DNA of 64,000 bases, from assembly GCA_963555995.3 (NCBI GenBank), contig OY821641.1, positions 2,174,867-2,238,866 on the forward strand, given 5' to 3'. The position numbers and the translations under genes were made by a program. Shown here piece by piece: positions 1 to 64,000 of the stretch. The stretch's first letter is position 1; every line of letters begins with the position of its first letter. Source of the DNA: Vicinamibacteria bacterium. Lineage in GTDB: Bacteria; Acidobacteriota; Vicinamibacteria; Marinacidobacterales; Marinacidobacteraceae. The notes below the pieces were generated by a model that ran no database searches, was not told the DNA's origin, and was given only the letters and a program-made list of their open reading frames with translations.

Positions 1-782
1 TTGTACCACTCGCGGATCTTCGTGCGGTCGAGTCCCGGAAGCTCCGGGGCGAACACCGTGTCGAGGTCCGAGTCGGTGTAGCCGCAGATCGCCGAGAACG
101 GCTCGTCCACCGTGAGGTCAATCAGGTTGTTGAGCCCGGAGAACAGGCTGACCTTGGAGAACTTGCTGACCCCGGTGAGGAAGCTGAAGCGGAGGTGAGC
201 GTCCGCCTCCTTGACGACGCCGTAGAGCCCGCGCAGGAAGTCCCGGTTCTTCCGCGCTGTCTCGCGTCCCGCCGGGCTGCCGTTCTCGTCCGGAGGCCCC
301 GAGAACAGCGCGTCGAGGATCGGCTTGTCGTACTCGTCCACCAGCAGCGCCCCCCGCTGCCCGGTCCGCTCGTGCAGTTCACGAAGCAGCCGGTGCAACC
401 GCAACGGCGGTGCGAGGGACTCCGGCGCGATCCCCGCCTCCTTCTCGGCATCCTCCAATTGGGTGGAGACCGCTTCCGCCAGGTAGCCCTGTTCCCGGTA
501 GTTCCCGCTGCCGAAGCTGAGGCGCACCACCGGATGGCGCACCGACCAGTCCCAGCAGTCGTGGATCGCGAGGCCCCGGAAGAGCGGCTCGTTTCCCTCG
601 AACAGCTCCTTCATCGTGTCGAGCAGCAGGCTCTTGCCGAACCGCCGGGGGCGCGACAGGAAGTAGTGGCTTCCCCCTTCCACCAGCCGCCCGATCCAGC
701 GCGTCTTGTCCACGTAGTAGGAGTCCGTCTCCCGGATCTTCCGGAAGGTCTGGATACCGATGGGAAGTTGCCGCCGCCGCAC
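1..782 (-). CDS. AAA-ATPase-like protein (PF09820-type N-terminal domain), 3'-partial at window edge
   Basis: Own minus-strand translation from GTG (782-780), with an in-frame TAA two codons further upstream: MRRRQLPIGIQTFRKIRETDSYYVDKTRWIGRLVEGGSHYFLSRPRRFGKSLLLDTMKELF... The frame stays open to position 1, so it is absent from the ORF track (no stop in window). The motif block is typical of 'predicted AAA-ATPase' proteins that usually carry a C-terminal PD-(D/E)XK domain, which is not visible here. Confidence 0.7.
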   Translation of the reverse strand, partial: MRRRQLPIGIQTFRKIRETDSYYVDKTRWIGRLVEGGSHYFLSRPRRFGKSLLLDTMKELFEGNEPLFRGLAIHDCWDWSVRHPVVRLSFGSGNYREQGYLAEAVSTQLEDAEKEAGIAPESLAPPLRLHRLLRELHERTGQRGALLVDEYDKPILDALFSGPPDENGSPAGRETARKNRDFLRGLYGVVKEADAHLRFSFLTGVSKFSKVSLFSGLNNLIDLTVDEPFSAICGYTDSDLDTVFAPELPGLDRTKIREWY

Positions 783-816
783 CGGAACACCTTAGCCGAA
801 TGCCCGGCCGGCGCGC

Positions 817-1461
817 CTACGGTGGGGAAGGCGCGGGACCGGCGGCGGCGAGGCTGGCCTGGAGCTCGCGTTCCACCGCGTCGGCCACGATGCGGTACCC
901 CGCCGCCGAATAGTGGGATCCCTGGAGGTAACGGAGCGATTCCGCCGGGCGGCCCGTGGCGATGAAGGCGGCGCGGATGTCCACGACCGGCAGGCCCAGG
1001 CGCTCGAAGAGCCCGAACAGGCGCTCGCGGTGCAGGAACAGGGACCCGGGGCGGAAGGTAGGCAGATAGACCATGACGAGTTCGCCCCCCAGTCGCGGGA
1101 GGTATCCCGGGGGGAGTTCCGTGTCGTCATCCACAAAGAAGACGTAGTCGCCACGCGAGCGCTTGAGCGCCAGGTTGCGCGCGCGGGTCAACGAACGGAC
1201 CCCGAGCGGCAAGACCCGTATGTCGAGGTGACGGAACGGTCGGACCACCCGCTCGGTGCGACCGAGGTCCCCCTGCTCGACAAGGATCACCTCGTCGAAA
1301 CCGGGAGTCACCCGGGCCACGGACCTGAGGCAGCGAGCCAGGTCTTCGGGACGATTCAGCGTGGCGATGACGAGCGTGGTGACCGGCTGTCGTCCGCTCC
1401 GGGGAACCGCAGTGTCCTGCTCCTGAGGCGACAGCGAACTGTACTCGCCGGTCGGGATCAT
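817..1461 (-). CDS. Degenerate/chimeric ORF: GT2 glycosyltransferase-like N-terminal half joined to an SGNH/GDSL-hydrolase-like C-terminal tail
   Basis: This is the C-terminal 214 aa of track ORF 817..2691, starting at ATG 1461 (MIPTGEY...). The rest of that ORF is antisense to the APC permease. VTTLVIATLNRPEDLARCLRSV...DYVFFVDDDTEL resembles the GT2 start plus DxD motif. GLPVVDIRAAF...LQGSHYSAAGYRIVADAV resembles SGNH block V, but Q replaces the catalytic D. Confidence 0.45.
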   Translation of the reverse strand: MIPTGEYSSLSPQEQDTAVPRSGRQPVTTLVIATLNRPEDLARCLRSVARVTPGFDEVILVEQGDLGRTERVVRPFRHLDIRVLPLGVRSLTRARNLALKRSRGDYVFFVDDDTELPPGYLPRLGGELVMVYLPTFRPGSLFLHRERLFGLFERLGLPVVDIRAAFIATGRPAESLRYLQGSHYSAAGYRIVADAVERELQASLAAAGPAPSPP

Positions 1462-1590
1462 GGCCCTCGCGGGAGGCCAGCCGGTCGCCCGGCCGCCCGG
1501 CAGGCGGCGCGTCGCCCGGGGCGCAACCCCCACGGCGCGGCGGGCAGGCGTGGGCTGCGGCTCCCGTCCGGTTCGTGACACCCTTGTCCG

Positions 1591-2946
1591 ATGAGCGGCG
1601 CGGGAGCGGGCGACAGACTCCAGCGGCGGATGGGGCTGCTCGGGGCCACCTCGACGAACATCATCGGGATGGTCGGGATCGGTCCCTTCCTGACCATCCC
1701 GCTGATGGTGTACGCGATGGGCGGGCCGCACATCATCTGGGCGTGGCTGGTGGGCGCGCTCCTCTCGCTCGCCGACGGCCTCGTATACGCGCAGCTCGGC
1801 GCCGCGCTGCCGGGCAGCGGCGGGCCCTACATCTACCTGCGGGAGGCGTTCCGGCCGTTCGGACTGGGGCGTCTGATGGCCTTCCTGTTCCTGTTCCACA
1901 TCCTGCTGGTGGCGCCCCTCTCGCTCGCCGGCGGCGCGGTGGGCTTCGCCGACTACCTCGGCTTCTACCTCCCCGATTTGACGGGGCTCCCGCACCACCT
2001 CGCCGCCGCCGGCGTCTGCCTGCTGGTGCTGTTCCTGCTCTACCGGAACATTGATTCCGTCGAGCGCCTCTCGAAGGCAATGCTCGCGCTCGTTCTCGCC
2101 ACCACCGGCTGGGTGATCGTGGCCGGCCTCATCGAGAGCCCGGGACTTCCCTCGTTCATGCCGCCCCAGGGCTTCGACGCCGGCTTCTGGCCCGCGCTCG
2201 GCGCGGCATCCGTGATCGCGATGTACAGCTTCGGCGGCTACAACCAGGTCTGCAACATCGCGGGCGAGGTGAAGGACCCGGAGCGCAACGTGCCGCGCTC
2301 CATCCTGCTCTCGATCCTGGTGGTGGCGGTCCTCTACATCGCCATGACCACGGTGATGCTCGAACTGATCCCGTGGCAGGAAGCGGAGGCGACCCGCACC
2401 CTGGCTTCCATCTTCATCGCCCGCACGGTGGAGGACCCGGGACTCGCGCAGCTCGCCGGGTCCGTCATCACCGCGCTGATCCTCTTCGTGGCGGTGGCCT
2501 CGGTGTTCGCCTTCGCGCTCGGCTATTCGCGGATGCCCTACGCCGCCGCGCGCGACGGGCAGTTCTTCGCCATCTTCGGGAAGGTCCACCCGACCCGCGG
2601 CTTCCCCCACGTCTCCCTCGTCTGGCTGATCGCGGTCTCCATCCCCTTCTGCTTCTTCAGCCTGGGCGAACTCATCAACTGGCTCATGCAAGTCCAGATC
2701 CTGCTGCGCTTCGCCTGGCAGTGCGTCGCGGTGCTCCTGATCGCCCGCTACCGGCCGGACATCCCCCAGCCCTTCCGGATGTGGCTCTACCCGATCCCGG
2801 CGCTCCTCTCGCTCGCGCTCTGGATCGCGCTCTTCTTCACCGGGCCGCCCACCGGGGTCTGGTTCTCGCTGGGGTTCCTGGGCCTCGGCCTGGTCGCCTA
2901 CTGGGTCTTCCGGAAACGGCAGGCCGCCCTGCCCTCGTCCGACTGA
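1591..2946 (+). CDS. APC-superfamily amino acid permease
   Basis: 451-aa ORF with about 12 hydrophobic segments. The N-terminal GLLGATSTNIIGMVGIGPFLTIP...GSGGPYIYLREAF is typical of the APC family. Confidence 0.85.
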   Translation: MSGAGAGDRLQRRMGLLGATSTNIIGMVGIGPFLTIPLMVYAMGGPHIIWAWLVGALLSLADGLVYAQLGAALPGSGGPYIYLREAFRPFGLGRLMAFLFLFHILLVAPLSLAGGAVGFADYLGFYLPDLTGLPHHLAAAGVCLLVLFLLYRNIDSVERLSKAMLALVLATTGWVIVAGLIESPGLPSFMPPQGFDAGFWPALGAASVIAMYSFGGYNQVCNIAGEVKDPERNVPRSILLSILVVAVLYIAMTTVMLELIPWQEAEATRTLASIFIARTVEDPGLAQLAGSVITALILFVAVASVFAFALGYSRMPYAAARDGQFFAIFGKVHPTRGFPHVSLVWLIAVSIPFCFFSLGELINWLMQVQILLRFAWQCVAVLLIARYRPDIPQPFRMWLYPIPALLSLALWIALFFTGPPTGVWFSLGFLGLGLVAYWVFRKRQAALPSSD

Positions 2947-2982
2947 GCCCGGTTAGCGTCCGGAGGCAAGGCGGCCCGGGCG

Positions 2983-3681
2983 CTACCGCCGGACGAGCTT
3001 GCCGTCCCGGTAGAACTCCTCCCGGACGGTCCCGTTTCTCATCCGGATCGTCCAGCGGCCTTCCCGCTTGCCTTCCGCGTAGTTTCCACGGGCCGTCCCC
3101 GACCCGGGAAAGCGGTGGACAAAGGGTCCGTGTCGCTTTCCCGCCACCATCGGACCTTCCTCGATGCTTCCGCTCGCGTACGTGAACACCCAGGGCCCCT
3201 CCGCCACGCCGTCCACGTAGGAGCCTTCGGCCCGGTCTCCGTCGGCTTCACGGGACACCCAGTGACCGTGCCGACTGCCCTCGACGAAGGGTCCTTCCTC
3301 AACGCCGCCCGCACCGTCGCGAAGGATCCAGACTCCGTGTCGTTGGCCGGCGACCAACGGTCCCTCCTCCCGGCCCCCGTCGGGGAAAATGAGGACCCAG
3401 TGGCCCTCCTGTACGCCGCGGACGAAGGGGCCTTCCTCGACCTGCCCGTCGGGGCCGCGCAGGACCCACGGGCCATGGCGCTCTCCAAACTCGAAGGTTC
3501 CTTCCTCGATCCGTCCGTCGGGCCAGCGGAGCACCCAGTGGCCGTGACGTTTCCCGTCCCGAAAGGGCCCGTTCGCCTCGGCCTCCTGCGCCGTCGGGGA
3601 CGCCTCCACCCGCGCCGGTCGCCCACATACCAGGAGAACTGCCGTCAACGCGGCGGCGCCGCACGTTCTCGTGATCCGCAT
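2983..3681 (-). CDS. Secreted MORN-repeat (YwqK-like) protein
   Basis: About 8 tandem units of ~23 aa of the type G.F..G.RHG.W....DG...EG. The signal-like N-terminus is MRITRTCGAAALTAVLLVCG. The start is taken at the internal ATG 3681; the track ORF starts at 3729. Confidence 0.8.
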   Translation of the reverse strand: MRITRTCGAAALTAVLLVCGRPARVEASPTAQEAEANGPFRDGKRHGHWVLRWPDGRIEEGTFEFGERHGPWVLRGPDGQVEEGPFVRGVQEGHWVLIFPDGGREEGPLVAGQRHGVWILRDGAGGVEEGPFVEGSRHGHWVSREADGDRAEGSYVDGVAEGPWVFTYASGSIEEGPMVAGKRHGPFVHRFPGSGTARGNYAEGKREGRWTIRMRNGTVREEFYRDGKLVRR

Positions 3682-3794
3682 CGGGGATGGCCTGCACCGC
3701 AGAGTAGCAGCGGTCACACGGAGTGGCACGACCGCGTAAGTCGGCCGGTTCTTCCCGCCTGGAGGTCGGTGCTCGTATCCTTCAGCGGACTCCC

Positions 3795-4871
3795 ATGAGA
3801 ACTCCGGCCGGAAAGCGCGCGGCGGGGTTCATAGCGGTCACCCTCGCACTTCTGCTTCCCGGCGCCCCGGCGCCGGGGCAGGAGGCGTTCCGGCTCGGCG
3901 ACATCACGGCGGAACCCGGGCACGCCGTGTCCGGCCGCCTCGACGTCGCTCCCTCCGGCGGTGACGCGGGAACCTTCCTGCCCCTCACCGTCGTGCACGG
4001 GGCCCGTCCAGGCCCCGTGCTCACCCTGGTGGCGGGCATTCACGGCTCCGAATACGCGCCGATCCTGGCCATGCAGCGCCTGCGGCCGCTGCTGGACCCG
4101 GCGGAGATCACCGGGACGGTGGTCCTGGTCCACATGGCCAACCTGCCGGCGTTCCTGGGCCGGACGATCTACTTCAGCCCCGTCGACCGGAAGAACCTGA
4201 ACCGGGTGTTCCCGGGGAAGTCGGACGGCACCCTCAGCGAGCGCATCGCCTACGTCCTCACCGAGGAAGTCATCGCCCGCTCGGACTTCCTGATGGACAT
4301 CCACTCCGGAGACGGCAACGAGTGGCTCCGCCCCTCGTACACCGGCTACTACGCCGAGGCGGGGGGCGCCGAGGTGATCGAGAAGTCCCGGCGGATGGCC
4401 GTCGCGTTCGGCCTCGACCCCATCGTCGAGTTCAAGGGCGACCTGGACCCGAGCCGCGCGATCTGGTGCGGGGCCGCGGCGGTGGCGCGCGGCATCCCGT
4501 CCATCGACGTGGAGTCCGGCGAGATGGGCCTCATCGAGGACCGGACCATCGCTCCGATCGTGGACGGGGTGCTGAGCGTGATGCGCGATCTCGGGATGGC
4601 GCCGGGAGACTCCAACCCGACCGAGAACCCGCTGTTCATCCGGGAGCGCGCCTACGCGACCAGCGAACACGACGGCGTCTGGGAGCCGGATCCGCTGGTC
4701 AAGGCCGGCCAGTACGTCGCGAAGGGCGCCCGGCTGGGGCTGGTGCGGGACTTCCACGGCAACCCGCTCGCGGAGGTCCGGGCGCCGGCCGCCGGAATGA
4801 TGCTCATCCTGCTCGGGACCCCGCCGGTGAACCGCGGCGAGACGCTTGCGGTGATCGCCCAGGTGGAGTAA
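3795..4871 (+). CDS. Succinylglutamate desuccinylase/aspartoacylase-family (M14-like) zinc hydrolase, secreted
   Basis: GIHGSEYAPI...NLNRVFPG...MDIHSGD motifs. A signal peptide follows ATG 3795 (MRTPAGKRAAGFIAVTLALLLPGAPA). The track ORF starts at 3723. Confidence 0.8.
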   Translation: MRTPAGKRAAGFIAVTLALLLPGAPAPGQEAFRLGDITAEPGHAVSGRLDVAPSGGDAGTFLPLTVVHGARPGPVLTLVAGIHGSEYAPILAMQRLRPLLDPAEITGTVVLVHMANLPAFLGRTIYFSPVDRKNLNRVFPGKSDGTLSERIAYVLTEEVIARSDFLMDIHSGDGNEWLRPSYTGYYAEAGGAEVIEKSRRMAVAFGLDPIVEFKGDLDPSRAIWCGAAAVARGIPSIDVESGEMGLIEDRTIAPIVDGVLSVMRDLGMAPGDSNPTENPLFIRERAYATSEHDGVWEPDPLVKAGQYVAKGARLGLVRDFHGNPLAEVRAPAAGMMLILLGTPPVNRGETLAVIAQVE

Positions 4872-4925
4872 GCACGCGAACCCCCGCCGCGGCGGGCGCC
4901 CAAGGCGGATAGCGGTACGTGATCC

Positions 4926-6331
4926 GCGGGCCTCCGGCCCGCTGTGCTGGCTGAAACCGGCCCAGTTGCTGTGAAAATGCAGTCTCGCCAGTCCACCGAC
5001 CGCCGCAATGGCGCTGCCGGCTGGGAACGCCGGCTTCAGCCGGCACGAGCTGCGCGCCAGCGCAGCGCACGGCACGAAGCTGACCTGCACGATGGCGTTC
5101 GGCTCTCGATCCATCGCTGCGAACCGCGGCGGGACGTCCGCGAGCCTTCGGCTCGGTGTGCCGGCTGAAGCCGGCGCTCCAAGCCGTTTTCATGACCGGC
5201 GGGGTGCGCAGGAGGACCGGGCATGGGCGTTTGCTGTGAAAATGCAGTTTGGGCGAAAGCTCAACCAGCGTCCGTTGCGCCGCCGGCTGGGAGCGCCGGT
5301 CTTCAGACCGGCACGCGCTGCGCGGTAGCGCAGCGCACGGCGCCACGGCGAGCGGCGCGGTGGTGCTCTGCTCTCGGTTCATCATTGCAGACAGCGACAC
5401 GACATCTGCGGGCCTTCGGCCCGCTGTGCCGCTCTGAAGAGCGGCGCTCCCAGCCGTTCCCGCCGTTTTCATGCCCGGCGGGGTGTGCAGGAGGACCGGG
5501 CATGGGCGTTTGCTGTGAAAATGCAGTTTGGGCGAAAGCTCAACCAGCGTCCGTTGCGCCGCCGGCTGGGAGCGCCGGTCTTCAGACCGGCACGCGCTGC
5601 GCGGTAGCGCAGCGCACGGCGCCACGGCGAGCGGCGCGGTGGTGCTCTGCTCTCGGTTCATCATTGCAGACAGCGACACGACATCTGCGGGCCTTCGGCC
5701 CGCTGTGCCGCTCTGAAGAGCGGCGCTCCCAGCCGTTCCCGCCGTTTTCATGCCCGGCGGGGTGTGCAGGAGGACCGGGCATGGGCATTTGCTGTGAAAA
5801 TGCAGTTTGGGCGAAAGCTCAACCAGCGTCCGTTGCGCCGCCGGCTGGGAGCGCCGGTCTTCAGACCGGCACGCGCTGCGCGGTAGCGCAGCGCACGGCG
5901 CCACGGCGAGCGGCGCGGTGGTGCTCTGCTCTCGGTTCATCATTGCAGACAGCGACACGACATCTGCGGGCCTTCGGCCCGCTGTGCCGCTCTGAAGAGC
6001 GGCGCTCCCAGCCGTTCCCGCCGTTTTCATGCCCGGCGGGGTGTGCAGGAGGACCGGGCATGGGCATTTGCTGTGAAAATGCAGTTTGGGCGAAAGCTCA
6101 ACCAGCGTCCGTTGCGCCGCCGGCTGGGAGCGCCGGTCTTCAGACCGGCATGCGCGGTAGCGCAGCGCACGGCGCCACGGCGAGCGGCGCGGTGGTGCTC
6201 TGCTCTCGGTTCATCATTGCAGACAGCGACACGACATCTGCGGGCCTTCGGCCCGCTGTGCCGCTCTGAAGAGCGGCGCTCCCAGCCGTTCCCGCCGTTT
6301 TCATGCCCGGCGGGGTGTGCAGGAGGACCGA
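4926..6331 (+). repeat. Tandem array of 279-bp composite REP/MITE-like units: 4 near-identical copies, 1 diverged copy and a partial module
   Basis: The motif CATGGGC recurs at 5222, 5501, 5780 and 6059, an exact 279-bp period. Identical 62-aa track ORFs at 5249, 5528 and 5807 confirm the period. A diverged copy lies at about 4964-5221, with a partial module at 4926-4963. A REP-like tail (GCTCCAAGCCGGCGG) continues to about 6372. Confidence 0.9.
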
Positions 6332-6374
6332 TCATGACGGTTTCTCCCCGTGGGGGCTCCAAGCCGGCGGCGCC

Positions 6375-7712
6375 CTACTTCATCCGGCGGATGATCGGCA
6401 GTCCCCAGAAATAGAGCGCGGTGAGATCCACCCCCCGCGCGATGAGCGTGGCCCAGGACGCCGCGTAGACACCCACCATGTTCACCGGCTGGATCAGCAC
6501 CCAGAGGACGAACAGGACCGCCAGGGTCTCGATGAGGCCGGCCCAGGTGATGGCGCGGGTCTCGGTGCTCCAGACCAGCAGCGCCCGGTAGAAGGCAAGC
6601 AGCACCGAGAAGATCGGCATCGTCACCAGGATCTGGAGCGCCGGCACCGAAAGGTCCACCAGGTTCGGGGCGAGTCCCGCCACGTGCTGGAACCAGAGAC
6701 CGGAGAGCGGGGTGAGGGCCATGACGCCCTGCAGCACGCACGCCCCCGCCCCGAGGCCGAGGGCGAAGCGCACCAGCTTGTCGAACCGCTGGCGGCTTCC
6801 GTCCATGAAGGCGATGGCGACCTCCTGGAAGGAGAGGCCCATGCTCCGGAAGACGAAGGCGAGCGCCGCGACCACCGGGTAGGTCGCGAGCGATTCGAGG
6901 GCGAGGCGGGAATGCCCGAGGAACAGGTTGACCAGCGGGTGGATCGCGAGCGCGATCACCGAGCTGACCAGCAGCGGGATGTAGAAGTGGAGGATCTTCG
7001 GATTCGTCAGGGGCTCGCCGTTCCGGGGAGTCGCGAGCACCTCGCGCACGCAGTCGGCCACCATGAACCGGGTGGCGACCGCCTCGACCACCACCGCCAC
7101 CGAGAGCGCCGCCGCCCCGATGAGCGCGCCCGGTATCGAGGCGCCGAAGAGCAGCCAGGCGGTGACCGCCATCCCCGAGAGCCGGATGGTGGTCCCGTAG
7201 GCGATCCGGCGGGTGTGGCCGTGCCGCACGAGGAGCCCCTGGTAGAAGCGCCGGAAGCCGATGGCCGCCGGCCAGGGCAACAGCACCAGCAGGGCCTGCC
7301 GGCTCAGTTCGGCGACCTGCGCGTCGAGGCCCATCACCGTCTGGGCGACCCACGGATAGAGCGGCGACAAGGTCCAGACGAGCGTGAGCAGGGTCAGCCC
7401 CAGGTTCAGCGCCGCCCCGAAGCGGCGCAGCGAACGGAACGCCTCGCGGTCCTTGCAGAGCGCGGTGGAGGCGCTCAGCATCATGATGATCGGCGCCTCG
7501 AGGATCAGCGCGAAGGCGAAGGCGACCCCGAACGCCGCGAGGTTCACGGTCGCGTCGGGAAGCCGGGCTACCACCGCGGCCACCAACAGCCCTTCGACGG
7601 ACATCATGATCCAGGTGGCCGCCATCGGCAGCCACACCCAGAAGATCCGGCTGGTGGTGAGCGGCGCCCGCGGCGGGGCCGCCTCCGGGGTCTTCCCGAA
7701 CGTGGGGGTCAC
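6375..7712 (-). CDS. MOP/MATE-superfamily polytopic membrane transporter
   Basis: About 12 TM segments with MATE-like repeats. The start is proposed at GTG 7712, which gives a GTGA overlap with the hemW stop. The track ORF start at 7805 would overlap hemW by 96 nt. Confidence 0.6.
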   Translation of the reverse strand: MTPTFGKTPEAAPPRAPLTTSRIFWVWLPMAATWIMMSVEGLLVAAVVARLPDATVNLAAFGVAFAFALILEAPIIMMLSASTALCKDREAFRSLRRFGAALNLGLTLLTLVWTLSPLYPWVAQTVMGLDAQVAELSRQALLVLLPWPAAIGFRRFYQGLLVRHGHTRRIAYGTTIRLSGMAVTAWLLFGASIPGALIGAAALSVAVVVEAVATRFMVADCVREVLATPRNGEPLTNPKILHFYIPLLVSSVIALAIHPLVNLFLGHSRLALESLATYPVVAALAFVFRSMGLSFQEVAIAFMDGSRQRFDKLVRFALGLGAGACVLQGVMALTPLSGLWFQHVAGLAPNLVDLSVPALQILVTMPIFSVLLAFYRALLVWSTETRAITWAGLIETLAVLFVLWVLIQPVNMVGVYAASWATLIARGVDLTALYFWGLPIIRRMK

Positions 7713-8965
7713 GCGGCGTCCCGATCCGCGGTCAACGCGTCGAGATTCATCTCGCGGGCCAGCGCGTCGGCAACCGCCAACCCGTCGCGGGTCGGCCGGA
7801 GCCAACCCGTCATCTCGTCACCCCGGAGCTCGACGAGGCCCCGGGCCCGCCATTTCCCGAAGAGCCTCCGGTTCGCCCGCACCACCGCCTCGCCGTAGCG
7901 GGCGGAGAAGCCCCCGAGCGGGAGGCCATCCGTCGTGCGGAGGCGCAGGAACAACTCTTCGAGGGCGCGCTCGTGCGGACGCAGGGTTTCGCGTTCGGCC
8001 GTGGGTTCCTCTCCGCGAAGAATCGCTTCCTCCCAGTGTTCGAACGCCCGCCGGTTCCAGAACCGCTCCCCTCGTTCCGGCGCAAAGGAATGGGCGGATG
8101 GTCCGACTCCGAGGTACTCCACCAAACTCCAGTACTTCCGGTTGTGGCGCGAACGAAACTCGGGCGCCGGGGCGAAGTTGCACGCCTCATAGGCCGCAAA
8201 ACCGTGCTCCGCAAGGGTTTCGTGCACCGCCCGGAAGAGGGCGCTCCCGTCTCCGGAACGAGCGGTGAGGGTCTCCCCCCGCGCCCGGCGGCGTCCGAAG
8301 GGCGTTCCCGGCTCGATGGACAGCTCGTAGGCGGAGACGTGGTTCACCCCCGGCAACGCAACCAGGGCGCGGAGTTCTTCGCGCAGGGACTCCGGGGTCT
8401 GCCCCGCCGTACCGTAGATGAGATCAACCGAGATCCAGGGAATTCCAGCCTCGGCGAGCCGGGACACCGCGATCGCGGCATCCGACGCGTTGTGCGCGCG
8501 GCCGAGGAACCGCAGCCGGGACTCGTCGAGCGCCTGCACTCCGAGGCTGACGCCCCAAATCTCCTCGGCCGCCCACTGGCGGGCGCGTTCCGGGGCGTGG
8601 ACCAGATCCTCCGGGTTGGCCTCGAGGAAAAGGAACGGCGAGGGCGAAGCAAGGCCCCGCTCCACAGCCGCCGACGCCACCTCCCGGAAGAATCCGGCCG
8701 GCGCGAGCGAGGGGGTGCCGCCCCCGAAATAGACAGTGTCCGCCCCGAGCGCGGCAGCCCGGAGCTCCAACTCCGTCAGCAGCGCCTGCCGGTAGCGATC
8801 GAGGCGCTCCGATCCGGGACCCCCCAGTGGAGTCACGGCGAAATCGCAGTAGGGACAGATCCGCGAACAGAAGGGAACGTGAACGTAGAGCCCCGGAGCG
8901 GCCGGTTCCGGCGTCTCGGTGAATGGGTCAAGCGGAAGCGAGGTCGGATCCGGGCGCTCGGTCAC
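7709..8965 (-). CDS. hemW: Radical SAM heme chaperone HemW (oxygen-independent coproporphyrinogen oxidase-like)
   Basis: The radical-SAM CxxxCxxC motif is present in LYVHVPFCSRICPYCDF. The gene lies downstream of lepA, as in many bacteria. Start proposed at GTG 8965 (GTGA overlap with the lepA stop). Confidence 0.85.
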   Translation of the reverse strand: MTERPDPTSLPLDPFTETPEPAAPGLYVHVPFCSRICPYCDFAVTPLGGPGSERLDRYRQALLTELELRAAALGADTVYFGGGTPSLAPAGFFREVASAAVERGLASPSPFLFLEANPEDLVHAPERARQWAAEEIWGVSLGVQALDESRLRFLGRAHNASDAAIAVSRLAEAGIPWISVDLIYGTAGQTPESLREELRALVALPGVNHVSAYELSIEPGTPFGRRRARGETLTARSGDGSALFRAVHETLAEHGFAAYEACNFAPAPEFRSRHNRKYWSLVEYLGVGPSAHSFAPERGERFWNRRAFEHWEEAILRGEEPTAERETLRPHERALEELFLRLRTTDGLPLGGFSARYGEAVVRANRRLFGKWRARGLVELRGDEMTGWLRPTRDGLAVADALAREMNLDALTADRDAA

Positions 8966-10788
8966 GCCGCCGGGCTCGACTTCAGGACGGCGACGAAAGC
9001 GGACTGGGGGATCTGCACGTTGCCGACCTGCTTCATGCGCTTTTTCCCTTCCTTCTGGCGCTCGAGCAGCTTCCGCTTCCGGGTGACGTCGCCGCCGTAG
9101 CACCTGGCGGTGACGTCCTTCCGGAGCGCCCGGATGTTGGTGCGGGCGATGATCTTTCCCCCGATCGCGCCCTGGATGGCGATCTTGAAGTTGTGCATCG
9201 GAATCGCCTCGGCGAGGCGTTCGCAGTAACCGAGCGCCCGCGGACGCGCCTTTTCCTCGTGGACGAGCTGGCTGAGGGCGTCCACCCGCTCGCCGTTCAC
9301 CAGGATGTCCACCTTGACGAGCCTGGTCGAGCGGTAGTCGAGCAGTTCGTAGTCGTAGCTGCCGTAGCCGTGGGTGACCGTCTTCAGCCGGTCGTGGAAG
9401 TCGAAGAGGACCTCGGCGAGCGGCAACTCGGCCTGGATCTCCACGCGCCGCGAAGACAGGAAGTTCATGCGGCTGGTCGCCAGGCGCCGCTCGGTCAGGA
9501 GTTCCATGACCGGTCCCACCGAACGCTCCGGAATCAGGATGGAAGCGCGGATGTACGGCTCCTCCGCGCCGGCGATGATCGCCGGGTCCGGGTAGTAGGC
9601 CGGGTTTTCGACTTCGTGCAGCTCCCCGTCCCGGGTGCTCACCCGGTAGCGCACGCTGGGGGCCGACAGGAGCAGCGACAGCCCGTGTTCCCGCTGCAGC
9701 CGCTCCTGCACCACGTCCAGATGGAGGAGTCCCAGGAATCCGCAGCGGAACCCGAACCCGAGGGCGGTGGAGGTTTCGCGCTCATACGTCAGCGCCGGGT
9801 CGTTCAGCGACAGTTTCCCGAGCGCGCTCTCGAGTTCGCCGTAGTCGTCGGTCGAGATGGGGTAAACGGAGCTGAACACCACCGGACGCGGTTCGCGGTA
9901 TCCGGGGAGCGACGTTTGCGCGGGGCGCGCGGTGTCCATCACCGTGTCGCCGATCGCGATGTCCTGAATCCGCTTGATGCCGCAGATGGCGTATCCCACC
10001 GCGCCCGCGGAAAGAACGTCCACCGGTTCCCGGCGGAGCCGCAGAAGTCCAACCTCCTCGACGACGTGGTCCGTGTCCCCGCGCATCAGGCGCACCCGGT
10101 CGCCGCGACGAATCGCGCCGTCCACCACGCGGACCAGCAGCACGACGCCCCGGAAGGTGTCGTACTGGGCGTCGAAGATGAGCGCCCGCAGCGGATCCGC
10201 CGGATCGCCGCCCGGCGGGGGAATCCGCGTCACGATGGCGTCCAGGATTTCCTCGATCCCCTCGCCCTTCTTCGCCGAGGCGAGCACCGCCTCGAAGGGA
10301 TCGAGTCCCAGCTCCTCGTCGATCTCCTCGCGCACCCGCTCCGGGTCGGCGGCCGGCAGGTCAATCTTGTTGATGACCGGAACCACCTCGAGGTCGTACT
10401 CCATCGCCACGAAGTGGTTGGCGACCGTCTGCGCCTCGACCCCCTGCGCCGCGTCCACCAGCAGGAGCGCTCCCTCGCAGGACATGAGCGAGCGGCGCAC
10501 CTCGTGGGAGAAGTCCACGTGGCCGGGGGTGTCAATCAGGTTGAGCTGATAGCGCTCCCCATCCTTCGTCTCGTGGAGGAGCGAGACGCTGTTCGACTTG
10601 ATGGTGATCCCGCGCTCGCGCTCGAGGTCCATCGAGTCCAGCAACTGGTCCCGGAACTCGCGGTCGCTGACCCCGCCGCAGCGTTGGATGAGCCGGTCGG
10701 CGAGCGTGGACTTCCCGTGATCAATGTGCGCGATGATGCAGAAGTTGCGGACCCGCGCGATGGGAACCGGACCGCTGGTGTTGGGCAA
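8962..10788 (-). CDS. lepA: Elongation factor 4 (LepA)
   Basis: 608 aa. NFCIIAHIDHGKSTLADRL and DTPGHVDF are GTPase motifs. The C-terminus (GGDVTRKRKLLERQKEGKKRMK) is characteristic of LepA. Confidence 0.95.
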   Translation of the reverse strand: MPNTSGPVPIARVRNFCIIAHIDHGKSTLADRLIQRCGGVSDREFRDQLLDSMDLERERGITIKSNSVSLLHETKDGERYQLNLIDTPGHVDFSHEVRRSLMSCEGALLLVDAAQGVEAQTVANHFVAMEYDLEVVPVINKIDLPAADPERVREEIDEELGLDPFEAVLASAKKGEGIEEILDAIVTRIPPPGGDPADPLRALIFDAQYDTFRGVVLLVRVVDGAIRRGDRVRLMRGDTDHVVEEVGLLRLRREPVDVLSAGAVGYAICGIKRIQDIAIGDTVMDTARPAQTSLPGYREPRPVVFSSVYPISTDDYGELESALGKLSLNDPALTYERETSTALGFGFRCGFLGLLHLDVVQERLQREHGLSLLLSAPSVRYRVSTRDGELHEVENPAYYPDPAIIAGAEEPYIRASILIPERSVGPVMELLTERRLATSRMNFLSSRRVEIQAELPLAEVLFDFHDRLKTVTHGYGSYDYELLDYRSTRLVKVDILVNGERVDALSQLVHEEKARPRALGYCERLAEAIPMHNFKIAIQGAIGGKIIARTNIRALRKDVTARCYGGDVTRKRKLLERQKEGKKRMKQVGNVQIPQSAFVAVLKSSPAA

Positions 10789-10791
10789 CGG

Positions 10792-12582
10792 TCAGGGACG
10801 AGCCGTGGGAACGAGGGTCACCTCGTGGCGTTCCCCGTCGCGGAGGAACACCACGGTGAGCGGCTCGCCGATGCGGGCGGCCTCCAGCGCGTTCATGTAG
10901 TCGTAGATGTTCAGGACCGGCGTTCCCGCGAACTCGACGATGACGTCGCCCTTCCGGAGCCCCGCCTCTTCGGCCGGCCCGCCCGCCATGACCCCGCCGA
11001 GCAGCAGTCCCTCGATCTCGGTGGCGTACTCGGGGATCGTCCCGGTGTAGGCGCGCAGCGAGACGCGCGAGGTCGCGGTCTCCGGGGCGCGCTCCACCTC
11101 GACGAACTCGGGGACCGGATCGCTCTCGGCCACCCGGCGGGCGACGAGGCCCGTGAAGCGGGCGATCCGGGCGAGGCCCTCGTAGTTCAGCTTGTCGGCG
11201 GTGTCGGACGGCCGGTGGTAGTCGGGGTGCGTCCCGGTGAAGAGGTTGAGGGTGGGCACGCTCTCGCTGTTGAACGCCGACGAGTCGGTGGGGAGGTAGG
11301 GGTCGTCGGAGAGCGCGAGGTCGAATCCCCCCGGCACGTTCGCCCGCTCGACGATGCCCGGCCAGACGCTCGACGAGCCCATCGCCTGGACGGTCAGCCG
11401 GTTCTCCTCGAGCCGCCCCACCATGTCGAGGTTGATGTAGGCCGCGAGCCGGTCCGGCCGGATGTCGTCCCGGACGAACGCGCGGGAACCGAGGAGGCCT
11501 GATTCCTCCCCGGACCAGAAGCCGACCAGCACCGGCCGGGCGAGGGGAGCGTCGGCAACGGTGCGCGCCAGCGCGAGCACCGCGGCGGTCCCCGACGCGT
11601 TGTCGTCGGCGCCGGGATGGACCGCCGGGGGAGCGTGGGGGTTCAGCGAGCCGCCGCCCCCCATCCCCAGGTGGTCGTAGTGGGCGCCCACCGCGACGTA
11701 GGGCGGATCGAGGCTGCCGTCCGCCGCCGGGAGGATCCCGACCACGTTCGCGCCGCTGGTGGGCGTCCGCTCGAGGTCCACGGCCAGGGTGGCGAACCCG
11801 GGCAGCGGGAAGGACCCGGCGTCCACCTCGCCCGCATCGAGCGATCGCTGCACCTCGGCGAGGGAGACCCCGGTCCCCGCGAAGAGCCGGTCGCCGGCCG
11901 CCCCGTCAATCGAGACGGCGAGGATGCCCTGGCTGCCCGGCGCCGCAATGTCGAAGGCATCGGGAGCCAGTTCCCCGGCCCCTTCGGACCCGGGACCGGT
12001 GATCACCACCATCCCGGCCGCCCCCTGGTCCCGCGCCGCTGACGCCTTGGACCGGAAGTCCGCGTGACGGTTCAGCACCGACCGCGTCTCGTCCTCCACA
12101 TCGTCCGGGAAGTAGCGGAGGACGACCACCACCTTGTCGCGGACCTCGTGGCCGGCGTAGCTGTCGTAGCGGACCCCGGCGCTCTCCGGAACCCGGATGC
12201 CGTAGCCGGCGAAATAGAGCTCTCCCCGCACCTCCCCGGTTTCCGAGAACGCGAACGCCTTCACCTGGTCGCTTCCGAAGCGCTTGTGGCCCCCGGCCCG
12301 CAGCGAGGACCCCCGGTCCTCCACTCCGGCTATGAAACGGAAGGGGATCCCGAGACCGTCCCGGCCGGGGAGGGGCCGGGCGCCGGCCGCCTCCAGCTCG
12401 GAAATCAGGTAGCGCCGCGCGGTCGCGGCTCCCGGCGTGCCCACCGCGCGCCCCTCGGTGCCCGGTCCGGTGAGCGCGAGGACATCGTCACGGAGTTCCT
12501 CGGGAGTCTGGGCCGCGGCGGGGAGCGCCAGCAACAGCGCGAGCGAACAACTGACCCCGGTGAGGGTCTGGCGGCGGTTCAT
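10792..12582 (-). CDS. Secreted M28-family aminopeptidase with C-terminal PDZ domain
   Basis: This is the C-terminal part of track ORF 10792..14307, starting at ATG 12582 (MNRRQTLTGVSCSLALLLALPAAAQ). HYDHLG, GADDNASG, EESGLLGS and NLDMVG are M28 metal-ligand blocks. The PDZ-like tail is GGPAEEAGLRKGDVIVEF. Confidence 0.85.
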   Translation of the reverse strand: MNRRQTLTGVSCSLALLLALPAAAQTPEELRDDVLALTGPGTEGRAVGTPGAATARRYLISELEAAGARPLPGRDGLGIPFRFIAGVEDRGSSLRAGGHKRFGSDQVKAFAFSETGEVRGELYFAGYGIRVPESAGVRYDSYAGHEVRDKVVVVLRYFPDDVEDETRSVLNRHADFRSKASAARDQGAAGMVVITGPGSEGAGELAPDAFDIAAPGSQGILAVSIDGAAGDRLFAGTGVSLAEVQRSLDAGEVDAGSFPLPGFATLAVDLERTPTSGANVVGILPAADGSLDPPYVAVGAHYDHLGMGGGGSLNPHAPPAVHPGADDNASGTAAVLALARTVADAPLARPVLVGFWSGEESGLLGSRAFVRDDIRPDRLAAYINLDMVGRLEENRLTVQAMGSSSVWPGIVERANVPGGFDLALSDDPYLPTDSSAFNSESVPTLNLFTGTHPDYHRPSDTADKLNYEGLARIARFTGLVARRVAESDPVPEFVEVERAPETATSRVSLRAYTGTIPEYATEIEGLLLGGVMAGGPAEEAGLRKGDVIVEFAGTPVLNIYDYMNALEAARIGEPLTVVFLRDGERHEVTLVPTARP

Positions 12583-13730
12583 CGGAAGGTCTCCGGGTGC
12601 CGGTTCCGGGATGGCGCGGAGCGAAGCGCGGCAAGCGCGGCCTCGTGATCCCAGTCGGCGAGGTAGATCTGGCCGCCTTCCCCGCCGTGGCGGGTGGAGG
12701 TCCAGGCGAGGCCCTCCCCGTCCGGGGTGGGGACCGGCAGCCCGTCGAAGCCGTCCGTGGTGGTGATCCGGACCGGCTCCTTCTCGCCGCCGACATCCAC
12801 CATGTACACCTCGAAGTTGCTGAATCCCAGCTTGTTCGAGGCGAACAGGACGTACTCGAGGGACGGATGGACATACGGCGCCCAGCTCATGGCCCTGAAG
12901 TCGGTAAGCTGGCGCTGGTCGCTCCCGTCCGGGTTCATGGACCAGACGTCCGCCACCAGCCCGTCTTCCGAGAAGCGCCGCCAGATGATCCGCGACCCGT
13001 CGGGGAAGTAGAACGGGCCGCCGTCGTAGCCGGGCACGTGGGTCAACCGCCGCTGCTCGCTGCCGTCGGCGCGCATGGTCCAGATCTCGCCGAAGTACGA
13101 CGGATCTATTTCGGCGAGACGGGTCTCCCGCTCCGTGAGTTCGTCCTCGAACATGCCCCGCATCGAGGTGAAGACGACCGACGCGCCGTCCGGCGACCAG
13201 CTCCCCTCGGCGTCGTAGCCCTGCGCGTCGGTGAGGCGAACGAGTTCGCCGTCCGAGCGCCGTTCCACGAAGACGTCCATGTGGGAGTCGTAATCCCACT
13301 CGTAGCGGCGCTCCTGGCCGCTCTCCCGGAACGCGATCTCTTCCCGCTGCAGCTCGAGCGAACGCGGGTCGAGGTGCGTCGAGGCGAACAGGATGTCCCC
13401 GTTCTTCCCCGAGATGAACGCGCAGGTGGTCTTGCCGCGCCCCGGAGACACGCGGCGCACGTCCCCCGTCTCCATGGACAGCAGGTAGATCTGGAAGAAG
13501 GGGTTCCCCGGCTCCCGCTCCGACTGGAAGACCATCTCCCGCCCGTCCGGGGAGAAGTACCCCTCCCCCGCGCGCTTTCCCTCCACGGTCAGGCGGCGGA
13601 TGCGGCTCAGGAACCGCGACTCGTCCTCGGCCCCCTGCGTCGCAAGAGCCGGAGCCAACAGACCCCCGCCCAGCGCAATTGGAAGTACGAACACGAGGCG
13701 GCCGGATACGCGCCGCAACGACTGGAACAT
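12579..13730 (-). CDS. Periplasmic PD40/TolB-like beta-propeller protein
   Basis: Repeated SPDG/NPDGS...F.S motifs (YFSPDGREMVFQS, WSPDGASVVFTS, MNPDGSDQRQLT). A signal peptide follows ATG 13730 (MFQSLRRVSGRLVFVLPIALGGG). An ATGA overlap links it to the M28 gene. Confidence 0.8.
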   Translation of the reverse strand: MFQSLRRVSGRLVFVLPIALGGGLLAPALATQGAEDESRFLSRIRRLTVEGKRAGEGYFSPDGREMVFQSEREPGNPFFQIYLLSMETGDVRRVSPGRGKTTCAFISGKNGDILFASTHLDPRSLELQREEIAFRESGQERRYEWDYDSHMDVFVERRSDGELVRLTDAQGYDAEGSWSPDGASVVFTSMRGMFEDELTERETRLAEIDPSYFGEIWTMRADGSEQRRLTHVPGYDGGPFYFPDGSRIIWRRFSEDGLVADVWSMNPDGSDQRQLTDFRAMSWAPYVHPSLEYVLFASNKLGFSNFEVYMVDVGGEKEPVRITTTDGFDGLPVPTPDGEGLAWTSTRHGGEGGQIYLADWDHEAALAALRSAPSRNRHPETFR

Positions 13731-13801
13731 GGGGAAACGAGGGCTGCGAACCGGCCGGTCGGTAACCGCTGATTGTACCCCGGAGGGTGGCGGCTGCCGC
13801 C

Positions 13802-13847
13802 GGGACCGCCGGTCTCCAGACCGGCATCGACCGCCGAGAGGCGGTCG
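13802..13847 (-). repeat. REP-like double-hairpin module (reverse orientation)
   Basis: CCGGTCTCCAGACCGG is followed by GACCGCC-GAGA-GGCGGTC. It shares the architecture of the other intergenic modules. Confidence 0.7.
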
Positions 13848-14020
13848 AAACCACACCTGCACCGAACCCCACAGCAGAAACCGGAGGGGAAGCCTCTGTT
13901 CCGGCGACGGGGTTGCGGCTTGGAGCCCCATCAAGGGGACAGGGACGGAATCCTCCACCGCCTCGGCGCTCCAGTGTCGCAACGTCCACCCGGCCCCGGT
14001 ATGTTTCGAGACCGTCCCTC

Positions 14021-14842
14021 ATGAATCTGCCCAACCCGTTTGTCAAACTTCGGGAACTCAGCCGGATACGGAGGGACATCGTCCGCGATCGGAAGAGGCT
14101 ACGCACCCAGATCCAGGCCATCGTCGGCGCTGCCGGGTTTCGGATCGGCAGTGCGCTTCCGGATCCTCTTGACCCGGATGGACTCCACATTCTCGAAGGT
14201 CTCGCCGCCGACACGCCGACGCACATCCTCCTCAAGGGCCTTTCTTCGTACGTCGGACACGACGAAGGAGAACTCCGGGACGCCCTGACGGCTCGCCTGG
14301 ATGACACCGGCCGCTTTCTTCTGAGCGACCAGCTACGGGCGTGGAAGTCGGCGATCCGCAGAGTCGCGACCTACGACGCTCGCATCGCCAAAGGCCTGTC
14401 CGAATTCGACGAGCCGCTCGACCTCCTGACGACGATTCCCGGAATCAGCCGCGAGGCGGCGTGCGCCATCTTGCTGGAACTGGGACCGGACATCCGAACC
14501 TTCGAGTCCAGCAGTCAGTGCGCGGCGTTTGCGGGCCTTGCCCCGGGCAGGAGAGGTGGCGGGAACCACGAGGAGCGTGGCGCCGGTCGCCGGCGTAGCC
14601 CCCCCTTGCGCGGGATCCTGATCGAATGCGCCGAGGCCGCCACCCTTGCGAGGGGGACCGAGTTCCGGCGCTACTACGAGACCGATCGGGATCGGAAAGG
14701 CCACCAGCACGCTCTGGTCGCCACCGCCAACAAGCTGGTCCGTGTCATCTACGGGGTTCTCAGCAACCGCGCCCCCTACCGCGATGCCCGGAGCGGGGAG
14801 ATGTCCATCCGGACAGATTCGGAGCCTCGCAGCGTCCCATAG
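14021..14842 (+). mobile_element. IS110-family transposase relic (5'-truncated: only the Transposase_20-like C-terminal part remains)
   Basis: LRELSRIRRDIVRDRKRLRTQIQ...LLTTIPGISREAACAILLELGPDIRTFESSSQCAAFAGLAPG...ALVATANKLVRVIYGVL matches the IS110-family C-terminal domain. No DEDD/RuvC-like N-terminal domain is found in any frame upstream (13600-14020). No inverted or terminal non-coding ends are recognisable. Confidence 0.75.
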
Positions 14843-14893
14843 CCGGCGTTCCTCGGCGCTCCAAGGCCCGCGGGGACTCCCTCCGAGCTCGGA

Positions 14894-16540
14894 CTACTCC
14901 CCCGCGTACGCCGGGCCACGGAGCGCCCGGCCGGGGAGCGCGCCGGTGTACTCGCCCTCGTCCACCACCGGGGTCCCGTTCACCAGGACGTAGCGCATGC
15001 CGACGGAGTAGTGGAACGGATCTTCGAAGGTGGCCACCCCGCGGATCATCTCCGGATCGAAGACCGCGAGGTCGGCGAAGTGCCCTGCGGCGAGCGTGCC
15101 CCGCTCCTCGAGTCCCAGGATCTCCGCGGGAAGCCCGCTCAGCTTGCGGATCGCCTCCTCCCAGGTGAGGAGGCCCTCCTCGCGGACGTAGGTGCCGAGG
15201 AGGCGGGGAACCGTCCCGAGATGCCGGGGATGGACGAGCGGGGGCAGGTTCTCGGAGTCGAGATCCATCGTGCCGCCGTCGGTCCCGCCGGCCACGTAGG
15301 GCTGGGCCAGCACCTGCCGGAGCGTGTCCTCCTCGTTGTTCCAGTCAATGACGATGCCGCGGCCCTCCTGCTCGAGGACCACGTCCATGAAGGCCTCCTC
15401 GGCGGGTTGGCTGCGCATCTCCGCCACTTCCTCGACCAGCTTGCCGTTGATCTCCGGATCGTCCACCCCGAGCCGGACGCGGTGCCAGCCGATGTTCGCG
15501 AGGTAGGGCGGCTCGGTGACGAAGTCGCCGGCGATGCGCTCGCGCATTGCCGGATCGCGCAGCCGTTCGAGCATCGCCTCGACGCCGCCTTCCTGCGCCC
15601 AGGCGGGGATGTAGCTGCGGAGGCCGGTGATGCCCCAGGTGGAGGTGTAGGAATCGCCGGTCACCTGCATCCCCCGGAGCCGGGCTTCATCAATGAGGCC
15701 GAGGAAGGTGTCCGCCTCGGTGGAAGACGTCGAGTTCAGGTGGAAGAAGTGGACCGGCGCGCCCGCCCGTTCGCCGATGAGGAGGGCCTCGGTGATCGCC
15801 TCCGGATCGGTCCCGTTCATGGTGCGGGCGTGGTTCGCGAAGATGCCGCCCGCCGCGGCCGCCTCGGCGACGATCGCCGCGAGTTCCTCCGTGGACATGT
15901 AGATGTTGGGCACGTAGCTCATGCCGGCGGAGACCCCGAACGCACCCTCGGCCATGGCGTCCCGCACCAGCCCCAGCATCTGCTCGAGTTCCTCGCCGGT
16001 GGGCTCCCGGTCCTCATAGCCCATGACGTAGGCCCGGACCGAGCCGGAGCCGACGTAGGACGCCACGTTGATGGCGATGCCGGTTTCGTCCAGATAGTCG
16101 AGGAATCCGCCCAGGGTTTCCCACTTCCCTTCCAGTTCCTCGGGCAGGCTGCCCTCGATCCTTCCGCCGCGCGGGCCCATCGAAGTGGTCTCTCCGTAGA
16201 CCTCGGTGGTGAGCCCCTGGAACGCGAACGAAGGCCCCTGGCCGCCGTCGAGCAGGCGTCGGAGCTCGGAATGGCTGTGCATGTCGACAAAACCGGGCGC
16301 CACGTAGAGGCCGGTGGCATCAATCGTTCGTTCCGCGCTGCCGCCGACGTCGCCGATCGCGGCGATGCGGTCTCCCTTGATCGCCAGATCGGCGACGACT
16401 CCCGGTGCTCCGGTCCCGTCGAAAACGGTGCCGCTTTCGATGATCAGGTCGTAATCCGGCGGCCCGCAGCCGAAGAGGCAAACCGCCAGCACCAGTCCGA
16501 GAAGGGCAACGCGTCTTGGCGCGCCGTGCTGGAACATCAT
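14894..16540 (-). CDS. N-acyl-D-amino-acid deacylase (D-aminoacylase) family amidohydrolase, secreted
   Basis: Start at ATG 16540 (MMFQHGAPRRVALLGLVLAVCLFGCG, lipobox-like). YDLIIESGTVFDGTG...APGFVDMHSHS is typical of D-aminoacylases. The upstream part of the track ORF runs through the REP cluster and is rejected. Confidence 0.85.
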   Translation of the reverse strand: MMFQHGAPRRVALLGLVLAVCLFGCGPPDYDLIIESGTVFDGTGAPGVVADLAIKGDRIAAIGDVGGSAERTIDATGLYVAPGFVDMHSHSELRRLLDGGQGPSFAFQGLTTEVYGETTSMGPRGGRIEGSLPEELEGKWETLGGFLDYLDETGIAINVASYVGSGSVRAYVMGYEDREPTGEELEQMLGLVRDAMAEGAFGVSAGMSYVPNIYMSTEELAAIVAEAAAAGGIFANHARTMNGTDPEAITEALLIGERAGAPVHFFHLNSTSSTEADTFLGLIDEARLRGMQVTGDSYTSTWGITGLRSYIPAWAQEGGVEAMLERLRDPAMRERIAGDFVTEPPYLANIGWHRVRLGVDDPEINGKLVEEVAEMRSQPAEEAFMDVVLEQEGRGIVIDWNNEEDTLRQVLAQPYVAGGTDGGTMDLDSENLPPLVHPRHLGTVPRLLGTYVREEGLLTWEEAIRKLSGLPAEILGLEERGTLAAGHFADLAVFDPEMIRGVATFEDPFHYSVGMRYVLVNGTPVVDEGEYTGALPGRALRGPAYAGE

Positions 16541-16683
16541 CGGCGTCTTTCCCGGGGATTGGACCCCGTTTCGGCGCGGCGGGTGATGCGCGACGTCAAG
16601 GTCCGGGGGTCTTCCGAATGTAGCACCTTCCGGGTCGCCGGCGGGGTACGACTTGCGCGGCGCGCCGGCTCTCCTGCGCACCG

Positions 16684-17030
16684 CGCCGGTCATGAAGACG
16701 GCGGAACGGTTTGGAACGCCGGCTTCAGCCGGCACAGCGAGCCGAAGGCTCGCGGATGTCGTGCCGCTGTTCGCGGTGATGGACCGAGAGCCGACGCCAT
16801 CGCGTGGGGCAGCGTCGTGGCGTCCGCTGCGCTTCGCGCAGCGGGTGCCGGCTGAAGCCGGCGCTCCAAGCCGTTGCGCCAATGGGGTACCGTCATGCCG
16901 TCCGCTGCGCTCCGCGCAGCGAATGCCGGCTGAAGCCGGCGCTCCAAGCCGTTGCGCCAACGGGGCAGCGTCGTGCGATCCGCTGCGCTTCGCGCAGCGG
17001 GTGCCGGTCTGGAGACCGGCGTTCCAAGCG
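16684..17030. repeat. REP/MITE-like cluster: one reverse module plus three forward modules at a 78-bp period
   Basis: The reverse module lies at about 16707-16754. Forward modules start at 16824, 16902 and 16980 (CCGCTGCGC[TC]TCGCGCAGCG..TGCCGG.CTG[AG]AG.CCGGCG[CT]TCCAAGC). The last module ends at 17030, directly abutting the nhaC stop codon. Confidence 0.85.
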
Positions 17031-18443
17031 TCACGGCGTGGTCGTGTCGTTGTGGTTCTCCGACCTGCCGAGGCCCGTGGTGATCGCCACCAGGATCATG
17101 GCTAGGAGCGCCCATGAGTAGGCGTTCGCCAGCCCGGCTTCGAGGGCGGACACCCTCGGCACGCCGAACGCTTCACCGGAGGCGGTCGCCGAGGCCGCGA
17201 GGATGGTCGGAATGAAGAAAGGCAGGAGAAACGGGTAGGTGCAGACGGTCATGTCCAGCAGGTTCGCGCGCCGGAAGCGCCCCACGCCGGCGCGCCGGCC
17301 GGAATCCCGGACCAGGTCGCCGACCGCGAGGATGGCCATCACCGAATGCGTGGTCAGCATCACGGCGGCGCTCGTCATGGCAAAGATGCCGAACTCTGCC
17401 CCGCGCGCCGTCGGTGCAGCCCGCCAGGGGCCGCGCACGCCGGCCAACCGGTCCACGATACCCGCCTCCTGGGCCGCCCCCACGATCCCCATGAGGAGGA
17501 TGGTGAAGATCACGATCCCGACCGCGCCCTCCATCCCGTCCAGAATGAGGCCGCGGGCCTGGAAGGACCCGGCGTCAATGTGGAGCAGGCCGGCGGGGGT
17601 GACGAGCCCCAGCGCCAGAGCCAGCGCCACCGCGACGGCCACCCCGGCGAAGAGGCTCTCCACCAGGCCGCGCCCCCACCACAACATGAGAAACGCGGCC
17701 ACCGGCGCCAGCAACATGGGGAGCGCGGACGGGTCGCCCGCGAGCGCCGCGCCCGGGACCAGTTCCGTGGCCGGGGGCGCCTCGGCGCCGCCGAGCAGCA
17801 CAAGGATGAGAGCGGCCGCCAGGGCGGCGGGCAGTGCATAGCGGAGGCGGCTGCGCACGACCCCGCCCATGGGCGCGTCCTGGGTGGTCGCGGACGCGAT
17901 GGTCGTGTCCGAAACGGGCGAGACGTTGTCCCCGAAGGTGGCGCCGGCCAGGATCGCCCCGATCAACGCGACCGGGTTGGCCCCGAAGACGCCCGCCGCG
18001 GGGTAGAGCAGCGGCGCGCAGATGAGGATCGTCCCGAGGCTGGTGCCGGTCGCGGTCGAGAAGAGGACCGCGACGAGGAAGGCCAGCAGGACGAAGCCGC
18101 CGCCGCTCACCCCCAGTTCGGCGCCCGCCCACACCAGGGCGTGGACGAACCCGGATTCGCGCAGCACGGCCGAGAAGATGCCCGCCAGCAACCAGGCCGC
18201 CACCATGAGCATGACGATGGGGCGCGACATCCCGCGGAGAGCCGCCGCGCTGTAGTCGGAGGCCCTCCTGGCGAGCAGGAGGCCGGCGCCCAGCGCCACG
18301 ACCAGGACGGGCCACAGGCCGCGCTCGTCGGGTGCGCCGGAAAAGCCCAGCCAGGCGGCGCCGGCGGCGAAGACGAGGATCGGGAGCGCCGCTCCCGCAA
18401 GGCCCAGCCGGAAGGCGAGCGGCGGCTTTGGATGGTCGGCCAC
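17031..18443 (-). CDS. nhaC: Na+/H+ antiporter NhaC family
   Basis: Polytopic protein. FSTATGTSLGTILICAPLLYP...GATFGDNVSPVSDTTIASA is typical of NhaC. The start is uncertain. GVG 18443 (VADHPKPPLAF...) is preferred, because ATG 18521 would overlap the divergent gene start. Confidence 0.8.
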   Translation of the reverse strand: MADHPKPPLAFRLGLAGAALPILVFAAGAAWLGFSGAPDERGLWPVLVVALGAGLLLARRASDYSAAALRGMSRPIVMLMVAAWLLAGIFSAVLRESGFVHALVWAGAELGVSGGGFVLLAFLVAVLFSTATGTSLGTILICAPLLYPAAGVFGANPVALIGAILAGATFGDNVSPVSDTTIASATTQDAPMGGVVRSRLRYALPAALAAALILVLLGGAEAPPATELVPGAALAGDPSALPMLLAPVAAFLMLWWGRGLVESLFAGVAVAVALALALGLVTPAGLLHIDAGSFQARGLILDGMEGAVGIVIFTILLMGIVGAAQEAGIVDRLAGVRGPWRAAPTARGAEFGIFAMTSAAVMLTTHSVMAILAVGDLVRDSGRRAGVGRFRRANLLDMTVCTYPFLLPFFIPTILAASATASGEAFGVPRVSALEAGLANAYSWALLAMILVAITTGLGRSENHNDTTTP

Positions 18444-18515
18444 CCGGTTATGATCGGGGATCGTCGCCGGAGGGGCCAGCGGCGGCGCCCGGGCCGCTGC
18501 GAGGAGGGCAGGCAG

Positions 18516-18860
18516 ATGCATCAGGACGACAGGTTCGAGCTCTACGACCTGCGGGTGGAGGTGGTGGCCGGCGAGCGCCCGATGGTCTGCAACCACCGGG
18601 AAGGGGACTCCTTCGAACTCCGGGGCGAGAACCTGTCCTTCCCGGCGGGGCAGAGCTTCCCGCTCTACCCCCTGGCGGCGCTCCTGCCGCTGCTTCCGGC
18701 CAAGCAGCGCCGGACCCATCCCAACGACTGGATGACCTCCGACGCCGAGATCGCCTGTCCGGATCCCCACTGTGGCGCCCGCTTCCGCATCACCCGCACC
18801 GGCACCTCGGTCTTCCGCCACAGCGAGGTCACGCGCGTTCCCCTCACCCGGCCGCGGTGA
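18516..18860 (+). CDS. TIGR04076-family small Cys/His protein
   Basis: 114 aa from ATG 18516: MHQDDRFELYDLRVEVVAGERPMVCNHREGDSFEL...ACPDPHCGARFRITR. Recognised by eye from the C..H..GD.F ... CPD....F.I.R pattern. The longer track ORF (17346..) is antisense to nhaC. Confidence 0.6.
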   Translation: MHQDDRFELYDLRVEVVAGERPMVCNHREGDSFELRGENLSFPAGQSFPLYPLAALLPLLPAKQRRTHPNDWMTSDAEIACPDPHCGARFRITRTGTSVFRHSEVTRVPLTRPR

Positions 18861-19876
18861 CCTTGCCGCTGCCGGCCAGCGGGCTGGTACGCGGCTGTTG
18901 GCAGTTGTCGCGAGGGCATGGGCCCGAGTGGAGCCGGGAGCGCGCCTTCGCCGCTCTCGACGAGGCCGCGGCGCGGCCGGGGCCGCTCTTCCTTGACTGC
19001 GCCGACATCTACACGGGCGCGGAGCAGCTCCTCGGCGACTGGTTGGCGGCCCGGCCCGCGTCCGCCGGGCAGGTGGTCGTGTTCACCAAGTTCGTACCGG
19101 ATCTGGACGCGCTGGCCACCATGGACCGGAACACCGCGCGCGACAGCGTCCTCAGGTCCCGGGACCGGCTCGGCGTGGAGGCGCTGGAGCTGGTCCAGTT
19201 CGCCTGGTGGGACCTCTCCCAGCCGGGGTGGCTGCGCGCGGCGGAGTGGCTGACGGAGCTCCGCGAAGAGGGGGTGGTGCGGAACATCGGGGTGACCAAC
19301 TTCGACCGCGGCGCCCTCACGGCTCTCCTGGACGCGGGAATTCCGGTGGTCTCGAACCAGGTCCAGTTCTCGCTGCTGGACCGGCGGCCGAAGAAGGGCA
19401 TGACGGACCTGTGTCTCCGGCGCGGCGTGACCCTGCTCGCCTACGGGGCGCTCGCGGGCGGCCTGCTCTCGGATGCGGCGGGCGCTCTGGCGCCGTCGCG
19501 CTCGCTCGTCAAGTACCGCCTCATCGCCGACGAGGTGGGGGGCCGCGCGGTGCTGGAGCGGGCGCGCGCCGCGCTCGCGGAGGTAGCCGGCCGGCACGGT
19601 TCCATCGTGGCCGACGTCGCGGTGGCGTATGCGCTTCGCCAGCCCGCCGTCGGCGCGGTGATCGTCGGGCTGAGCCGCAGGGGCCGGGCGGTGGACGCGC
19701 GGCGCCTGCGCCTCGAACCGGACGACGAGCGGCGGCTGGAGGCGGCGGTTCCCGACACGGTGCCGGGCGAGGTCTTCGAGATCGAGCGCGACCGCGACGG
19801 CCCGCACGGCCGCATCATGAGATACAACCTCAACCGGGAAGGTCCCGGGCGGGTACGGGGAGAATCGGAGCGCTAG
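18857..19876 (+). CDS. Aldo/keto reductase
   Basis: GTG 18857 overlaps the preceding stop (GTGA). LDCADIYTGAEQLLG...IGVTNFD...VSNQVQFSLLDRRP...LLAYGALAGG is AKR-like. Confidence 0.8.
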   Translation: MTLPLPASGLVRGCWQLSRGHGPEWSRERAFAALDEAAARPGPLFLDCADIYTGAEQLLGDWLAARPASAGQVVVFTKFVPDLDALATMDRNTARDSVLRSRDRLGVEALELVQFAWWDLSQPGWLRAAEWLTELREEGVVRNIGVTNFDRGALTALLDAGIPVVSNQVQFSLLDRRPKKGMTDLCLRRGVTLLAYGALAGGLLSDAAGALAPSRSLVKYRLIADEVGGRAVLERARAALAEVAGRHGSIVADVAVAYALRQPAVGAVIVGLSRRGRAVDARRLRLEPDDERRLEAAVPDTVPGEVFEIERDRDGPHGRIMRYNLNREGPGRVRGESER

Positions 19877-21129
19877 TCGGAGCCCGGCGCCGGTTGCTCT
19901 CGAGCATCCACCAGCGGGCGCGCTTCGTCGGGGATCGTCCCGGAGGGGACCACCTCCACGGCCGGCCGGATCTTCACCGCGTCCCGGATGCGCCCGGCCA
20001 GTTCGGCGGCGGCGATCGCACGGCCGGCCGCCGCCTCGACCCGCACGGTGAAGACGTCCCGCGCCCCCTCGGCGGACACCACCGCCTGGTAGCGCGCCAC
20101 GGCGGGATCGGGTCCGAGCGCCGCGGCCAACTCGCGCGGGTGCACGAACATTCCGCGCACCTTCACCCCCTCGCCCACCCTGCCGAGGAAGCCTGCCAGA
20201 CGGGGGCCGGGGCAGCCGCGCGGGCACGGCGCGCGATTCCAGGCGGAGAGGTCGCCGGTGCCGAAGCGCACCAGCGGATAGACCTCGTTCGGGCTGGTGA
20301 CCACCACCTGCCCCGCCTCTCCCTCGGGGGCCGGGCGGTCGTCTCCGCGCAGAAGCACCTCGACCACCACCTCCGGGGCGACGTGCCAGCCGTCCTTTCC
20401 GCCGCACTCGTACCCGATCAGTCCCGTGTCGGCGGCCGCGTAGGCTTGGAAGACATCCACCCCGAAGCCGTCCTGGAGGCGGGCGCGCAACGACGGCGGC
20501 AGCGGCGCGCCGGACACCAGCGCGCGCCCGAACCGAAGCGGCGAACCCGATTCCTCCGCCCGCTCGAGCAGGGTCAGGAGGAACTGGGGGGTGCCGGCGT
20601 ACCCGGTCGCACCGGCGGCGCGGGCGGCCTCGATCTGGGCGGCGGCCGGGCTCACGCCTCCCGCAATCACTCCGCACCCGGCGGCGCGCAGCCCCGCGTC
20701 CAGCATGAAACCGCCCGGCGTCAGGTGGTACGAGAAGCTGTTGAGCACCACCTCGCCGGAGCGGAAGCCGGCGGCCCGCACCGCCGTGCCCAGGCGCCAG
20801 AAATCCTCGCCGGTCCCCTGCGGGTCGTTGATCGGCCCCGGCGAGCGGTGGATGCGGGCGAGCGATCCGGCGGACACCGCGAGCATCCCCGCGAAGGGCG
20901 GATCGGCGGCCTGCAGCGCGGGCAGCTCGTCCTTGGCCAGCACTGGAATCGCCTCCAGATCGGCGACGCCGCGTACGTCGCCCGGCAGAACCCCGGCCCG
21001 CGCGAGCCGCCGTCCGATCTCGGCGCTGTGCTCCGCCCCATAGGAGACGGCGCGGGCCGCGACCCGGTCCTGTTGCGCGTTCCAGTCCGTGGCCGCCCGC
21101 GGCGTCCGCCCTCCCCTCAAGACAGCCAC
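19873..21129 (-). CDS. Phenylacetate-CoA ligase-like (PaaK family) adenylate-forming enzyme
   Basis: 418 aa. LPVLAKDEL...SPGPINDP...YAGTPQFLLTLL...RFGTGDLS...VKVRGMFVHP is PaaK-like. It is the last gene of the Liv-like operon. Confidence 0.8.
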   Translation of the reverse strand: MAVLRGGRTPRAATDWNAQQDRVAARAVSYGAEHSAEIGRRLARAGVLPGDVRGVADLEAIPVLAKDELPALQAADPPFAGMLAVSAGSLARIHRSPGPINDPQGTGEDFWRLGTAVRAAGFRSGEVVLNSFSYHLTPGGFMLDAGLRAAGCGVIAGGVSPAAAQIEAARAAGATGYAGTPQFLLTLLERAEESGSPLRFGRALVSGAPLPPSLRARLQDGFGVDVFQAYAAADTGLIGYECGGKDGWHVAPEVVVEVLLRGDDRPAPEGEAGQVVVTSPNEVYPLVRFGTGDLSAWNRAPCPRGCPGPRLAGFLGRVGEGVKVRGMFVHPRELAAALGPDPAVARYQAVVSAEGARDVFTVRVEAAAGRAIAAAELAGRIRDAVKIRPAVEVVPSGTIPDEARPLVDAREQPAPGSD

Positions 21130-21932
21130 CGCTTCCGCCGCCGGTAGTGCTTCACGTCCCGGTACGACCGGCGCCCGCCGTCCCCCAGCCCCAGATAGAA
21201 CTCCTTGACGTCCTCGTTGGCCGCGAGCTCCTCCGCGGCGCCTTCGAGCACCACCCGTCCCCGCTCCATGATGTACCCGTGGTCGGCGACCGACAGGGCG
21301 ATGCGGGCGTTCTGCTCCACCAGCAGGATCGTGGCGCCCTCATCGCGGTTGATGCGCCGCAGCGCCCCGAAGATGGTCTCCACCAGCCTCGGGGCCAGCC
21401 CGAGCGACGGCTCGTCGAGCAGCATCAGCCGCGGCGAGGCCATCAGCGCCCGGCCCAGCGCCAGCATCTGCTGCTCGCCGCCCGACAGGTAGCCCGCGAG
21501 CTGTCCCCGCCGCTCCGCCAGCGCCGGGAAGTAGCCGTACACCTTCTCCGTTTCCGCTTCGAGGCCGCGCCGGCTACCGCGCGTGTGACCCCCCGCGAGC
21601 AGGTTCTCGCGCACGGTCAGGTGCTCGAAGACCCGCCGGCCCTCCAGCACCTGGAAGATGCCCTTCTCGACGATGCGGTGGGCGTCCATCCCCTGGATCT
21701 CCTCGCCGTCGAAGACGATGGTCCCGTCGCGGACCTCGCCGTCCTCCACGTACAGCAAACCGGAGGTGGCCTTGAGCGTGGTGGTCTTGCCGGCGCCGTT
21801 CGACCCCAGGAGCGCCGCGATCTGTCCCTCGGCCACCTCGAGCGACAACCCCCGCAGCACGAGGATCACGTCGTCGTAGAGCACCTCGATGTTGTTGAGG
21901 CTCAGGAGCGGCGGGGCCTCCGCGCCCATCAT
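21117..21932 (-). CDS. Branched-chain-type ABC transporter ATP-binding protein (LivF-like)
   Basis: Walker A GSNGAGKTTTLKA, signature LSGGEQQML and Walker B LMLLDEPSLGL. Confidence 0.9.
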   Translation of the reverse strand: MMGAEAPPLLSLNNIEVLYDDVILVLRGLSLEVAEGQIAALLGSNGAGKTTTLKATSGLLYVEDGEVRDGTIVFDGEEIQGMDAHRIVEKGIFQVLEGRRVFEHLTVRENLLAGGHTRGSRRGLEAETEKVYGYFPALAERRGQLAGYLSGGEQQMLALGRALMASPRLMLLDEPSLGLAPRLVETIFGALRRINRDEGATILLVEQNARIALSVADHGYIMERGRVVLEGAAEELAANEDVKEFYLGLGDGGRRSYRDVKHYRRRKRWLS

Positions 21933-21942
21933 CGCGGTCTCC

Positions 21943-23157
21943 TCACCACTCCGGCGCCTGGACGAAGTCGGTGAACGGCGCCCATGCGCCGCCCTCGACC
22001 CGGAAGATGCGGAGTCCCTTCGAGCCGCGGTGGTCCGTGGGTGTGAAGGTCACGGGCGCGGTGACGCCGCCCAGGTCGTAGTCGGTGAACGTCTCCAGGG
22101 CGGCCTTGATGTTCGCGCCGGTGAGCTCCCCGCCGGCCGCGAGCACCCGCCGCATGCCCTCGGCGAACGCCGCAAAGGTCCACCACCCCTGGGTATAGGC
22201 GTTGGTCTTCCCCTCGGGCGACTCGCCCCGCGCCTCCAGGTATTCCCGGATGACGCGCGTCCCGGACACGTCCACGCTCAGGGGCGCGTAGGGCATGGTC
22301 CCCATCAGACCCTCGGCGGCCTCGCCGGCCAACCGGATCACCTGGGCGTTCGAACACCAGTTCAGACAGAAGAAGGTGACGTCCAGCCCCAGGCTCCGCG
22401 CGTTCGCGAGCGCCACCGCCGCCGGCCCCGAAGTGTTCTGGAAGACGACGTACTGCGCGCCGCTCTGGCGGATGCGCGCGAACTCGGCGGTGAAGTCCAC
22501 CGCCCCCCGGGGCATTTCGTAGAGGGTCAGGTCCATCCCCCGCGCCTCCGCGAACTCGACCCCGCCCTGCCGGGCCGGCGACAGCCCGAAGGGACTCGCG
22601 TTGTGCATCAGCGCGACGACGGGCGTCCCCTCGCCGTGGTTCTCGGCGATCCAGTCGAGGGCGATGCGGAACTGGTCGCTGTAGGTCGTCGCCAGCAGGA
22701 AGTTGTAGGGCGCCTCCGCCGGATCGCCCAGGCGATGCGAGAGCGACGCGGAGCTGAACGGGATCTCGTCCTCGGCGATCCGCAGGCGCAGCGCCTCGGT
22801 GTCGCCGGTGCCCCAGCCCATGAAGATCACCGCCCCCTCGCCGACGAACTGGGTGTAGAGCTGCTCGGCGCGGTCCACCTGGTAGCCGTAGTCCTGGTAG
22901 ATGAGCTGGATCGGGCGCCCCTCGATGCCGCCCCGGCCGTTGATCCAGTCGGCGAACCCGCGCACGCCGTCGCCGTAGTCGGTTCCGACGTCGGCGGTGG
23001 GTCCGGTGAGGTCGAAGATCGCGCCGACCTTGATGCGGTTGTCGTCCGGGTCGGGGTCCCCGCCGCCACAGCCGGCGCCCAGCAGCACGGTGAAGCCGAG
23101 CATGACCGCGCGCAGAGCCGCCACCCGGCGATTCCGTATTCGTGTCGTGTCACTCAT
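21943..23157 (-). CDS. ABC transporter substrate-binding lipoprotein (LivK/Peripla_BP_6-like)
   Basis: Start at ATG 23157 (MSDTTRIRNRRVAALRAVMLGFTVLLGAGCGGG, lipobox). IKVGAIFDLTGPTADVG...GGIEGRPIQLIYQD is typical of this family. The upstream part of the track ORF lies in a REP element and is rejected. Confidence 0.85.
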   Translation of the reverse strand: MSDTTRIRNRRVAALRAVMLGFTVLLGAGCGGGDPDPDDNRIKVGAIFDLTGPTADVGTDYGDGVRGFADWINGRGGIEGRPIQLIYQDYGYQVDRAEQLYTQFVGEGAVIFMGWGTGDTEALRLRIAEDEIPFSSASLSHRLGDPAEAPYNFLLATTYSDQFRIALDWIAENHGEGTPVVALMHNASPFGLSPARQGGVEFAEARGMDLTLYEMPRGAVDFTAEFARIRQSGAQYVVFQNTSGPAAVALANARSLGLDVTFFCLNWCSNAQVIRLAGEAAEGLMGTMPYAPLSVDVSGTRVIREYLEARGESPEGKTNAYTQGWWTFAAFAEGMRRVLAAGGELTGANIKAALETFTDYDLGGVTAPVTFTPTDHRGSKGLRIFRVEGGAWAPFTDFVQAPEW

Positions 23158-23184
23158 CTTGTTCTTCCTTTGACAGCGATCGTC

Positions 23185-23440
23185 CGCCGGCAAACCCCGC
23201 CGGTCATGAAAGCGGCAGAAACGGCCTGGAGCGCCGGCTTCAGCCGGCACCGCGGGCCGAAGGCCCGCGGATGTCGTGCCGCTGTTCGCGGTCGTGGACC
23301 AGGAGCAGGGCGCCATCGCGGGGGCGGCGTCGTGCCGTCCGCTGCGCTTCGCGCAGCGGGTGCCGGCTGAAGCCGGCGCTCCAAGCCGGCGGCGTCGTCA
23401 CGACTGTTGGAGAACACGCGAGACTGCATTTTCACATCAG
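23185..23440 (-). repeat. Single copy of the ~260-280 bp composite REP/MITE-like element (opposite orientation to the 4926-6331 array)
   Basis: It contains CCGCCGGTCATGAAAGCGGCAGAAACGG, a reverse module (GGAGCGCCGGCTTCAGCCGGCAC CGCGGGCCGAAGGCCCGCG), a spacer, a forward module (GCTGCGCTTCGCGCAGC GGGTGCCGGCTGAAGCCGGCGCTCCAAGCCG) and ACTGCATTTTCACA, the reverse complement of the array motif TGTGAAAATGCAGT. Confidence 0.85.
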
Positions 23441-23485
23441 CCGGGCCGCGTGGGGCTTGCGGCAGGCTGTTGGTCATCGCGCTCT

Positions 23486-24559
23486 TCACCGGGCCCGGCT
23501 CTCGCCGCGACGGTATGCGAACGGCCACACGTGAAAGTAGTTCTTCGCGTTCTCCCAGAGCTTGGACAGGCCGCGCGGCTCGAAGATCAGGAAGAGGATG
23601 ATGACGATCCCGAACACCGCCTGCTGCGCGTAGGGAAGGATTGACGCCGCCTGGGGCGCGGTGTCCTGGATGGCCCGGCCCAGGTTCGTGATCAGCGCCG
23701 GGAGCAGCGTGATGAGCGCGGCCCCGAGGAACGACCCCCGGATCGAGCCCAGGCCCCCCACGATGATCATCGCCAGGAAGACGATGCTCGTGCTCAGCGT
23801 GAAGCGCTCCCAGGTGATGATGTTGCGGTGGAAGGCGATCATCGCGCCAGCGAGCCCCACGAAGAACGACGACGTCGCGAAGGCCAGCAGCTTGGTGCGG
23901 AAGACGTCCACCCCGATGACGCTCGCCGCGATGTCCTGGTCGCGCACCGCCTCGAAGGCGCGTCCGATGCGGCTCCGCATCAGGTTGGCCGCGAAGAGCG
24001 CGGTCCCGGCCGCGGTGAGCACCGCGAGCCAATAGAAGCTGAAGTTGGTGTTCATCCGCACGCCGAAGAGAACCGGCGCGGGCAGCACGATCGCCTCGGT
24101 GCCGCCCGTCACCGCGGTCCAGTGGGTCATTCCCCACTCCACGATCTCCTGGGCCGCCAGCGTGGCGATGGCGAGGTAGAGCCCCTTGAGCCGGAGCGAC
24201 GGGAGCCCGAAGAAGGCGCCCGCGGCGGCGGTGACGAGGCAGGCGGCGAAGACGCTCGCGCCCCAGGGGACACCGAAGTTCAGGGTCAGGAGACCCGCGG
24301 TGTAGGCCCCGATCGCCATGAAGGCGCCCTGCCCCAGGGAGATCTGTCCGGTGTAGCCCACGAGGATGTTCAGGCCGATGGCTCCCACGGTGGCGATGGC
24401 CACCTGGTTCGCCAGGTCCAGCCAGTAGGGGCTGGCCACGAAGGGAAACACGAGCGCGAAGAGGGCGAAGATTCCCAGCCGGAGGCGCTGGAGGGGCCGC
24501 GGACGGAGCCCCATGTCCGACTCGTAGCGCGTGTGGAAGACGCCGCAGTCCAGGCTCAT
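23486..24559 (-). CDS. Branched-chain-type ABC transporter permease (LivM-like)
   Basis: 357 aa, polytopic. LNILVGYTGQISLGQGAFMAIGAY is the LivM hallmark. Confidence 0.9.
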   Translation of the reverse strand: MSLDCGVFHTRYESDMGLRPRPLQRLRLGIFALFALVFPFVASPYWLDLANQVAIATVGAIGLNILVGYTGQISLGQGAFMAIGAYTAGLLTLNFGVPWGASVFAACLVTAAAGAFFGLPSLRLKGLYLAIATLAAQEIVEWGMTHWTAVTGGTEAIVLPAPVLFGVRMNTNFSFYWLAVLTAAGTALFAANLMRSRIGRAFEAVRDQDIAASVIGVDVFRTKLLAFATSSFFVGLAGAMIAFHRNIITWERFTLSTSIVFLAMIIVGGLGSIRGSFLGAALITLLPALITNLGRAIQDTAPQAASILPYAQQAVFGIVIILFLIFEPRGLSKLWENAKNYFHVWPFAYRRGESRAR

Positions 24560-24578
24560 CGGGGATTCCTCGCCGTCC

Positions 24579-25451
24579 TCATACCCGTTCGATGACCTCC
24601 TTCCCGAAGAGGCCGTAGGGCCGGACCATGAGCATCAGGACGAGGACCACGTACGGGACCACCAGGTTGAGCCCGTGCCCCACGTAGAAGCCGACATAGA
24701 CCTCGAGCAGCCCGATGACGGCGCCCCCGATGACCGCTCCGCCGATCGAGTCCAGCCCGCCCAGGATCACCACCGGAAAGACCCGGAGACCGATGGACGC
24801 CACGTTGGGGCTCACGCCGACGATCCCCGCGAGCATGATGCCGCCGAGCGCGGCGGACACCGCCGCCAGTCCCCAGGCGACGCCGAAGACCCGCGGAATG
24901 CTGATCCCCATGCTGAGCGCCGCCTGCTGGTCGTCGGCGATGGCGCGCATGGCGATGCCGTCCCGGGTGTGGCGGAAGAAGAGCCCCAGCCCCGCCAGCA
25001 CCGCGAGGGCGATGGGAATGGACAGCACCCGCGCCGCCGAGAGCGTCACCGGCCCCAGCGCGATGTCACCGGCCGGCAGGAACGAGTCGAACGAGCGCGG
25101 ATTCGGGCCCCAGAGGGCGCCCGTGACCCCTCGGAGCACGGACGAGAGCCCGATCGTCACCATGATCATGGAGATGATGGGCTCGCCCACCAGCGGACGC
25201 AGCACCAGCCGCTCGACGGCGAGCGCCACCACGACCGCGAGGAGCAGCGTCACCCCGACCCCGAGGCTCCAGGGCAGGCCGACCTGGGCCACCCCGAAGA
25301 AGATCAGGTAGGTCCCCAGCAGGAGCAGGTCTCCCTGCGCGAAGTTGATGACGTCGCTGGCCTTGTAGATGACCACGAAGCCGGCCGCCGCCAGCGCGTA
25401 GATCATCCCGGTGCTGAGTCCGGAGACGGTCAACTGGAGGAAGATGTCCAT
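24579..25451 (-). CDS. Branched-chain-type ABC transporter permease (LivH-like)
   Basis: Start at ATG 25451: MDIFLQLTVSGLSTGMIYALAAAGFVVIYKASDVINFAQG, a canonical LivH N-terminus. Confidence 0.9.
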   Translation of the reverse strand: MDIFLQLTVSGLSTGMIYALAAAGFVVIYKASDVINFAQGDLLLLGTYLIFFGVAQVGLPWSLGVGVTLLLAVVVALAVERLVLRPLVGEPIISMIMVTIGLSSVLRGVTGALWGPNPRSFDSFLPAGDIALGPVTLSAARVLSIPIALAVLAGLGLFFRHTRDGIAMRAIADDQQAALSMGISIPRVFGVAWGLAAVSAALGGIMLAGIVGVSPNVASIGLRVFPVVILGGLDSIGGAVIGGAVIGLLEVYVGFYVGHGLNLVVPYVVLVLMLMVRPYGLFGKEVIERV

Positions 25452-25453
25452 CT

Positions 25454-27361
25454 TCAGCCGGTCACCCGCCCGCCCATCGTCTCGATGCGGAGCCGGTGCT
25501 CCACCGCCGCCGTGCGGCCGTCCTGGTAGGTGATCTCGGTCGCCACCGCGACCGAGTCGCCGTCTCCCTGGAGGGCGGCCACGATCTCCCGGAAGCGGCC
25601 GGCGATGTGGCGGCGCCGCACCTTGCGGGTGCGGGTCAGCTCCGCGTCGTCCGCGTGCAGCTCCTTGTAGAGGAGCAGGAAGCGGTGGATGCGCGCCGCG
25701 GGCAAGAGTTCCCCGTTGACCTCGTCCACGTGTTCGCGCACCAGGCGGTACACCTCGGGGCGGCGGGCGAGGTCGGTGAAGGTCGTGTAGGGAATGCGGC
25801 GGCGCTCCGCCCACTGTCCGGCGTTCTCCAGATCAACGGCGATCATCGCGGTCACGAACGGGGCCCCCGATCCCCCGAAGACCACCGCCTCGCCGATATA
25901 GGGGCTGAACTTGAGCTTGTTCTCGACGAACTGCGGCGAGAAGTTGGTCCCGTCCGCGAGCTTCATCACGTCGGCCAGACGATCGATCACCACCAGGTGG
26001 CCGCCGTCCTCGAAGTAGCCGGCGTCGCCCGAGCGCAGCCAGCCGTCCTCGAGCGCCTCCGCCGTCGCCACCGGGTTCCGGAAGTAGCCCTGGAACACCG
26101 CGGGGCTCCGGCAGAGGATCTCCCCCTCGTCCGAAATGCGGATCTCGGTGCGGGGCAGCGGCACGCCCACCGTCTGGAAACGGATGTCTCCGTCCCGGTG
26201 CACCACCGAGATCCCGGACACCTCGGTCTGGCCGTAGAGCTGCTTCAGGTTCACCCCGATGGCGTGGTAGAAGCGAAAGACATCGGGGCCGAGCGCGGCG
26301 CCGCCGGTATAGGCCCGCCGCACCCGGGCGAGGCCCAACTGGTCGCGGATCGGACGGAACACCGTCCAGTCGGCCAGCCGGTGGGCGACCCGCCGGACGA
26401 AGCCGACCTCCCGGCCCTGGAAGCGCGCCTCGGCGCGGGCGGCGCCCTGCCGCATCGCCCAGCGGTAGATCCGGCGCTTGAGGCGGGTGGTGTCCTCGGC
26501 CATGACCTGCACGTCCGAAACCATGTTCTCCCAGATCCGGGGCGGCGACATGAGGAACGCCGGCCCGATCTCCCGCGTGTCCTGGCGCGCGGTGGCCGTC
26601 TCCTCGGGGAAGTTCACCGTGAACCCCGCGAGCAGGCCGCTCGCCACCCCCACCATCTGCTCGCCGATCCACGCGAGCGGCAGGAACGACACGAACTCGT
26701 CGTCCGGGTACATCGCATCCACGCCCTGTAGTTGTGACGCCATGGCGAGCAGGTTCGCGTGCGAGAGCATCGCCAGCTTCGGGACGCTCGTGGTCCCGGA
26801 GGTGGTGCAGAGCAGCGCGGTGTCGCCGGGCCGGACCGCGGCCAGCCGGCGGTCGAACTCTCCGGGCGAGCGGGCATGCAGCGCGTTGCCGAGCGCCTCG
26901 ACCTCCTCGAAGGACATCAGCCCCGGCGCCTCGTAGCCGACCAGGCCGCGCCGGTCGTAATAGACGATGTGCTCCAACCCGGGCAACCGTTCCCGCACCT
27001 CCAGCACCTTGTCCACCTGCTCCTGGTCCTCCGCCACGACGACGCGCGCCTCGGCGGCCTCCAGGATGCGGGCGAGTTCGTCGGCGATGGCGTCCTGATA
27101 GAGCCCCAGGGGGAGAACGCCGGCGGTCTGGGACGCCAGCTCCGCGATGACCCACTCCGGCCGGTTGTCCCCGACGATCGCCAACCGGTCGCCCGCCTGC
27201 ACCCCCAACTCCGTCAGCCCGAGCGAGAAACGCCGCACCCGCGCCAGGTACTCCGCCCAGGGGATCTCCTGCCAGATCCCGAACTCCTTCTCGCGGAGCG
27301 CCACGCCCTCCGGACGGTTTGCCGCGTGGTCCGCGAGAAGGGCCGGCAGGGTCGCGATCAT
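25454..27361 (-). CDS. AMP-dependent (long-chain-type) acyl-CoA synthetase
   Basis: 635 aa. It has the AMP-binding motif LCTTSGTTSVPKLAM and the LYGQTE and GWLRSGDAG blocks. It is embedded between LivG-like and LivH-like genes, with an ATGA overlap with the upstream gene. Confidence 0.85.
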   Translation of the reverse strand: MIATLPALLADHAANRPEGVALREKEFGIWQEIPWAEYLARVRRFSLGLTELGVQAGDRLAIVGDNRPEWVIAELASQTAGVLPLGLYQDAIADELARILEAAEARVVVAEDQEQVDKVLEVRERLPGLEHIVYYDRRGLVGYEAPGLMSFEEVEALGNALHARSPGEFDRRLAAVRPGDTALLCTTSGTTSVPKLAMLSHANLLAMASQLQGVDAMYPDDEFVSFLPLAWIGEQMVGVASGLLAGFTVNFPEETATARQDTREIGPAFLMSPPRIWENMVSDVQVMAEDTTRLKRRIYRWAMRQGAARAEARFQGREVGFVRRVAHRLADWTVFRPIRDQLGLARVRRAYTGGAALGPDVFRFYHAIGVNLKQLYGQTEVSGISVVHRDGDIRFQTVGVPLPRTEIRISDEGEILCRSPAVFQGYFRNPVATAEALEDGWLRSGDAGYFEDGGHLVVIDRLADVMKLADGTNFSPQFVENKLKFSPYIGEAVVFGGSGAPFVTAMIAVDLENAGQWAERRRIPYTTFTDLARRPEVYRLVREHVDEVNGELLPAARIHRFLLLYKELHADDAELTRTRKVRRRHIAGRFREIVAALQGDGDSVAVATEITYQDGRTAAVEHRLRIETMGGRVTG

Positions 27362-28233
27362 GGCGAGTCCTCGCGCCGGCCTGCATCGCCCAGGTAGGCG
27401 GCGATCACCGCCGGGTCCTTTCGGACCTCCCGCGGACTCCCCTGCGCGATCCGGCGTCCGAAGTCCAGCACCACCACCCGGTCGGCGATGTCCATGACCA
27501 CGTCCATGTCGTGGTCCACGACCACCACGGTGACGCCCTGCTCCTCGTGGACGTCGAGGATGAAGCGCGCCATGGACTCCTTCTCCTCGGCGTTCATCCC
27601 GGCCGTCGGCTCGTCCAGCAGGAGGAGATGCGGATCGAGCGCCAGGGCGCGCGCCATCTCCACCAGCCGCTGGTTCCCGTAGGCCAGACTCCCCACCACC
27701 GCGCTCCTGAGCGGCTCCAGGTGCAGGAAGTCCAGAACCCGCTCCACGTACTTGCGGTGCTCGATCTCCCGCTCGCGCTGGCCGCCCCAGTAGAGGCCGC
27801 CGCTCAGCACGCCGCCGTTCATGTGCACATGGCGGCCCAGCATCAGGTTGTCGAGCACCGTCAGGTGCTTGAAGAGCTCGATGTTCTGGAAGGTGCGCGC
27901 CACCCCCAGCGCCGCGATGCGGTGCGGCGCCAGCCGGTGGAGCGCGTGCCGCGCCCCGTCGCGCCCGGTCAGGGTGATGCTCCCCGCCTGCGGGCGGTAG
28001 AGGCCCGAGACGCAGTTCAGGACGCTCGTCTTCCCGGCGCCGTTGGGCCCGATGACGGCCAGCAGCTCGCCGCCCCGCACGTCCATCGTGAGTCCCGAGA
28101 GCGACGTCACCCCCCCGAACCGGAGAGTGAGATCGGAAAGCTCCAGGAGAGAACCCTCACCGCCCGGTTTCACGGCTTCGTTGCGGCCCACGGGATCGAG
28201 GTGGGTTGTGGCGGACACACCGGTCAGGAACAC
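27358..28233 (-). CDS. Branched-chain-type ABC transporter ATP-binding protein (LivG-like)
   Basis: Walker A GPNGAGKTSVLN, signature-region LAYGNQRLVEMARAL and Walker B LLLLDEPTAGM. The start is uncertain: GTG 28233 is the longest option and lies 4 nt after the vapC stop. Confidence 0.9.
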   Translation of the reverse strand: MFLTGVSATTHLDPVGRNEAVKPGGEGSLLELSDLTLRFGGVTSLSGLTMDVRGGELLAVIGPNGAGKTSVLNCVSGLYRPQAGSITLTGRDGARHALHRLAPHRIAALGVARTFQNIELFKHLTVLDNLMLGRHVHMNGGVLSGGLYWGGQREREIEHRKYVERVLDFLHLEPLRSAVVGSLAYGNQRLVEMARALALDPHLLLLDEPTAGMNAEEKESMARFILDVHEEQGVTVVVVDHDMDVVMDIADRVVVLDFGRRIAQGSPREVRKDPAVIAAYLGDAGRREDSP

Positions 28234-28236
28234 TGC

Positions 28237-28617
28237 CTACGCCGGGAGCACGTCCACCTCGTACTGCCGAATCCGCCGATCCCTCGTCACCAGCGTCAAG
28301 CCTTCCATCCGCGCCTGGGCGATCAGGAACCGGTCGAACGGGTCCCGATGGTGCATCGGCAGAGCCGCCGCCTGCTCGGCCTGCTCGAAGGTCAGCGGCA
28401 GGTGGGTAAACCTCCGCTCTTCAACCGCGGCGGCCAGGTTCCGTGGCGCTCGCAGGTGACCCCTGTCTCGCTTGACGGTGATTTCCCAAGCGGTCACGGC
28501 GCTGACGAAGACGTCGTTCCGTAGATCCACGATCGCAGCCCGAGCAGGTTCCCGCAGCCGTTCCACATCCGACAGCGCCCACACCAGAACGTGCGTGTCC
28601 AGCAGCAGACGCGCCAC
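28237..28617 (-). CDS. vapC: PIN-domain toxin (VapC-like) of a type II toxin-antitoxin system
   Basis: 126 aa. LLDTHVLVW...SAVTAWEI...HRDPFDRFLIAQA...LVTRD carries the PIN acidic residues. Confidence 0.85.
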   Translation of the reverse strand: MARLLLDTHVLVWALSDVERLREPARAAIVDLRNDVFVSAVTAWEITVKRDRGHLRAPRNLAAAVEERRFTHLPLTFEQAEQAAALPMHHRDPFDRFLIAQARMEGLTLVTRDRRIRQYEVDVLPA

Positions 28618-28619
28618 GA

Positions 28620-28871
28620 TCAGTCTTCGTCCGGGAAGATCTTCGAGTTCTCGATGGCTTCTTCGAGTTCCGGGATGGGATCGTCAAAGTTCGGCGACAT
28701 CCAGATCTGGCCCTCATAGCCGCCCAGTTTCCGCTCCCCACGGTGTTCCCGGTAGGGCTCCAATCGAAGATACGGCTCTCCGGCCCGGGCGATCACGACC
28801 TCCTCTCCTTCCCAGGCGAGCCGCCCCAGGCGCGAGAGTTGGGACTTCGCTTCATGCATGTTCACTTTCAT
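28620..28871 (-). CDS. Phd/YefM-type (prevent-host-death family) antitoxin
   Basis: 83 aa from ATG 28871: MKVNMHEAKSQLSRLGRLAWEGEEVVIARAGEPYLRLEPY... It ends 2 nt before the PIN gene start. Confidence 0.8.
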   Translation of the reverse strand: MKVNMHEAKSQLSRLGRLAWEGEEVVIARAGEPYLRLEPYREHRGERKLGGYEGQIWMSPNFDDPIPELEEAIENSKIFPDED

Positions 28872-29139
28872 GGTCTCTCCATGGCTAAGCCAAGCTAAGT
28901 CTTGCATGAGTCGCCGGCCTGGTCAACGAAGACGGCCAGGATGAACGACATGAGCCGGGCCATCCGCCGGCCTTCGTACTGATCCCGCACCGGGGCCAAC
29001 TCCCGCGTACGCGGCGCCGGCGCCGCCGCGGGTCGGCTCATGCCCGGCGCCGGTCCACCGGTAGGGTCCCGCTCGCCGTCATCGGGGCCTCCGTCAACCC
29101 ATCCCTCGCGAGGACGCGGCCCCGTTCCCGAGCGGCGTC

Positions 29140-30030
29140 TCAGCGGAAGCGAAGACGGTTGTTCGGAGCTTTTTCCACTCGCTCGTAGATGGCCAGCGCT
29201 TCCGGCAGCGCCTCCCAGAGGTCCTCTGCCCGGGTGTCGTGCGACGGATGGGTGGAGAGGAACTCCGGCCTCCGCCCTTCGGACAGGGCCTCCATGCGCT
29301 CCCAGAAGGCGACCGCCTCCCGCGGGTCGTACCCCGCCTCGGCGGCGAGCAGGAGCCCGATGTAGTCCGCCTCCGACTCGTGGAGCCGGCTGAACGGGAG
29401 CGACACCGTCAGTCCGAAGGCGATCCCCGCCAACGCCCGGGCCTCCGGGGTCACCCCGAGCGCTTCACTGACCACCGCGGTCCCCACGGACATCGAGAGC
29501 TGCCGGCTCATCCGCTCGGACCCGTGGCGCGCCAGCGCGTGCGCCACCTCGTGGCCCATCACGACCGCCAGCCCCGCCTCCGTCTGCGCCACCGGGAACA
29601 TCCCGGTGTAAATGCCGATCTGGCCGCCCGGCAGCGCCCAGGCGTTGCGCACCCGGGAGTTGCGGATCACCGTGTAGTTCCACTCGAAGCGCTCGGCGCG
29701 GGCGGCATACGGGGACTCGAGGGCCGCCTGGACGATCCGCTCGCCCACCCGCCGCACCGGAGCGGTCTCCCACGGGAACCACGAGACTCGCGCATCCGAA
29801 TCCTCCATGTGCGCTTCGAAGGCGGCCTGGCCCAGCGAGACTTCGAAGGACTCCGGCAACAGCAGCAACTGCGACCGCCCGGTGTAGGGGTTCGTGGAGC
29901 AGCCCACCACCGCCAGTCCGACCGCCAGGGCGACGGCCGTCGCCCGCGATGGTCCCGCCGGACGCCTGCCCGCAGCGTCACAGCCCCTCACGCGCACGGA
30001 CGCGCCTCCGTCATTCGGCGCCCGCCGCAC
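29140..30030 (-). CDS. M48-family zinc metalloprotease (lipoprotein)
   Basis: HEVAHALARH (HExxH), a downstream SRLHESEADYIG block and a lipobox-like LAVGLAVVGCS. GTG start at 30030. Confidence 0.85.
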   Translation of the reverse strand: MRRAPNDGGASVRVRGCDAAGRRPAGPSRATAVALAVGLAVVGCSTNPYTGRSQLLLLPESFEVSLGQAAFEAHMEDSDARVSWFPWETAPVRRVGERIVQAALESPYAARAERFEWNYTVIRNSRVRNAWALPGGQIGIYTGMFPVAQTEAGLAVVMGHEVAHALARHGSERMSRQLSMSVGTAVVSEALGVTPEARALAGIAFGLTVSLPFSRLHESEADYIGLLLAAEAGYDPREAVAFWERMEALSEGRRPEFLSTHPSHDTRAEDLWEALPEALAIYERVEKAPNNRLRFR

Positions 30031-30157
30031 GCCGCGAATCTCATCGAACCGTCGGATGGACTCCTTCTACCGGCTACCAAAATGAATGTTGTCAACCTCG
30101 TCCCAAGTATAAGGCGGGCTTCCCGCCGCCTCGCTCGTCCTGCCCCCGGCGCGATCA

Positions 30158-30327
30158 GCTTGGAGCGCCGGCTTCAGCCGGCACGCACTGCGCAACAGCG
30201 CAGCGCCCGGCAAGACGCCGACCGGCGCGACGGCGCTCCCCGCTCGGTGCCGCGCCGCGAACAGCGACACGAAATCCGCGGGCCTTCGGCCCGCTGTGCC
30301 GCTCTGAAGAGCGGCGTTCCCAGCCGC
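30158..30327 (+). repeat. Composite REP element core (reverse module, spacer, forward module)
   Basis: CTTGGAGCGCCGGCTTCAGCCGGCAC GCACTGCGC..GCGCAGCGC ... GCGGGCCTTCGGCCCGC TGTGCCGCTCTGAAGAGCGGCGTTCCCAGCCG. The forward half is nearly identical to the array units. Confidence 0.85.
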
Positions 30328-30388
30328 TTTCGTCTGAGAAGAAGACGAGCCCCACGGCATACCCGGCTCGGAGCGACAACCGAAGCCT

Positions 30389-31723
30389 TTACCTCTCCCT
30401 CTCCGGGCGTGCCCGGTACTTCTCGTAGAGGCTCTGGTGGCGGTTGTCGAGGGACACCGGCACGCCGTTCACGAAGACGTGTTCCACCTGGGTGCGGATC
30501 TCCAGGGGGTCGCCGTTCACCACGATGAGGTTGGCGACCTTCCCCTCTTCAAGGGTTCCGAAGTCCTCCGCCAGCCCGAAGAGCTGCGCGGGAACCACGG
30601 TGATCGCCCGAATCGCGGCCTCCTGCGGGAGCCCGTAGCCCACCGCGTGCCCCGCTTCGTAGGGCAGGAGCCGCGAGTTCGAGGATCCGAAGGTGGCGAA
30701 GGCGACCGTCAATCCCGCTTCGTGGAGCTCCCCCGGGGTCGTGAACGGCTTGTCGTAGGGCTCGTCCTCCTCACCCGGGAGCCGCTGGGTCGGCCCCAGG
30801 ATCACCGGGACCCCGTGCTCGACGAGGAGTTCCTTCACCTTCCAGGCCTCGCTCCCACCCAGCAGGATCATCTTGACCCCCTGCTCCGTCGTGAACTCGA
30901 CTGCTCCCCGGATCTCGCGCTCGCTCTGGGCCAGGATCAGCAGGGGCATCTCCCCCGCGACCACGGGTCCGAGCGCCGCCAGCCGGATGTCGCGCTGCCG
31001 GGCTCCGGCCTCGCCGGCCGCCGCGTAGCGGCGCGCCGCATCGAGCACCTCGCCCAGTTCGGCGACCTGACGGTCGTACTCCTCCCGCGCCTCGCGGAAG
31101 GAACGTCGCTCCGCCCGGAAGGTCGCGGGATTGAACGACCGCGTCGAGAGCGTCGGCCAGGTCAGCACCATGCCGGCCGAGGCGTTGATGTCCATCTCCT
31201 CCACCGTCCAGCCGTCGAGGTGGACGATGGACGCCTGCCCGCTGATCCCGGCGCCCCCGCCGCCGAAGCCGCCCAACCGGCCGGGCGCCACCACCGCGTG
31301 GGTAATTCCGTTGGCGCGCGCCACCGGCAGGTGCTCGCTCGAGGGATGGATCGCGGTGGCCGCTCGCAGGTGGGGGTTCATCTCCCCCAGTTCCACCGTG
31401 TCCACGGTGGCGCTGATGGAGCCGATCTCGGTGAGGCCGAGCTGGCTCACCGAATCCATCATCCCCGGATAGACGTCCATCCCCGCGGCATCAATCACGG
31501 CGGCGCCGGCGGGCGCCGTAACGTCAGCCCCGATCTCGACGATGCGGCCGTCGCGGATCAGGATGGAACCCGACTCGATGGGCTCGGCTCCCTCGGCGAG
31601 CGTGTGGATGCGGGCGTTCGTGATGACCCACGACTCCTCTTCCTGCGCCGTCGCGAACGCGGAGGCGCCGGTCAGCGCCAGCGCGAGCGCGAGCGCGAGG
31701 GCGTTCTTCGCCAGCCGGGTCAT
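30389..31723 (-). CDS. Amidohydrolase-family protein lacking the HxH metal motif (secreted)
   Basis: 444 aa with signal peptide MTRLAKNALALALALALTGASAFA. The position equivalent to PG.ID.H.H reads YPGMMDSVSQLGL. An ATGA overlap links it to the upstream paralog. Confidence 0.8.
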   Translation of the reverse strand: MTRLAKNALALALALALTGASAFATAQEEESWVITNARIHTLAEGAEPIESGSILIRDGRIVEIGADVTAPAGAAVIDAAGMDVYPGMMDSVSQLGLTEIGSISATVDTVELGEMNPHLRAATAIHPSSEHLPVARANGITHAVVAPGRLGGFGGGGAGISGQASIVHLDGWTVEEMDINASAGMVLTWPTLSTRSFNPATFRAERRSFREAREEYDRQVAELGEVLDAARRYAAAGEAGARQRDIRLAALGPVVAGEMPLLILAQSEREIRGAVEFTTEQGVKMILLGGSEAWKVKELLVEHGVPVILGPTQRLPGEEDEPYDKPFTTPGELHEAGLTVAFATFGSSNSRLLPYEAGHAVGYGLPQEAAIRAITVVPAQLFGLAEDFGTLEEGKVANLIVVNGDPLEIRTQVEHVFVNGVPVSLDNRHQSLYEKYRARPERER

Positions 31724-33084
31724 CGCCGGACTCCTTCTCGCGGTCCCCCGCGTCTGCCCGGGCCGCGCCCGGCGTCGTCCCCCTCGGAGAGCTTCTCCTC
31801 GAGTTCGGCACGTTCGGCGGCCATGGCCTCCCGCATCGCGAGGTCCTTGTCGCGGCTGAAGAGCATCTCTCCGTCCACGAAGGTCATCTGGTTCACCGCG
31901 TAGGTGCTCAGCGGATGCCGGTCGAAGATGGCGAGATCGGCGTCCTTCCCGGCTTCGATGGAACCCACCTTGTCAGCGATGCCGAGCTGGATCGCCGCAT
32001 TGATGGTGATCATCTTGAGCGCCTCCTCCTCGCTCATCCCGCCCCACTTCACCGTCTTGGCGGCCTCCTGGTTCAGGTGGCGCGCCTCCTCGGCGCTGTC
32101 CGAGTTGATGGAGACGAGGATGCCCCGCTCGGTCATGAGGGCCGCGTTGTGGGGAATCGCGTCATACGCCTCCACCTTGTAGGCCCACCAGTCGGAGAAC
32201 GTGGACGCCCCCGCCCCGTGGGCGGCGATCTCGTTCGCGACCTTGTAGCCCTCGAGCACGTGCTGGAGGGTGGCGATCCGGACGCCGAACTCCTCGGCGA
32301 CCCGCAGGAGCTGCAGGATCTCGTCCTGCCGGTAGCAGTGCGCGTGGACCAGCCGCGTCCCTTCGAGGACCTCGACCAGCGGTTCCAGCTTCATGTCCCG
32401 CCGCGGCGGCAGCACCCGCTCCCCCCGGGCCTTCGCCGCCTCGTAATCGCTGAACTCGTGGCGGTAGGCCTCCGCCTCGATGAACGCCTGCCGGATCACG
32501 TCCTGGACTCCCATCCGGGTGGCCGGATAGCGCCGCTCGACGCCGGCCGGCATCCCGCGGGACCGCTTGGGGTTCTCGCCGAGGGCGAACTTGATTCCCG
32601 GAGGGGCGCCCTCGAAGACCAACCCGGCGGCGTCCGCGCCCCAGCGGTGCTTGATGATCACGTTGAGGCCGCCGATCGGGTTGGCGCTGCCGTGGAGGAT
32701 GTTGGAGGTGGTGACCCCGCCGGCGAGCTCCCGGTAGATGTTGACGTCGTACGGGTCCACCACGTCGCCCGTCCCGGTCATCGAGGACACCGCGACGGTG
32801 CCCTCGTTGATGGACTCGGCGGCGATGTGCGAATGGGCGTCAATGATCCCGGGCATCACGAACATCCCCGTGGCATCAATCACCGTGGCGCCATCGGGAA
32901 CGGTGACGCTGGCCCCAACCTCGGCGATCTGTCCGTCGCGAATCAGGACGTCTCCCGGCGAGAGCGTCCCCTCGGTCACGGTGAGCACCGTGCCGCCCCG
33001 GATCACGGTGTCCTGGGCGAAGGCGAGCGGCGCTCCGAGCAGGGCCGCCGCCACAAACAGCTTCGAGTGTCGCATCGTTCTCAT
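31720..33084 (-). CDS. Amidohydrolase (metal-dependent hydrolase, HxH motif intact), secreted
   Basis: 454 aa. MPGIIDAHSHIAAE has an intact HxH motif. Signal peptide MRTMRHSKLFVAAALLGAPLAFA. Confidence 0.85.
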   Translation of the reverse strand: MRTMRHSKLFVAAALLGAPLAFAQDTVIRGGTVLTVTEGTLSPGDVLIRDGQIAEVGASVTVPDGATVIDATGMFVMPGIIDAHSHIAAESINEGTVAVSSMTGTGDVVDPYDVNIYRELAGGVTTSNILHGSANPIGGLNVIIKHRWGADAAGLVFEGAPPGIKFALGENPKRSRGMPAGVERRYPATRMGVQDVIRQAFIEAEAYRHEFSDYEAAKARGERVLPPRRDMKLEPLVEVLEGTRLVHAHCYRQDEILQLLRVAEEFGVRIATLQHVLEGYKVANEIAAHGAGASTFSDWWAYKVEAYDAIPHNAALMTERGILVSINSDSAEEARHLNQEAAKTVKWGGMSEEEALKMITINAAIQLGIADKVGSIEAGKDADLAIFDRHPLSTYAVNQMTFVDGEMLFSRDKDLAMREAMAAERAELEEKLSEGDDAGRGPGRRGGPREGVRR

Positions 33085-34532
33085 CCTTCGTCCCTCGGGG
33101 TTTCCTCCCCGTCCGTTTCCTCTTCGCCGTCGGCGTCCACCCGGTGGATCACCCCGTCCACGAAGACCGTCTCGACCTTCGCTCCGTCCTCGAAGATGTC
33201 CTGGTCGCTGATCACCAGGTTGGCGATCCGCCCCGCCTGGAGCGTTCCCACCCGGTCCGCGACCCCGAAGATCTCGGCCGGGGCCATGGTGAGCGCGGTG
33301 AGCGCCGCCTCCCGGTCGAGGCCCCGTTCGACCGCCTGCCGGACGGCCGTCAGATCGTCACCGGAACCCCCGCGTCCGCCCGCGGGTCCTCCCCGCCGGC
33401 CCGGCGGACCTCCGCCGGATCGCGGCGCCTCACCCCTGTAGAAGGCGAACCGCACGCCCGCCGCCGCGAGGGCCGCGGGACCGGCGGGCGCCCGGTCCCG
33501 GAGGCGCAGCGTGCGGAGCGGCGCCTGGGCGTCGGGGTCCGCGTCGGGATCGGCCTTCGGCCAGTTGAGGTCCACCAGGATGGGGACGCCGTGTTCCGCC
33601 AGGAACGCCGCCGACTCCGTGGCTTCGTGCCCGCCGTAGAGCACCGGCCGGATGCCGAACTCCCGGGCGAGACCCACCATCCGGCGGACCTCCTTGTCGA
33701 GGGCGGCCGGCAGGAGCACCGCCTGCTGGCCCGCGGCGGCGGGCACGAGCGGCGCGAGCGAGCGGTCATAACGCGGCCGCGCCAGGCCCGCCGGATCCTC
33801 CTCGTACATCCGCCAGATCTCGGCATAATGGGAGGCGTCCATGAAGAGCTGCCGCAGGTAGGCGAGCACTCCCATCATGGAACCGGGGAAGGAACGGAAC
33901 CCGCGGGTCTCGAGCCGGACCATCACCGCCACGTCCGGATCGAGCACCAGGTCCCGGGCGTCGTCCGCCGCGAGGTTCAGGAACGCGGCCCGGCCCCCGA
34001 CGATCCCGCCGCGGGGGGCGGTGACCGCGGAGGTGAATCCGGCGCGCCGGCGCGCGGCCATCCGGTTGTCGTCCGCCTGGAGGTCATCCGCAGCGAGCCG
34101 CCAGGAGAAGGTGTCCGGACGGTCCTCCGGTCCGCGCGACGGCGGCGGCGGGGTCGGGCGCCCTCCGGCCCCGGCCGCCTGCCTGCCCTGGGGAGCGGCC
34201 GTCCCGAGGCCCAGATCGCTCAGCGCGGTGATGAATCCCGGATAGACGTGCTTCCCCGCCGCATCGAGCCGACCCGTTCCGGCGGGCGCGTCGCTCCCCG
34301 CCTCGACCGAAACGATCAGCCCGTCCCGGATCACCACGGTGGCTTCGTCGAGCACGGTCCCGTTCCCAACGTGGACCATGCCACCGGTGATCGCCCAGTC
34401 ACGCGGGCCGGCGTCGGCCACCGCGCGGGAGGAGAGCTGGGCGGCGACGCTTGACGCCACCGCCACACCCAGCAGCACCGCGAACGGTGCGACAAGGCGG
34501 CGGCAGCGCCGCGGAGGACTTCGTCTCGGCAT
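33081..34532 (-). CDS. Amidohydrolase-family protein lacking the HxH metal motif (secreted)
   Basis: Start at ATG 34532 (MPRRSPPRRCRRLVAPFAVLLGVAVASSVAA). The equivalent motif reads YPGFITALSDLGL. It contains a Pro/Gly-rich insertion. Confidence 0.75.
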   Translation of the reverse strand: MPRRSPPRRCRRLVAPFAVLLGVAVASSVAAQLSSRAVADAGPRDWAITGGMVHVGNGTVLDEATVVIRDGLIVSVEAGSDAPAGTGRLDAAGKHVYPGFITALSDLGLGTAAPQGRQAAGAGGRPTPPPPSRGPEDRPDTFSWRLAADDLQADDNRMAARRRAGFTSAVTAPRGGIVGGRAAFLNLAADDARDLVLDPDVAVMVRLETRGFRSFPGSMMGVLAYLRQLFMDASHYAEIWRMYEEDPAGLARPRYDRSLAPLVPAAAGQQAVLLPAALDKEVRRMVGLAREFGIRPVLYGGHEATESAAFLAEHGVPILVDLNWPKADPDADPDAQAPLRTLRLRDRAPAGPAALAAAGVRFAFYRGEAPRSGGGPPGRRGGPAGGRGGSGDDLTAVRQAVERGLDREAALTALTMAPAEIFGVADRVGTLQAGRIANLVISDQDIFEDGAKVETVFVDGVIHRVDADGEEETDGEETPRDEG

Positions 34533-34617
34533 GGCGGCGAGTCTGTCCGAGCGGTGCGCAGCGGTCAACCGGGCGTCGCGTGCCAACCGCATCGGGTCAT
34601 CGTGACGATTGGTACTG

Positions 34618-34662
34618 TCGGTGGTTCCGTTAAATTTGCGGTAAATTTAACGGAACCACCGA
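34618..34662. promoter_or_regulatory. Perfect 20-bp inverted repeat with 5-nt spacer (putative operator overlapping a sigma70-like promoter)
   Basis: TCGGTGGTTCCGTTAAATTT-GCGGT-AAATTTAACGGAACCACCGA ends 4 nt before ATG 34667. TTGGTA (34609-34614)-N16-TAAATT (34631-36) is a plausible -35/-10 pair inside or overlapping the left arm. It is the most AT-rich spot in this divergent 134-bp intergenic region. Confidence 0.5.
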
Positions 34663-34666
34663 CACC

Positions 34667-35854
34667 ATGTATCCCCGTCTCCTCCCCCTGCCCCGACAGA
34701 GCTTCTTCCTGTTCGGGCCTCGGGGAACCGGCAAGTCCGTGTGGCTCTCCCAAGTGCTCCCCGACGCCGGGCTGACGGTGGATCTGCTGCGGTCCAGCGA
34801 ATACCTGCGCTACCGGCGGGACGCGTCGCTGCTGGCGCGCGAAGTCGCCGCGCTGGCGCCGGGGGGGTGGGTCGTCATTGACGAGATCCAGAAGCTCCCC
34901 GCATTGCTCGATGAAGTCCACGCGCTGCTCTTCGCCGGAGAGGGCGGACACCGGTTCGCGCTCTCCGGTTCCAGCGCCCGCAAACTGAAGCGGTCCGGGG
35001 CGAACATGCTGGCGGGCCGGGCGTGGTCGAAGCGGATGTTCCCGCTGAGCTCGTTGGAGATGGGCGGGGATTTCCGACTGGAGGAGGCGCTTCGCTACGG
35101 GCAGCTCCCGCTGTCGGTCGCCGCCGGGGCCGCGTCCGACCGGGCGGAGTTCCTGGACGCCTACGTCGAGACCTATCTGCGCGAGGAGATCTGGCAAGAG
35201 GCGTTCGTCCGGAATCTGGATGGCTTCTACCGGTTCCTCACGGTCGCGGCGCTCTACAACGGGCAGGTTCTGAACGTCAGCAACATCGCGCGGGAGGCGG
35301 GGATCGCCCGCTCGACGGTGCTCGGGTACTTCGGCATTCTCGAGGACACGCTGGTGGGCTGGCGGCTGCCCGCGTGGCGGAAGCGGGCCAAGGTGAAGGA
35401 GGTCGCACACCCCAAGTTCTACCTGTTCGACTGTGGGGTACAGCGGGCGCTGGCGGGCCTCCAGCGGGACAAGCCTTCGAGCGCGGAGCGGGGCGCGCTG
35501 TTCGAGACCTGGGTGCTGAACGAGTTGCGCGCGCTGAACTCCTGGGGATCTCAGGGCGCCCGGTTCTTCTATTGGCGGACCGAGTCCGGCACGGAGGTGG
35601 ACCTGATCTGGCAGCGCGGCGCGCGGGCGGCCGGCATCGAGATCAAGGCGTCCACGCACTGGAAGGAGTCCTGGAACCGCGGGCTACGGACGCTGTTGGA
35701 AGCGGGCGACATCGAAGTGGCATTCGGCATCTACGGCGGGGCGCGGGAACTCCGGTTCGGGGAAATCCGGGTGCTGCCGCACCGCGCGGCGCTGCAGCTC
35801 GCGTGGGCGCGTGGATTCCTGGAGGAGGACGTCGCCGGCCACGTCACGGGATGA
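34667..35854 (+). CDS. AAA+ ATPase with DUF4143 C-terminal domain (AAA_14/DUF4143 family)
   Basis: 395 aa. Walker A FLFGPRGTGKSV and Walker B GWVVIDEIQKLP. The later block FYWRTESGTEVDLI is typical of DUF4143. Confidence 0.85.
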   Translation: MYPRLLPLPRQSFFLFGPRGTGKSVWLSQVLPDAGLTVDLLRSSEYLRYRRDASLLAREVAALAPGGWVVIDEIQKLPALLDEVHALLFAGEGGHRFALSGSSARKLKRSGANMLAGRAWSKRMFPLSSLEMGGDFRLEEALRYGQLPLSVAAGAASDRAEFLDAYVETYLREEIWQEAFVRNLDGFYRFLTVAALYNGQVLNVSNIAREAGIARSTVLGYFGILEDTLVGWRLPAWRKRAKVKEVAHPKFYLFDCGVQRALAGLQRDKPSSAERGALFETWVLNELRALNSWGSQGARFFYWRTESGTEVDLIWQRGARAAGIEIKASTHWKESWNRGLRTLLEAGDIEVAFGIYGGARELRFGEIRVLPHRAALQLAWARGFLEEDVAGHVTG

Positions 35855-35973
35855 GCCGGCCCGCAGGGGCGGGAGTCCTGGCGTTGGTTCCGGGCCGGCG
35901 GGCGGAGCCGGTAGCCCGAGGGCCTGCTTCCTTCGGGGTGCGCGTCATCGAGGCTTGGAAGCGGTGGGAGTTT

Positions 35974-36022
35974 CGCCAGCCTCCGGCTGGCGGTGCCGGT
36001 CTGAAGACCGGCGCTCCTGCCG
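35974..36022 (+). repeat. REP-like double-hairpin module (forward)
   Basis: CGCCAGC-CTCCG-GCTGGCG followed by GTGCCGGTC-TGAA-GACCGGCGCTCC. Confidence 0.75.
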
Positions 36023-36062
36023 GCGCTCCCTGCCTCCTCGTGCGTAACATTCCCGGCGTTCC

Positions 36063-37592
36063 GTGCCCCGCTTCTACCTGACGACCGCCATTGACTACGT
36101 CAACTCGGCGCCGCACCTGGGGACGGCCTACGAGAAGATCACCGCGGACGTCATCGCCCGCTACCGGCGGGGCGCCGGGTATGACACCCACTTCCTGATG
36201 GGGGCCGACGAGCACTCGCTGAACGTGCGGCGGAAGGCCGAGGAGGAGGGACTCGATCCGCTCGACTACTGCGCCAGGATGGAGGACGTCTTCCGCGGGG
36301 TGTGGGCGAAGCTCGACGTGTCCTACGACGAGTTCATCCGCACCACCGAGAGGCGCCACCAACTCGGGGTGCAGAAGCTGCTGGAAGCGATCCGGGCGAA
36401 GGGCGACATCTACGAGGGCATCTACGAGGGCTGGTACTGCGTCTCCTGCGAGGCGTTCAAGCAGGAGAAGGACCTCGAGGACGGTTTCTGCCCGCTGCAC
36501 CGGGCGAAGCCCGACTGGATCTCCGAGAAGAACCACTTCTTCCGGCTGTCCGCCTACCGCGACGCCCTGCTGGAGCTCTACCGCGCACGGCCCGGCTTCA
36601 TCGAGCCGGCGACCCGGCGGAACGAGCTGACGAACGTGCTGGAGGCGGGGTTGCTCGACCTCTCGGTGAGCCGGCCGGGGACCGGGTGGGGCATCCCCGT
36701 GCCGTTCGACGAGCGCAGCGTGGTGTACGTGTGGTTCGACGCGCTCGTGAACTATCTCTCGACGACGGGATACGGCACCGATGAGGACGGCTGGGACGAG
36801 CGCTGGCCCGCCGACTTGCACATCGTCGGCAAGGACATCACCCGCTTCCACGCGGTCATCTGGCCGGCGATGCTGATGGCGGCGGGGGTGCCGATCCCCC
36901 GGCAGGTCTTCGGCCACGGCTTCGTGAACTTCCAGGGCGAGCGGATGAGCAAGTCGCTCGGCACCGCCGTGGACCCGCTGGAAGCGGCCGACCATTTCGG
37001 CCCCGACCCGCTGCGCCTCTTCCTGGTGCGCGAGATCCAGTACGGGCAGGACGGCGACTTCTCGTGGGACCGCTTCGAGGCCCGCTACGACGCCGATCTC
37101 GCGAATGCGCTCGGGAACCTGGTCAGCCGCATCACCTCGATGGCGGGGCGCTACCGCGACGGACGGCTGCCGGCTTCCGCCCGGTCGGCGCTTCCGGAGG
37201 TCACCGCGAGGGCGGTCGCCGAGTACCACGAAGCGATGGTGGATCTGCGGCTCCAGGACGGAGCGGCGGCGGCCTTCGGGATCGTGAGCGCGGTCAACGA
37301 GTTCCTGACCGAGCGGGCGCCGTGGAAGCTGGCGAAGGACCCGGACGCCGGAGCCGCGCTCGACGAGGCGCTCTACGAGGCCGCGGAGGCGACGCGGGTC
37401 GCGGCGGTGCTGCTCCACCCGGTGATGCCGAAGTCCACGGCCCGCATCCTCGAACGGCTGGGCGGAGCGGACGGGGACGACGTCCGGTTCGACGACCACG
37501 CGGCCTTCCGGAGCGGGCGGGCGCTGGTCACGCGCACCGGAGAGCCGCTCTGGCCGCGACTTTCCGGCGGGAGGTCGGGCGGCAAGGCCTGA
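36063..37592 (+). CDS. metG: Methionine--tRNA ligase (short form)
   Basis: 509 aa with a GTG start. LTTAIDYVNSAPHLGTAYE is the HIGH-type motif and RMSKSLG the KMSKS-type motif. The Zn-knuckle region is WYCVSCEAF...CPLH. Confidence 0.95.
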   Translation: MPRFYLTTAIDYVNSAPHLGTAYEKITADVIARYRRGAGYDTHFLMGADEHSLNVRRKAEEEGLDPLDYCARMEDVFRGVWAKLDVSYDEFIRTTERRHQLGVQKLLEAIRAKGDIYEGIYEGWYCVSCEAFKQEKDLEDGFCPLHRAKPDWISEKNHFFRLSAYRDALLELYRARPGFIEPATRRNELTNVLEAGLLDLSVSRPGTGWGIPVPFDERSVVYVWFDALVNYLSTTGYGTDEDGWDERWPADLHIVGKDITRFHAVIWPAMLMAAGVPIPRQVFGHGFVNFQGERMSKSLGTAVDPLEAADHFGPDPLRLFLVREIQYGQDGDFSWDRFEARYDADLANALGNLVSRITSMAGRYRDGRLPASARSALPEVTARAVAEYHEAMVDLRLQDGAAAAFGIVSAVNEFLTERAPWKLAKDPDAGAALDEALYEAAEATRVAAVLLHPVMPKSTARILERLGGADGDDVRFDDHAAFRSGRALVTRTGEPLWPRLSGGRSGGKA

Positions 37593-37612
37593 CGGGCGAA
37601 CCCCCCGGGGCG

Positions 37613-38875
37613 ATGACTCCCCATCCGGCCGGTCTCCTCTCGCGGAACTGGCTGATGGGGTTCCGCACCGACGTCGTCTGGATCATCCTCTCGGCCGCCG
37701 TCGGCTGGGCCTACCTGGCGCTGATCCTGGGCGTGGGCGCCGGACTCGAGAACCCCATCCGGGACACCTTCGCCACCCTGCGGATCGGCGAGTTCGCGCT
37801 GCCCCTGAGCCTCGGGCTGGTGGTGGTGGCGAGTTGGGCGATCGTCCTCGACGCCCCGCACCTGTTCGCCACCCTGGCCCGCACGGTGCTGGACCCGGAG
37901 GAATGGCGCGTCCGCGGCGGGGTGCTGCTGGCCTCGTTCGGCTTCTTCCTGCTGGGTCCGGCCCTGATCCTGACGCCGCGCTGGCTGTCGTCCGCCGGGA
38001 TGCTCCCCGCCGAGGCGGCAACGCTCGGGAGCGTCGTCTTCCTCGTCTTCTTCCGGCTCTGGGCCTACTACCACGTGGTGCGCCAGCACTGGGGGTTCTT
38101 CCGGCTCTACGCCCGCCGGAACCCGGTAGCGGAGGACGAACCGGAGGCCCGGGTGGACAGGATCGTCTTCCCGGTCCTCTTCTACCTGCCGATCGTCTGG
38201 TTCCTGACCGCGCCCTGGTACGCGGCGAGCGGGATGCCCGAACTCGGCTTCGCCACCGAGGTCGGCGGCCGGACGCTCGGGACCTGGCTGCACGCGCCGG
38301 TGGGATCGGTTTGGCTTCTGACGCTGCTCGCCTACGCCGGCTTCCAGTGGCGGCGCGCCCGGCAGGGGACACCCCGGAACCTGCCCAAGCTGCTCCTGCT
38401 CGGGGCCACCGTTCCCCTCCACGCGGCGGCCTTCTCCGGTCCGCTGCCGGTGCTCTTCGTGGTGCCCCTGGTCACCGCCGGACACAACCTCCAGTACCAG
38501 CGCTTCGTCTGGGACTACGGGCAGCGCCGCTACCAATCGGAACGGAGCCCGGCCGCCTTCTCCTTCCGCAACCCGGCGCTCTATTTCGCGCTCGGGCTCG
38601 TGTTCACCCTCCTCTGCTACCGGGGGCCGCTGGTGGCTTCCGTGAGCGGCCTGCTCGCGGGCTTCCTCGACGGATTCCTGCTGCCCTTCGCGGGTCTCGT
38701 GGCCGGGGCGCCGGGGAGCGGCGGCGGGAGCCTCGGGGCCGAAGTGGTGGGGGCGTCGCTTCTCGGCTGGGCCATGCAGCACTACTACCTCGACGCGAAG
38801 ATCTGGCAGATGTCGAAGGACGAGCGGCTGCGGCGGGTGTTGCGGACGCCGCGTCCGGGCGGAGTGTCCCGGTAG
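37613..38875 (+). CDS. Hypothetical polytopic membrane protein
   Basis: 420 aa from ATG 37613 (MTPHPAGLLSRNWLMGFRTDVVWIILSAAVGWAYLALIL). It has about 10 hydrophobic segments and no family I recognise. The longer track ORF overlaps metG out of frame. Confidence 0.6.
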   Translation: MTPHPAGLLSRNWLMGFRTDVVWIILSAAVGWAYLALILGVGAGLENPIRDTFATLRIGEFALPLSLGLVVVASWAIVLDAPHLFATLARTVLDPEEWRVRGGVLLASFGFFLLGPALILTPRWLSSAGMLPAEAATLGSVVFLVFFRLWAYYHVVRQHWGFFRLYARRNPVAEDEPEARVDRIVFPVLFYLPIVWFLTAPWYAASGMPELGFATEVGGRTLGTWLHAPVGSVWLLTLLAYAGFQWRRARQGTPRNLPKLLLLGATVPLHAAAFSGPLPVLFVVPLVTAGHNLQYQRFVWDYGQRRYQSERSPAAFSFRNPALYFALGLVFTLLCYRGPLVASVSGLLAGFLDGFLLPFAGLVAGAPGSGGGSLGAEVVGASLLGWAMQHYYLDAKIWQMSKDERLRRVLRTPRPGGVSR

Positions 38876-38916
38876 GGGCACAGCCCATCACGGACCGTCA
38901 GCGAAACGCGCTTTCC

Positions 38917-39148
38917 GGCCCCGCGGGCCGCGTGCCGGCCTGGAGGCCGGCGTTCCAAGCCGGTGCGTCACCCTGGAGGTCGGCGCTCCGGGCTGTAGCG
39001 TCATCCGGGAGGTCTGGAGACTGGTGGTCCAGGGCGTACGCGCTGCGAGGGTGGGTGGAGCTACGACGTGCGCGGCGCGGAGCGCCGCGCGTGCCGGTCT
39101 GGAGACCGGCGTTCCAAGCCGGTGCGTCGCCCTGGAGGTCGGCGCTCT
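38917..39148 (+). repeat. Pair of extended REP modules (57-bp direct repeats 159 bp apart)
   Basis: 38932-38988 and 39091-39147: GTGCCGG[C/T]CTGGAG[G/A]CCGGCGTTCCAAGCCGGTGCGTC[A/G]CCCTGGAGGTCGGCGCTC. Each is preceded by a different GC hairpin (CGGCCC-CGC-GGGCCG versus GCGCGGCGC-GGA-GCGCCGCGC). Confidence 0.85.
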
Positions 39149-39152
39149 TGAA

Positions 39153-40010
39153 CTATTGGTCCAGGGACTTCCGGAATGCCGCGATGGTGATCTCGGCGCG
39201 GCGGGCGACGAGCGCCTGGCCGTTCGAGATGGTCTGGTCGAGCGGGTCGAGCGGGACGCCGTTGATCTCGAACAGCCCCGCGTCCCGGCGCTCGCGCGTG
39301 CGGATCGATCCCGGATCCACGGTCGCCATGATCGCGTCGTAGTGGTAGTCGTCGTGGATTCCCGCGCGGGAGGCGGACTGCACGTCGGGCTCCTGGTGGA
39401 TTCCCAGTTCCTTGAGCTGCTCGAAACTCCAGATGTCCTCCCGGTAGTACTCCGGAACGTGGTGGAGACGGACCCCCGCGTGGGGCGGGTCGGCGTTCCA
39501 GCGCTCCGCCACGTTGGCCATCCCCCGCTGGTTCCCGCCGCTGTCGCCGATCATCAGGATGTCGGTGAACCCGCTGGTGGCGAGACTCCACGCTACGTCG
39601 GTGAGCACCATTTCGAAGGTCTCCTGCGTGAGGCTGAACGTCCCGGGAAAGCGCATGTGACCGGTCGGCGGGTCGTGATCGCCCTCGGGCACCAGCTTGA
39701 TGATGGGGGCGACCAGCGCGTTCCCCAGCCGCCGGGCGATGGCCTCGGTGGTGGCCCGCAGCACCACGTTGTGCTTTCCGGTGACCACGTAGGGGCCGTT
39801 CTGTTCGATCCCGCCGGTCGCGACGATCGCGGTGGTGGCGCCATCCGCGATGCGGTCGCGGACCTCCATCCAGGTCAGTTCCTCGATGAAGACGCTGTCG
39901 AAGGCGGCGATGGGCCGCTCCGCGTCGGGGGCGTTCCAGGGATGGTCCTGGGGCCCGCAGCCGAGAGCGAGGAGCGACAAGAAGAGAACGAAGAGCGAAC
40001 GTGAAGACAT
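39153..40010 (-). CDS. Creatininase-family amidohydrolase (secreted lipoprotein-like)
   Basis: ELTWMEVRD...TAIVATGGIEQNGPY...GDSGGN is creatininase-like. Start at ATG 40010 (MSSRSLFVLFLSLLALGCG). Confidence 0.8.
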   Translation of the reverse strand: MSSRSLFVLFLSLLALGCGPQDHPWNAPDAERPIAAFDSVFIEELTWMEVRDRIADGATTAIVATGGIEQNGPYVVTGKHNVVLRATTEAIARRLGNALVAPIIKLVPEGDHDPPTGHMRFPGTFSLTQETFEMVLTDVAWSLATSGFTDILMIGDSGGNQRGMANVAERWNADPPHAGVRLHHVPEYYREDIWSFEQLKELGIHQEPDVQSASRAGIHDDYHYDAIMATVDPGSIRTRERRDAGLFEINGVPLDPLDQTISNGQALVARRAEITIAAFRKSLDQ

Positions 40011-40059
40011 CGGGGGCATTGTCAGCGGGGGTGAACCGGGACGCAAGCGCGTCGTCGAA

Positions 40060-41181
40060 TCAGGTTCGGCTGCGCGGGAACACGGGCACCGGACCGGCCG
40101 GGCGGAGGCCGACGCGCTGACCGGGACGGAGCAGGCCCTGCCAGGCGTCGCGGGCCGGAGACCGCGCGGCGATCGGGCGGCCCGACGGGAGCCGCGCCTC
40201 GATGAGCTGGAAGGCCCCGTGGAACGCCGTCCGGGTCAGTACCGCAGCGGGGGAACCGGCGCGCTCCTCGTCCACGAAGGGCTCCACGAGCAGCCCGTCG
40301 AGCGGCAGCAGCACCTCGACCGGACCCCGGGGAGGCTTCCCGCCGGAGGCCGGCGGCAGGATCTCCACCCGGCCGATCTCGCAGAGCGCTGTCTTCCCGT
40401 CGCTCTCCCCCGGCAGGAAGTTGGTCTCCCCCAGGAACTCCGCGCCGGCCCGGCTTCCGGGATTCCGGGCCAGTTCCTCGGGCTTGCCGGACCGGACCAC
40501 CCTGCCGTCGAGCAGCAGGACCACCTGGTCGGCGAGCAGGAACGCTTCCTCCCGGTCGTGGGTCACGAGGACCGCGGTGGCGTCGAGACGCCGGAGAAGC
40601 TGGGCCACCTCCTCCCGCACGCCGGCCCGCCGGGGCGCGTCGAGGTTCGAGAAGGGCTCGTCCAGCAGCACCACCGCCGGCTCGGGGGCGAGGGCGCGGG
40701 CGAGGGCCACCCGCTGCTGTTCTCCCCCCGAGAGTTCGTGCGGCCGATGACTGGCGACTTCGGAAAGCCCCACCATCTGCAGGGCGCCCCAGGCCCTCGT
40801 GAGCCCGGCCGGCCCCGGAACCCCGAAGGCGACGTTGTCGAGGGCCGAAAGGTGGGGGAAGAGCGCGTACTCCTGGAACACGAGGCCCACCCGCCGCGAT
40901 TCCGGTGGAACGAAGACCCCTTTTCCGGTCACCGTTTCCCCCAGGACCCGAACCTCTCCGGCATCGGCCGTCTCCAGGCCGGCCACGATCCGGAGGAGGG
41001 TCGTCTTCCCGCCGCCGCTGGGCCCGAGTACCGCCGTCAGGCTGCCGGGGGGGACCTCCAGATCCACTCCGGCGAGCACGGGGCGGTCCGGGTCCAGCCT
41101 TCCGTTGCTGAGGAAGCGCTTCTCGATCGCGCGGCAACGAAGCGCCGCTTCCGGGACGGCCCCGGCGCCCGCGCCGAACAT
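40060..41181 (-). CDS. ABC transporter ATP-binding protein (FbpC/PotA-like, iron(III)/polyamine type)
   Basis: Walker A GPSGGGKTTLLR, signature LSGGEQQRVALARAL and Walker B VVLLDEPFSNLD, plus a C-terminal TOBE-like extension. Confidence 0.85.
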   Translation of the reverse strand: MFGAGAGAVPEAALRCRAIEKRFLSNGRLDPDRPVLAGVDLEVPPGSLTAVLGPSGGGKTTLLRIVAGLETADAGEVRVLGETVTGKGVFVPPESRRVGLVFQEYALFPHLSALDNVAFGVPGPAGLTRAWGALQMVGLSEVASHRPHELSGGEQQRVALARALAPEPAVVLLDEPFSNLDAPRRAGVREEVAQLLRRLDATAVLVTHDREEAFLLADQVVLLLDGRVVRSGKPEELARNPGSRAGAEFLGETNFLPGESDGKTALCEIGRVEILPPASGGKPPRGPVEVLLPLDGLLVEPFVDEERAGSPAAVLTRTAFHGAFQLIEARLPSGRPIAARSPARDAWQGLLRPGQRVGLRPAGPVPVFPRSRT

Positions 41182-42770
41182 CAGCGCACCGCCGGACGAA
41201 GCGGCCGTCCGGGACGCAAGACGACGAGCAGCGTCGCCGCGCAGAAGAGCAGCAGAACCAGCGAAGCGGCCGCCGCCCGGCCGAGTTCGACGTTCTCCGC
41301 CGCGCTCCAGACCGTGGTCGCGAGAGTGGCGTAGCCGGTCGGCGCCAGCATGAGGGTGGCGGGCAGCTCCTTGACGCTGGTCAGGAACACGAGCGCGAGG
41401 CCGGAAGCGAGGCCGGGCCCCAGCAGCGGCAGCGTGATGCGCCGGTGGCGGCGCAGCCAGCGGGCGCCCAGCGAACGCGCCGCGTCATCGAGCCGCGGGC
41501 TCAGCGGTCCCAGCGTCGCCTCCACCGGCGCGATCGCCTGCGGCAGCATGTGGACCGCATAGGCGAAGACCAGCAGCGCGAGCGTCTGGTAGAGGAACGG
41601 CGCGACGTTCACCGCGAAGAACACGAGCGACAGCCCGACGACCAGTCCCGGCAGCCCGAAACCGATGTGCGAGATGGCGCGCAGCGCGGAGCTGCGCCTC
41701 GACGGGAAGCGGACCGTCAGAAAGGCCACCGGTACGGCCAGCGCGGTCGTCGCGACCGCGGCGAGCAGCGAAACGAACCCGGTCCGTCCCAGCGCGGCGA
41801 AGAGCCCGGTCCCCGCTCCGGCGGGCGCCTGGATCAGCCAGTAGAGGCAGACGCCGACCGGCAGGACCAGCGCCGGCAGGAGCACCCCGGAGGCGAGCGC
41901 CAGTCCCGCCCACTTCCAGCCGCCGAGCCGGTGGAGGCGCGGCGGCCGGGCCTGCACCGCCCCCGGCGAGGGCCGCGAAGCGCTCTCGAAACGGCTCGCG
42001 GCGGTCAGCACCAGCAGGGTCGCGAACACCAGGAGGAGGGCGAGGCCCGCCGCGGTGTGGCGGTCCAGCGACCCGCGGACCTGGTTGTAGATGGCCCAGG
42101 TGAAGGTCTCGTAGCGGAGCAGGGAGACGGCGCCGAAGTCGCTCAGCGTGTAGAGGGCCGCCAGCAACCCGCCGGAGAGGAGCGCGGTCGAGAGAAGCGG
42201 CAGGGTCACCCGCCGGAACCGCCGCCAGCGGCCGGCTCCCAGCACCCGGGCGGCGTCCTCGAGCGAGGCGTCCATGACCGCGAACCGCGCGCGCGCCGCC
42301 AGGTACACGTACGGGTAGTTCAGCAGCACGAGCACCAGGAAGGCGCCCGGGAAGCCGTAGATCTCGGGAAGCCGTTCCCATCCCGTGAAGGGCTCGAGCG
42401 CGCGCTGGAGGAGCCCGCGTGGTCCCAGCGCGGTCGCCACCGTGAAGGCCGCCACGTAGGACGGCACCGCGAGCGGGAGCGCCAGCAGCCCGGTCAGGAT
42501 GCGCCGGCCCGGAAGGTCGGTCCTCGCGGTGAGCCAGGCGAGCGGCAGTCCCAGTCCCGCGGACCCCAGGGCGACGGCCGCGGTCAGGAGCAGCGTCCTC
42601 CCGGCGATCCCGAAACTGCGCTCGCGCAGCAGCACGTCGAGCAGCCCGCCGCCGGCGACCGCCCGGCCCGCCAGATAGACGAGCGGCAACAGGCACATCG
42701 CCGCGACCACGATGCCCGCCGCCCGGAGCCGCCGCGACGGCCAGCGGGTTCGGCGGGCCGGAATGCTCAT
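41181..42770 (-). CDS. Iron(III)-type ABC transporter permease, duplicated BPD domain (FbpB-like)
   Basis: About 530 aa with two permease halves (…EDAARVLGAGRWRRFRRVTLPLL… and …DDAARSLGARWLRRHRRITLPLL…). Start at ATG 42770. Confidence 0.85.
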   Translation of the reverse strand: MSIPARRTRWPSRRLRAAGIVVAAMCLLPLVYLAGRAVAGGGLLDVLLRERSFGIAGRTLLLTAAVALGSAGLGLPLAWLTARTDLPGRRILTGLLALPLAVPSYVAAFTVATALGPRGLLQRALEPFTGWERLPEIYGFPGAFLVLVLLNYPYVYLAARARFAVMDASLEDAARVLGAGRWRRFRRVTLPLLSTALLSGGLLAALYTLSDFGAVSLLRYETFTWAIYNQVRGSLDRHTAAGLALLLVFATLLVLTAASRFESASRPSPGAVQARPPRLHRLGGWKWAGLALASGVLLPALVLPVGVCLYWLIQAPAGAGTGLFAALGRTGFVSLLAAVATTALAVPVAFLTVRFPSRRSSALRAISHIGFGLPGLVVGLSLVFFAVNVAPFLYQTLALLVFAYAVHMLPQAIAPVEATLGPLSPRLDDAARSLGARWLRRHRRITLPLLGPGLASGLALVFLTSVKELPATLMLAPTGYATLATTVWSAAENVELGRAAAASLVLLLFCAATLLVVLRPGRPLRPAVR

Positions 42771-42845
42771 GGTTCCCGAACGGCGCCCGTCCCCCGGGTT
42801 TCGCCAGCTTGCGGCCAGCGGCGCCAATCCGGGAGCCGGCGCTCC

Positions 42846-43886
42846 CTAGATTGCTCCGACCTCCCGCAGCAGATCCAGGGTGCCGCGCAGGTCGTCGAGG
42901 TCCCCGAGTTCGAGGTCCGGAGGATTGATTTCCGAGAGCGGAGTAACCGCCGGGTCCGTCGCGATGCCCGGAACCAGCGGGTACTCGTAGGTCTCACCGG
43001 CGAAGCGCTCCTGCACCGCTTCGGTGAGCAGGTAGGCCAGGAATCGCTCGGCGGCCTCGGGGTTGGCCGCGGTGTTGACCACGCCGCCGCCGGAGATGTT
43101 GATGAGACCTCCGGCGCCCCCTCCCCGCGGACTCACCGTGCGGGCCGCAAACGCATCTCCGTGCTGCACCAGGAAGCGGAAGAGGTAGTAGTGGTTCGAG
43201 AGCGCGAGCTCGACCTCGCCGTCCGCGACGGCCTGGTAGATGGCCGAGTTGTTCGGGTACGCCACCGGCTCGTTCGCGAGCACTCCTTCGAGCCAGGCGC
43301 GCGCGGCCTCCTCCCCCTCGAGCAGCCGGACCGCGGTCACGAAGGCCTGGAAGGATCCGTTGGTGGGCGCCCAGCCGATCCGGCCCTTCCAGCGGGGGTC
43401 GGTGAAGCCCTGGATGGTGTCCGGCAGGTCCTCGGGGGTCAGGAGTTCGGTGTTGTAAACGAACACCCGCGCGCGTCCGGTGGTTCCCACCCAGCGGCCG
43501 TCCGGGTCCCGGAACCGGGCCGGAACCCGGTCGAGGATGGCATCCGGGAGCGGGCTCAGCCGGCCTTCGCCGGCGAGCTGGCCGAGCGCGCCCGCGTCCT
43601 GGCCGTAGTACACGTCCGCCGGACTCTCGTCGCCTTCTTCGAGAATCTGGGCGGCGAGGTCGGCGGTGCCGCCGTAGCGGATCGCCACCTGGATTCCCGT
43701 CTCGGCCTGAAACGCCTCGACCACCGGCCCCACGAGGGATTCACCCCGTCCACAATAGATGGTCAGGGTCTCGGGTTCGGGAGTACCGGTGCAGCCGGCG
43801 GCCGCGGTGAGGACAATTGCGGCGGCCGCCAACCTCCCGAACCGGGCGGTCGAAGGCTTCTTTTCGATATTGAAAATGGGTTTCAT
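42846..43886 (-). CDS. Iron(III)-type ABC substrate-binding lipoprotein (FbpA-like)
   Basis: Start at ATG 43886: MKPIFNIEKKPSTARFGRLAAAAIVLTAAAGCTG (lipobox). LTIYCGRGESLVGPVVEAF...YYGQDAGAL is typical of FbpA/AfuA. Confidence 0.8.
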   Translation of the reverse strand: MKPIFNIEKKPSTARFGRLAAAAIVLTAAAGCTGTPEPETLTIYCGRGESLVGPVVEAFQAETGIQVAIRYGGTADLAAQILEEGDESPADVYYGQDAGALGQLAGEGRLSPLPDAILDRVPARFRDPDGRWVGTTGRARVFVYNTELLTPEDLPDTIQGFTDPRWKGRIGWAPTNGSFQAFVTAVRLLEGEEAARAWLEGVLANEPVAYPNNSAIYQAVADGEVELALSNHYYLFRFLVQHGDAFAARTVSPRGGGAGGLINISGGGVVNTAANPEAAERFLAYLLTEAVQERFAGETYEYPLVPGIATDPAVTPLSEINPPDLELGDLDDLRGTLDLLREVGAI

Positions 43887-43953
43887 AGTTGATAACTCTA
43901 GCAGAACGGCCGGCCTGGCGCGGGGTTTGCGCCGCCGGTGTTCGTCCTTCCTG

Positions 43954-45063
43954 ATGTTCCCCACGCGCCGCGTCACCGCCTTCCTGCTGGGCGCTTCGCT
44001 GGCCAGCCTGCCCCTGACGGCAAGCGGCGCACAGATCGAACTCGAACGGCGGGTCTCCGAGGTCTATCGGACGGCCAGCCCGGCGGTCGTGAACATCACC
44101 GCCCAGATCCAGAGTTACGACTGGTTCCGCGGCCAGGTCACCCAGGAGGGCTCGGGTTCCGGGTTCGTCTATGACTCCCGGGGCCGGATCGTGACCAACT
44201 ACCACGTGGTGGAAGCCGCCGACCAGCTTCAGGTCACCTTCAAGGGCGGCGAGGTGCGGGACGCCCGCCTCGTCGGCGCCGATCCTGCCAACGATCTCGC
44301 GGTGCTGGAGGTGGCCGCGGGAGCCGGCGATCCCAGGCCGCTGACGCTGGGAGACTCGGACGCTCTGGAGGTGGGACGCTTCGTGGTGGCCATCGGACAC
44401 CCCTTCGGCCTCGACCAGACTCTCACCACCGGGGTGGTGAGCGGCCTGGGGCGCGTCATCGAGAGTCCCGACCAGGGATTCATCGGGGAGATCATCCAGA
44501 CCGACGCGGCCATCAACCAGGGCAACTCGGGGGGGCCGCTCCTCGATCTCGACGGCCGGGTGGTGGGCGTGAACAGCGCCATCGTGAGCCCCACCGGGAC
44601 CTCGGCCGGCATCGGCTACGCGATCCCCGCCACCACGCTGGCGCGCGTCGTGCCGGAACTCATCGAGAACGGCCGGTATCCCCATCCCCACCTGGCCATC
44701 TCCGTCCAGGAGATCCCCGAGCGGTTCGCCGGCTACTTCCGGCGGGCCGGAATCGCCGCCCCCCCGGAGGGGGGCCTGATGATCCGGGCAGTCGCCCGCG
44801 GAGGGCCCGCCGACCGCGCGGGCCTGCGGGGCGCCGGCAGGGTCGGCCGGATCGGCAACCTCCGGGTCCGCTACGGCGGGGACTACCTGCTGGCGGTGGA
44901 CGGGCGGACCGTCCGCACGGAGCGCGACCTCCTGCTCCTTCTCGAAACGAACTACCGGGTCGGTGACGAGGTCGGCCTGCGGATCTGGCGGGACGAGCGC
45001 GAACTCGACGTCCGGGTGCGGCTCATTGACCGCGACACGGTCATCCGCCGCCGGCGGCGTTAG
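43954..45063 (+). CDS. HtrA/DegP-like S1C serine protease with PDZ domain
   Basis: Catalytic triad context TNYHVV / NDLAVLE / GNSGGPL, with a C-terminal PDZ (GGPADRAGLRG...DYLLAVDG). Start at ATG 43954. Confidence 0.85.
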   Translation: MFPTRRVTAFLLGASLASLPLTASGAQIELERRVSEVYRTASPAVVNITAQIQSYDWFRGQVTQEGSGSGFVYDSRGRIVTNYHVVEAADQLQVTFKGGEVRDARLVGADPANDLAVLEVAAGAGDPRPLTLGDSDALEVGRFVVAIGHPFGLDQTLTTGVVSGLGRVIESPDQGFIGEIIQTDAAINQGNSGGPLLDLDGRVVGVNSAIVSPTGTSAGIGYAIPATTLARVVPELIENGRYPHPHLAISVQEIPERFAGYFRRAGIAAPPEGGLMIRAVARGGPADRAGLRGAGRVGRIGNLRVRYGGDYLLAVDGRTVRTERDLLLLLETNYRVGDEVGLRIWRDERELDVRVRLIDRDTVIRRRRR

Positions 45064-46835
45064 AAGTTAGAGCTCCGTCCCATCAGGCGCGAGACCGCGA
45101 ACCCGGACACCACCGCCAGGACCGCCCACGACAGGGTGACGCCGAGGCCGCGGCCGAAGAGCACGGCGCCGGCGCCGAAGAGCACCGAATAGACCATCAC
45201 GCAGGCCACCGGCCACGCCAGGAAGGCGCGGGCGGACGGTTCGGGGCGCGTCCGGGTGCGCGCGTAGGCGGCGCTCCAGCCGGCCCGCGGCGGCCGGGTG
45301 CGCTCGACGAAGCGATCGAGCGTCCCGTTCGGCTCGGCCGGCGTCAGGAGGGTGACGCCCAGCCAGATCACCGTGGTGGCGGCGAGGCCGATCACGAGCC
45401 CCTGGATGGATCCCGGTTCGATCCCGAGCAGCGGGAGGGAGGCCGCCACCGCGAGCGATCCCGCCATGGCGGAGATCTCGCTCCAGGCGTTGATGCGCCA
45501 CCACAGCCAGCGGGCGATGAAGAGCGGCCCGGTCCCGGCGCCGATCTGGAGCAGTAGCCCGAAGCCGCCCCGGGCCGTGTCAATGAACAGGGTGAGGAGC
45601 CCCGCCGCCGCCATCAGGAGGACGGTCGCGACCCGCGCCACCGCCACGGATTCCGAGGCCCCGGCGGCGGGCCGGAAGAACCGGCGGTACACGTCCTCCA
45701 CCACGTAGGAGGCGCCCCAGTTCAGGTGCGTGTCCACGGTGGACATGTACGCCCCGGCGAGCGAGGCGGCGGCCAGACCGAGCAGCCCCGGCGGCAGCAG
45801 CCGGAGCATGAGCGGATAGGCGAGGTCGTCGCCGACGAGCGCCGGGTCGAGGCCCGGCAGCGCGTTCCGGAGCGCCGCGAGGTCGGGATAGACGGCCAGC
45901 GAGGCCAGGGCCACCAGGATCCAGGGCCACGGCCGCAGCGTGTAGTGGGCGATGTTGAACCAGAGCGTCCCCCGGAGCGCGTCCTTCTCGCTGCGGGCGG
46001 CCAGCATCCGCTGGGCGACGTAGCCGCCACCCCCCGGTTCCGCCCCCGGATACCAGACGCTCCACCACTGGAGCGCCACCGGCACTACGAAGAGGACGGC
46101 GAACGCCTCGGTCCCGGTCGGCGGGACGATGGCGAGGCGGTCCCCGAACTGCTCCACGAGGCCCGACAGCCCGCCCACCGCCGGGTGGTCGAGCGCCCAC
46201 ACCGCCGCCACCACGGCCCCCACCATCGAAACGACGAACTGCAGGAGGTCGGTGACCACCACCCCCCAGAAACCCGCGACCACCGCGTAGGCGGCGGCGA
46301 GGCCGCCGGCGATGAGGACGGCCGTGGACTTTTCGAGTCCGAAGAGGACGCCCCCGATCTTGGCGCCCGCGAGGGTGACCGTGGCAATGACCACGCAGTT
46401 GAAGAAGACCCCGAGATAGACGGCGCGGAACCCCCGCAGGAAGGCGGCCGGTCTCCCCGCGTAGCGGATCTCGTAGAACCCGAGGTCCGTCGTCAGCCGG
46501 CTCCGGCGCCAGAGGGGCGCGAAGACGAACACGGTGAGCATCCCGGTGATGCAGAAGGCCCACCAGGCCCAGTTGGCGGCGACCCCGTTCTGGCGAACCA
46601 GTTCGGCGACCAGGTTCGGGGTGTCGGTGGAGAAGGTGGTCGCGACCATCGAGGTCCCGAGCAGCCACCAGGGAAGCCGCCGGCCGGCGAGGAAGAAGGA
46701 GTCGCTGTCCTGCGCCGCGAAGCGGACCGCCCAGAGGCCGATGGCGACCGCCGCGCCCACGTAGAGCCCGAAGACGATCCAGTCCAGGCCGCCGAATGCC
46801 ATCGGCGGTACACCGTACCCGAATGCAGCCGCCAC
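45060..46835 (-). CDS. Sodium:solute symporter (SSS) family transporter
   Basis: 591 aa, about 13-14 TM segments. DSFFLAGRRLPWWLLGTSMVATTFSTDTP is typical of SSS. An alternative start lies at ATG 46802. Confidence 0.85.
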   Translation of the reverse strand: MAAAFGYGVPPMAFGGLDWIVFGLYVGAAVAIGLWAVRFAAQDSDSFFLAGRRLPWWLLGTSMVATTFSTDTPNLVAELVRQNGVAANWAWWAFCITGMLTVFVFAPLWRRSRLTTDLGFYEIRYAGRPAAFLRGFRAVYLGVFFNCVVIATVTLAGAKIGGVLFGLEKSTAVLIAGGLAAAYAVVAGFWGVVVTDLLQFVVSMVGAVVAAVWALDHPAVGGLSGLVEQFGDRLAIVPPTGTEAFAVLFVVPVALQWWSVWYPGAEPGGGGYVAQRMLAARSEKDALRGTLWFNIAHYTLRPWPWILVALASLAVYPDLAALRNALPGLDPALVGDDLAYPLMLRLLPPGLLGLAAASLAGAYMSTVDTHLNWGASYVVEDVYRRFFRPAAGASESVAVARVATVLLMAAAGLLTLFIDTARGGFGLLLQIGAGTGPLFIARWLWWRINAWSEISAMAGSLAVAASLPLLGIEPGSIQGLVIGLAATTVIWLGVTLLTPAEPNGTLDRFVERTRPPRAGWSAAYARTRTRPEPSARAFLAWPVACVMVYSVLFGAGAVLFGRGLGVTLSWAVLAVVSGFAVSRLMGRSSNF

Positions 46836-46867
46836 GTTCCGGGGAGCGTCCTAAACTCTCGCCTCCG

Positions 46868-47737
46868 ATGCGCGTCGCGGCCGTCCTCTGGGGCTCCCTG
46901 GCGCTGGCGGCGAGCGCGGCTTTCGCGCAGGAAGTCCCGATCGGAGACCACGACGCCGCGGAAGCGCTGCTCGCCCGGGTGCTCGACCATCGCGAGTCGG
47001 TCCGGCCGCTGGAGGGCGGCCTCACCTTCCGCCAGTTGATCACCACCGAGCGGCTCGACGAGGAGCGGAAGGTCGTCGCGAGCGCCAACGCGCTCTACGA
47101 ATACGAGCCGGTGTTCGGCCGGCACCTGTGGAAGCTGCTGGAGCTCGACGGCGAGCCGATCGCGGGGCGGCGTTTCCGCCGCGAGGAGCGGCGCTACCGG
47201 CGGGCCATCGAAGCCGCGAAGGAGGAGGCGGAAGAGGACCGCCGGGCGCTGGAACGACAGGATCCGGACTACGAGATCCTCCCGAAGAACGGGATGGACC
47301 TCTTCTACAAGATCGTCAGGGACGCGATCGAACTCGAAATGTTCGAGGGGGAGCTGTTGCGGCGCGACACCTGGCGCGGTCGTCCCGTCCAGGTGGTCCG
47401 TTTCCGGCCCCGCCCGGGGTTCGATGACGCCCCGAACCGCATGATGTCGGTGGTCTCGAAGTGCGAGGGGGAACTCTGGGTGGACACGGAGAACCGGCAG
47501 ATCGCCCGCGTCCGGACGGTGCTCACCGAGGCGGAGAACTTCGTCGCGGGACTCTTCGGGCGCCTCCACCGCGGGACGAGCGCCGATGTGGAAAGCGAGT
47601 TCGACGGTGAAATCTGGCTCCCCAAACGGGTGACCATGACCGTGGACGCCCGCATGTTCTTCATTCGCCGGATCCGCCGGCGGGTCCACTACGACTTCCT
47701 GGACTTTCGCTCGTTCGTGGCGCCGGTGGGCCGATAG
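46868..47737 (+). CDS. Secreted hypothetical protein
   Basis: 289 aa from ATG 46868 with signal peptide MRVAAVLWGSLALAASAAFAQ. Composition is protein-like, and I recognise no family. Confidence 0.6.
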   Translation: MRVAAVLWGSLALAASAAFAQEVPIGDHDAAEALLARVLDHRESVRPLEGGLTFRQLITTERLDEERKVVASANALYEYEPVFGRHLWKLLELDGEPIAGRRFRREERRYRRAIEAAKEEAEEDRRALERQDPDYEILPKNGMDLFYKIVRDAIELEMFEGELLRRDTWRGRPVQVVRFRPRPGFDDAPNRMMSVVSKCEGELWVDTENRQIARVRTVLTEAENFVAGLFGRLHRGTSADVESEFDGEIWLPKRVTMTVDARMFFIRRIRRRVHYDFLDFRSFVAPVGR

Positions 47738-47752
47738 GCTTATGCGCGTTTC

Positions 47753-48502
47753 ATGCTGACCCTGCGCGGACTGGAAGGAATTCCCGAGGTCCAACCCGGC
47801 GACGACCTGGCGCGGCTCGTGCTCGGCGGCATGCTCCAGGCGGGCGCCGAGCCCGCCGACGGTGACGTGGTGGTCGTGTGCCACAAGGTGGTCTCCAAGG
47901 CCGAAGGCAGCCTGGCGGCCCTGGACCGGTTGCAGCCAACGAAGATCGCCCGCGCCTGGGCGGCGGAACACGGGCGGGATCCCCGGGAGATCCAGGCGGT
48001 GCTGGGCGAGGCCCGCGACATGGTCCGCGTGGGACACGGGGTGCTGATCACCGAAACGCGGCACGGTTTCGTCTGCGCCAACTCGGGGGTGGACCGGTCG
48101 AATGTGCCCGAAGGCCTGGTGTGCCTCCTGCCGAAGGATCCCGACGGCTCGGCGCGGCGGCTTGCCGAGCGGCTCTCGGAGGCGACCGAGACGCAGTTGG
48201 GGGTCGTCATCACCGACACCTGGGGACGGCCGTTCCGTCTCGGGGCAGTCAACGTGGCCATCGGGATCGCCGGTGTGCCGGCGCTCCACGACTACCGCGG
48301 CCAGGCGGATTCCACCGGCCGGACCCTCCAGTCCTCGACGGTGGCGATCGCCGACGAACTGGCGGGCGCCGCCGGTCTCGTCATGGGGAAGCTGCGGCGC
48401 ATTCCGGCGGTGCTGGCGCAGGGCCTCCCGTCGCATCCGGGGGCGGCACCGGGAATGGGAGCCGCGCTCCTCCGGAGCCGCGGAAAAGACATCTTCCGGT
48501 GA
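47753..48502 (+). CDS. cofE: Coenzyme F420-0:L-glutamate ligase (CofE / FbiB N-terminal domain type)
   Basis: 249 aa. PGDDLARLV...VVVCHKVVSKAEG...GFVCANSGVDRSNVP...VVITDTWGRPFRLG...AIADELAGAAGLVMGK is CofE-like. Confidence 0.85.
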   Translation: MLTLRGLEGIPEVQPGDDLARLVLGGMLQAGAEPADGDVVVVCHKVVSKAEGSLAALDRLQPTKIARAWAAEHGRDPREIQAVLGEARDMVRVGHGVLITETRHGFVCANSGVDRSNVPEGLVCLLPKDPDGSARRLAERLSEATETQLGVVITDTWGRPFRLGAVNVAIGIAGVPALHDYRGQADSTGRTLQSSTVAIADELAGAAGLVMGKLRRIPAVLAQGLPSHPGAAPGMGAALLRSRGKDIFR

Positions 48503-49203
48503 CGGGTCCCCGCGTCGCAGTGCTCGGGGGGTCCGGACAGTTCGGGCTGGGGCTCGCGCGGCGGCTCGCGCTCGGCGGCGCCGAAGTGGTGATCGGCTCC
48601 CGCAACGAACAACGGGCGGTGGAGGCCGCGGCGCGGGTGCGAGGCGGCCTCGATACGGGAGGCGCGGCGTCGGACCCGGGGCGGGAACTCCTCGTTACTG
48701 GCGCGACGAACCGGACGGCGGCCGGGGCCGGGGACGTGGTGTTCCTCTCGGTTCCTTTCGCCGGCCAGGAGGCCCTCCTCGACGAAATCGGTTCCGCACT
48801 CGACGGGAAGCTGGTGGTCTGCTGCGGCGTACTGTGGCCGCCGGGGTCCCGCCCGGAAACCTCCGCCGCCGAGGAGGCCGAGCGGGTTCTGCGGCGGGCG
48901 GGCGCCGGGAGGGTGCGCGTCGCCGCGGCCTTCCAGACGGTCGCCGCCGGCCTCCTGCGGCTCCCTCCGGGAGCGGAGGGTACGGACCCCGGGCCGGATG
49001 TCCTGGTCTTCGCCGACGAGACCGCCGACCGCGAGGCGGCCGCCCGAACGGCGGCACTCACCGGGCTCCGGGCCGTACCGGTCGGGCCGCTCCGGAAGTC
49101 CCGCGCGGCGGAGGCCGCGCTCGGAATGCTCCTCGAACTCAACCGGCACTCGGCCCGGCACGCCGGGCTCATGGTCACGGGGCTGAATTCGGACGGCAGA
49201 TGA
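48499..49203 (+). CDS. npdG: NADPH-dependent F420 reductase-like (NpdG/FNO family)
   Basis: GTG 48499 overlaps the cofE stop (GTGA). RVAVLGGSGQFGLGLARRLALGGAEVVIGSRNEQRA is a Rossmann N-terminus typical of NpdG. Confidence 0.75.
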   Translation: MTGPRVAVLGGSGQFGLGLARRLALGGAEVVIGSRNEQRAVEAAARVRGGLDTGGAASDPGRELLVTGATNRTAAGAGDVVFLSVPFAGQEALLDEIGSALDGKLVVCCGVLWPPGSRPETSAAEEAERVLRRAGAGRVRVAAAFQTVAAGLLRLPPGAEGTDPGPDVLVFADETADREAAARTAALTGLRAVPVGPLRKSRAAEAALGMLLELNRHSARHAGLMVTGLNSDGR

Positions 49204-50240
49204 ACTCCCGTTTCGCACCGAAACGGCTCCTCGTGGCGGCTCTCCCGTTCGCCGGGGCGGCGCTCATCCTCGCGCTGCTGTTCCGCCGCATCCCGCCGGA
49301 GCGGATGCTGGAGGCGCTGCGCGGGGCGGACCTGGCTCCGTTCTTCGCGGCGCTCCTTCCGGTCTCCGTCCTCTACGTCCTCCTCGACGGCGTGCTGCTG
49401 GCGGTGGTGCTGCGCTGGTTCCATCCTCCCGGGATCGGCTTCCGGGAATCGCTCGCGGTCCGGGCGGTGGACTACCTGGTTTCGCTGTGGAACGGACGCG
49501 CCTCCCAGGCCGCCATGGTGGGCGCCCTCGGACGGCGCTTCGGAGGCGCGGGCGGCGGCGAGGCCCATCCGGATTCGGGCTACTGGGAATGCGCCGGGAC
49601 GATCCTCTTCCTCGACCTCTGCCAGCGCGGCCATCTCCTCCTCTGGGCGGCGGGGGGCGCGATCATTTTGGGCAGCGCCGCGCCCGAACGCGTCCCGGCG
49701 GCCGCCGCCCTCGGTTTCGCCGGCCTCTGCCTGCTGGTCGCCTTCCTGCGGGGCCGTCTCGAGGGCGCGGGCCTCGGGCCCCCGCGATGGCGGCTCCTCC
49801 AGTCCCTCCGGAGAGCCTCCCCCCGGCACTACGCCGCGGTGTTCGCCCTGAAGGCGCCCCTGATCGTCGCCGCCGCCGTGGGACACCACTTCGCCCTCGG
49901 GGCCTTCGGCATCCCGATTCCCGTTGGAACCCTCGTGGCCACCCTTCCGATCATCTTTCTCGCGGGCGCCCTCCCGATCGCGGTGGCGCGCATCGGCACG
50001 AGCCAAGCCGCCTGGATCTACTTCCACGCGGGAGCCGCGGCGTCGTCACCGGGGGGAGAAGCCGCCCTCCTCGCCTACAGCCTGTCCGCCCACCTGACCT
50101 TCCTGCTCCTGAACGCGGCGCTCGCCGCGCCGTTTCTCCCGGCGGCCTGGCGGACGATCCGCGGCGCTCCGGGAGTGCTCAGTCGAGCCGGCGGTACACG
50201 CTCCGGAGCAGCAGCGGATCCCCTCTCCGCGGCATCTTGA
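49200..50240 (+). CDS. Flippase-like / lysylphosphatidylglycerol-synthase TM-region (UPF0104) membrane protein
   Basis: ATG 49200 overlaps the npdG stop (ATGA). 346 aa, about 8 TM segments. The N-terminal KRLLVAALPFAGAALILALLFRRIP...L is UPF0104-like, judged by eye. Confidence 0.6.
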   Translation: MNSRFAPKRLLVAALPFAGAALILALLFRRIPPERMLEALRGADLAPFFAALLPVSVLYVLLDGVLLAVVLRWFHPPGIGFRESLAVRAVDYLVSLWNGRASQAAMVGALGRRFGGAGGGEAHPDSGYWECAGTILFLDLCQRGHLLLWAAGGAIILGSAAPERVPAAAALGFAGLCLLVAFLRGRLEGAGLGPPRWRLLQSLRRASPRHYAAVFALKAPLIVAAAVGHHFALGAFGIPIPVGTLVATLPIIFLAGALPIAVARIGTSQAAWIYFHAGAAASSPGGEAALLAYSLSAHLTFLLLNAALAAPFLPAAWRTIRGAPGVLSRAGGTRSGAAADPLSAAS

Positions 50241-50865
50241 GTTCGGTGCGCACCACCAGCACGTCGTCCGTGGCCTGGAGGGTCCGGAACAGCTCGAGCT
50301 TCCCGAAGGGCAGTTCCCGTTCCTCCCGGACACGCGCGATGCCGCCGCGGAACTCGGCCACGCTGGTGATCCGCCCCCCGCGGCCATCCTCGCGGGCGTG
50401 CTCCTCGCCGTCCAGATAGAGGATCTGGACCCGCTCGTCGAGCACCAGCCGCAGTTCACCGGCATCGGCTTCGATCTCCAGCAGGTCCGGCAGGCTCAGG
50501 AGAGGAGTTCCACCCCCGCCCGGGCGGCCGCGCATGCCGTCCCGGCCCATGCCGCCTCTTCCCATGCCGCCCCGGCCGCCTCGCGACCCGAAACCCCGGC
50601 CCCCGCGCGCGCCGCGCCGGTCCTCGTCTTCCGCCGCCGCCCGCTGCAGGACCTCGGCCGGATCGTCGCTTTGCTCGGGGTCGAGTTCCCAGAGCCCGGC
50701 AAGGTCGGCGGGGCCCTGGGCGGCTGCCGCCGGCGCCGCACCGAGAGCAACGAGGAAGACGCCCGCCAACACGGACGCCAAGGCTCCGGCGAGGGAATTC
50801 GGAGAAGACCCGCGGGGGGTTGCCGGGACCGTCATCGGGGTCAGTCTATCGGGGGTTTCGAGCAT
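50179..50865 (-). CDS. Secreted hypothetical protein with Arg/Gly/Met-rich low-complexity segment
   Basis: This is the C-terminal 228 aa of track ORF 50179..52116, starting at ATG 50865 (alternative ATG 50835). It has a hydrophobic signal-like segment LAGALASVLAGVFLVALGAAPAAAAQ and the segment RGARGGRGFGSRGGRGGMGRGGMGRDGMRGRPGGGG. The remainder of the track ORF is antisense to the DUF1549 gene. Confidence 0.55.
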   Translation of the reverse strand: MLETPDRLTPMTVPATPRGSSPNSLAGALASVLAGVFLVALGAAPAAAAQGPADLAGLWELDPEQSDDPAEVLQRAAAEDEDRRGARGGRGFGSRGGRGGMGRGGMGRDGMRGRPGGGGTPLLSLPDLLEIEADAGELRLVLDERVQILYLDGEEHAREDGRGGRITSVAEFRGGIARVREERELPFGKLELFRTLQATDDVLVVRTELKMPRRGDPLLLRSVYRRLD

Positions 50866-50914
50866 GATGCATCGCCGTGCGCAAGACCCGCGCCAGAGCG
50901 GTTTCGGGGGGCGT

Positions 50915-50943
50915 TTGCCTGTCTCCCGGAGCCTCCATAGAAT
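50915..50943 (+). promoter_or_regulatory. Putative sigma70-type promoter of the DUF1549/1553 operon
   Basis: TTGCCT (50915-20)-N17-TAGAAT (50938-43) lies 28 nt upstream of ATG 50971. GGAG is present about 12 nt before the ATG. Pattern match only. Confidence 0.35.
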
Positions 50944-50970
50944 GGACCAATTCGGAGACGTAACCCGCGT

Positions 50971-52920
50971 ATGAACAGCCCGTTTCGCGTGACCCTGCCG
51001 GCGCTTCTCGCTGCCGGAGTCGCGATCGCCGCGTTCGGCCAGCCGCCCCCCGCGCAGCCCGCACCGGACCGGCAGGAAAGCCAGCAGGAGATCCAGGATC
51101 GGCTGGCCGACCGCGCGCACCGCATCGCCGCCGAGAGCGAAACCGCCGGTGAGAAGGCGCGCCGGGCCATCGCCGCCGCCGGCCGGCTGCCGCGGGACGA
51201 GGCGGCGGCCCCAAGTGGCCGGGAGGTCGGCCGGCTCGTTCGCCGCACCCTGGTGGACGAAGTGCTCGGGGCGCAGCAGGAAGCGCTCGGGATCCCCCAC
51301 GCGCCGCCCTCTTCGGACGCCGCGTTCCTGCGCCGGGCGACGCTCGACGCCACCGGGCTCATCCCCTCCCCCGAAGCGGTGCGCGCCTTTCTCGCCGACG
51401 ACTCGCCCGACAAGCGCGCCCGCCTCGTGGACGAGCTGGTGGGCAGCCAGGAGTTCGCCGAGCAGTGGGCCTGGTTCTTCGGCGACCTGTTCCGGCTCGC
51501 CCACCAGGTGGGTCCGGTCCGGAACCCGTTCCAGAGCTGGATCAAGGAGTGGCTGACGACCGACCGGCCCTACGACGAGGTGGTGCGCGACCTGCTCACC
51601 GGAGTCGCCAAGGCGCACGGCAGCGTCCCGTCGCTCGCTTTCCTGGCGCGCTCGCACCAGGCCAAGAGCCGGATCGTGATGAGCCCGGACGACTACTCCA
51701 TCCATAACCGGCTGGACGCGATTGACCAGTTCAACGTGGACGTTTCCCGGATCTTCCTGGGAATCAACACCTCCTGTATCTCCTGCCACGACGGGGCGGC
51801 GCACCTCGAACCGCTGAACGAGTGGCTCTCGAAGCGGACCCGCGAGGAGTTCTACCGGCACTCGGCGTTCCTCGGCAACGCCCGCCAGATCACCACCTGG
51901 GACGACCGGTCCAAGAACGTGGTGGTGGACCTGCTGGTGGACGACCTGGCGAAGGGCTACGACACCGGGAACGACGCGCCGTACCACACCCTGTCCGAGG
52001 GACGCTTCCCCCGTCTCGAGGGGCTGGTCTATGAGCCCGCCTTCCTGCTGACCGGAGAAACGCCCCGCCCCGGAGAGAACCCCCGGGACGAGCTGGCGCG
52101 GATGCTCACCGAGCACCCGCAGTTCGCCCGCGCCACCGTGAACCTGGTCTGGGGCAAGCTGATGACGGTCGCCTTCGTGGAGCCCTACAACGCTTTCGAT
52201 CTCGACCGCATGGGCCGGCTCGCGGCGGGCGAAGAGGACCCCCTGCCCTCGCGTCCCCTGAACCCGGAACTCCTGAAGGCCCTCGCCGAGGACTTCCAGC
52301 TAAGCGGCTACAGCTTCTGGCACCTGGTCAAGACGATCATGAAGTCGGAGACCTACGGGCTCTCGCCTCATTTCGACGGGGACTGGGACGAGGCCTGGAC
52401 CGAGTACTACCCGCGCCGCTACGTGCGGGTGCTGACCGGGCCGGAACTGGTGGATTCGCTGGCGCGCGCGACCGACGTGCCCACCGAATTCGGGTTCGCC
52501 GGCACCACCGTCGAGCGGGTCAAGGAACTCACCACCCCCTCGGATCTCGGGGGGCGGCGCGGGCGCGGCGAGGGCGCCGAGGTGGACGCCCTGATGCAGA
52601 GCTTCTTCCAGAGCAACCGCATGACCCCGGCGCCGGTCGGGAACCGCGGTTCCATCCTGCAGGCGCTCCTGATGATGCAGTCGGGAGTCGTGAACCGCCG
52701 CGTGTCGAGCGAGTCCGGGGGACGGGTCGCCGCGCTGCTCGCCTCGGACAAGGGCGAGGGTGACCTGGTCAACGAGCTGTTCCTGGGGACGCTCGGGCGC
52801 CTGCCCACGGCGGCCGAAGCGGAACTCGGCGCCGAACGGATCGCCGCGGACCGCCGGCAGGGCGCCCAGGACCTGCAGTGGGCGCTTCTCAACTCTCCCG
52901 AGTTCCTGCTGAACCACTGA
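50971..52920 (+). CDS. DUF1549/DUF1553 (PSCyt2/PSD1) domain protein, secreted
   Basis: 649 aa. FLRRATLDATGLIPSPEAVRAFLADDSPDKRARLVDELV is the DUF1549 hallmark. A CxxCH motif is present (CISCH). The C-terminal QDLQWALLNSPEFLLNH is the DUF1553 end. Confidence 0.85.
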   Translation: MNSPFRVTLPALLAAGVAIAAFGQPPPAQPAPDRQESQQEIQDRLADRAHRIAAESETAGEKARRAIAAAGRLPRDEAAAPSGREVGRLVRRTLVDEVLGAQQEALGIPHAPPSSDAAFLRRATLDATGLIPSPEAVRAFLADDSPDKRARLVDELVGSQEFAEQWAWFFGDLFRLAHQVGPVRNPFQSWIKEWLTTDRPYDEVVRDLLTGVAKAHGSVPSLAFLARSHQAKSRIVMSPDDYSIHNRLDAIDQFNVDVSRIFLGINTSCISCHDGAAHLEPLNEWLSKRTREEFYRHSAFLGNARQITTWDDRSKNVVVDLLVDDLAKGYDTGNDAPYHTLSEGRFPRLEGLVYEPAFLLTGETPRPGENPRDELARMLTEHPQFARATVNLVWGKLMTVAFVEPYNAFDLDRMGRLAAGEEDPLPSRPLNPELLKALAEDFQLSGYSFWHLVKTIMKSETYGLSPHFDGDWDEAWTEYYPRRYVRVLTGPELVDSLARATDVPTEFGFAGTTVERVKELTTPSDLGGRRGRGEGAEVDALMQSFFQSNRMTPAPVGNRGSILQALLMMQSGVVNRRVSSESGGRVAALLASDKGEGDLVNELFLGTLGRLPTAAEAELGAERIAADRRQGAQDLQWALLNSPEFLLNH

Positions 52921-52930
52921 GGGGCCGAAC

Positions 52931-54343
52931 ATGTGCACCTGCGAACCCCGCGTCAGCGACCTCATCCCGGCCCGCCGGGAGATTCTCAAGATGGGGGGGC
53001 TGGCGCTCGCCGGGTCCTTCGTGAACCAGGTCGTCTGGCCGCTCCAGGCGCATGCGGCCGGCAAGGCGAACCCGCGGCGGACCGCCCGCTACTGCATCTT
53101 CATCGAGATGGGCGGGGCCATCAGCCCGATGGACACCTGGGACTTCAAAGAGACCCGCTGGACCCCGACGGATCTGGACATGGTCCAGTTGAGCGATGAG
53201 GTCTCGCTGTCCCGGACCCTCTTCCCGACGCTCGTGGACCGGGTGGACGAGGTCGCCTTTGTGCGCTCGATGCGGGCGCCGGAGCTGATCCACTTCAACG
53301 GGCAGTACCACACCCAGACCGGCCGGGTGCTGAACGTGGCGCTCGCCCGCGAGGTCCCCGCCTTCGGCAGCGTCATCGCCGCCGAGCTCGACAGGGAGCG
53401 GCGCGAGACGGACAGCTTCCCCACCTACGTCAGCACCTACCTCACGCGGGCCCGCGCCGGGTCCATCGGCGCCGGCTTCCTGCCGACCCGGTTCTCCGGT
53501 CTCGACCTCGATCCGACCACGGTGTTCGACTCCTTCGGAGGCAACGTGGAGGGCAGCCGCCGGGTGCTCGAGGAGCGCTTCCGCCTGCTGAACCGGCTGG
53601 CGGAGGTCTCCATCCCGGAACGCGCCTCGCTCGGGGACAAGGAGAACGACTACCGGGACTACTACCAGTCGGCCTACGGGCTCCTCACCGACGAACGCTG
53701 GCCGAAGCTCTTCGTCGCCAGCGACGCGGACAAGGCGCGCTACGGCGAGGACGAGTTCGGGCTGGGGTGCATCCTGGCGCGCAACCTGATCGAGGCCGAC
53801 GCCGGCACCCGCTTCATCTACATCTACGACGGGGACAAGTGGGACCACCACTCCGGCATCTTCGACCGTTCCCGCCAGTGGAACCACTACACGACCTGTC
53901 CGCGGCTGGACAAGGGATTCACCTCCCTGCTCACCGATCTGGGCGCCCGCCCGGGCAGTGAACCCGGCACCACGCTGCTGGACGAAACCCTCATCGTGGT
54001 CACCAGCGAGTTCGGCCGCACGCCGGAGATGAACCCGGTGGCCGGCCGGGACCACTACCGCTTCGCCTACACGAGCATGTTTGCGGGCGGCGGCGTCGAG
54101 GGCGGCCGGGTGGTCGGCAAGACCAACGAGGACGGATCGGAGGTCGTGGACCCCGGCTGGAAGCACGACGGACAGCCGTTCATGGACAACACGGTCGCCA
54201 CCATCTACTCGGCGCTCGGCATTGATTGGAGGAAGGTGGTCCACAACACTCCGTCGGGCCGCGAGTACGTCTACGTGGACTCGGTCTCGCTCGGCGGGTC
54301 GGAGATGATGTTCGACGACGAGATCGCCGAGATCTTCGCCTGA
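52931..54343 (+). CDS. DUF1501 (sulfatase/alkaline-phosphatase-superfamily-like) protein with Tat-type signal
   Basis: 470 aa. ARREILKMGGLALAG is a Tat-type signal. IFIEMGGAISPMDTWDFK and VVTSEFGRTP...GRDHY are DUF1501 blocks. Confidence 0.85.
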   Translation: MCTCEPRVSDLIPARREILKMGGLALAGSFVNQVVWPLQAHAAGKANPRRTARYCIFIEMGGAISPMDTWDFKETRWTPTDLDMVQLSDEVSLSRTLFPTLVDRVDEVAFVRSMRAPELIHFNGQYHTQTGRVLNVALAREVPAFGSVIAAELDRERRETDSFPTYVSTYLTRARAGSIGAGFLPTRFSGLDLDPTTVFDSFGGNVEGSRRVLEERFRLLNRLAEVSIPERASLGDKENDYRDYYQSAYGLLTDERWPKLFVASDADKARYGEDEFGLGCILARNLIEADAGTRFIYIYDGDKWDHHSGIFDRSRQWNHYTTCPRLDKGFTSLLTDLGARPGSEPGTTLLDETLIVVTSEFGRTPEMNPVAGRDHYRFAYTSMFAGGGVEGGRVVGKTNEDGSEVVDPGWKHDGQPFMDNTVATIYSALGIDWRKVVHNTPSGREYVYVDSVSLGGSEMMFDDEIAEIFA

Positions 54344-54385
54344 GCCGGAATTCCTGATTCGCTCGGAAACCACTGACCGGTAGCG

Positions 54386-55264
54386 ATGGGCAAACCACGC
54401 TGCCCCGTGCTCCGGGGGCTTCTGGCTGCGGTATGCGTCTTCCCGCCCGCTCCGGGGACCGCGGGCGACGATCCCCCCGAGCCGCACTGCAGCGACGACC
54501 GCGCCGAGAACATCTGCTGGGTGCCCCCCGGTGATTTCTGGATGGGCCGGACCCGGCTCTGGCTGATTGACGAGATCCACTGGCAGACGCGCGACCGGGT
54601 GGACGCGCGGCCCGTCCACCGGGTGACGCTCCCCGGCTTCTGGATTGATCAGCAGGAAGTCACCCAGGAGGCATATCGGAAGTTCACCCGCTCCACCGGA
54701 CGGCCGGAACCGTTCCACTGGCGTCAGGGTTTTCCCGAGGAGAAGGGTCAATTCCCGGTCTACAACGTCAACTGGAGCGACGCGAGTGACTACTGCGCGT
54801 TCCGGGGAAAACGGCTGCCGACGGAAGCCGAATGGGAGAAGGCCGCCCGGGGCGGGCTCGCGGGAGCGCCGTGGCCGTGGGGCGGCCAGTACCGGCCCGA
54901 TCCGGAGGAAGGCGCCCCCGAGGGAACCCGGGTCCCGCCGCCGGCGCGGATCGCGCATCCCGGTTCGCCGACCGACGTGGCGTCCTTCCCGCCGAACGGC
55001 TACGGCCTCTACGACATGGTCGGGAACATCGCCGAGTGGGTGGCGGACGGCTACGACCTCGGCTACTACGCGGTGAGCCCGCTGGTGGAGCCGCGGGGGC
55101 CGAAGGACGCGCCCTACCGGATCTTCCGGGGCGGAAGCTGGGCGGACACCGACGAGCGGATCGCCAGCGTCTTCTACCGGAACTTCACGAGACCCGACAC
55201 CAGGATTCACAGCATCGGGTTCCGGTGCGCCCTCGATCATCCACAGGAAGGGGATACCGAATGA
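54386..55264 (+). CDS. Formylglycine-generating-enzyme (FGE/SUMF1) family protein, secreted
   Basis: VTLPGFWIDQQEVTQEAY...YNVNWSDASDYCAFRGKRLPTEAEWEKAARGG...YGLYDMVGNIAEW...FRGGSWAD...GFRCA. Confidence 0.85.
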   Translation: MGKPRCPVLRGLLAAVCVFPPAPGTAGDDPPEPHCSDDRAENICWVPPGDFWMGRTRLWLIDEIHWQTRDRVDARPVHRVTLPGFWIDQQEVTQEAYRKFTRSTGRPEPFHWRQGFPEEKGQFPVYNVNWSDASDYCAFRGKRLPTEAEWEKAARGGLAGAPWPWGGQYRPDPEEGAPEGTRVPPPARIAHPGSPTDVASFPPNGYGLYDMVGNIAEWVADGYDLGYYAVSPLVEPRGPKDAPYRIFRGGSWADTDERIASVFYRNFTRPDTRIHSIGFRCALDHPQEGDTE

Positions 55265-56283
55265 CCACGACTCCGAAGAACGGAATGGGACGGCGCGAGG
55301 CGCTCCGGCGGATTTCCGCCGGAACCGGCGGGGCGGCCCTCGGCGCCGCCGGCGGCGCGGCGTTCGGGGCCGGCGCAGCGGGCGCGGCGTGCGCCCCGGC
55401 GGGCTCCGACGCAGCTTCGGACCCGGGCCACCAGTTCCGCTCGCTGCTCGCCGGCGGCGATCCGGTGATCTGCCCCGGAGCCTTCGACGTGATCTCGGCG
55501 CGGCTCATCGTGGACATGGGGTTCCAGACCCTTCTCCTCGGCGGCAGCGCCGGTTCGGCGGCGAACCTCGGCGTCCCCGACTACGGACTCGCCTCGATCA
55601 CCGAGCTGATCGAGATGGCCGCGCGGATCGCCGACAGCGTCCCGGTTCCCGTCTTCGCCGACGCCGACGACGGGGGCGGCAGCCCGCTCGCGGTGGCCCG
55701 GGCCATCCGCGGTTACGAACGCGCTGGCCTTGCGGCGGTGATGATCGAGGACCACGTGCAGGCGAAGCACCTCGGCGAAGGAGGCGTGCTGGTCGAGACC
55801 GGGACCATGCAGGACAAGCTCCGGGCCGCGGTGGACGCGCGGAAGGGCGGCATGATGATCGTCGCCCGCTGCGACGCCGTTTCCATCGGGCAGAGCGATG
55901 CGGAAGCGACGGAGCGGGGCGCCGCTTACGTCGAGGCCGGCGCCGACCTCCTCTTCTTCGCGGGGCTGCCTCCGGAGAGCATGGGGGCGGTCTCGGAGGC
56001 GTGCGGCCGACCGGTGATCGCGAGCGTCCACGACACCCCGATGGCGACGCTTCGGGAGAACAACGTGCCGCTCGTCCTCTACGCCGGACAGATGCTCCGG
56101 CTCGCCCTCGGCGCCATGCGCCAGGGGCTCCAGGACATCCACGACGGCGCCACCTGGCCCGGATACGCGGGCCGCGCGCTGCCGGGGGACATCTATCAGA
56201 ACCTGATCGAGTCGCCCCGGTGGCGCGAGGACGCCCGCCGCTACAACCTCGTGGACGAGAACGGCCGCCAAGTCAAAGGATAG
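55261..56283 (+). CDS. Isocitrate lyase/PEP mutase-superfamily protein with N-terminal Tat-like signal
   Basis: ATG 55261 overlaps the FGE-like stop (ATGA). ICPGAFDVISARL...VFADADDGGG...AVMIEDHV...IVARCDA...AGADLLF is ICL/PEPM-like. The N-terminus is MGRREALRRISAGTGGAALGAAGGAAFGAGAAGAAC. Confidence 0.8.
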   Translation: MTTTPKNGMGRREALRRISAGTGGAALGAAGGAAFGAGAAGAACAPAGSDAASDPGHQFRSLLAGGDPVICPGAFDVISARLIVDMGFQTLLLGGSAGSAANLGVPDYGLASITELIEMAARIADSVPVPVFADADDGGGSPLAVARAIRGYERAGLAAVMIEDHVQAKHLGEGGVLVETGTMQDKLRAAVDARKGGMMIVARCDAVSIGQSDAEATERGAAYVEAGADLLFFAGLPPESMGAVSEACGRPVIASVHDTPMATLRENNVPLVLYAGQMLRLALGAMRQGLQDIHDGATWPGYAGRALPGDIYQNLIESPRWREDARRYNLVDENGRQVKG

Positions 56284-56288
56284 GGAAC

Positions 56289-56336
56289 GCTTGGAACGCC
56301 GGTCTCCAGACCGGCACCGCGGCGCTCCGCGCCGCG
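56289..56336 (-). repeat. REP-like double-hairpin module (reverse)
   Basis: GCTTGGAACGCCGGTCTCCAGACCGGCAC CGCGGCGC-TCC-GCGCCGCG, starting 6 nt after the stop of the preceding gene. Confidence 0.8.
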
Positions 56337-56411
56337 CAAGGCCCACTACGCTTCGCCGTGCGTGATCCGCACAGTCAAGACCAACGACTCGGATAGACGC
56401 ACCGCTCTCCC

Positions 56412-56999
56412 GTGACCAACCTCCGCAAGCCACACCTCACCCCTCGCAGCCAGCACGCTTGGCGCCGCTGGCTCGAGACCAACCACGCCGCCGTCCCCGA
56501 GGTCTCGGTCATCTTCTACAAGAAACACGCCCAGCGTCCCGGCCGTCCCACCCTCACCTACGAACAGGCGGTCGAGCAGGCGATCTGCTTCGGCTGGATT
56601 GACGGGCTCAAACGGCGGATCGACGACGAGCGCTACGCACACCGCTTCACCCCCCGGAAACCGGACAGCCGGTGGTCCGAGAGCAATCGGGCCCGGCTCG
56701 CCAGGATGCGATCCCTGGATCGCATGACGCCAGCCGGTGAGGCGACCGTCGCCGCTTCCATCCGGTCGGGAGCGTGGGAGAAACCCGCCCGCGCGTCCGC
56801 CGTCGCAGCCCCACCCGAGTTTCTCGCGGCGCTTGATCGCGACGTCACGGCCCGCGCCGGATACGAAGCCCTCAGCCCGTCGGACCGGCGCCGTTACGAG
56901 GTCTGGATCGGGATGGCGAAGCGGGAGGAGACGCGCCAGCGACGTCTGGCGGAGAGCCTCGATCTGCTCCGCCGCGGCCGCAAACTCGGAATGCGCTGA
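56412..56999 (+). CDS. YdeI/OmpD-associated family protein
   Basis: 195 aa with a GTG start. WRRWLETNH...EQAICFGWIDG...RFTPRKPDSRWSESN...PEFLAALD...LSPSDRRRYEVWI...KREETRQRR is YdeI-like. Confidence 0.75.
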   Translation: MTNLRKPHLTPRSQHAWRRWLETNHAAVPEVSVIFYKKHAQRPGRPTLTYEQAVEQAICFGWIDGLKRRIDDERYAHRFTPRKPDSRWSESNRARLARMRSLDRMTPAGEATVAASIRSGAWEKPARASAVAAPPEFLAALDRDVTARAGYEALSPSDRRRYEVWIGMAKREETRQRRLAESLDLLRRGRKLGMR

Positions 57000-57066
57000 A
57001 TCGGACAGCCCGTCCGGCGAACACCCCACCCCGTCCGAGCGTCGTGCCGTCCACTCCGATCTCCAT

Positions 57067-57119
57067 TGTTATCTCTGAATAAACGATAAATGGTTATAAC
57101 GACTAAAATATAGATTATT
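57067..57119 (+). promoter_or_regulatory. AT-rich promoter/operator region upstream of hipB
   Basis: A 53-bp AT-rich island in a ~70% GC context. It contains TTATC-N11-GATAA (57069-57089), the 8-bp palindrome GTTATAAC (57093-57100) and TAAAAT (57104-09). The exact promoter is not resolvable by eye. Confidence 0.4.
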
Positions 57120-57440
57120 ATGGGATCCAAACCCCTCCCTCCATCGGTGCAGCGCGCCCTCCGGGAGTTGGGCCGAGACCTCCGGATCGCGCGAAAGAAG
57201 CGGCGGATGCCGATGAACGACTTCGCCGAGCGGATGGGTGTTTCGCTCGGGACCCTGGCCCGGCTGGAGCGGGGGGAACCCGGCGTGTCCATCGGCGCAT
57301 TCGCAATGGCGCTCCTCGCCCTCGGCGAGCTGCGACGGCTGGCCGAAGTGCTCGACGTCTCGAAGGACGACACCGGACTCCTGCTTGACCTCTCCAGCCT
57401 TCCCCGGAGAATCCGCCGCCCGGCGTCGGCTTCGGGGTAA
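57120..57440 (+). CDS. hipB: XRE-family HTH antitoxin (HipB-like)
   Basis: 106 aa. LRELGRDLRIARKKRRMPMNDFAERMGVSLGTLARLERGE is an XRE-family HTH. It lies immediately upstream of hipA. Confidence 0.8.
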   Translation: MGSKPLPPSVQRALRELGRDLRIARKKRRMPMNDFAERMGVSLGTLARLERGEPGVSIGAFAMALLALGELRRLAEVLDVSKDDTGLLLDLSSLPRRIRRPASASG

Positions 57441-57447
57441 CCGGACG

Positions 57448-58713
57448 ATGCCGAAAACCAGCCGCCGCGTCCGCGTAGCGCTCGGCGAGGAACTCCGCGC
57501 GGTGGGAGAGCTCGCCTTCGAGTCCGACGGCAGGCGCGAGACGAGCATGTTCCGCTACGCAGCCGAATGGCTGGCGGATCCGCGGGGGTTCGCCATCGCG
57601 CCGGGACTGCCGCGCTCCGAAGCGCCCTACTTCGCTTCCGGATCGTCTCTGGACCGCCGTTCGGCGCTGCCCGGCGCCTTCGGGGATGGAGCGCCGGACG
57701 CTTGGGGACGCGGCTTGATCCGGCGGGCGCTGTCAGGCCCACTCGGCGAACTCGACTACCTCCTCGCGGTGGACGACCCGACTCGGCAGGGCGCCCTCCG
57801 TTACCTCGATTCCGACGGAACGCCCCTCGCCAAGTCCGGCCCGCCCGCCGCCGGCGCGGGAGCCCTCGGAAGACTGAGGCGTTTGGTCCGGTTGATCGGG
57901 ACCGGTCAGGAGGTTCTCCTTCCGGACCGCGAGCGGCTCCTGCGGAGCGCCAGCTCGCTGGGCGGGGCGCGGCCCAAGGCGACCCTCCTCGATGACGAGG
58001 GCGACCTGGTGGTCGCCAAGTTCACCGGGGAGAACGACTCCCGCCCGATCGAGCGCGTCGAGGTGGCCACCCTGCAGCTCGCCCGGTCCGCGGGACTGGC
58101 CGCCGCCGAGGCGCGGCTCGTCCTCGGGAACACCGCGAGCCCCGTCGCCCTCATCAAGCGCTTCGATCGGGCCGGCGCCGGCCGCATCCACTATCTCTCG
58201 GCGCAATCGTTTCTCGGCGCGGAACACGGTGCGACCGCCTTCTACACGGACATTGCCGACGCCCTCCGCGCTCACGCCGAGAGTCCGCGGGAACAGCTCC
58301 ACGAGCTGTACCGCCGGATCCTGTTCACGATCCTGGTCTCGAACAACGACGACCATCTCAAGAACCACGGACTCCTGCATGCCGGCTCTGGCCGATGGGT
58401 CCTTTCGCCCGCCTTCGACATCAATCCGGAACCGCACCGCGACCGCCGCCTCAAGACCGGCATCAGCGAACTGAGCGGCAACGAGGCATCGGTCGCTGCG
58501 GCGCTCGAAGCCGCTCCCTTTTTCGAACTGAAGCCGGACGACGCGGCGGCCACGGCTGCCCGCATGGCTTCCACGATCCGGAACGAATGGAGAGGACGTC
58601 TCGCCGCAAGCGGACTGACGGTCGCCGAGATCGGCGCCTACCGGCCTGCCTTCGAACACGGGGAGAACCGCCTGGCGCTGCGTCTCGGCCGCAAGGAGCC
58701 CAGCGCGGGCTGA
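57448..58713 (+). CDS. hipA: HipA-family serine/threonine kinase toxin
   Basis: 421 aa from ATG 57448. LGGARPKA, VAKF, IKRFDR and NNDDHLKNHG...LSPAFDI are canonical HipA motifs. Confidence 0.9.
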   Translation: MPKTSRRVRVALGEELRAVGELAFESDGRRETSMFRYAAEWLADPRGFAIAPGLPRSEAPYFASGSSLDRRSALPGAFGDGAPDAWGRGLIRRALSGPLGELDYLLAVDDPTRQGALRYLDSDGTPLAKSGPPAAGAGALGRLRRLVRLIGTGQEVLLPDRERLLRSASSLGGARPKATLLDDEGDLVVAKFTGENDSRPIERVEVATLQLARSAGLAAAEARLVLGNTASPVALIKRFDRAGAGRIHYLSAQSFLGAEHGATAFYTDIADALRAHAESPREQLHELYRRILFTILVSNNDDHLKNHGLLHAGSGRWVLSPAFDINPEPHRDRRLKTGISELSGNEASVAAALEAAPFFELKPDDAAATAARMASTIRNEWRGRLAASGLTVAEIGAYRPAFEHGENRLALRLGRKEPSAG

Positions 58714-58725
58714 TTGGGCGTCTCC

Positions 58726-60003
58726 ATGTTGACCCGACACCGGCTACCGCAAGTCCTCCACGGCGGCCGGTTCGGGTTCTGGGTTCGGGTCTTCGTTCCG
58801 TTCGCCTTCGGGTACTTCGTCTCGTGGCTGCTTCGCTCGGTCACCGCGATCATCGCTCCGGACCTGGTCCGGGACCTCGGGCTGTCCGCACTCGGGGTGG
58901 GCGTGCTGGGAAGCACCTACCTGCTCGCCTTCGCCTTGTCCCAGTTGCCGATCGGCGGCGCGCTGGACCACCTCGGACCGCGGCGAACCAATGGAACGCT
59001 GTTGGTGGTCTCCGCCGTGGGTTGCCTCCTGTTCGGGGTCGCGGATTCGTTGCCGGTCCTGCTGGTGGGGCGGTTCCTCGCCGGTCTGGGAGTGGCGGCC
59101 TGCCTGATGGCGTCGTTCAAGGCGTTCGTGCTCTGGGCGCCGCCGGCCCGGCTCCCGTTCCTGAACGGTTTCCTGATGGCGGTCGGATCCACCGGGGCGC
59201 TGGCGGCCACCACTCCAACCGAATGGATGCTCGGTCTGGTGAGCTGGCGCGAACTGTTCGTCCTGCTCGCGGTCGCGCTACTGGCGAGCGCCGTGGTCCT
59301 GTTCGTTCTGGTCCCTCGAGACCCGCGAGCGGCCGATGGGGCCGGGTCTTCCGGCCTCCTCGCGGCCACTGCTGGCGTGCGCGAGGTCCTGCGGCGGCGG
59401 GTTTTCTGGAGCGTCGCCCCGTTGGGGGTGGTCCACCAGGGCGCCTTCCTGGGGATTCAGAGCCTCTGGGCGGGCCCGTGGCTGGCGGAGGTCGCAGCGC
59501 TGGACCGGGACGCGGTCGCTGCCCACCTGCTGGTACTCGCGGTCGCCATGGTGCTCGGTTTCCTGGTCAGCGGGGCGCTCGCGGGCGCGCTCGCGCGGCG
59601 GGGGATCTCCTCGCTCTCGCTCCTGGGGGGCGTCAACCTGGGGCTCACGGCGACGCTCCTCGTGCTGGCCTCCGGCTTCACCGGGGCGCCGGCCGTCGTG
59701 TGGGCCGCCTTCGGGTTCTTTGGAGCGTCCGGGATGCTGTGCTTTGCGATCCTGGTCGCCCACTACCCGGCCGGGCTCGCAGGAAGGGTGACCTCGGCGC
59801 TGAACCTGCTCATCTTCGCGGCGGCGTTCTCCGTGCAGACGGGCTTCGGCGCCGTGATTGACCGCTTTCGCGGTGACGGCCCCGAGGCGCCCTTCGCCGG
59901 CGCCGGGTTCGCGGTGGCGTTTCTGCTCCTCGCCGCCTTCCAGGGGTTCTCGCTGGTCTGGCTGCGGCTCACCCGGTCCTGGCGGGACCCCGGGTCAGCC
60001 TGA
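58726..60003 (+). CDS. MFS transporter
   Basis: About 12 TM segments. LSQLPIGGALDHLGPRRT is the MFS loop 2-3 motif. ATG 58726 is preferred over the track's TTG start at 58714. Confidence 0.8.
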   Translation: MLTRHRLPQVLHGGRFGFWVRVFVPFAFGYFVSWLLRSVTAIIAPDLVRDLGLSALGVGVLGSTYLLAFALSQLPIGGALDHLGPRRTNGTLLVVSAVGCLLFGVADSLPVLLVGRFLAGLGVAACLMASFKAFVLWAPPARLPFLNGFLMAVGSTGALAATTPTEWMLGLVSWRELFVLLAVALLASAVVLFVLVPRDPRAADGAGSSGLLAATAGVREVLRRRVFWSVAPLGVVHQGAFLGIQSLWAGPWLAEVAALDRDAVAAHLLVLAVAMVLGFLVSGALAGALARRGISSLSLLGGVNLGLTATLLVLASGFTGAPAVVWAAFGFFGASGMLCFAILVAHYPAGLAGRVTSALNLLIFAAAFSVQTGFGAVIDRFRGDGPEAPFAGAGFAVAFLLLAAFQGFSLVWLRLTRSWRDPGSA

Positions 60004-60051
60004 GCGATTGCCGAAACCGGGGGTGTCCCGGCTTGGAGCGGGTTACGGCGG

Positions 60052-60102
60052 GCGCCGCGCGGAGCACCGCGCGTGCCGGTCTGGAGACCGGCGTTCCAAG
60101 CC
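60052..60102 (+). repeat. REP-like double-hairpin module (forward) between convergent genes
   Basis: CGCGCG-GAGCAC-CGCGCG followed by GTGCCGGTC-TGGA-GACCGGCGTTCCAAGCCG. Confidence 0.8.
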
Positions 60103-60111
60103 GTCGCGTCC

Positions 60112-61059
60112 CTATTGGGAGGAGAGGCTGCGGTGGACGAGGCGGACGAAGCGCTCCGCGTTCACGAAGCCGCCCGCGTCGGGCGCCCAGCCGATGTCCG
60201 TGCCGATCCCGGTCACGAGCGCCACGTAGTCGGCCGCGGCGTCGTCCTCGCTCTGGCCGGCCGCGACCCGCTCGCTGATCCGCGCGCGGGCCTGCTTGAG
60301 CGCTTCCGCGTACTTCATCAGGGTGGCGCGGTCGGTCACCGGACCGTGGCCGGGGATGATCGTCGTCTGATCGTCGGTCGCTTCCAAGACCCGGTCGGCG
60401 GCCGCGATCAGCCCGTCAATCCCGCCACCCGAGTCCACGTCAATGAACGGGAAGGCGCCGTTGAAGAACAGGTCTCCCATGTGGACCACGTTCGCACCCC
60501 GGAAGAAGATCGCGGAGTCGCCGTCGGTGTGGGCGTGCGGCTGGTGCCGGGCCTCGATGGCGAGTCCGTTCCAGTGCAGGGTGACGCCGTGCTCGAAGGT
60601 CACCACGGGCAGCGCCTCGGGAGCCGCCTGGTCGCTGCGACCGACCACGTCGGCGAACTCCGCCGGATTCATCCGCTTCCGGACGTTCTCGTGAGCCACG
60701 ATGAGGCTGCCCGCCTTCCCGAGGTTCTCGTTGCCGCCGGTGTGGTCGCCGTGCCAGTGGGTGTTGACCACGAAGCGCACCGGCTCGCTGGTGATCGAGC
60801 GCACGGCGGCGAGGATCTTGTCGGTGAGCGGCGCGTACTGGTCGTCCACCAGGAGCGCTCCGTCCTCGCCGACCGAGAGTCCGATGTTGCCCCCGCGCCC
60901 GAAGAGGACGTGGATGCCGCCGCCCAGATCCTCGCTGGTGATGGAGACGGCGTCCCAGTCCACGTCCTGGGCCAGCGCCGGGAACGCGACGAGCGAAAGG
61001 CAGACCGCGGCGAGGAGGAGCCGCCACGGGCGGCGAGTGCATGAATCAGTCAGGAACAT
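60112..61059 (-). CDS. MBL-fold metallo-hydrolase (secreted)
   Basis: NTHWHGDHTGGN (HxHxDH motif). A signal peptide follows ATG 61059 (MFLTDSCTRRPWRLLLAAVCLSLVAFPALAQ). Confidence 0.85.
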   Translation of the reverse strand: MFLTDSCTRRPWRLLLAAVCLSLVAFPALAQDVDWDAVSITSEDLGGGIHVLFGRGGNIGLSVGEDGALLVDDQYAPLTDKILAAVRSITSEPVRFVVNTHWHGDHTGGNENLGKAGSLIVAHENVRKRMNPAEFADVVGRSDQAAPEALPVVTFEHGVTLHWNGLAIEARHQPHAHTDGDSAIFFRGANVVHMGDLFFNGAFPFIDVDSGGGIDGLIAAADRVLEATDDQTTIIPGHGPVTDRATLMKYAEALKQARARISERVAAGQSEDDAAADYVALVTGIGTDIGWAPDAGGFVNAERFVRLVHRSLSSQ

Positions 61060-61137
61060 GGCGGTACGAACTCCGGAGGGGAAGGATGGCGGCCACACGG
61101 ATCCCGGCGGCCTGACAAGGGAACGGGCGGCGCGCGG

Positions 61138-62943
61138 TCAGCAGCCGACGCAGGCGTTGTTGTTCTGGGCGCCGTAGCTGGCGAGGAGCGCGATCGTCTC
61201 CGGGAAGGGGTTGATGCGCTGCACCGGCCCGTTCGCGAGATCAATGGTCGTCTGGCCGGTCCGGGCCACGGCCAGGGGGTCGGCGCCGTGGTCAATCAGG
61301 TACTGCACGAGCCAGGTGTCCCCGCGCGACGCCGCGTGGTGGATCGTGGAGTAGCCGTTGTGATCGCGAACGCTCGCGTCCGCGCCGCACTCCTCCACGA
61401 GGTACCGCACCGCGTCATGCCAGGCGTCGGGCGCGTGGCGGTGGGAGTTGGCCGCGAGTCCCAGCCCATATCCCACGCCGGACGCGGCGTGGATCGGATA
61501 GACGGCCGGATCCCCGAACTCCGCCGGCGGCAGTCCCGATGGGTCCGGGTCTCCCTCTTCGATGAGCATGGGGAGACGCCGCCGCTCCGGCACCTTGACC
61601 GTCGGGAGGTGCGGGTCCGCTCCGTTCGCCACCAGCAGCTTCATCGCCGGGATGTCCAGCGAGTAGGCGGCGCGCCAGAACGCCGTCGCCCCGCTGCGGT
61701 CCACCCCGAGCTGGTCCACGTTATAGACGGTGTACCAGAGCGAACTGTCAATCCGCGCGTCCACGTCGGCGCCCGCATCCAGCAGCGCCTGCATGAGTTC
61801 GAGGTGCGAGGTCTCCTGCTGCAGGTAGTCGGCGGGCTGCGGGTGCCGGGCCTTCGGGATCCACTGGGTGTTGACCGCGCCGTAGAGCGGGGTGGCGTTC
61901 TGCGAATCCGCCATGGTCGGGTCGGCGCCGCGCTCGAGCAGTCTCATCGCGAGGTCGAAGTGACCGTTGATGGTCGCCATCAGCAGCGGCGTCGTCCCGC
62001 TGCCGTCGGCTCGCTGGTTGATCTCCGCGCCGGCGTCGAGCAGTTCCATCGAGGTCTCGATCTGGCCTTCGCGGGCCGCGAGCAGGAGGGCGGTCAGACC
62101 GCCGTGGGTCCCGACCCGGTCCTCGTAGGTCTTCGGCCGGGGTTCGTCGGGATCGAGGTCGCTGTAGGGATCGAGCGGGTCGGGCGGTGAGGCCCCGCCT
62201 CCGGCACCTCCGGTCCCCGCACCCGGACGGCGGTCCACGCCGTTGGCGGGAAGCGGCCGCTCGGCCTGGAGCACGCCGCTGCCGCCCCGCGTTTCCGCGA
62301 GCCGCGTCTCACGTTCCCGGCGTTCCTGCATGTCGAGCCGCGCCCGTTCGACGACGTCCAGCACGTTCGCGGTCCTGGACGCGTCCGCGCCGGCTTCCAT
62401 CAGCGCCCGGACGGCCGCCACGCGGCCGCGGACGGAGGCGAACATGAGCGGCGTCAGGCCCCACTCGGTCTCGCGCGCGTCCACGGAGGCTCCATGACCA
62501 ACCAGCGCGTTCAGCACTTCGGGCACGCCGGCCGCCGCCGCGAAGTGGATCGGCTCGGCCCCGGTGGAGGTCAGGGCATCGGCGGGGGCGCCGGCCTGGA
62601 GGAGGACCTCGGCGACTCCGGCCTCACCGGCCGCCGCCGCCACGTGCAGCGGCGTGTGGCTTCCGAGACGCGTGGTCGCCTCGATGTCCGCGCCCGCCGC
62701 GATCAGTACCTCGGCGACCTCGCGGTTCCCCGTCTTCGCCGCCCAGTGGAGCGCCGTGAACCCGTCACCCTGCGCCGCGTTCACGTCCGCGCCGGAGCGG
62801 AGTTCCGCCTTCAGCGACTCGACGTCGCCGCGCTTCGCCGCGTCGAGCACCGGCGACAGCAGCGCCGCGGTTCCGGCGCCCGCCAGCACGCCCAGCACCG
62901 TGAGCAGCGCCGCCAGGCCAATCCATCGCTTCCCGATCTTCAT
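61138..62943 (-). CDS. Secreted/membrane-anchored ankyrin-repeat protein
   Basis: 601 aa with N-terminal hydrophobic segment WIGLAALLTVLGVLAGAG. It has multiple ANK units (GFTALHWAAKTGNREVAEVLIAAGADI..., TPLHVAAAAGEAGVAEVLLQAGA...). Confidence 0.85.
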   Translation of the reverse strand: MKIGKRWIGLAALLTVLGVLAGAGTAALLSPVLDAAKRGDVESLKAELRSGADVNAAQGDGFTALHWAAKTGNREVAEVLIAAGADIEATTRLGSHTPLHVAAAAGEAGVAEVLLQAGAPADALTSTGAEPIHFAAAAGVPEVLNALVGHGASVDARETEWGLTPLMFASVRGRVAAVRALMEAGADASRTANVLDVVERARLDMQERRERETRLAETRGGSGVLQAERPLPANGVDRRPGAGTGGAGGGASPPDPLDPYSDLDPDEPRPKTYEDRVGTHGGLTALLLAAREGQIETSMELLDAGAEINQRADGSGTTPLLMATINGHFDLAMRLLERGADPTMADSQNATPLYGAVNTQWIPKARHPQPADYLQQETSHLELMQALLDAGADVDARIDSSLWYTVYNVDQLGVDRSGATAFWRAAYSLDIPAMKLLVANGADPHLPTVKVPERRRLPMLIEEGDPDPSGLPPAEFGDPAVYPIHAASGVGYGLGLAANSHRHAPDAWHDAVRYLVEECGADASVRDHNGYSTIHHAASRGDTWLVQYLIDHGADPLAVARTGQTTIDLANGPVQRINPFPETIALLASYGAQNNNACVGC

Positions 62944-62992
62944 GCCCTGTCCCTCTCCTCCCGGTCAGAGGCTTCGCCGTGAATCCCGCTCG

Positions 62993-64000
62993 CTACACCG
63001 CCTGCGAAAGCGAGAACGAACCCGTGCTGTTCCCGAAGCTCTCCAGATCGTCCATCCCCAGCTTGTGCAGCAGCGTCAGCATCACGTTCGCCAGCGGGGT
63101 TCCCGGCTCGGCCCGCAGGTGCAGGTTGTGCTCCAGCGCGCCGTTCGCGCCGCCCGCCACGAAGAACGGGACACGCTTGTGGTTGTGGATGTTCGGATCG
63201 CCCATCGGAGACCCGTACAGGATCATCGTCTTGTCGAGCAGCGTCCGGTCGTCCTCCTGGATGCTCCGCAGCTTCTCCATGAAGTACGGGACCAGGCTCA
63301 CGTGGTACCGGTTGATGCGCCCCAGGATTTCGACGCGCTCGGGATCGTTGCCGTGGTGCGACGCCGGATGGAAGGCGGTGGCCTCGCCGCTGTCCGGATA
63401 CACCCGGCTGGAGGCGTCCCGGCCCAGCTTGAAGCTGAACACCCGGGTCATGTCCGACTGGAAGGCCAGCGCCTGCAGGTCGAACATGATCTTCACGTGC
63501 TCGTCGAACGAGTCCGGCACCCCGGACGGGGCGTCGGGAAGCTCGCGGAGCTCCCCGCTGGTGTTCCGTTCCACGATGCGCTCGATCCGCCGCTCCATCT
63601 CCCGGATGTCGGTCATGTAGCGGTCCATCCGCCGCACGTCCTCGGCGTCCAGCGTCCCCTTCAGCCGGCTCACTTCGGAGCCGATGAAGTCCAGCACGCT
63701 CTGGCGGGCCTGCTGGCGGGCCACCCGGCCCTCCGGCGTGCCGCCGGCGCCGAACAACTGGTCGAAGACGATGCGCGGGTCGCGCGTCATCGGCAGCGGC
63801 TCGGTCGGTGACGCCCAACTGATGGTGTCCGTATAGACGCACGCATAGCCGTAGGCGCAGCCGCCCGCCTGGTCCACCGTCTCGATGCAGAGCTGCATCG
63901 AGGGGATCGGGGTGTCCTGGCCGAAGCGCTGCGCGTACATCTGATCGAAGGAGGTTCCCGCAAACACGTCCGAACTCTCGGTCTGCTTGGGATACGACTG
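62993..64000 (-). CDS. DUF1552-family protein, 5'-partial (N-terminus beyond the window)
   Basis: FHPASHHGNDPE (the HxxSHH-type block), MILYGSPMGDPNIHNHKRVPFFVAGG and LANVMLTLLHKLG are typical of DUF1552. The frame stays open to position 64000. Confidence 0.85.
   Translation of the reverse strand, partial: QSYPKQTESSDVFAGTSFDQMYAQRFGQDTPIPSMQLCIETVDQAGGCAYGYACVYTDTISWASPTEPLPMTRDPRIVFDQLFGAGGTPEGRVARQQARQSVLDFIGSEVSRLKGTLDAEDVRRMDRYMTDIREMERRIERIVERNTSGELRELPDAPSGVPDSFDEHVKIMFDLQALAFQSDMTRVFSFKLGRDASSRVYPDSGEATAFHPASHHGNDPERVEILGRINRYHVSLVPYFMEKLRSIQEDDRTLLDKTMILYGSPMGDPNIHNHKRVPFFVAGGANGALEHNLHLRAEPGTPLANVMLTLLHKLGMDDLESFGNSTGSFSLSQAV

Follow-up and report, generated by a model that had tools for sequence, protein, structure and literature searches.

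The 64-kb window analysed here (the whole stretch of DNA under study, 64,000 nucleotides) contains a 1.4-kb tandem array of palindromic units, which is probably a tandem cluster of an extragenic palindromic repeat of the REP/BIME type. The repeat has a defined double-hairpin anatomy, does not code for protein, belongs to a family with many dispersed members and recurs as arrays, both elsewhere in this genome and in a relative. It is a new family, found in sponge- and coral-associated Acidobacteriota, and not a new kind of element; no new category of genetic element is revealed. The first-pass annotation of this DNA had been unable to name a known class for the array, but one exists, as the anatomy of REP/BIME/REPIN sequences matches it (PMC3116915, PMC3333891). 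We infer that the family probably owes its mobility to a Y1 transposase and that local amplification followed. The family extends the REP/BIME/REPIN phenomenon, studied mainly in Proteobacteria, to marine host-associated Vicinamibacteria (Acidobacteriota), in the form of a module that is unusually large, double-hairpinned and devoid of GTAG.

Architecture of the module and the unit

The basic module spans 55-65 nt and comprises a variable hairpin HP1, followed by HP2 (GTGCCGG-loop-CCGGC) and by a conserved single-stranded tail, G(C/T)TCC(A/C)AGCC. Its invariant columns are G, TGCCG, A, CGGCG, TCC and C (GTGCCG...GGCG.TCC). Neither a GTAG nor a CGTC tag is conserved in the modules: GTAG is present in the array of the related locus L030 alone, 12 nt ahead of HP1, and CGTC precedes HP1 in some modules only. 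The repeated unit is a heterodimer, in which an L-type and an R-type module lie on opposite strands and face each other across a conserved spacer of ~70 nt, the pair being enclosed by conserved left and right arms of ~50 nt. The HP1s of the L-type and R-type modules differ consistently in all composites. The unit contains an inverted repeat of 31 bp, with 29/31 positions complementary, and each right arm bears an AGGAGG ~8 nt ahead of an ATG.

Organization of the array

Tandem Repeats Finder delineates positions 5011-6330 as a tandem repeat of period 279 with 4.8 copies, 94% matches and a score of 2241. The first-pass annotation had described this period from the recurrence of CATGGGC, which indeed lies at 5222, 5501, 5780 and 6059, and its account of the copies is accurate: in this phase copies 1 and 2 are the same over all 279 nt, copy 3 differs solely by a G>A change at base 8, and copy 4 has the change seen in copy 3 and additionally lacks CGCGC after ...GACCGGCA. 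Only 5 of the 9 bp of the left stem GCGCTGCGC/GCGCAGCGC are left after this loss. The hairpins quoted in it were all recovered, as were the CTGTGAAAATGCAG motif, the older copy upstream of the four units (4966-5221, 76% identity to the unit) and the stem CATGCCCGG...CCGGGCATG at the unit junctions; shuffled sequence, however, folds just as well as the entire junction region (z = -0.05).

The natural phase of the element follows from the empty site of a relative, described below: the element starts with GCTGTG (4968, 5233, 5512, 5791 and 6070) and ends with ...GTTT (6343), and the insert therefore consists of exactly five whole elements. Copy 0 (4968-5232, + strand) is a complete 265-bp element of a subfamily A with short HP2 stems (GCCGGC), whose modules are matched by the module model R1 at 5012-5077 (-) and 5129-5192 (+). 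In its core it shares 80-81% identity with the dispersed copies at 16.7 and 23.3 kb, but only 73% with its neighbours in the array. The remaining copies belong to a subfamily B. Copy 1 (5233-5511, +), a unit of 279 bp, shows the order left arm (GCTGTGAAAATGCAG...), L-type module (5278-5345, -), spacer, R-type module (5397-5462, +) and right arm (...TTCATGCCCGGCGGGGTGTGCAGGAGGACCGGGCATGGGCGTTT), with the spacer measuring ~50 nt between the R1 matches and ~70 nt between the inner stems. Copy 2 (5512-5790, +), which equals copy 1 in the CATGGGC phase, carries the G>A change at 5787 in the GCTGTG phase, and copy 3 (5791-6069, +) has the A variant again at 6066. Copy 4 (6070-6343, +) is 274 bp long, with the CGCGC deletion in the HP1 of its L-type module (6115-6177), and its right end is a distinct variant, ...GGACCGATCATGACGGTTT, which is also found in L023. 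The A-B junction between copies 0 and 1 is identical to the B-B junctions. The nearest relative of units 1-4 is a copy in L027 with 94% identity. The presence of four near-identical units points to recent local amplification, as had been suggested from the first inspection of the array.

Dispersed members and phyletic distribution

R1 yields 25 strong matches in the 64 kb, 11 in the array and 14 elsewhere, all of them outside ORFs with a coding signature; extrapolation from this window density would give roughly ~850 modules per 3.8-Mb genome. At five sites pairs of modules lie 150-156 bp apart. The dispersed copies that had been noted at 16684, 23185 and 30158 are genuine (78-82% identity to the unit), and identity comparisons bear out the claim that they are far more diverged than the arrayed ones. 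The first is a composite followed by two tandem modules (16665-17037, -): a unit match at 16665-16873 contains modules at 16701-16764 (-) and 16815-16879 (+), and the further modules at 16893-16957 and 16971-17037 belong to a repeat with a 78-bp period and 2.9 copies (Tandem Repeats Finder, R1). The second is a near-full-length composite (23182-23439, -) with 78% identity over unit positions 11-275 and R1 matches at 23216 and 23330, situated between two same-strand ABC-transport genes identified with Pfam. The third is a core doublet without arms (30150-30332, +; unit match 30158-30326). Single modules occur at 13791-13856 (-, 56.8 bits with R1), where an orthologous module is found in L001, L004, L006 and L007, at 35964-36029 (+, 64.2 bits), 38906-38968 and 39061-39127 (both +, 62.6 and 79.5 bits), 56281-56346 (-, 71.6 bits) and 60043-60109 (+, 69.6 bits), the last of which fills the gap between convergent genes. 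Modules lie in either orientation relative to the neighbouring genes, and a remnant of the IS110 family adjoins one of them.

Related Vicinamibacteria carry the module too, members of the family having been found in the MAGs L001, L004, L006, L007, L009, L023, L027, L030 and L031, and L030 contains a module array with 9.5 copies of an 86-bp period. No match was obtained in the non-acidobacterial loci examined, in the PLSDB plasmids searched with one unit using blastn, or in viral contigs scanned with a pattern for HP2 and the tail (0 matches). A metagenome scan with TGTGAAAATGCAGN{35,50}GGARCGCCGG recovered two chance matches only, in L028 (GC 45%) and L029.

Conservation of the hairpins and the possibility of a structured RNA

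Stem cells are paired in 94.1% and 94.8% of cases, as against 30-50% with the partners slid. Two-sided changes affect 7/15 pairs among the 18 copies of the window and 11/15 pairs among 48 distinct copies, and the covariation score was matched by 0 of 500 shuffles. In three composites HP2 differs between the two modules, yet each HP2 is locally perfect; conservation therefore concerns the local hairpin. The whole unit folds better than shuffled sequence on the two strands (z = -5.9 and -6.4). The stem mismatches comprise 16 G-T versus 10 A-C, which implies that the stems have no strand preference.

Strong compensatory covariation in both hairpins would also be accommodated by one long structured transcript or by tandem genes for small structured RNAs. 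The hairpins would then work at the RNA level, for instance by sponging up a protein, as members of a processed sRNA family or by stabilising a 3'-UTR, with the array raising the dose. The single-stranded tail and the ~70-nt spacer kept across subfamilies, the folding of the whole unit (z about -6 versus shuffles) and the AGGAGG before an ATG in every right arm could be read in the same way. Nevertheless, the absence of a G-U strand bias and the equally good folding of the two strands speak against a function in RNA, as does the occurrence of modules in both orientations with respect to neighbouring genes. Further, the window and five related loci gave 0 matches at Rfam gathering scores, with noise only at E <= 10, and neither a sigma-70-like promoter nor an intrinsic terminator was found in 4700-6600. 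The presence/absence pattern and the subfamily structure are typical of mobile DNA. We accordingly regard the tandem structured-RNA locus, one of the options raised in the first-pass annotation, as unlikely, there being no positive evidence for it from Rfam, promoters, terminators or G-U strand bias. Separately, a role of the hairpins as intrinsic terminators is ruled out because they lack T tracts.

Insertion boundaries and the orthologous site

The genes on either side of the array face each other, as had been stated. On the left lies an AstE/AspA-type deacylase gene (3723/3792-4871, +; PF24827, E = 4.6e-23, with a weak match to TIGR02994), which ends in the stop codon TAA at 4869-4871, and on the right a gene for a multi-pass, weakly MATE-like membrane protein (6375-7805, -). 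Orthologues of the former (88-94% amino acid identity) occur in Vicinamibacteria/Acidobacteriota MAGs, and those of the latter (93-95% identity) directly adjoin the AstE-like gene in L001, L003, L006 and L007. The orthologous intergenic region is only ~20 bp long in L001, L003 and L007, and elsewhere it holds one module (L006), other modules (L004) or a reverse-oriented element (L023); in one relative it contains a 9.7-kb insert. These varied contents, ranging from ~20 bp to the 9.7-kb insert, support the earlier suggestion of a hotspot. Since relatives have ~20 bp or a single module at this site, the array is a lineage-specific gain.

The insert interrupts an older, resident module (4926-4961, +), which corresponds to the partial module reported upstream of the units and is matched by R1 at 4915-4974 with 34.6 bits. 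It has an HP1 of GCGGGCC-TCC-GGCCCGC (4926-4942) and a degenerate HP2 of GCTGGC-TGAA-ACCGGC (4946-4961), and its tail has been split off by the insert; the orthologous module is intact at L006:11025-11081. A canonical module reads ...GCCGGC|GCTCCAAGCCG, and module consensus together with the L006 comparison identifies the displaced tail as GCTCCAAGCCGG (6356-6367, +). The left boundary motif, CCAGTT (4962-4967, +), lies directly to the left of GCTGTGAAAATG in independent copies; this boundary is repeated in L027, L030b and L005, with unrelated DNA further to the left. The right boundary motif, CTCCCCGTGGGG (6344-6355, +), follows GTTT at right ends, also in L023 and L004, and is fused straight onto CCAGTT in L006 and L021. 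In L006 CCAGTT is directly joined to CTCCCGGTGGGG, and the site as a whole reads ...GCCGGC CCAGTT|CTCCCGGTGGGG GCTCCAAGCCGG, that is, the two flanks of the window joined with nothing between them. The piece of 18-22 nt, CCAGTTCTCCCGGTGGGG(GCTCC), may be a target, a footprint or a mini-element. No target-site duplication surrounds the insert (flanks CCAGTT|...|CTCCCC).

This configuration bears on the proposal of an amplified MITE, whereby a miniature derivative of a DDE-transposase insertion sequence would have inserted once and then been duplicated by slippage. The 31-bp inverted repeat with its 29 complementary positions, the dispersal of intergenic copies and the IS110-family remnant beside one module are what one could cite in its favour. 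However, the inverted repeats are set ~55 nt in from the two ends of the element, a target-site duplication is missing at CCAGTT|...|CTCCCC, and single modules as well as same-orientation module arrays occur without a partner. Moreover, IS110 elements are without terminal inverted repeats, and the remnant represents an insertion into a module-bearing intergenic region rather than a parent element. The internal position of the inverted repeats and the missing duplication thus speak against a classical MITE, which we consider distinctly improbable.

A GTT core is common to four types of junction, namely left flank|element, element|right flank, element|element and, in L006, left flank|right flank. 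This recalls the attL/attR/attP/attB pattern of an integron-like, site-specific recombination array, in which a tyrosine recombinase acting at the GTT core would excise the units and insert them as circles. The integron core consensus is RYYYAAC / GTTRRRY; the junctions GTTTGCT, GTTGCTG and GTTCTCC depart from GTTRRRY and the inverse core was not seen, and an integron attC array was rejected on the core consensus. With no integrase among the ~14 window ORFs scanned against Pfam and NCBIfam, and with the same junction pattern being predicted by Y1 'peel and paste' or by microhomology deletion, recombination of this kind is very improbable. A CRISPR-like arrangement was likewise rejected because there are no unique spacers.

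Absence of coding capacity

The array contains a frame that stays open across units on each strand (ORFs of 348 aa and 408 aa), but GC3 amounts to 0.63-0.74 in every frame, versus 0.85-0.95 in genes. No Pfam domain was detected in the array ORFs, and no genuine homologues were recovered among 5.8 billion proteins, the only database 'homologues' being spurious ORFs over other copies of the element. Codon composition, the frame-breaking deletion and the lack of homologues and domains therefore uphold the original description of the array as non-coding and eliminate a protein-coding reading. Although 279 is divisible by 3 and the two ORFs run across the units in one frame on each strand, a genuine repeat-protein gene, or an assembly artefact from a collapsed or expanded repeat, is hardly credible in view of the 5-nt deletion that breaks the frame, the lack of a codon-position GC signal, the nested differences between copies (one substitution and one 5-nt deletion) with a diverged copy at the edge, the location on a 3.8-Mb contig and the similar arrays in independent assemblies.

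Arrays of this kind, 0.8-1.4 kb long, get translated by gene callers into orphan 'hypothetical proteins' (P0001-P0006). They may also break short-read assemblies: the L023 contig stops ~70 bp past an element. Both effects are relevant to the annotation of MAGs.

Linkage to a Y1 transposase and comparison with known systems

In L030 the module array is physically linked to a Y1 transposase gene: positions 1-169 (-) of this locus are the start of a 235-aa PF01797 (Y1_Tnp) gene, and the 9.5-copy array begins ~100 bp upstream of it, one flank of the gene being visible. The gene is known from 56 N-terminal residues and a precomputed Pfam label; these 56 residues retrieved no homologues in searches and no match to Pfam or NCBIfam, and the gene could encode an ordinary TnpA of the IS200 type. 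A tblastn search with an approximate E. coli RayT query detected no Y1 transposase in the 64-kb window or the other loci.

Elements of the IS200/IS605 group (exemplified by the 'peel and paste' transposition of IS608) have subterminal hairpins, generate no target-site duplication and leave a seamless empty site; they insert 3' of a short conserved sequence, which then resembles part of the left end. The elements described here resemble them and their miniature derivatives in the subterminal hairpins, the missing target-site duplication, the short conserved sequence preceding the left end and the seamless empty site. However, the end hairpins of IS200/IS605 are on the same strand in direct orientation, whereas the modules here are inverted, and the conservation of the right flank (CTCCCGGTGGGG) is unexpected for that family.

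Koribacter, Terriglobus, Acidobacterium and Granulicella are members of the class Acidobacteriia. Their TIRYT/TIRtron families associate an Acidobacteria-specific group of Y1 transposases with long, double-palindromic repeat families that occur in dimers and clusters (PMC3733652). By description, the present family is like them in that their repeats are partly double-palindromic, lack GTAG and are found as singles, dimers or clusters; it differs in that their copy numbers are moderate (PMC3733652). The class of the host differs as well.

REP/BIME/REPIN sequences are extragenic palindromes in which two types of REP pair up, through conserved linkers, into inverted doublets; they also form tandem clusters of nearly identical doublets, flanks included (PMC3116915, PMC3333891). 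In E. coli BIME-2 the Y and Z2 REPs alternate in orientation, separated by S and s/l/r linkers, and the RAYT is TnpA-REP (PMC3333891, PMC2817692); the tandem copies at any one locus are conserved, their number differs from strain to strain, and strand transfer by TnpA-REP can build tandem BIMEs in vitro (PMC3333891). The array shares with BIME-2 its extragenic location, two palindrome types in alternating orientation, conserved linkers, tandem copies that are nearly identical at a locus, and presence and copy number that vary between relatives; furthermore, in one relative a module cluster directly adjoins a Y1 transposase gene. It departs from BIME-2 in having a double-hairpin module of 55-65 nt instead of one 35-40-nt palindrome, a unit of 279 bp instead of about 100 bp and no GTAG head, in residing in Acidobacteriota and not Gammaproteobacteria, and in that its cognate enzyme is putative. 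The module is likewise longer than a classical REP (20-40 nt), in addition to being double-hairpinned.

The REPINs of Pseudomonas fluorescens SBW25 are likewise repeated as inverted doublets, their singlets resemble decayed remnants, clusters adjoin RAYT genes and precise excision events are known (PMC3116915). Those clusters are ordered in tandem, with REPINs nearly identical along with their flanks (PMC3116915). The SBW25 doublets are, however, homodimers of 71-110 bp, as opposed to a heterodimer with arms of ~50 nt, and the largest cluster reported there has four REPINs (~700 bp), as opposed to 1.4 kb with two subfamilies in register (PMC3116915).

Proposed mode of transposition and amplification

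We propose that a Y1 (HUH) transposase of the RAYT/TIRYT type, specific for single strands, would recognise the hairpins in ssDNA and cut alongside them, with a putative cut just 3' of GTT(T), as the boundaries suggest. After cutting, the enzyme would move or join units. A subfamily-B element would have landed exactly at the right end of the resident subfamily-A element, which itself would have come to lie within the older module, and the B element would then have multiplied unit by unit to give four copies, through the same enzyme or through slippage or unequal exchange. In the course of this amplification the point change and the loss of 5 nt would have arisen. The precise presence/absence at GTT could equally reflect a deletion in the lineage of L006, stimulated by the palindromes and spanning short GTT repeats, as opposed to enzyme-mediated insertion. 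To our knowledge, RAYT-like enzymes are known to mobilise such elements and build arrays of them from in vitro work on E. coli only, and not in vivo. As to the host, by analogy with what has been reported for REP/BIME the elements might serve in mRNA 3'-end protection or as sites for termination or supercoiling.

A bolder version, which we put forward with considerable reserve, sees in the element an active, transposon-like unit of ssDNA that targets itself, its Y1 enzyme cutting next to the hairpins, 3' of GTT(T). As its own right end is GTT(T), the enzyme would find a preferred target there, such that independent elements of different subfamilies, like the A (copy 0) and B (copies 1-4) elements, would stack head-to-tail in register; seamless removal would also be possible, as suggested by the 'empty' site of L006. 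If this holds, both the mobilisation of REPINs/BIMEs and the building of arrays could be read from filled, empty and tandem junctions. The four GTT junction types and the in-register stacking of A and B elements amount to a testable prediction of the position of the Y1 cut.

A second array, P0003, is situated on the same 3.8-Mb contig. As judged from its protein, it has a period of 77 aa (231 bp) and ~3 copies. At its internal junctions the L module is truncated, and here ordinary unequal duplication fits better than the insertion of whole elements.

Anatomy and coding status of the array

Tandem Repeats Finder recovers the 279-bp tandem array reported in the first-pass annotation (5011-6330 of the window; period 279, 4.8 copies, score 2241), and the earlier description of its copies also stands: those beginning at 5222 and 5501 do not differ, the one beginning at 5780 has a sole G>A change at base 8, and the one beginning at 6059 combines this change with loss of CGCGC, which leaves only 5 of the 9 bp of the left stem. 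Upstream of these four units lie, again as described, a diverged copy (copy 0; 4966-5221, 76% identity) and a partial module (4915-4974). The array is a real, clear-cut feature situated, as had been noted, between convergent genes, namely one for an AstE/AspA-type deacylase ending at 4871 and one for a MATE-like membrane protein with its stop codon at 6375-6377.

Each unit is a composite in which the minus strand carries an L-type module and the plus strand an R-type one, with a conserved spacer of ~70 nt between them; the left arm reads GCTGTGAAAATGCAG followed by ~40 nt, and the right arm ends in TTCATGCCCGGCGGGGTGTGCAGGAGGACCGGGCATGGGCGTTT. The same heterodimer is found as a single copy at 16.7, 23.3 and 30.2 kb in the window and in the loci L027, L030 (twice) and L031 from related MAGs. 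The two modules of the unit can pair with each other at 29 of 31 positions, and folding of the whole unit gives a z of about -6 on both strands. In several composites the second hairpin (HP2) differs between the two modules while each HP2 is locally perfect, so it is the local hairpins that are conserved.

BLAST and repeat finding uncovered many 30-60-nt partial matches to the unit elsewhere in the window, and a single module was defined. It comprises a variable hairpin HP1 (e.g. GCTGCGC-TTCG-GCGCAGC, GCGGGCC-TTC-GGCCCGC or GCGGCGC-GGAG-CGCCGC), an almost invariant HP2, GTGCCGG(YC)-TGAA/TGGA-(GR)CCGGC, and a tail, G(C/T)TCC(A/C)AGCC. Among 18 copies in the window, pairing holds in 94% of stem cells and both sides have changed in 7 of 15 pairs; for 48 distinct copies, drawn from the window and its relatives, the corresponding values are 95% and 11 of 15. 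The covariation score of the stems was reached by no shuffle, and pairing falls to 30-50% once stem partners are slid. Non-Watson-Crick stem cells are 16 G-T against 10 A-C, so neither strand is preferred, as expected of DNA palindromes and not of a one-strand RNA. A covariance model of the module, one of the checks proposed earlier, yields 25 strong matches in the window, 11 of them within the array region. All 25 are intergenic, between same-strand or convergent genes, and none falls within an ORF that has a coding signature.

Several lines of evidence bear out the earlier view that the array is non-coding. The window has a GC content of 70%, with genes showing GC3 of 0.85-0.95 and GC2 of ~0.5, against a unit GC3 of 0.63-0.74 in every frame. 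Neither of the two long ORFs that span the array contains a Pfam domain, and the 5-nt deletion in the fourth unit breaks the frame. Among 5.8 billion proteins, the array ORFs match, apart from the window's own ORF (P0001), only five ORFs, P0002-P0006. Each of the three whose contigs were retrieved (P0002, P0004, P0005) overlies another copy of the same DNA element, and the protein sequences of P0003 and P0006 reveal the same origin. Thus, the array does not encode protein.

Array composition and states of the site in relatives

In its core, copy 0 resembles the dispersed copies at 16.7 and 23.3 kb (80-81% identity; short HP2 stems in common) more closely than its array neighbors (73%). For units 1-4, identity reaches 94% with the single copy in L027 and 83-85% with those in L030 and L031. 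These affinities indicate that the array is mixed, with one element of a subfamily A and four of a subfamily B stacked head-to-tail and in register. The G, G, A, A order of the point change along the units is consistent with single-unit duplications of adjacent copies.

Orthologs of the flanking deacylase (88-94% identity) identify relatives among MAGs labelled Acidobacteria/Vicinamibacteria; isolate names such as SB0661/SB0668, RHO1 and Plut presumably reflect sponge and coral sources. In these relatives the module family has a density similar to that in the window, and none was found in those loci returned by the same query that are not acidobacterial. The same intergenic region occurs in differing states. 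The convergent genes are ~20 bp apart in L001, L003 and L007; L004 has other module types; and L023 has a reverse-oriented element, its contig ending ~70 bp past it. L005 shows the left arm and then a module whose HP2 is interrupted by lower-GC foreign DNA reaching the contig end (~11232-12071), in which we found no Rfam match and no clear ORF. The complete relative L002 (OZ220713.1) has ~9.7 kb of other genes between the two flanking genes (11077-20766).

In L006 the region measures 120 bp and reads ...HP1-GCCGGCTGAAGCCGGC-CCAGTT^CTCCCGGTGGGG-GCTCCAAGCCGG (^ marking the junction), i.e. the window flanks directly joined. As nothing lies between them, the window insert can be delimited to 4968-6343, exactly five whole elements beginning with GCTGTG and ending with GTTT. 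Relative to these loci the array is a sharply bounded, lineage-specific gain, and the range of states marks the site as a hotspot. GTT(T) is common to four junction types: flank-element (CCAGTT^GCTGTG, shared with L027, L030 and L005, where the DNA beyond it to the left is unrelated), element-flank (GTTT^CTCCC(C/G)GTGGGG, also in L023 and L004), element-element (CGTTT^GCTGTG) and flank-flank (in L006; the more distant L021 has it as an exact 22-mer). Alternatively, the L006 state could reflect a palindrome-stimulated deletion between GTT repeats.

Module boundaries repeatedly carry a short sequence, CCAGTTCTCCCGGTGGGG(GCTCC) (window 6340-6355; L006 11073-11089; L021 13045-13066; L004 476-492 and 11184-11199; L023 10510-10526), which may represent a target, a footprint or a mini-element. 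In L021 the exact 22-mer is part of a ~150-bp segment that has a perfect 18-bp inverted repeat, AAGAGGCTGTGGACAAAC/GTTTGTCCACAGCCTCTT, at its ends, and a related 20-nt insert divides an HP2 in L006 (~18575-18595). The contig end of L007 (18546-18579) is a G run followed by a C run directly after a module hairpin, probably an error of assembly or sequencing at this repeat.

Relationship to REP/BIME elements and proposed mechanism

REPs are extragenic palindromes of ~20-60 bp, which alternate in orientation in BIMEs (PMC3116915, PMC2817692). In E. coli, BIME-2 units are repeated multiple times in tandem; the copies at one locus are well conserved, and their number differs from strain to strain. 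TnpA-REP cuts single-stranded BIME DNA, with strand transfer capable of building tandem copies (PMC3333891). Di Nocera et al. described RAYT-like genes, termed 'TIRYT', whose accompanying repeats are long, in some cases double-palindromic, and grouped into dimers and clusters, one sharply defined TIRYT group being Acidobacteria-specific (PMC3733652). The first-pass annotation could name no known class for the array; the module family fits the REP/BIME class in architecture, distribution and dynamics, although it lacks the classical GTAG head, and its link to a Y1 enzyme is circumstantial. Among the options raised earlier was an amplified MITE; a classical MITE is rejected given the internal position of the inverted repeats and the lack of a target-site duplication, and an integron array because the junctions depart from the core consensus. 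The element matched no Rfam family. The family is new but the kind of element is known, and it does not constitute a new category.

We propose that the hairpins would be recognized in single-stranded DNA by a RAYT/TIRYT-type Y1 enzyme, which might cut 3' of GTT(T), and that the units may have been stacked and amplified by this enzyme or by slippage or unequal exchange. By analogy with REP/BIMEs, host roles in mRNA 3'-end protection, in termination or as gyrase or IHF sites are possible, particularly because the array lies between convergent genes; no canonical promoter or terminator was found in the array region (4700-6600). The family should be of use in annotating these MAGs and may offer a natural read-out of Y1-mediated array building.

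Other arrays and neighboring transposase genes

Arrays of this family recur. A second one in the window, of whole modules (78 bp x 2.9; 16805-17029), adjoins a composite, and P0003 (258 aa; 77-aa or 231-bp period, ~3 copies), encoded on the window's contig (3,796,715 bp), is the translation of yet another tandem array of the element. P0006, from the same contig, overlies another element copy preceded by a different short repeat. In the ENA contig L030, from a relative, an 86-bp module array (271-1086; 9.5 copies, 96% identity) begins ~100 bp upstream of the start codon of a Y1 transposase gene (gene start at 1-169, minus strand; 235 aa; precomputed Pfam PF01797 Y1_Tnp). This array is overlain by a gene-caller ORF of 304 aa and followed by (CGCTCCC) x 5.7 (1080-1119). 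In L027 a 54-bp x 8.8 array (4833-5302) with ~18 TCCGGTCGATA boxes, which are absent from the window, directly adjoins the left end of a single composite. A further window array (38939-39014; 33 bp x 2.3) carries a tail-like motif (CCTGGAGGTCGGCGCTCCAAGCCGGAGCGTCAC) without hairpins.

Beside a window module at 13791-13856 (minus strand) lies a 5'-truncated IS110-family transposase gene (14021-14842, plus strand; NF033542 positions 122-342 of 343; PF02371) devoid of the N-terminal DEDD domain. The orthologous intergenic region in L001, L003, L004 and L006 spans 36-289 bp and has no IS110 gene. The arrangement suggests that an IS110 element inserted at a REP-like module, and IS110-type insertion at REPs has been reported in other bacteria (PMC1525189). 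Finally, three stretches at 31433-34289, spaced by 1385-1388 bp and with 64-71% mutual identity, probably represent minus-strand paralogs arranged in tandem.
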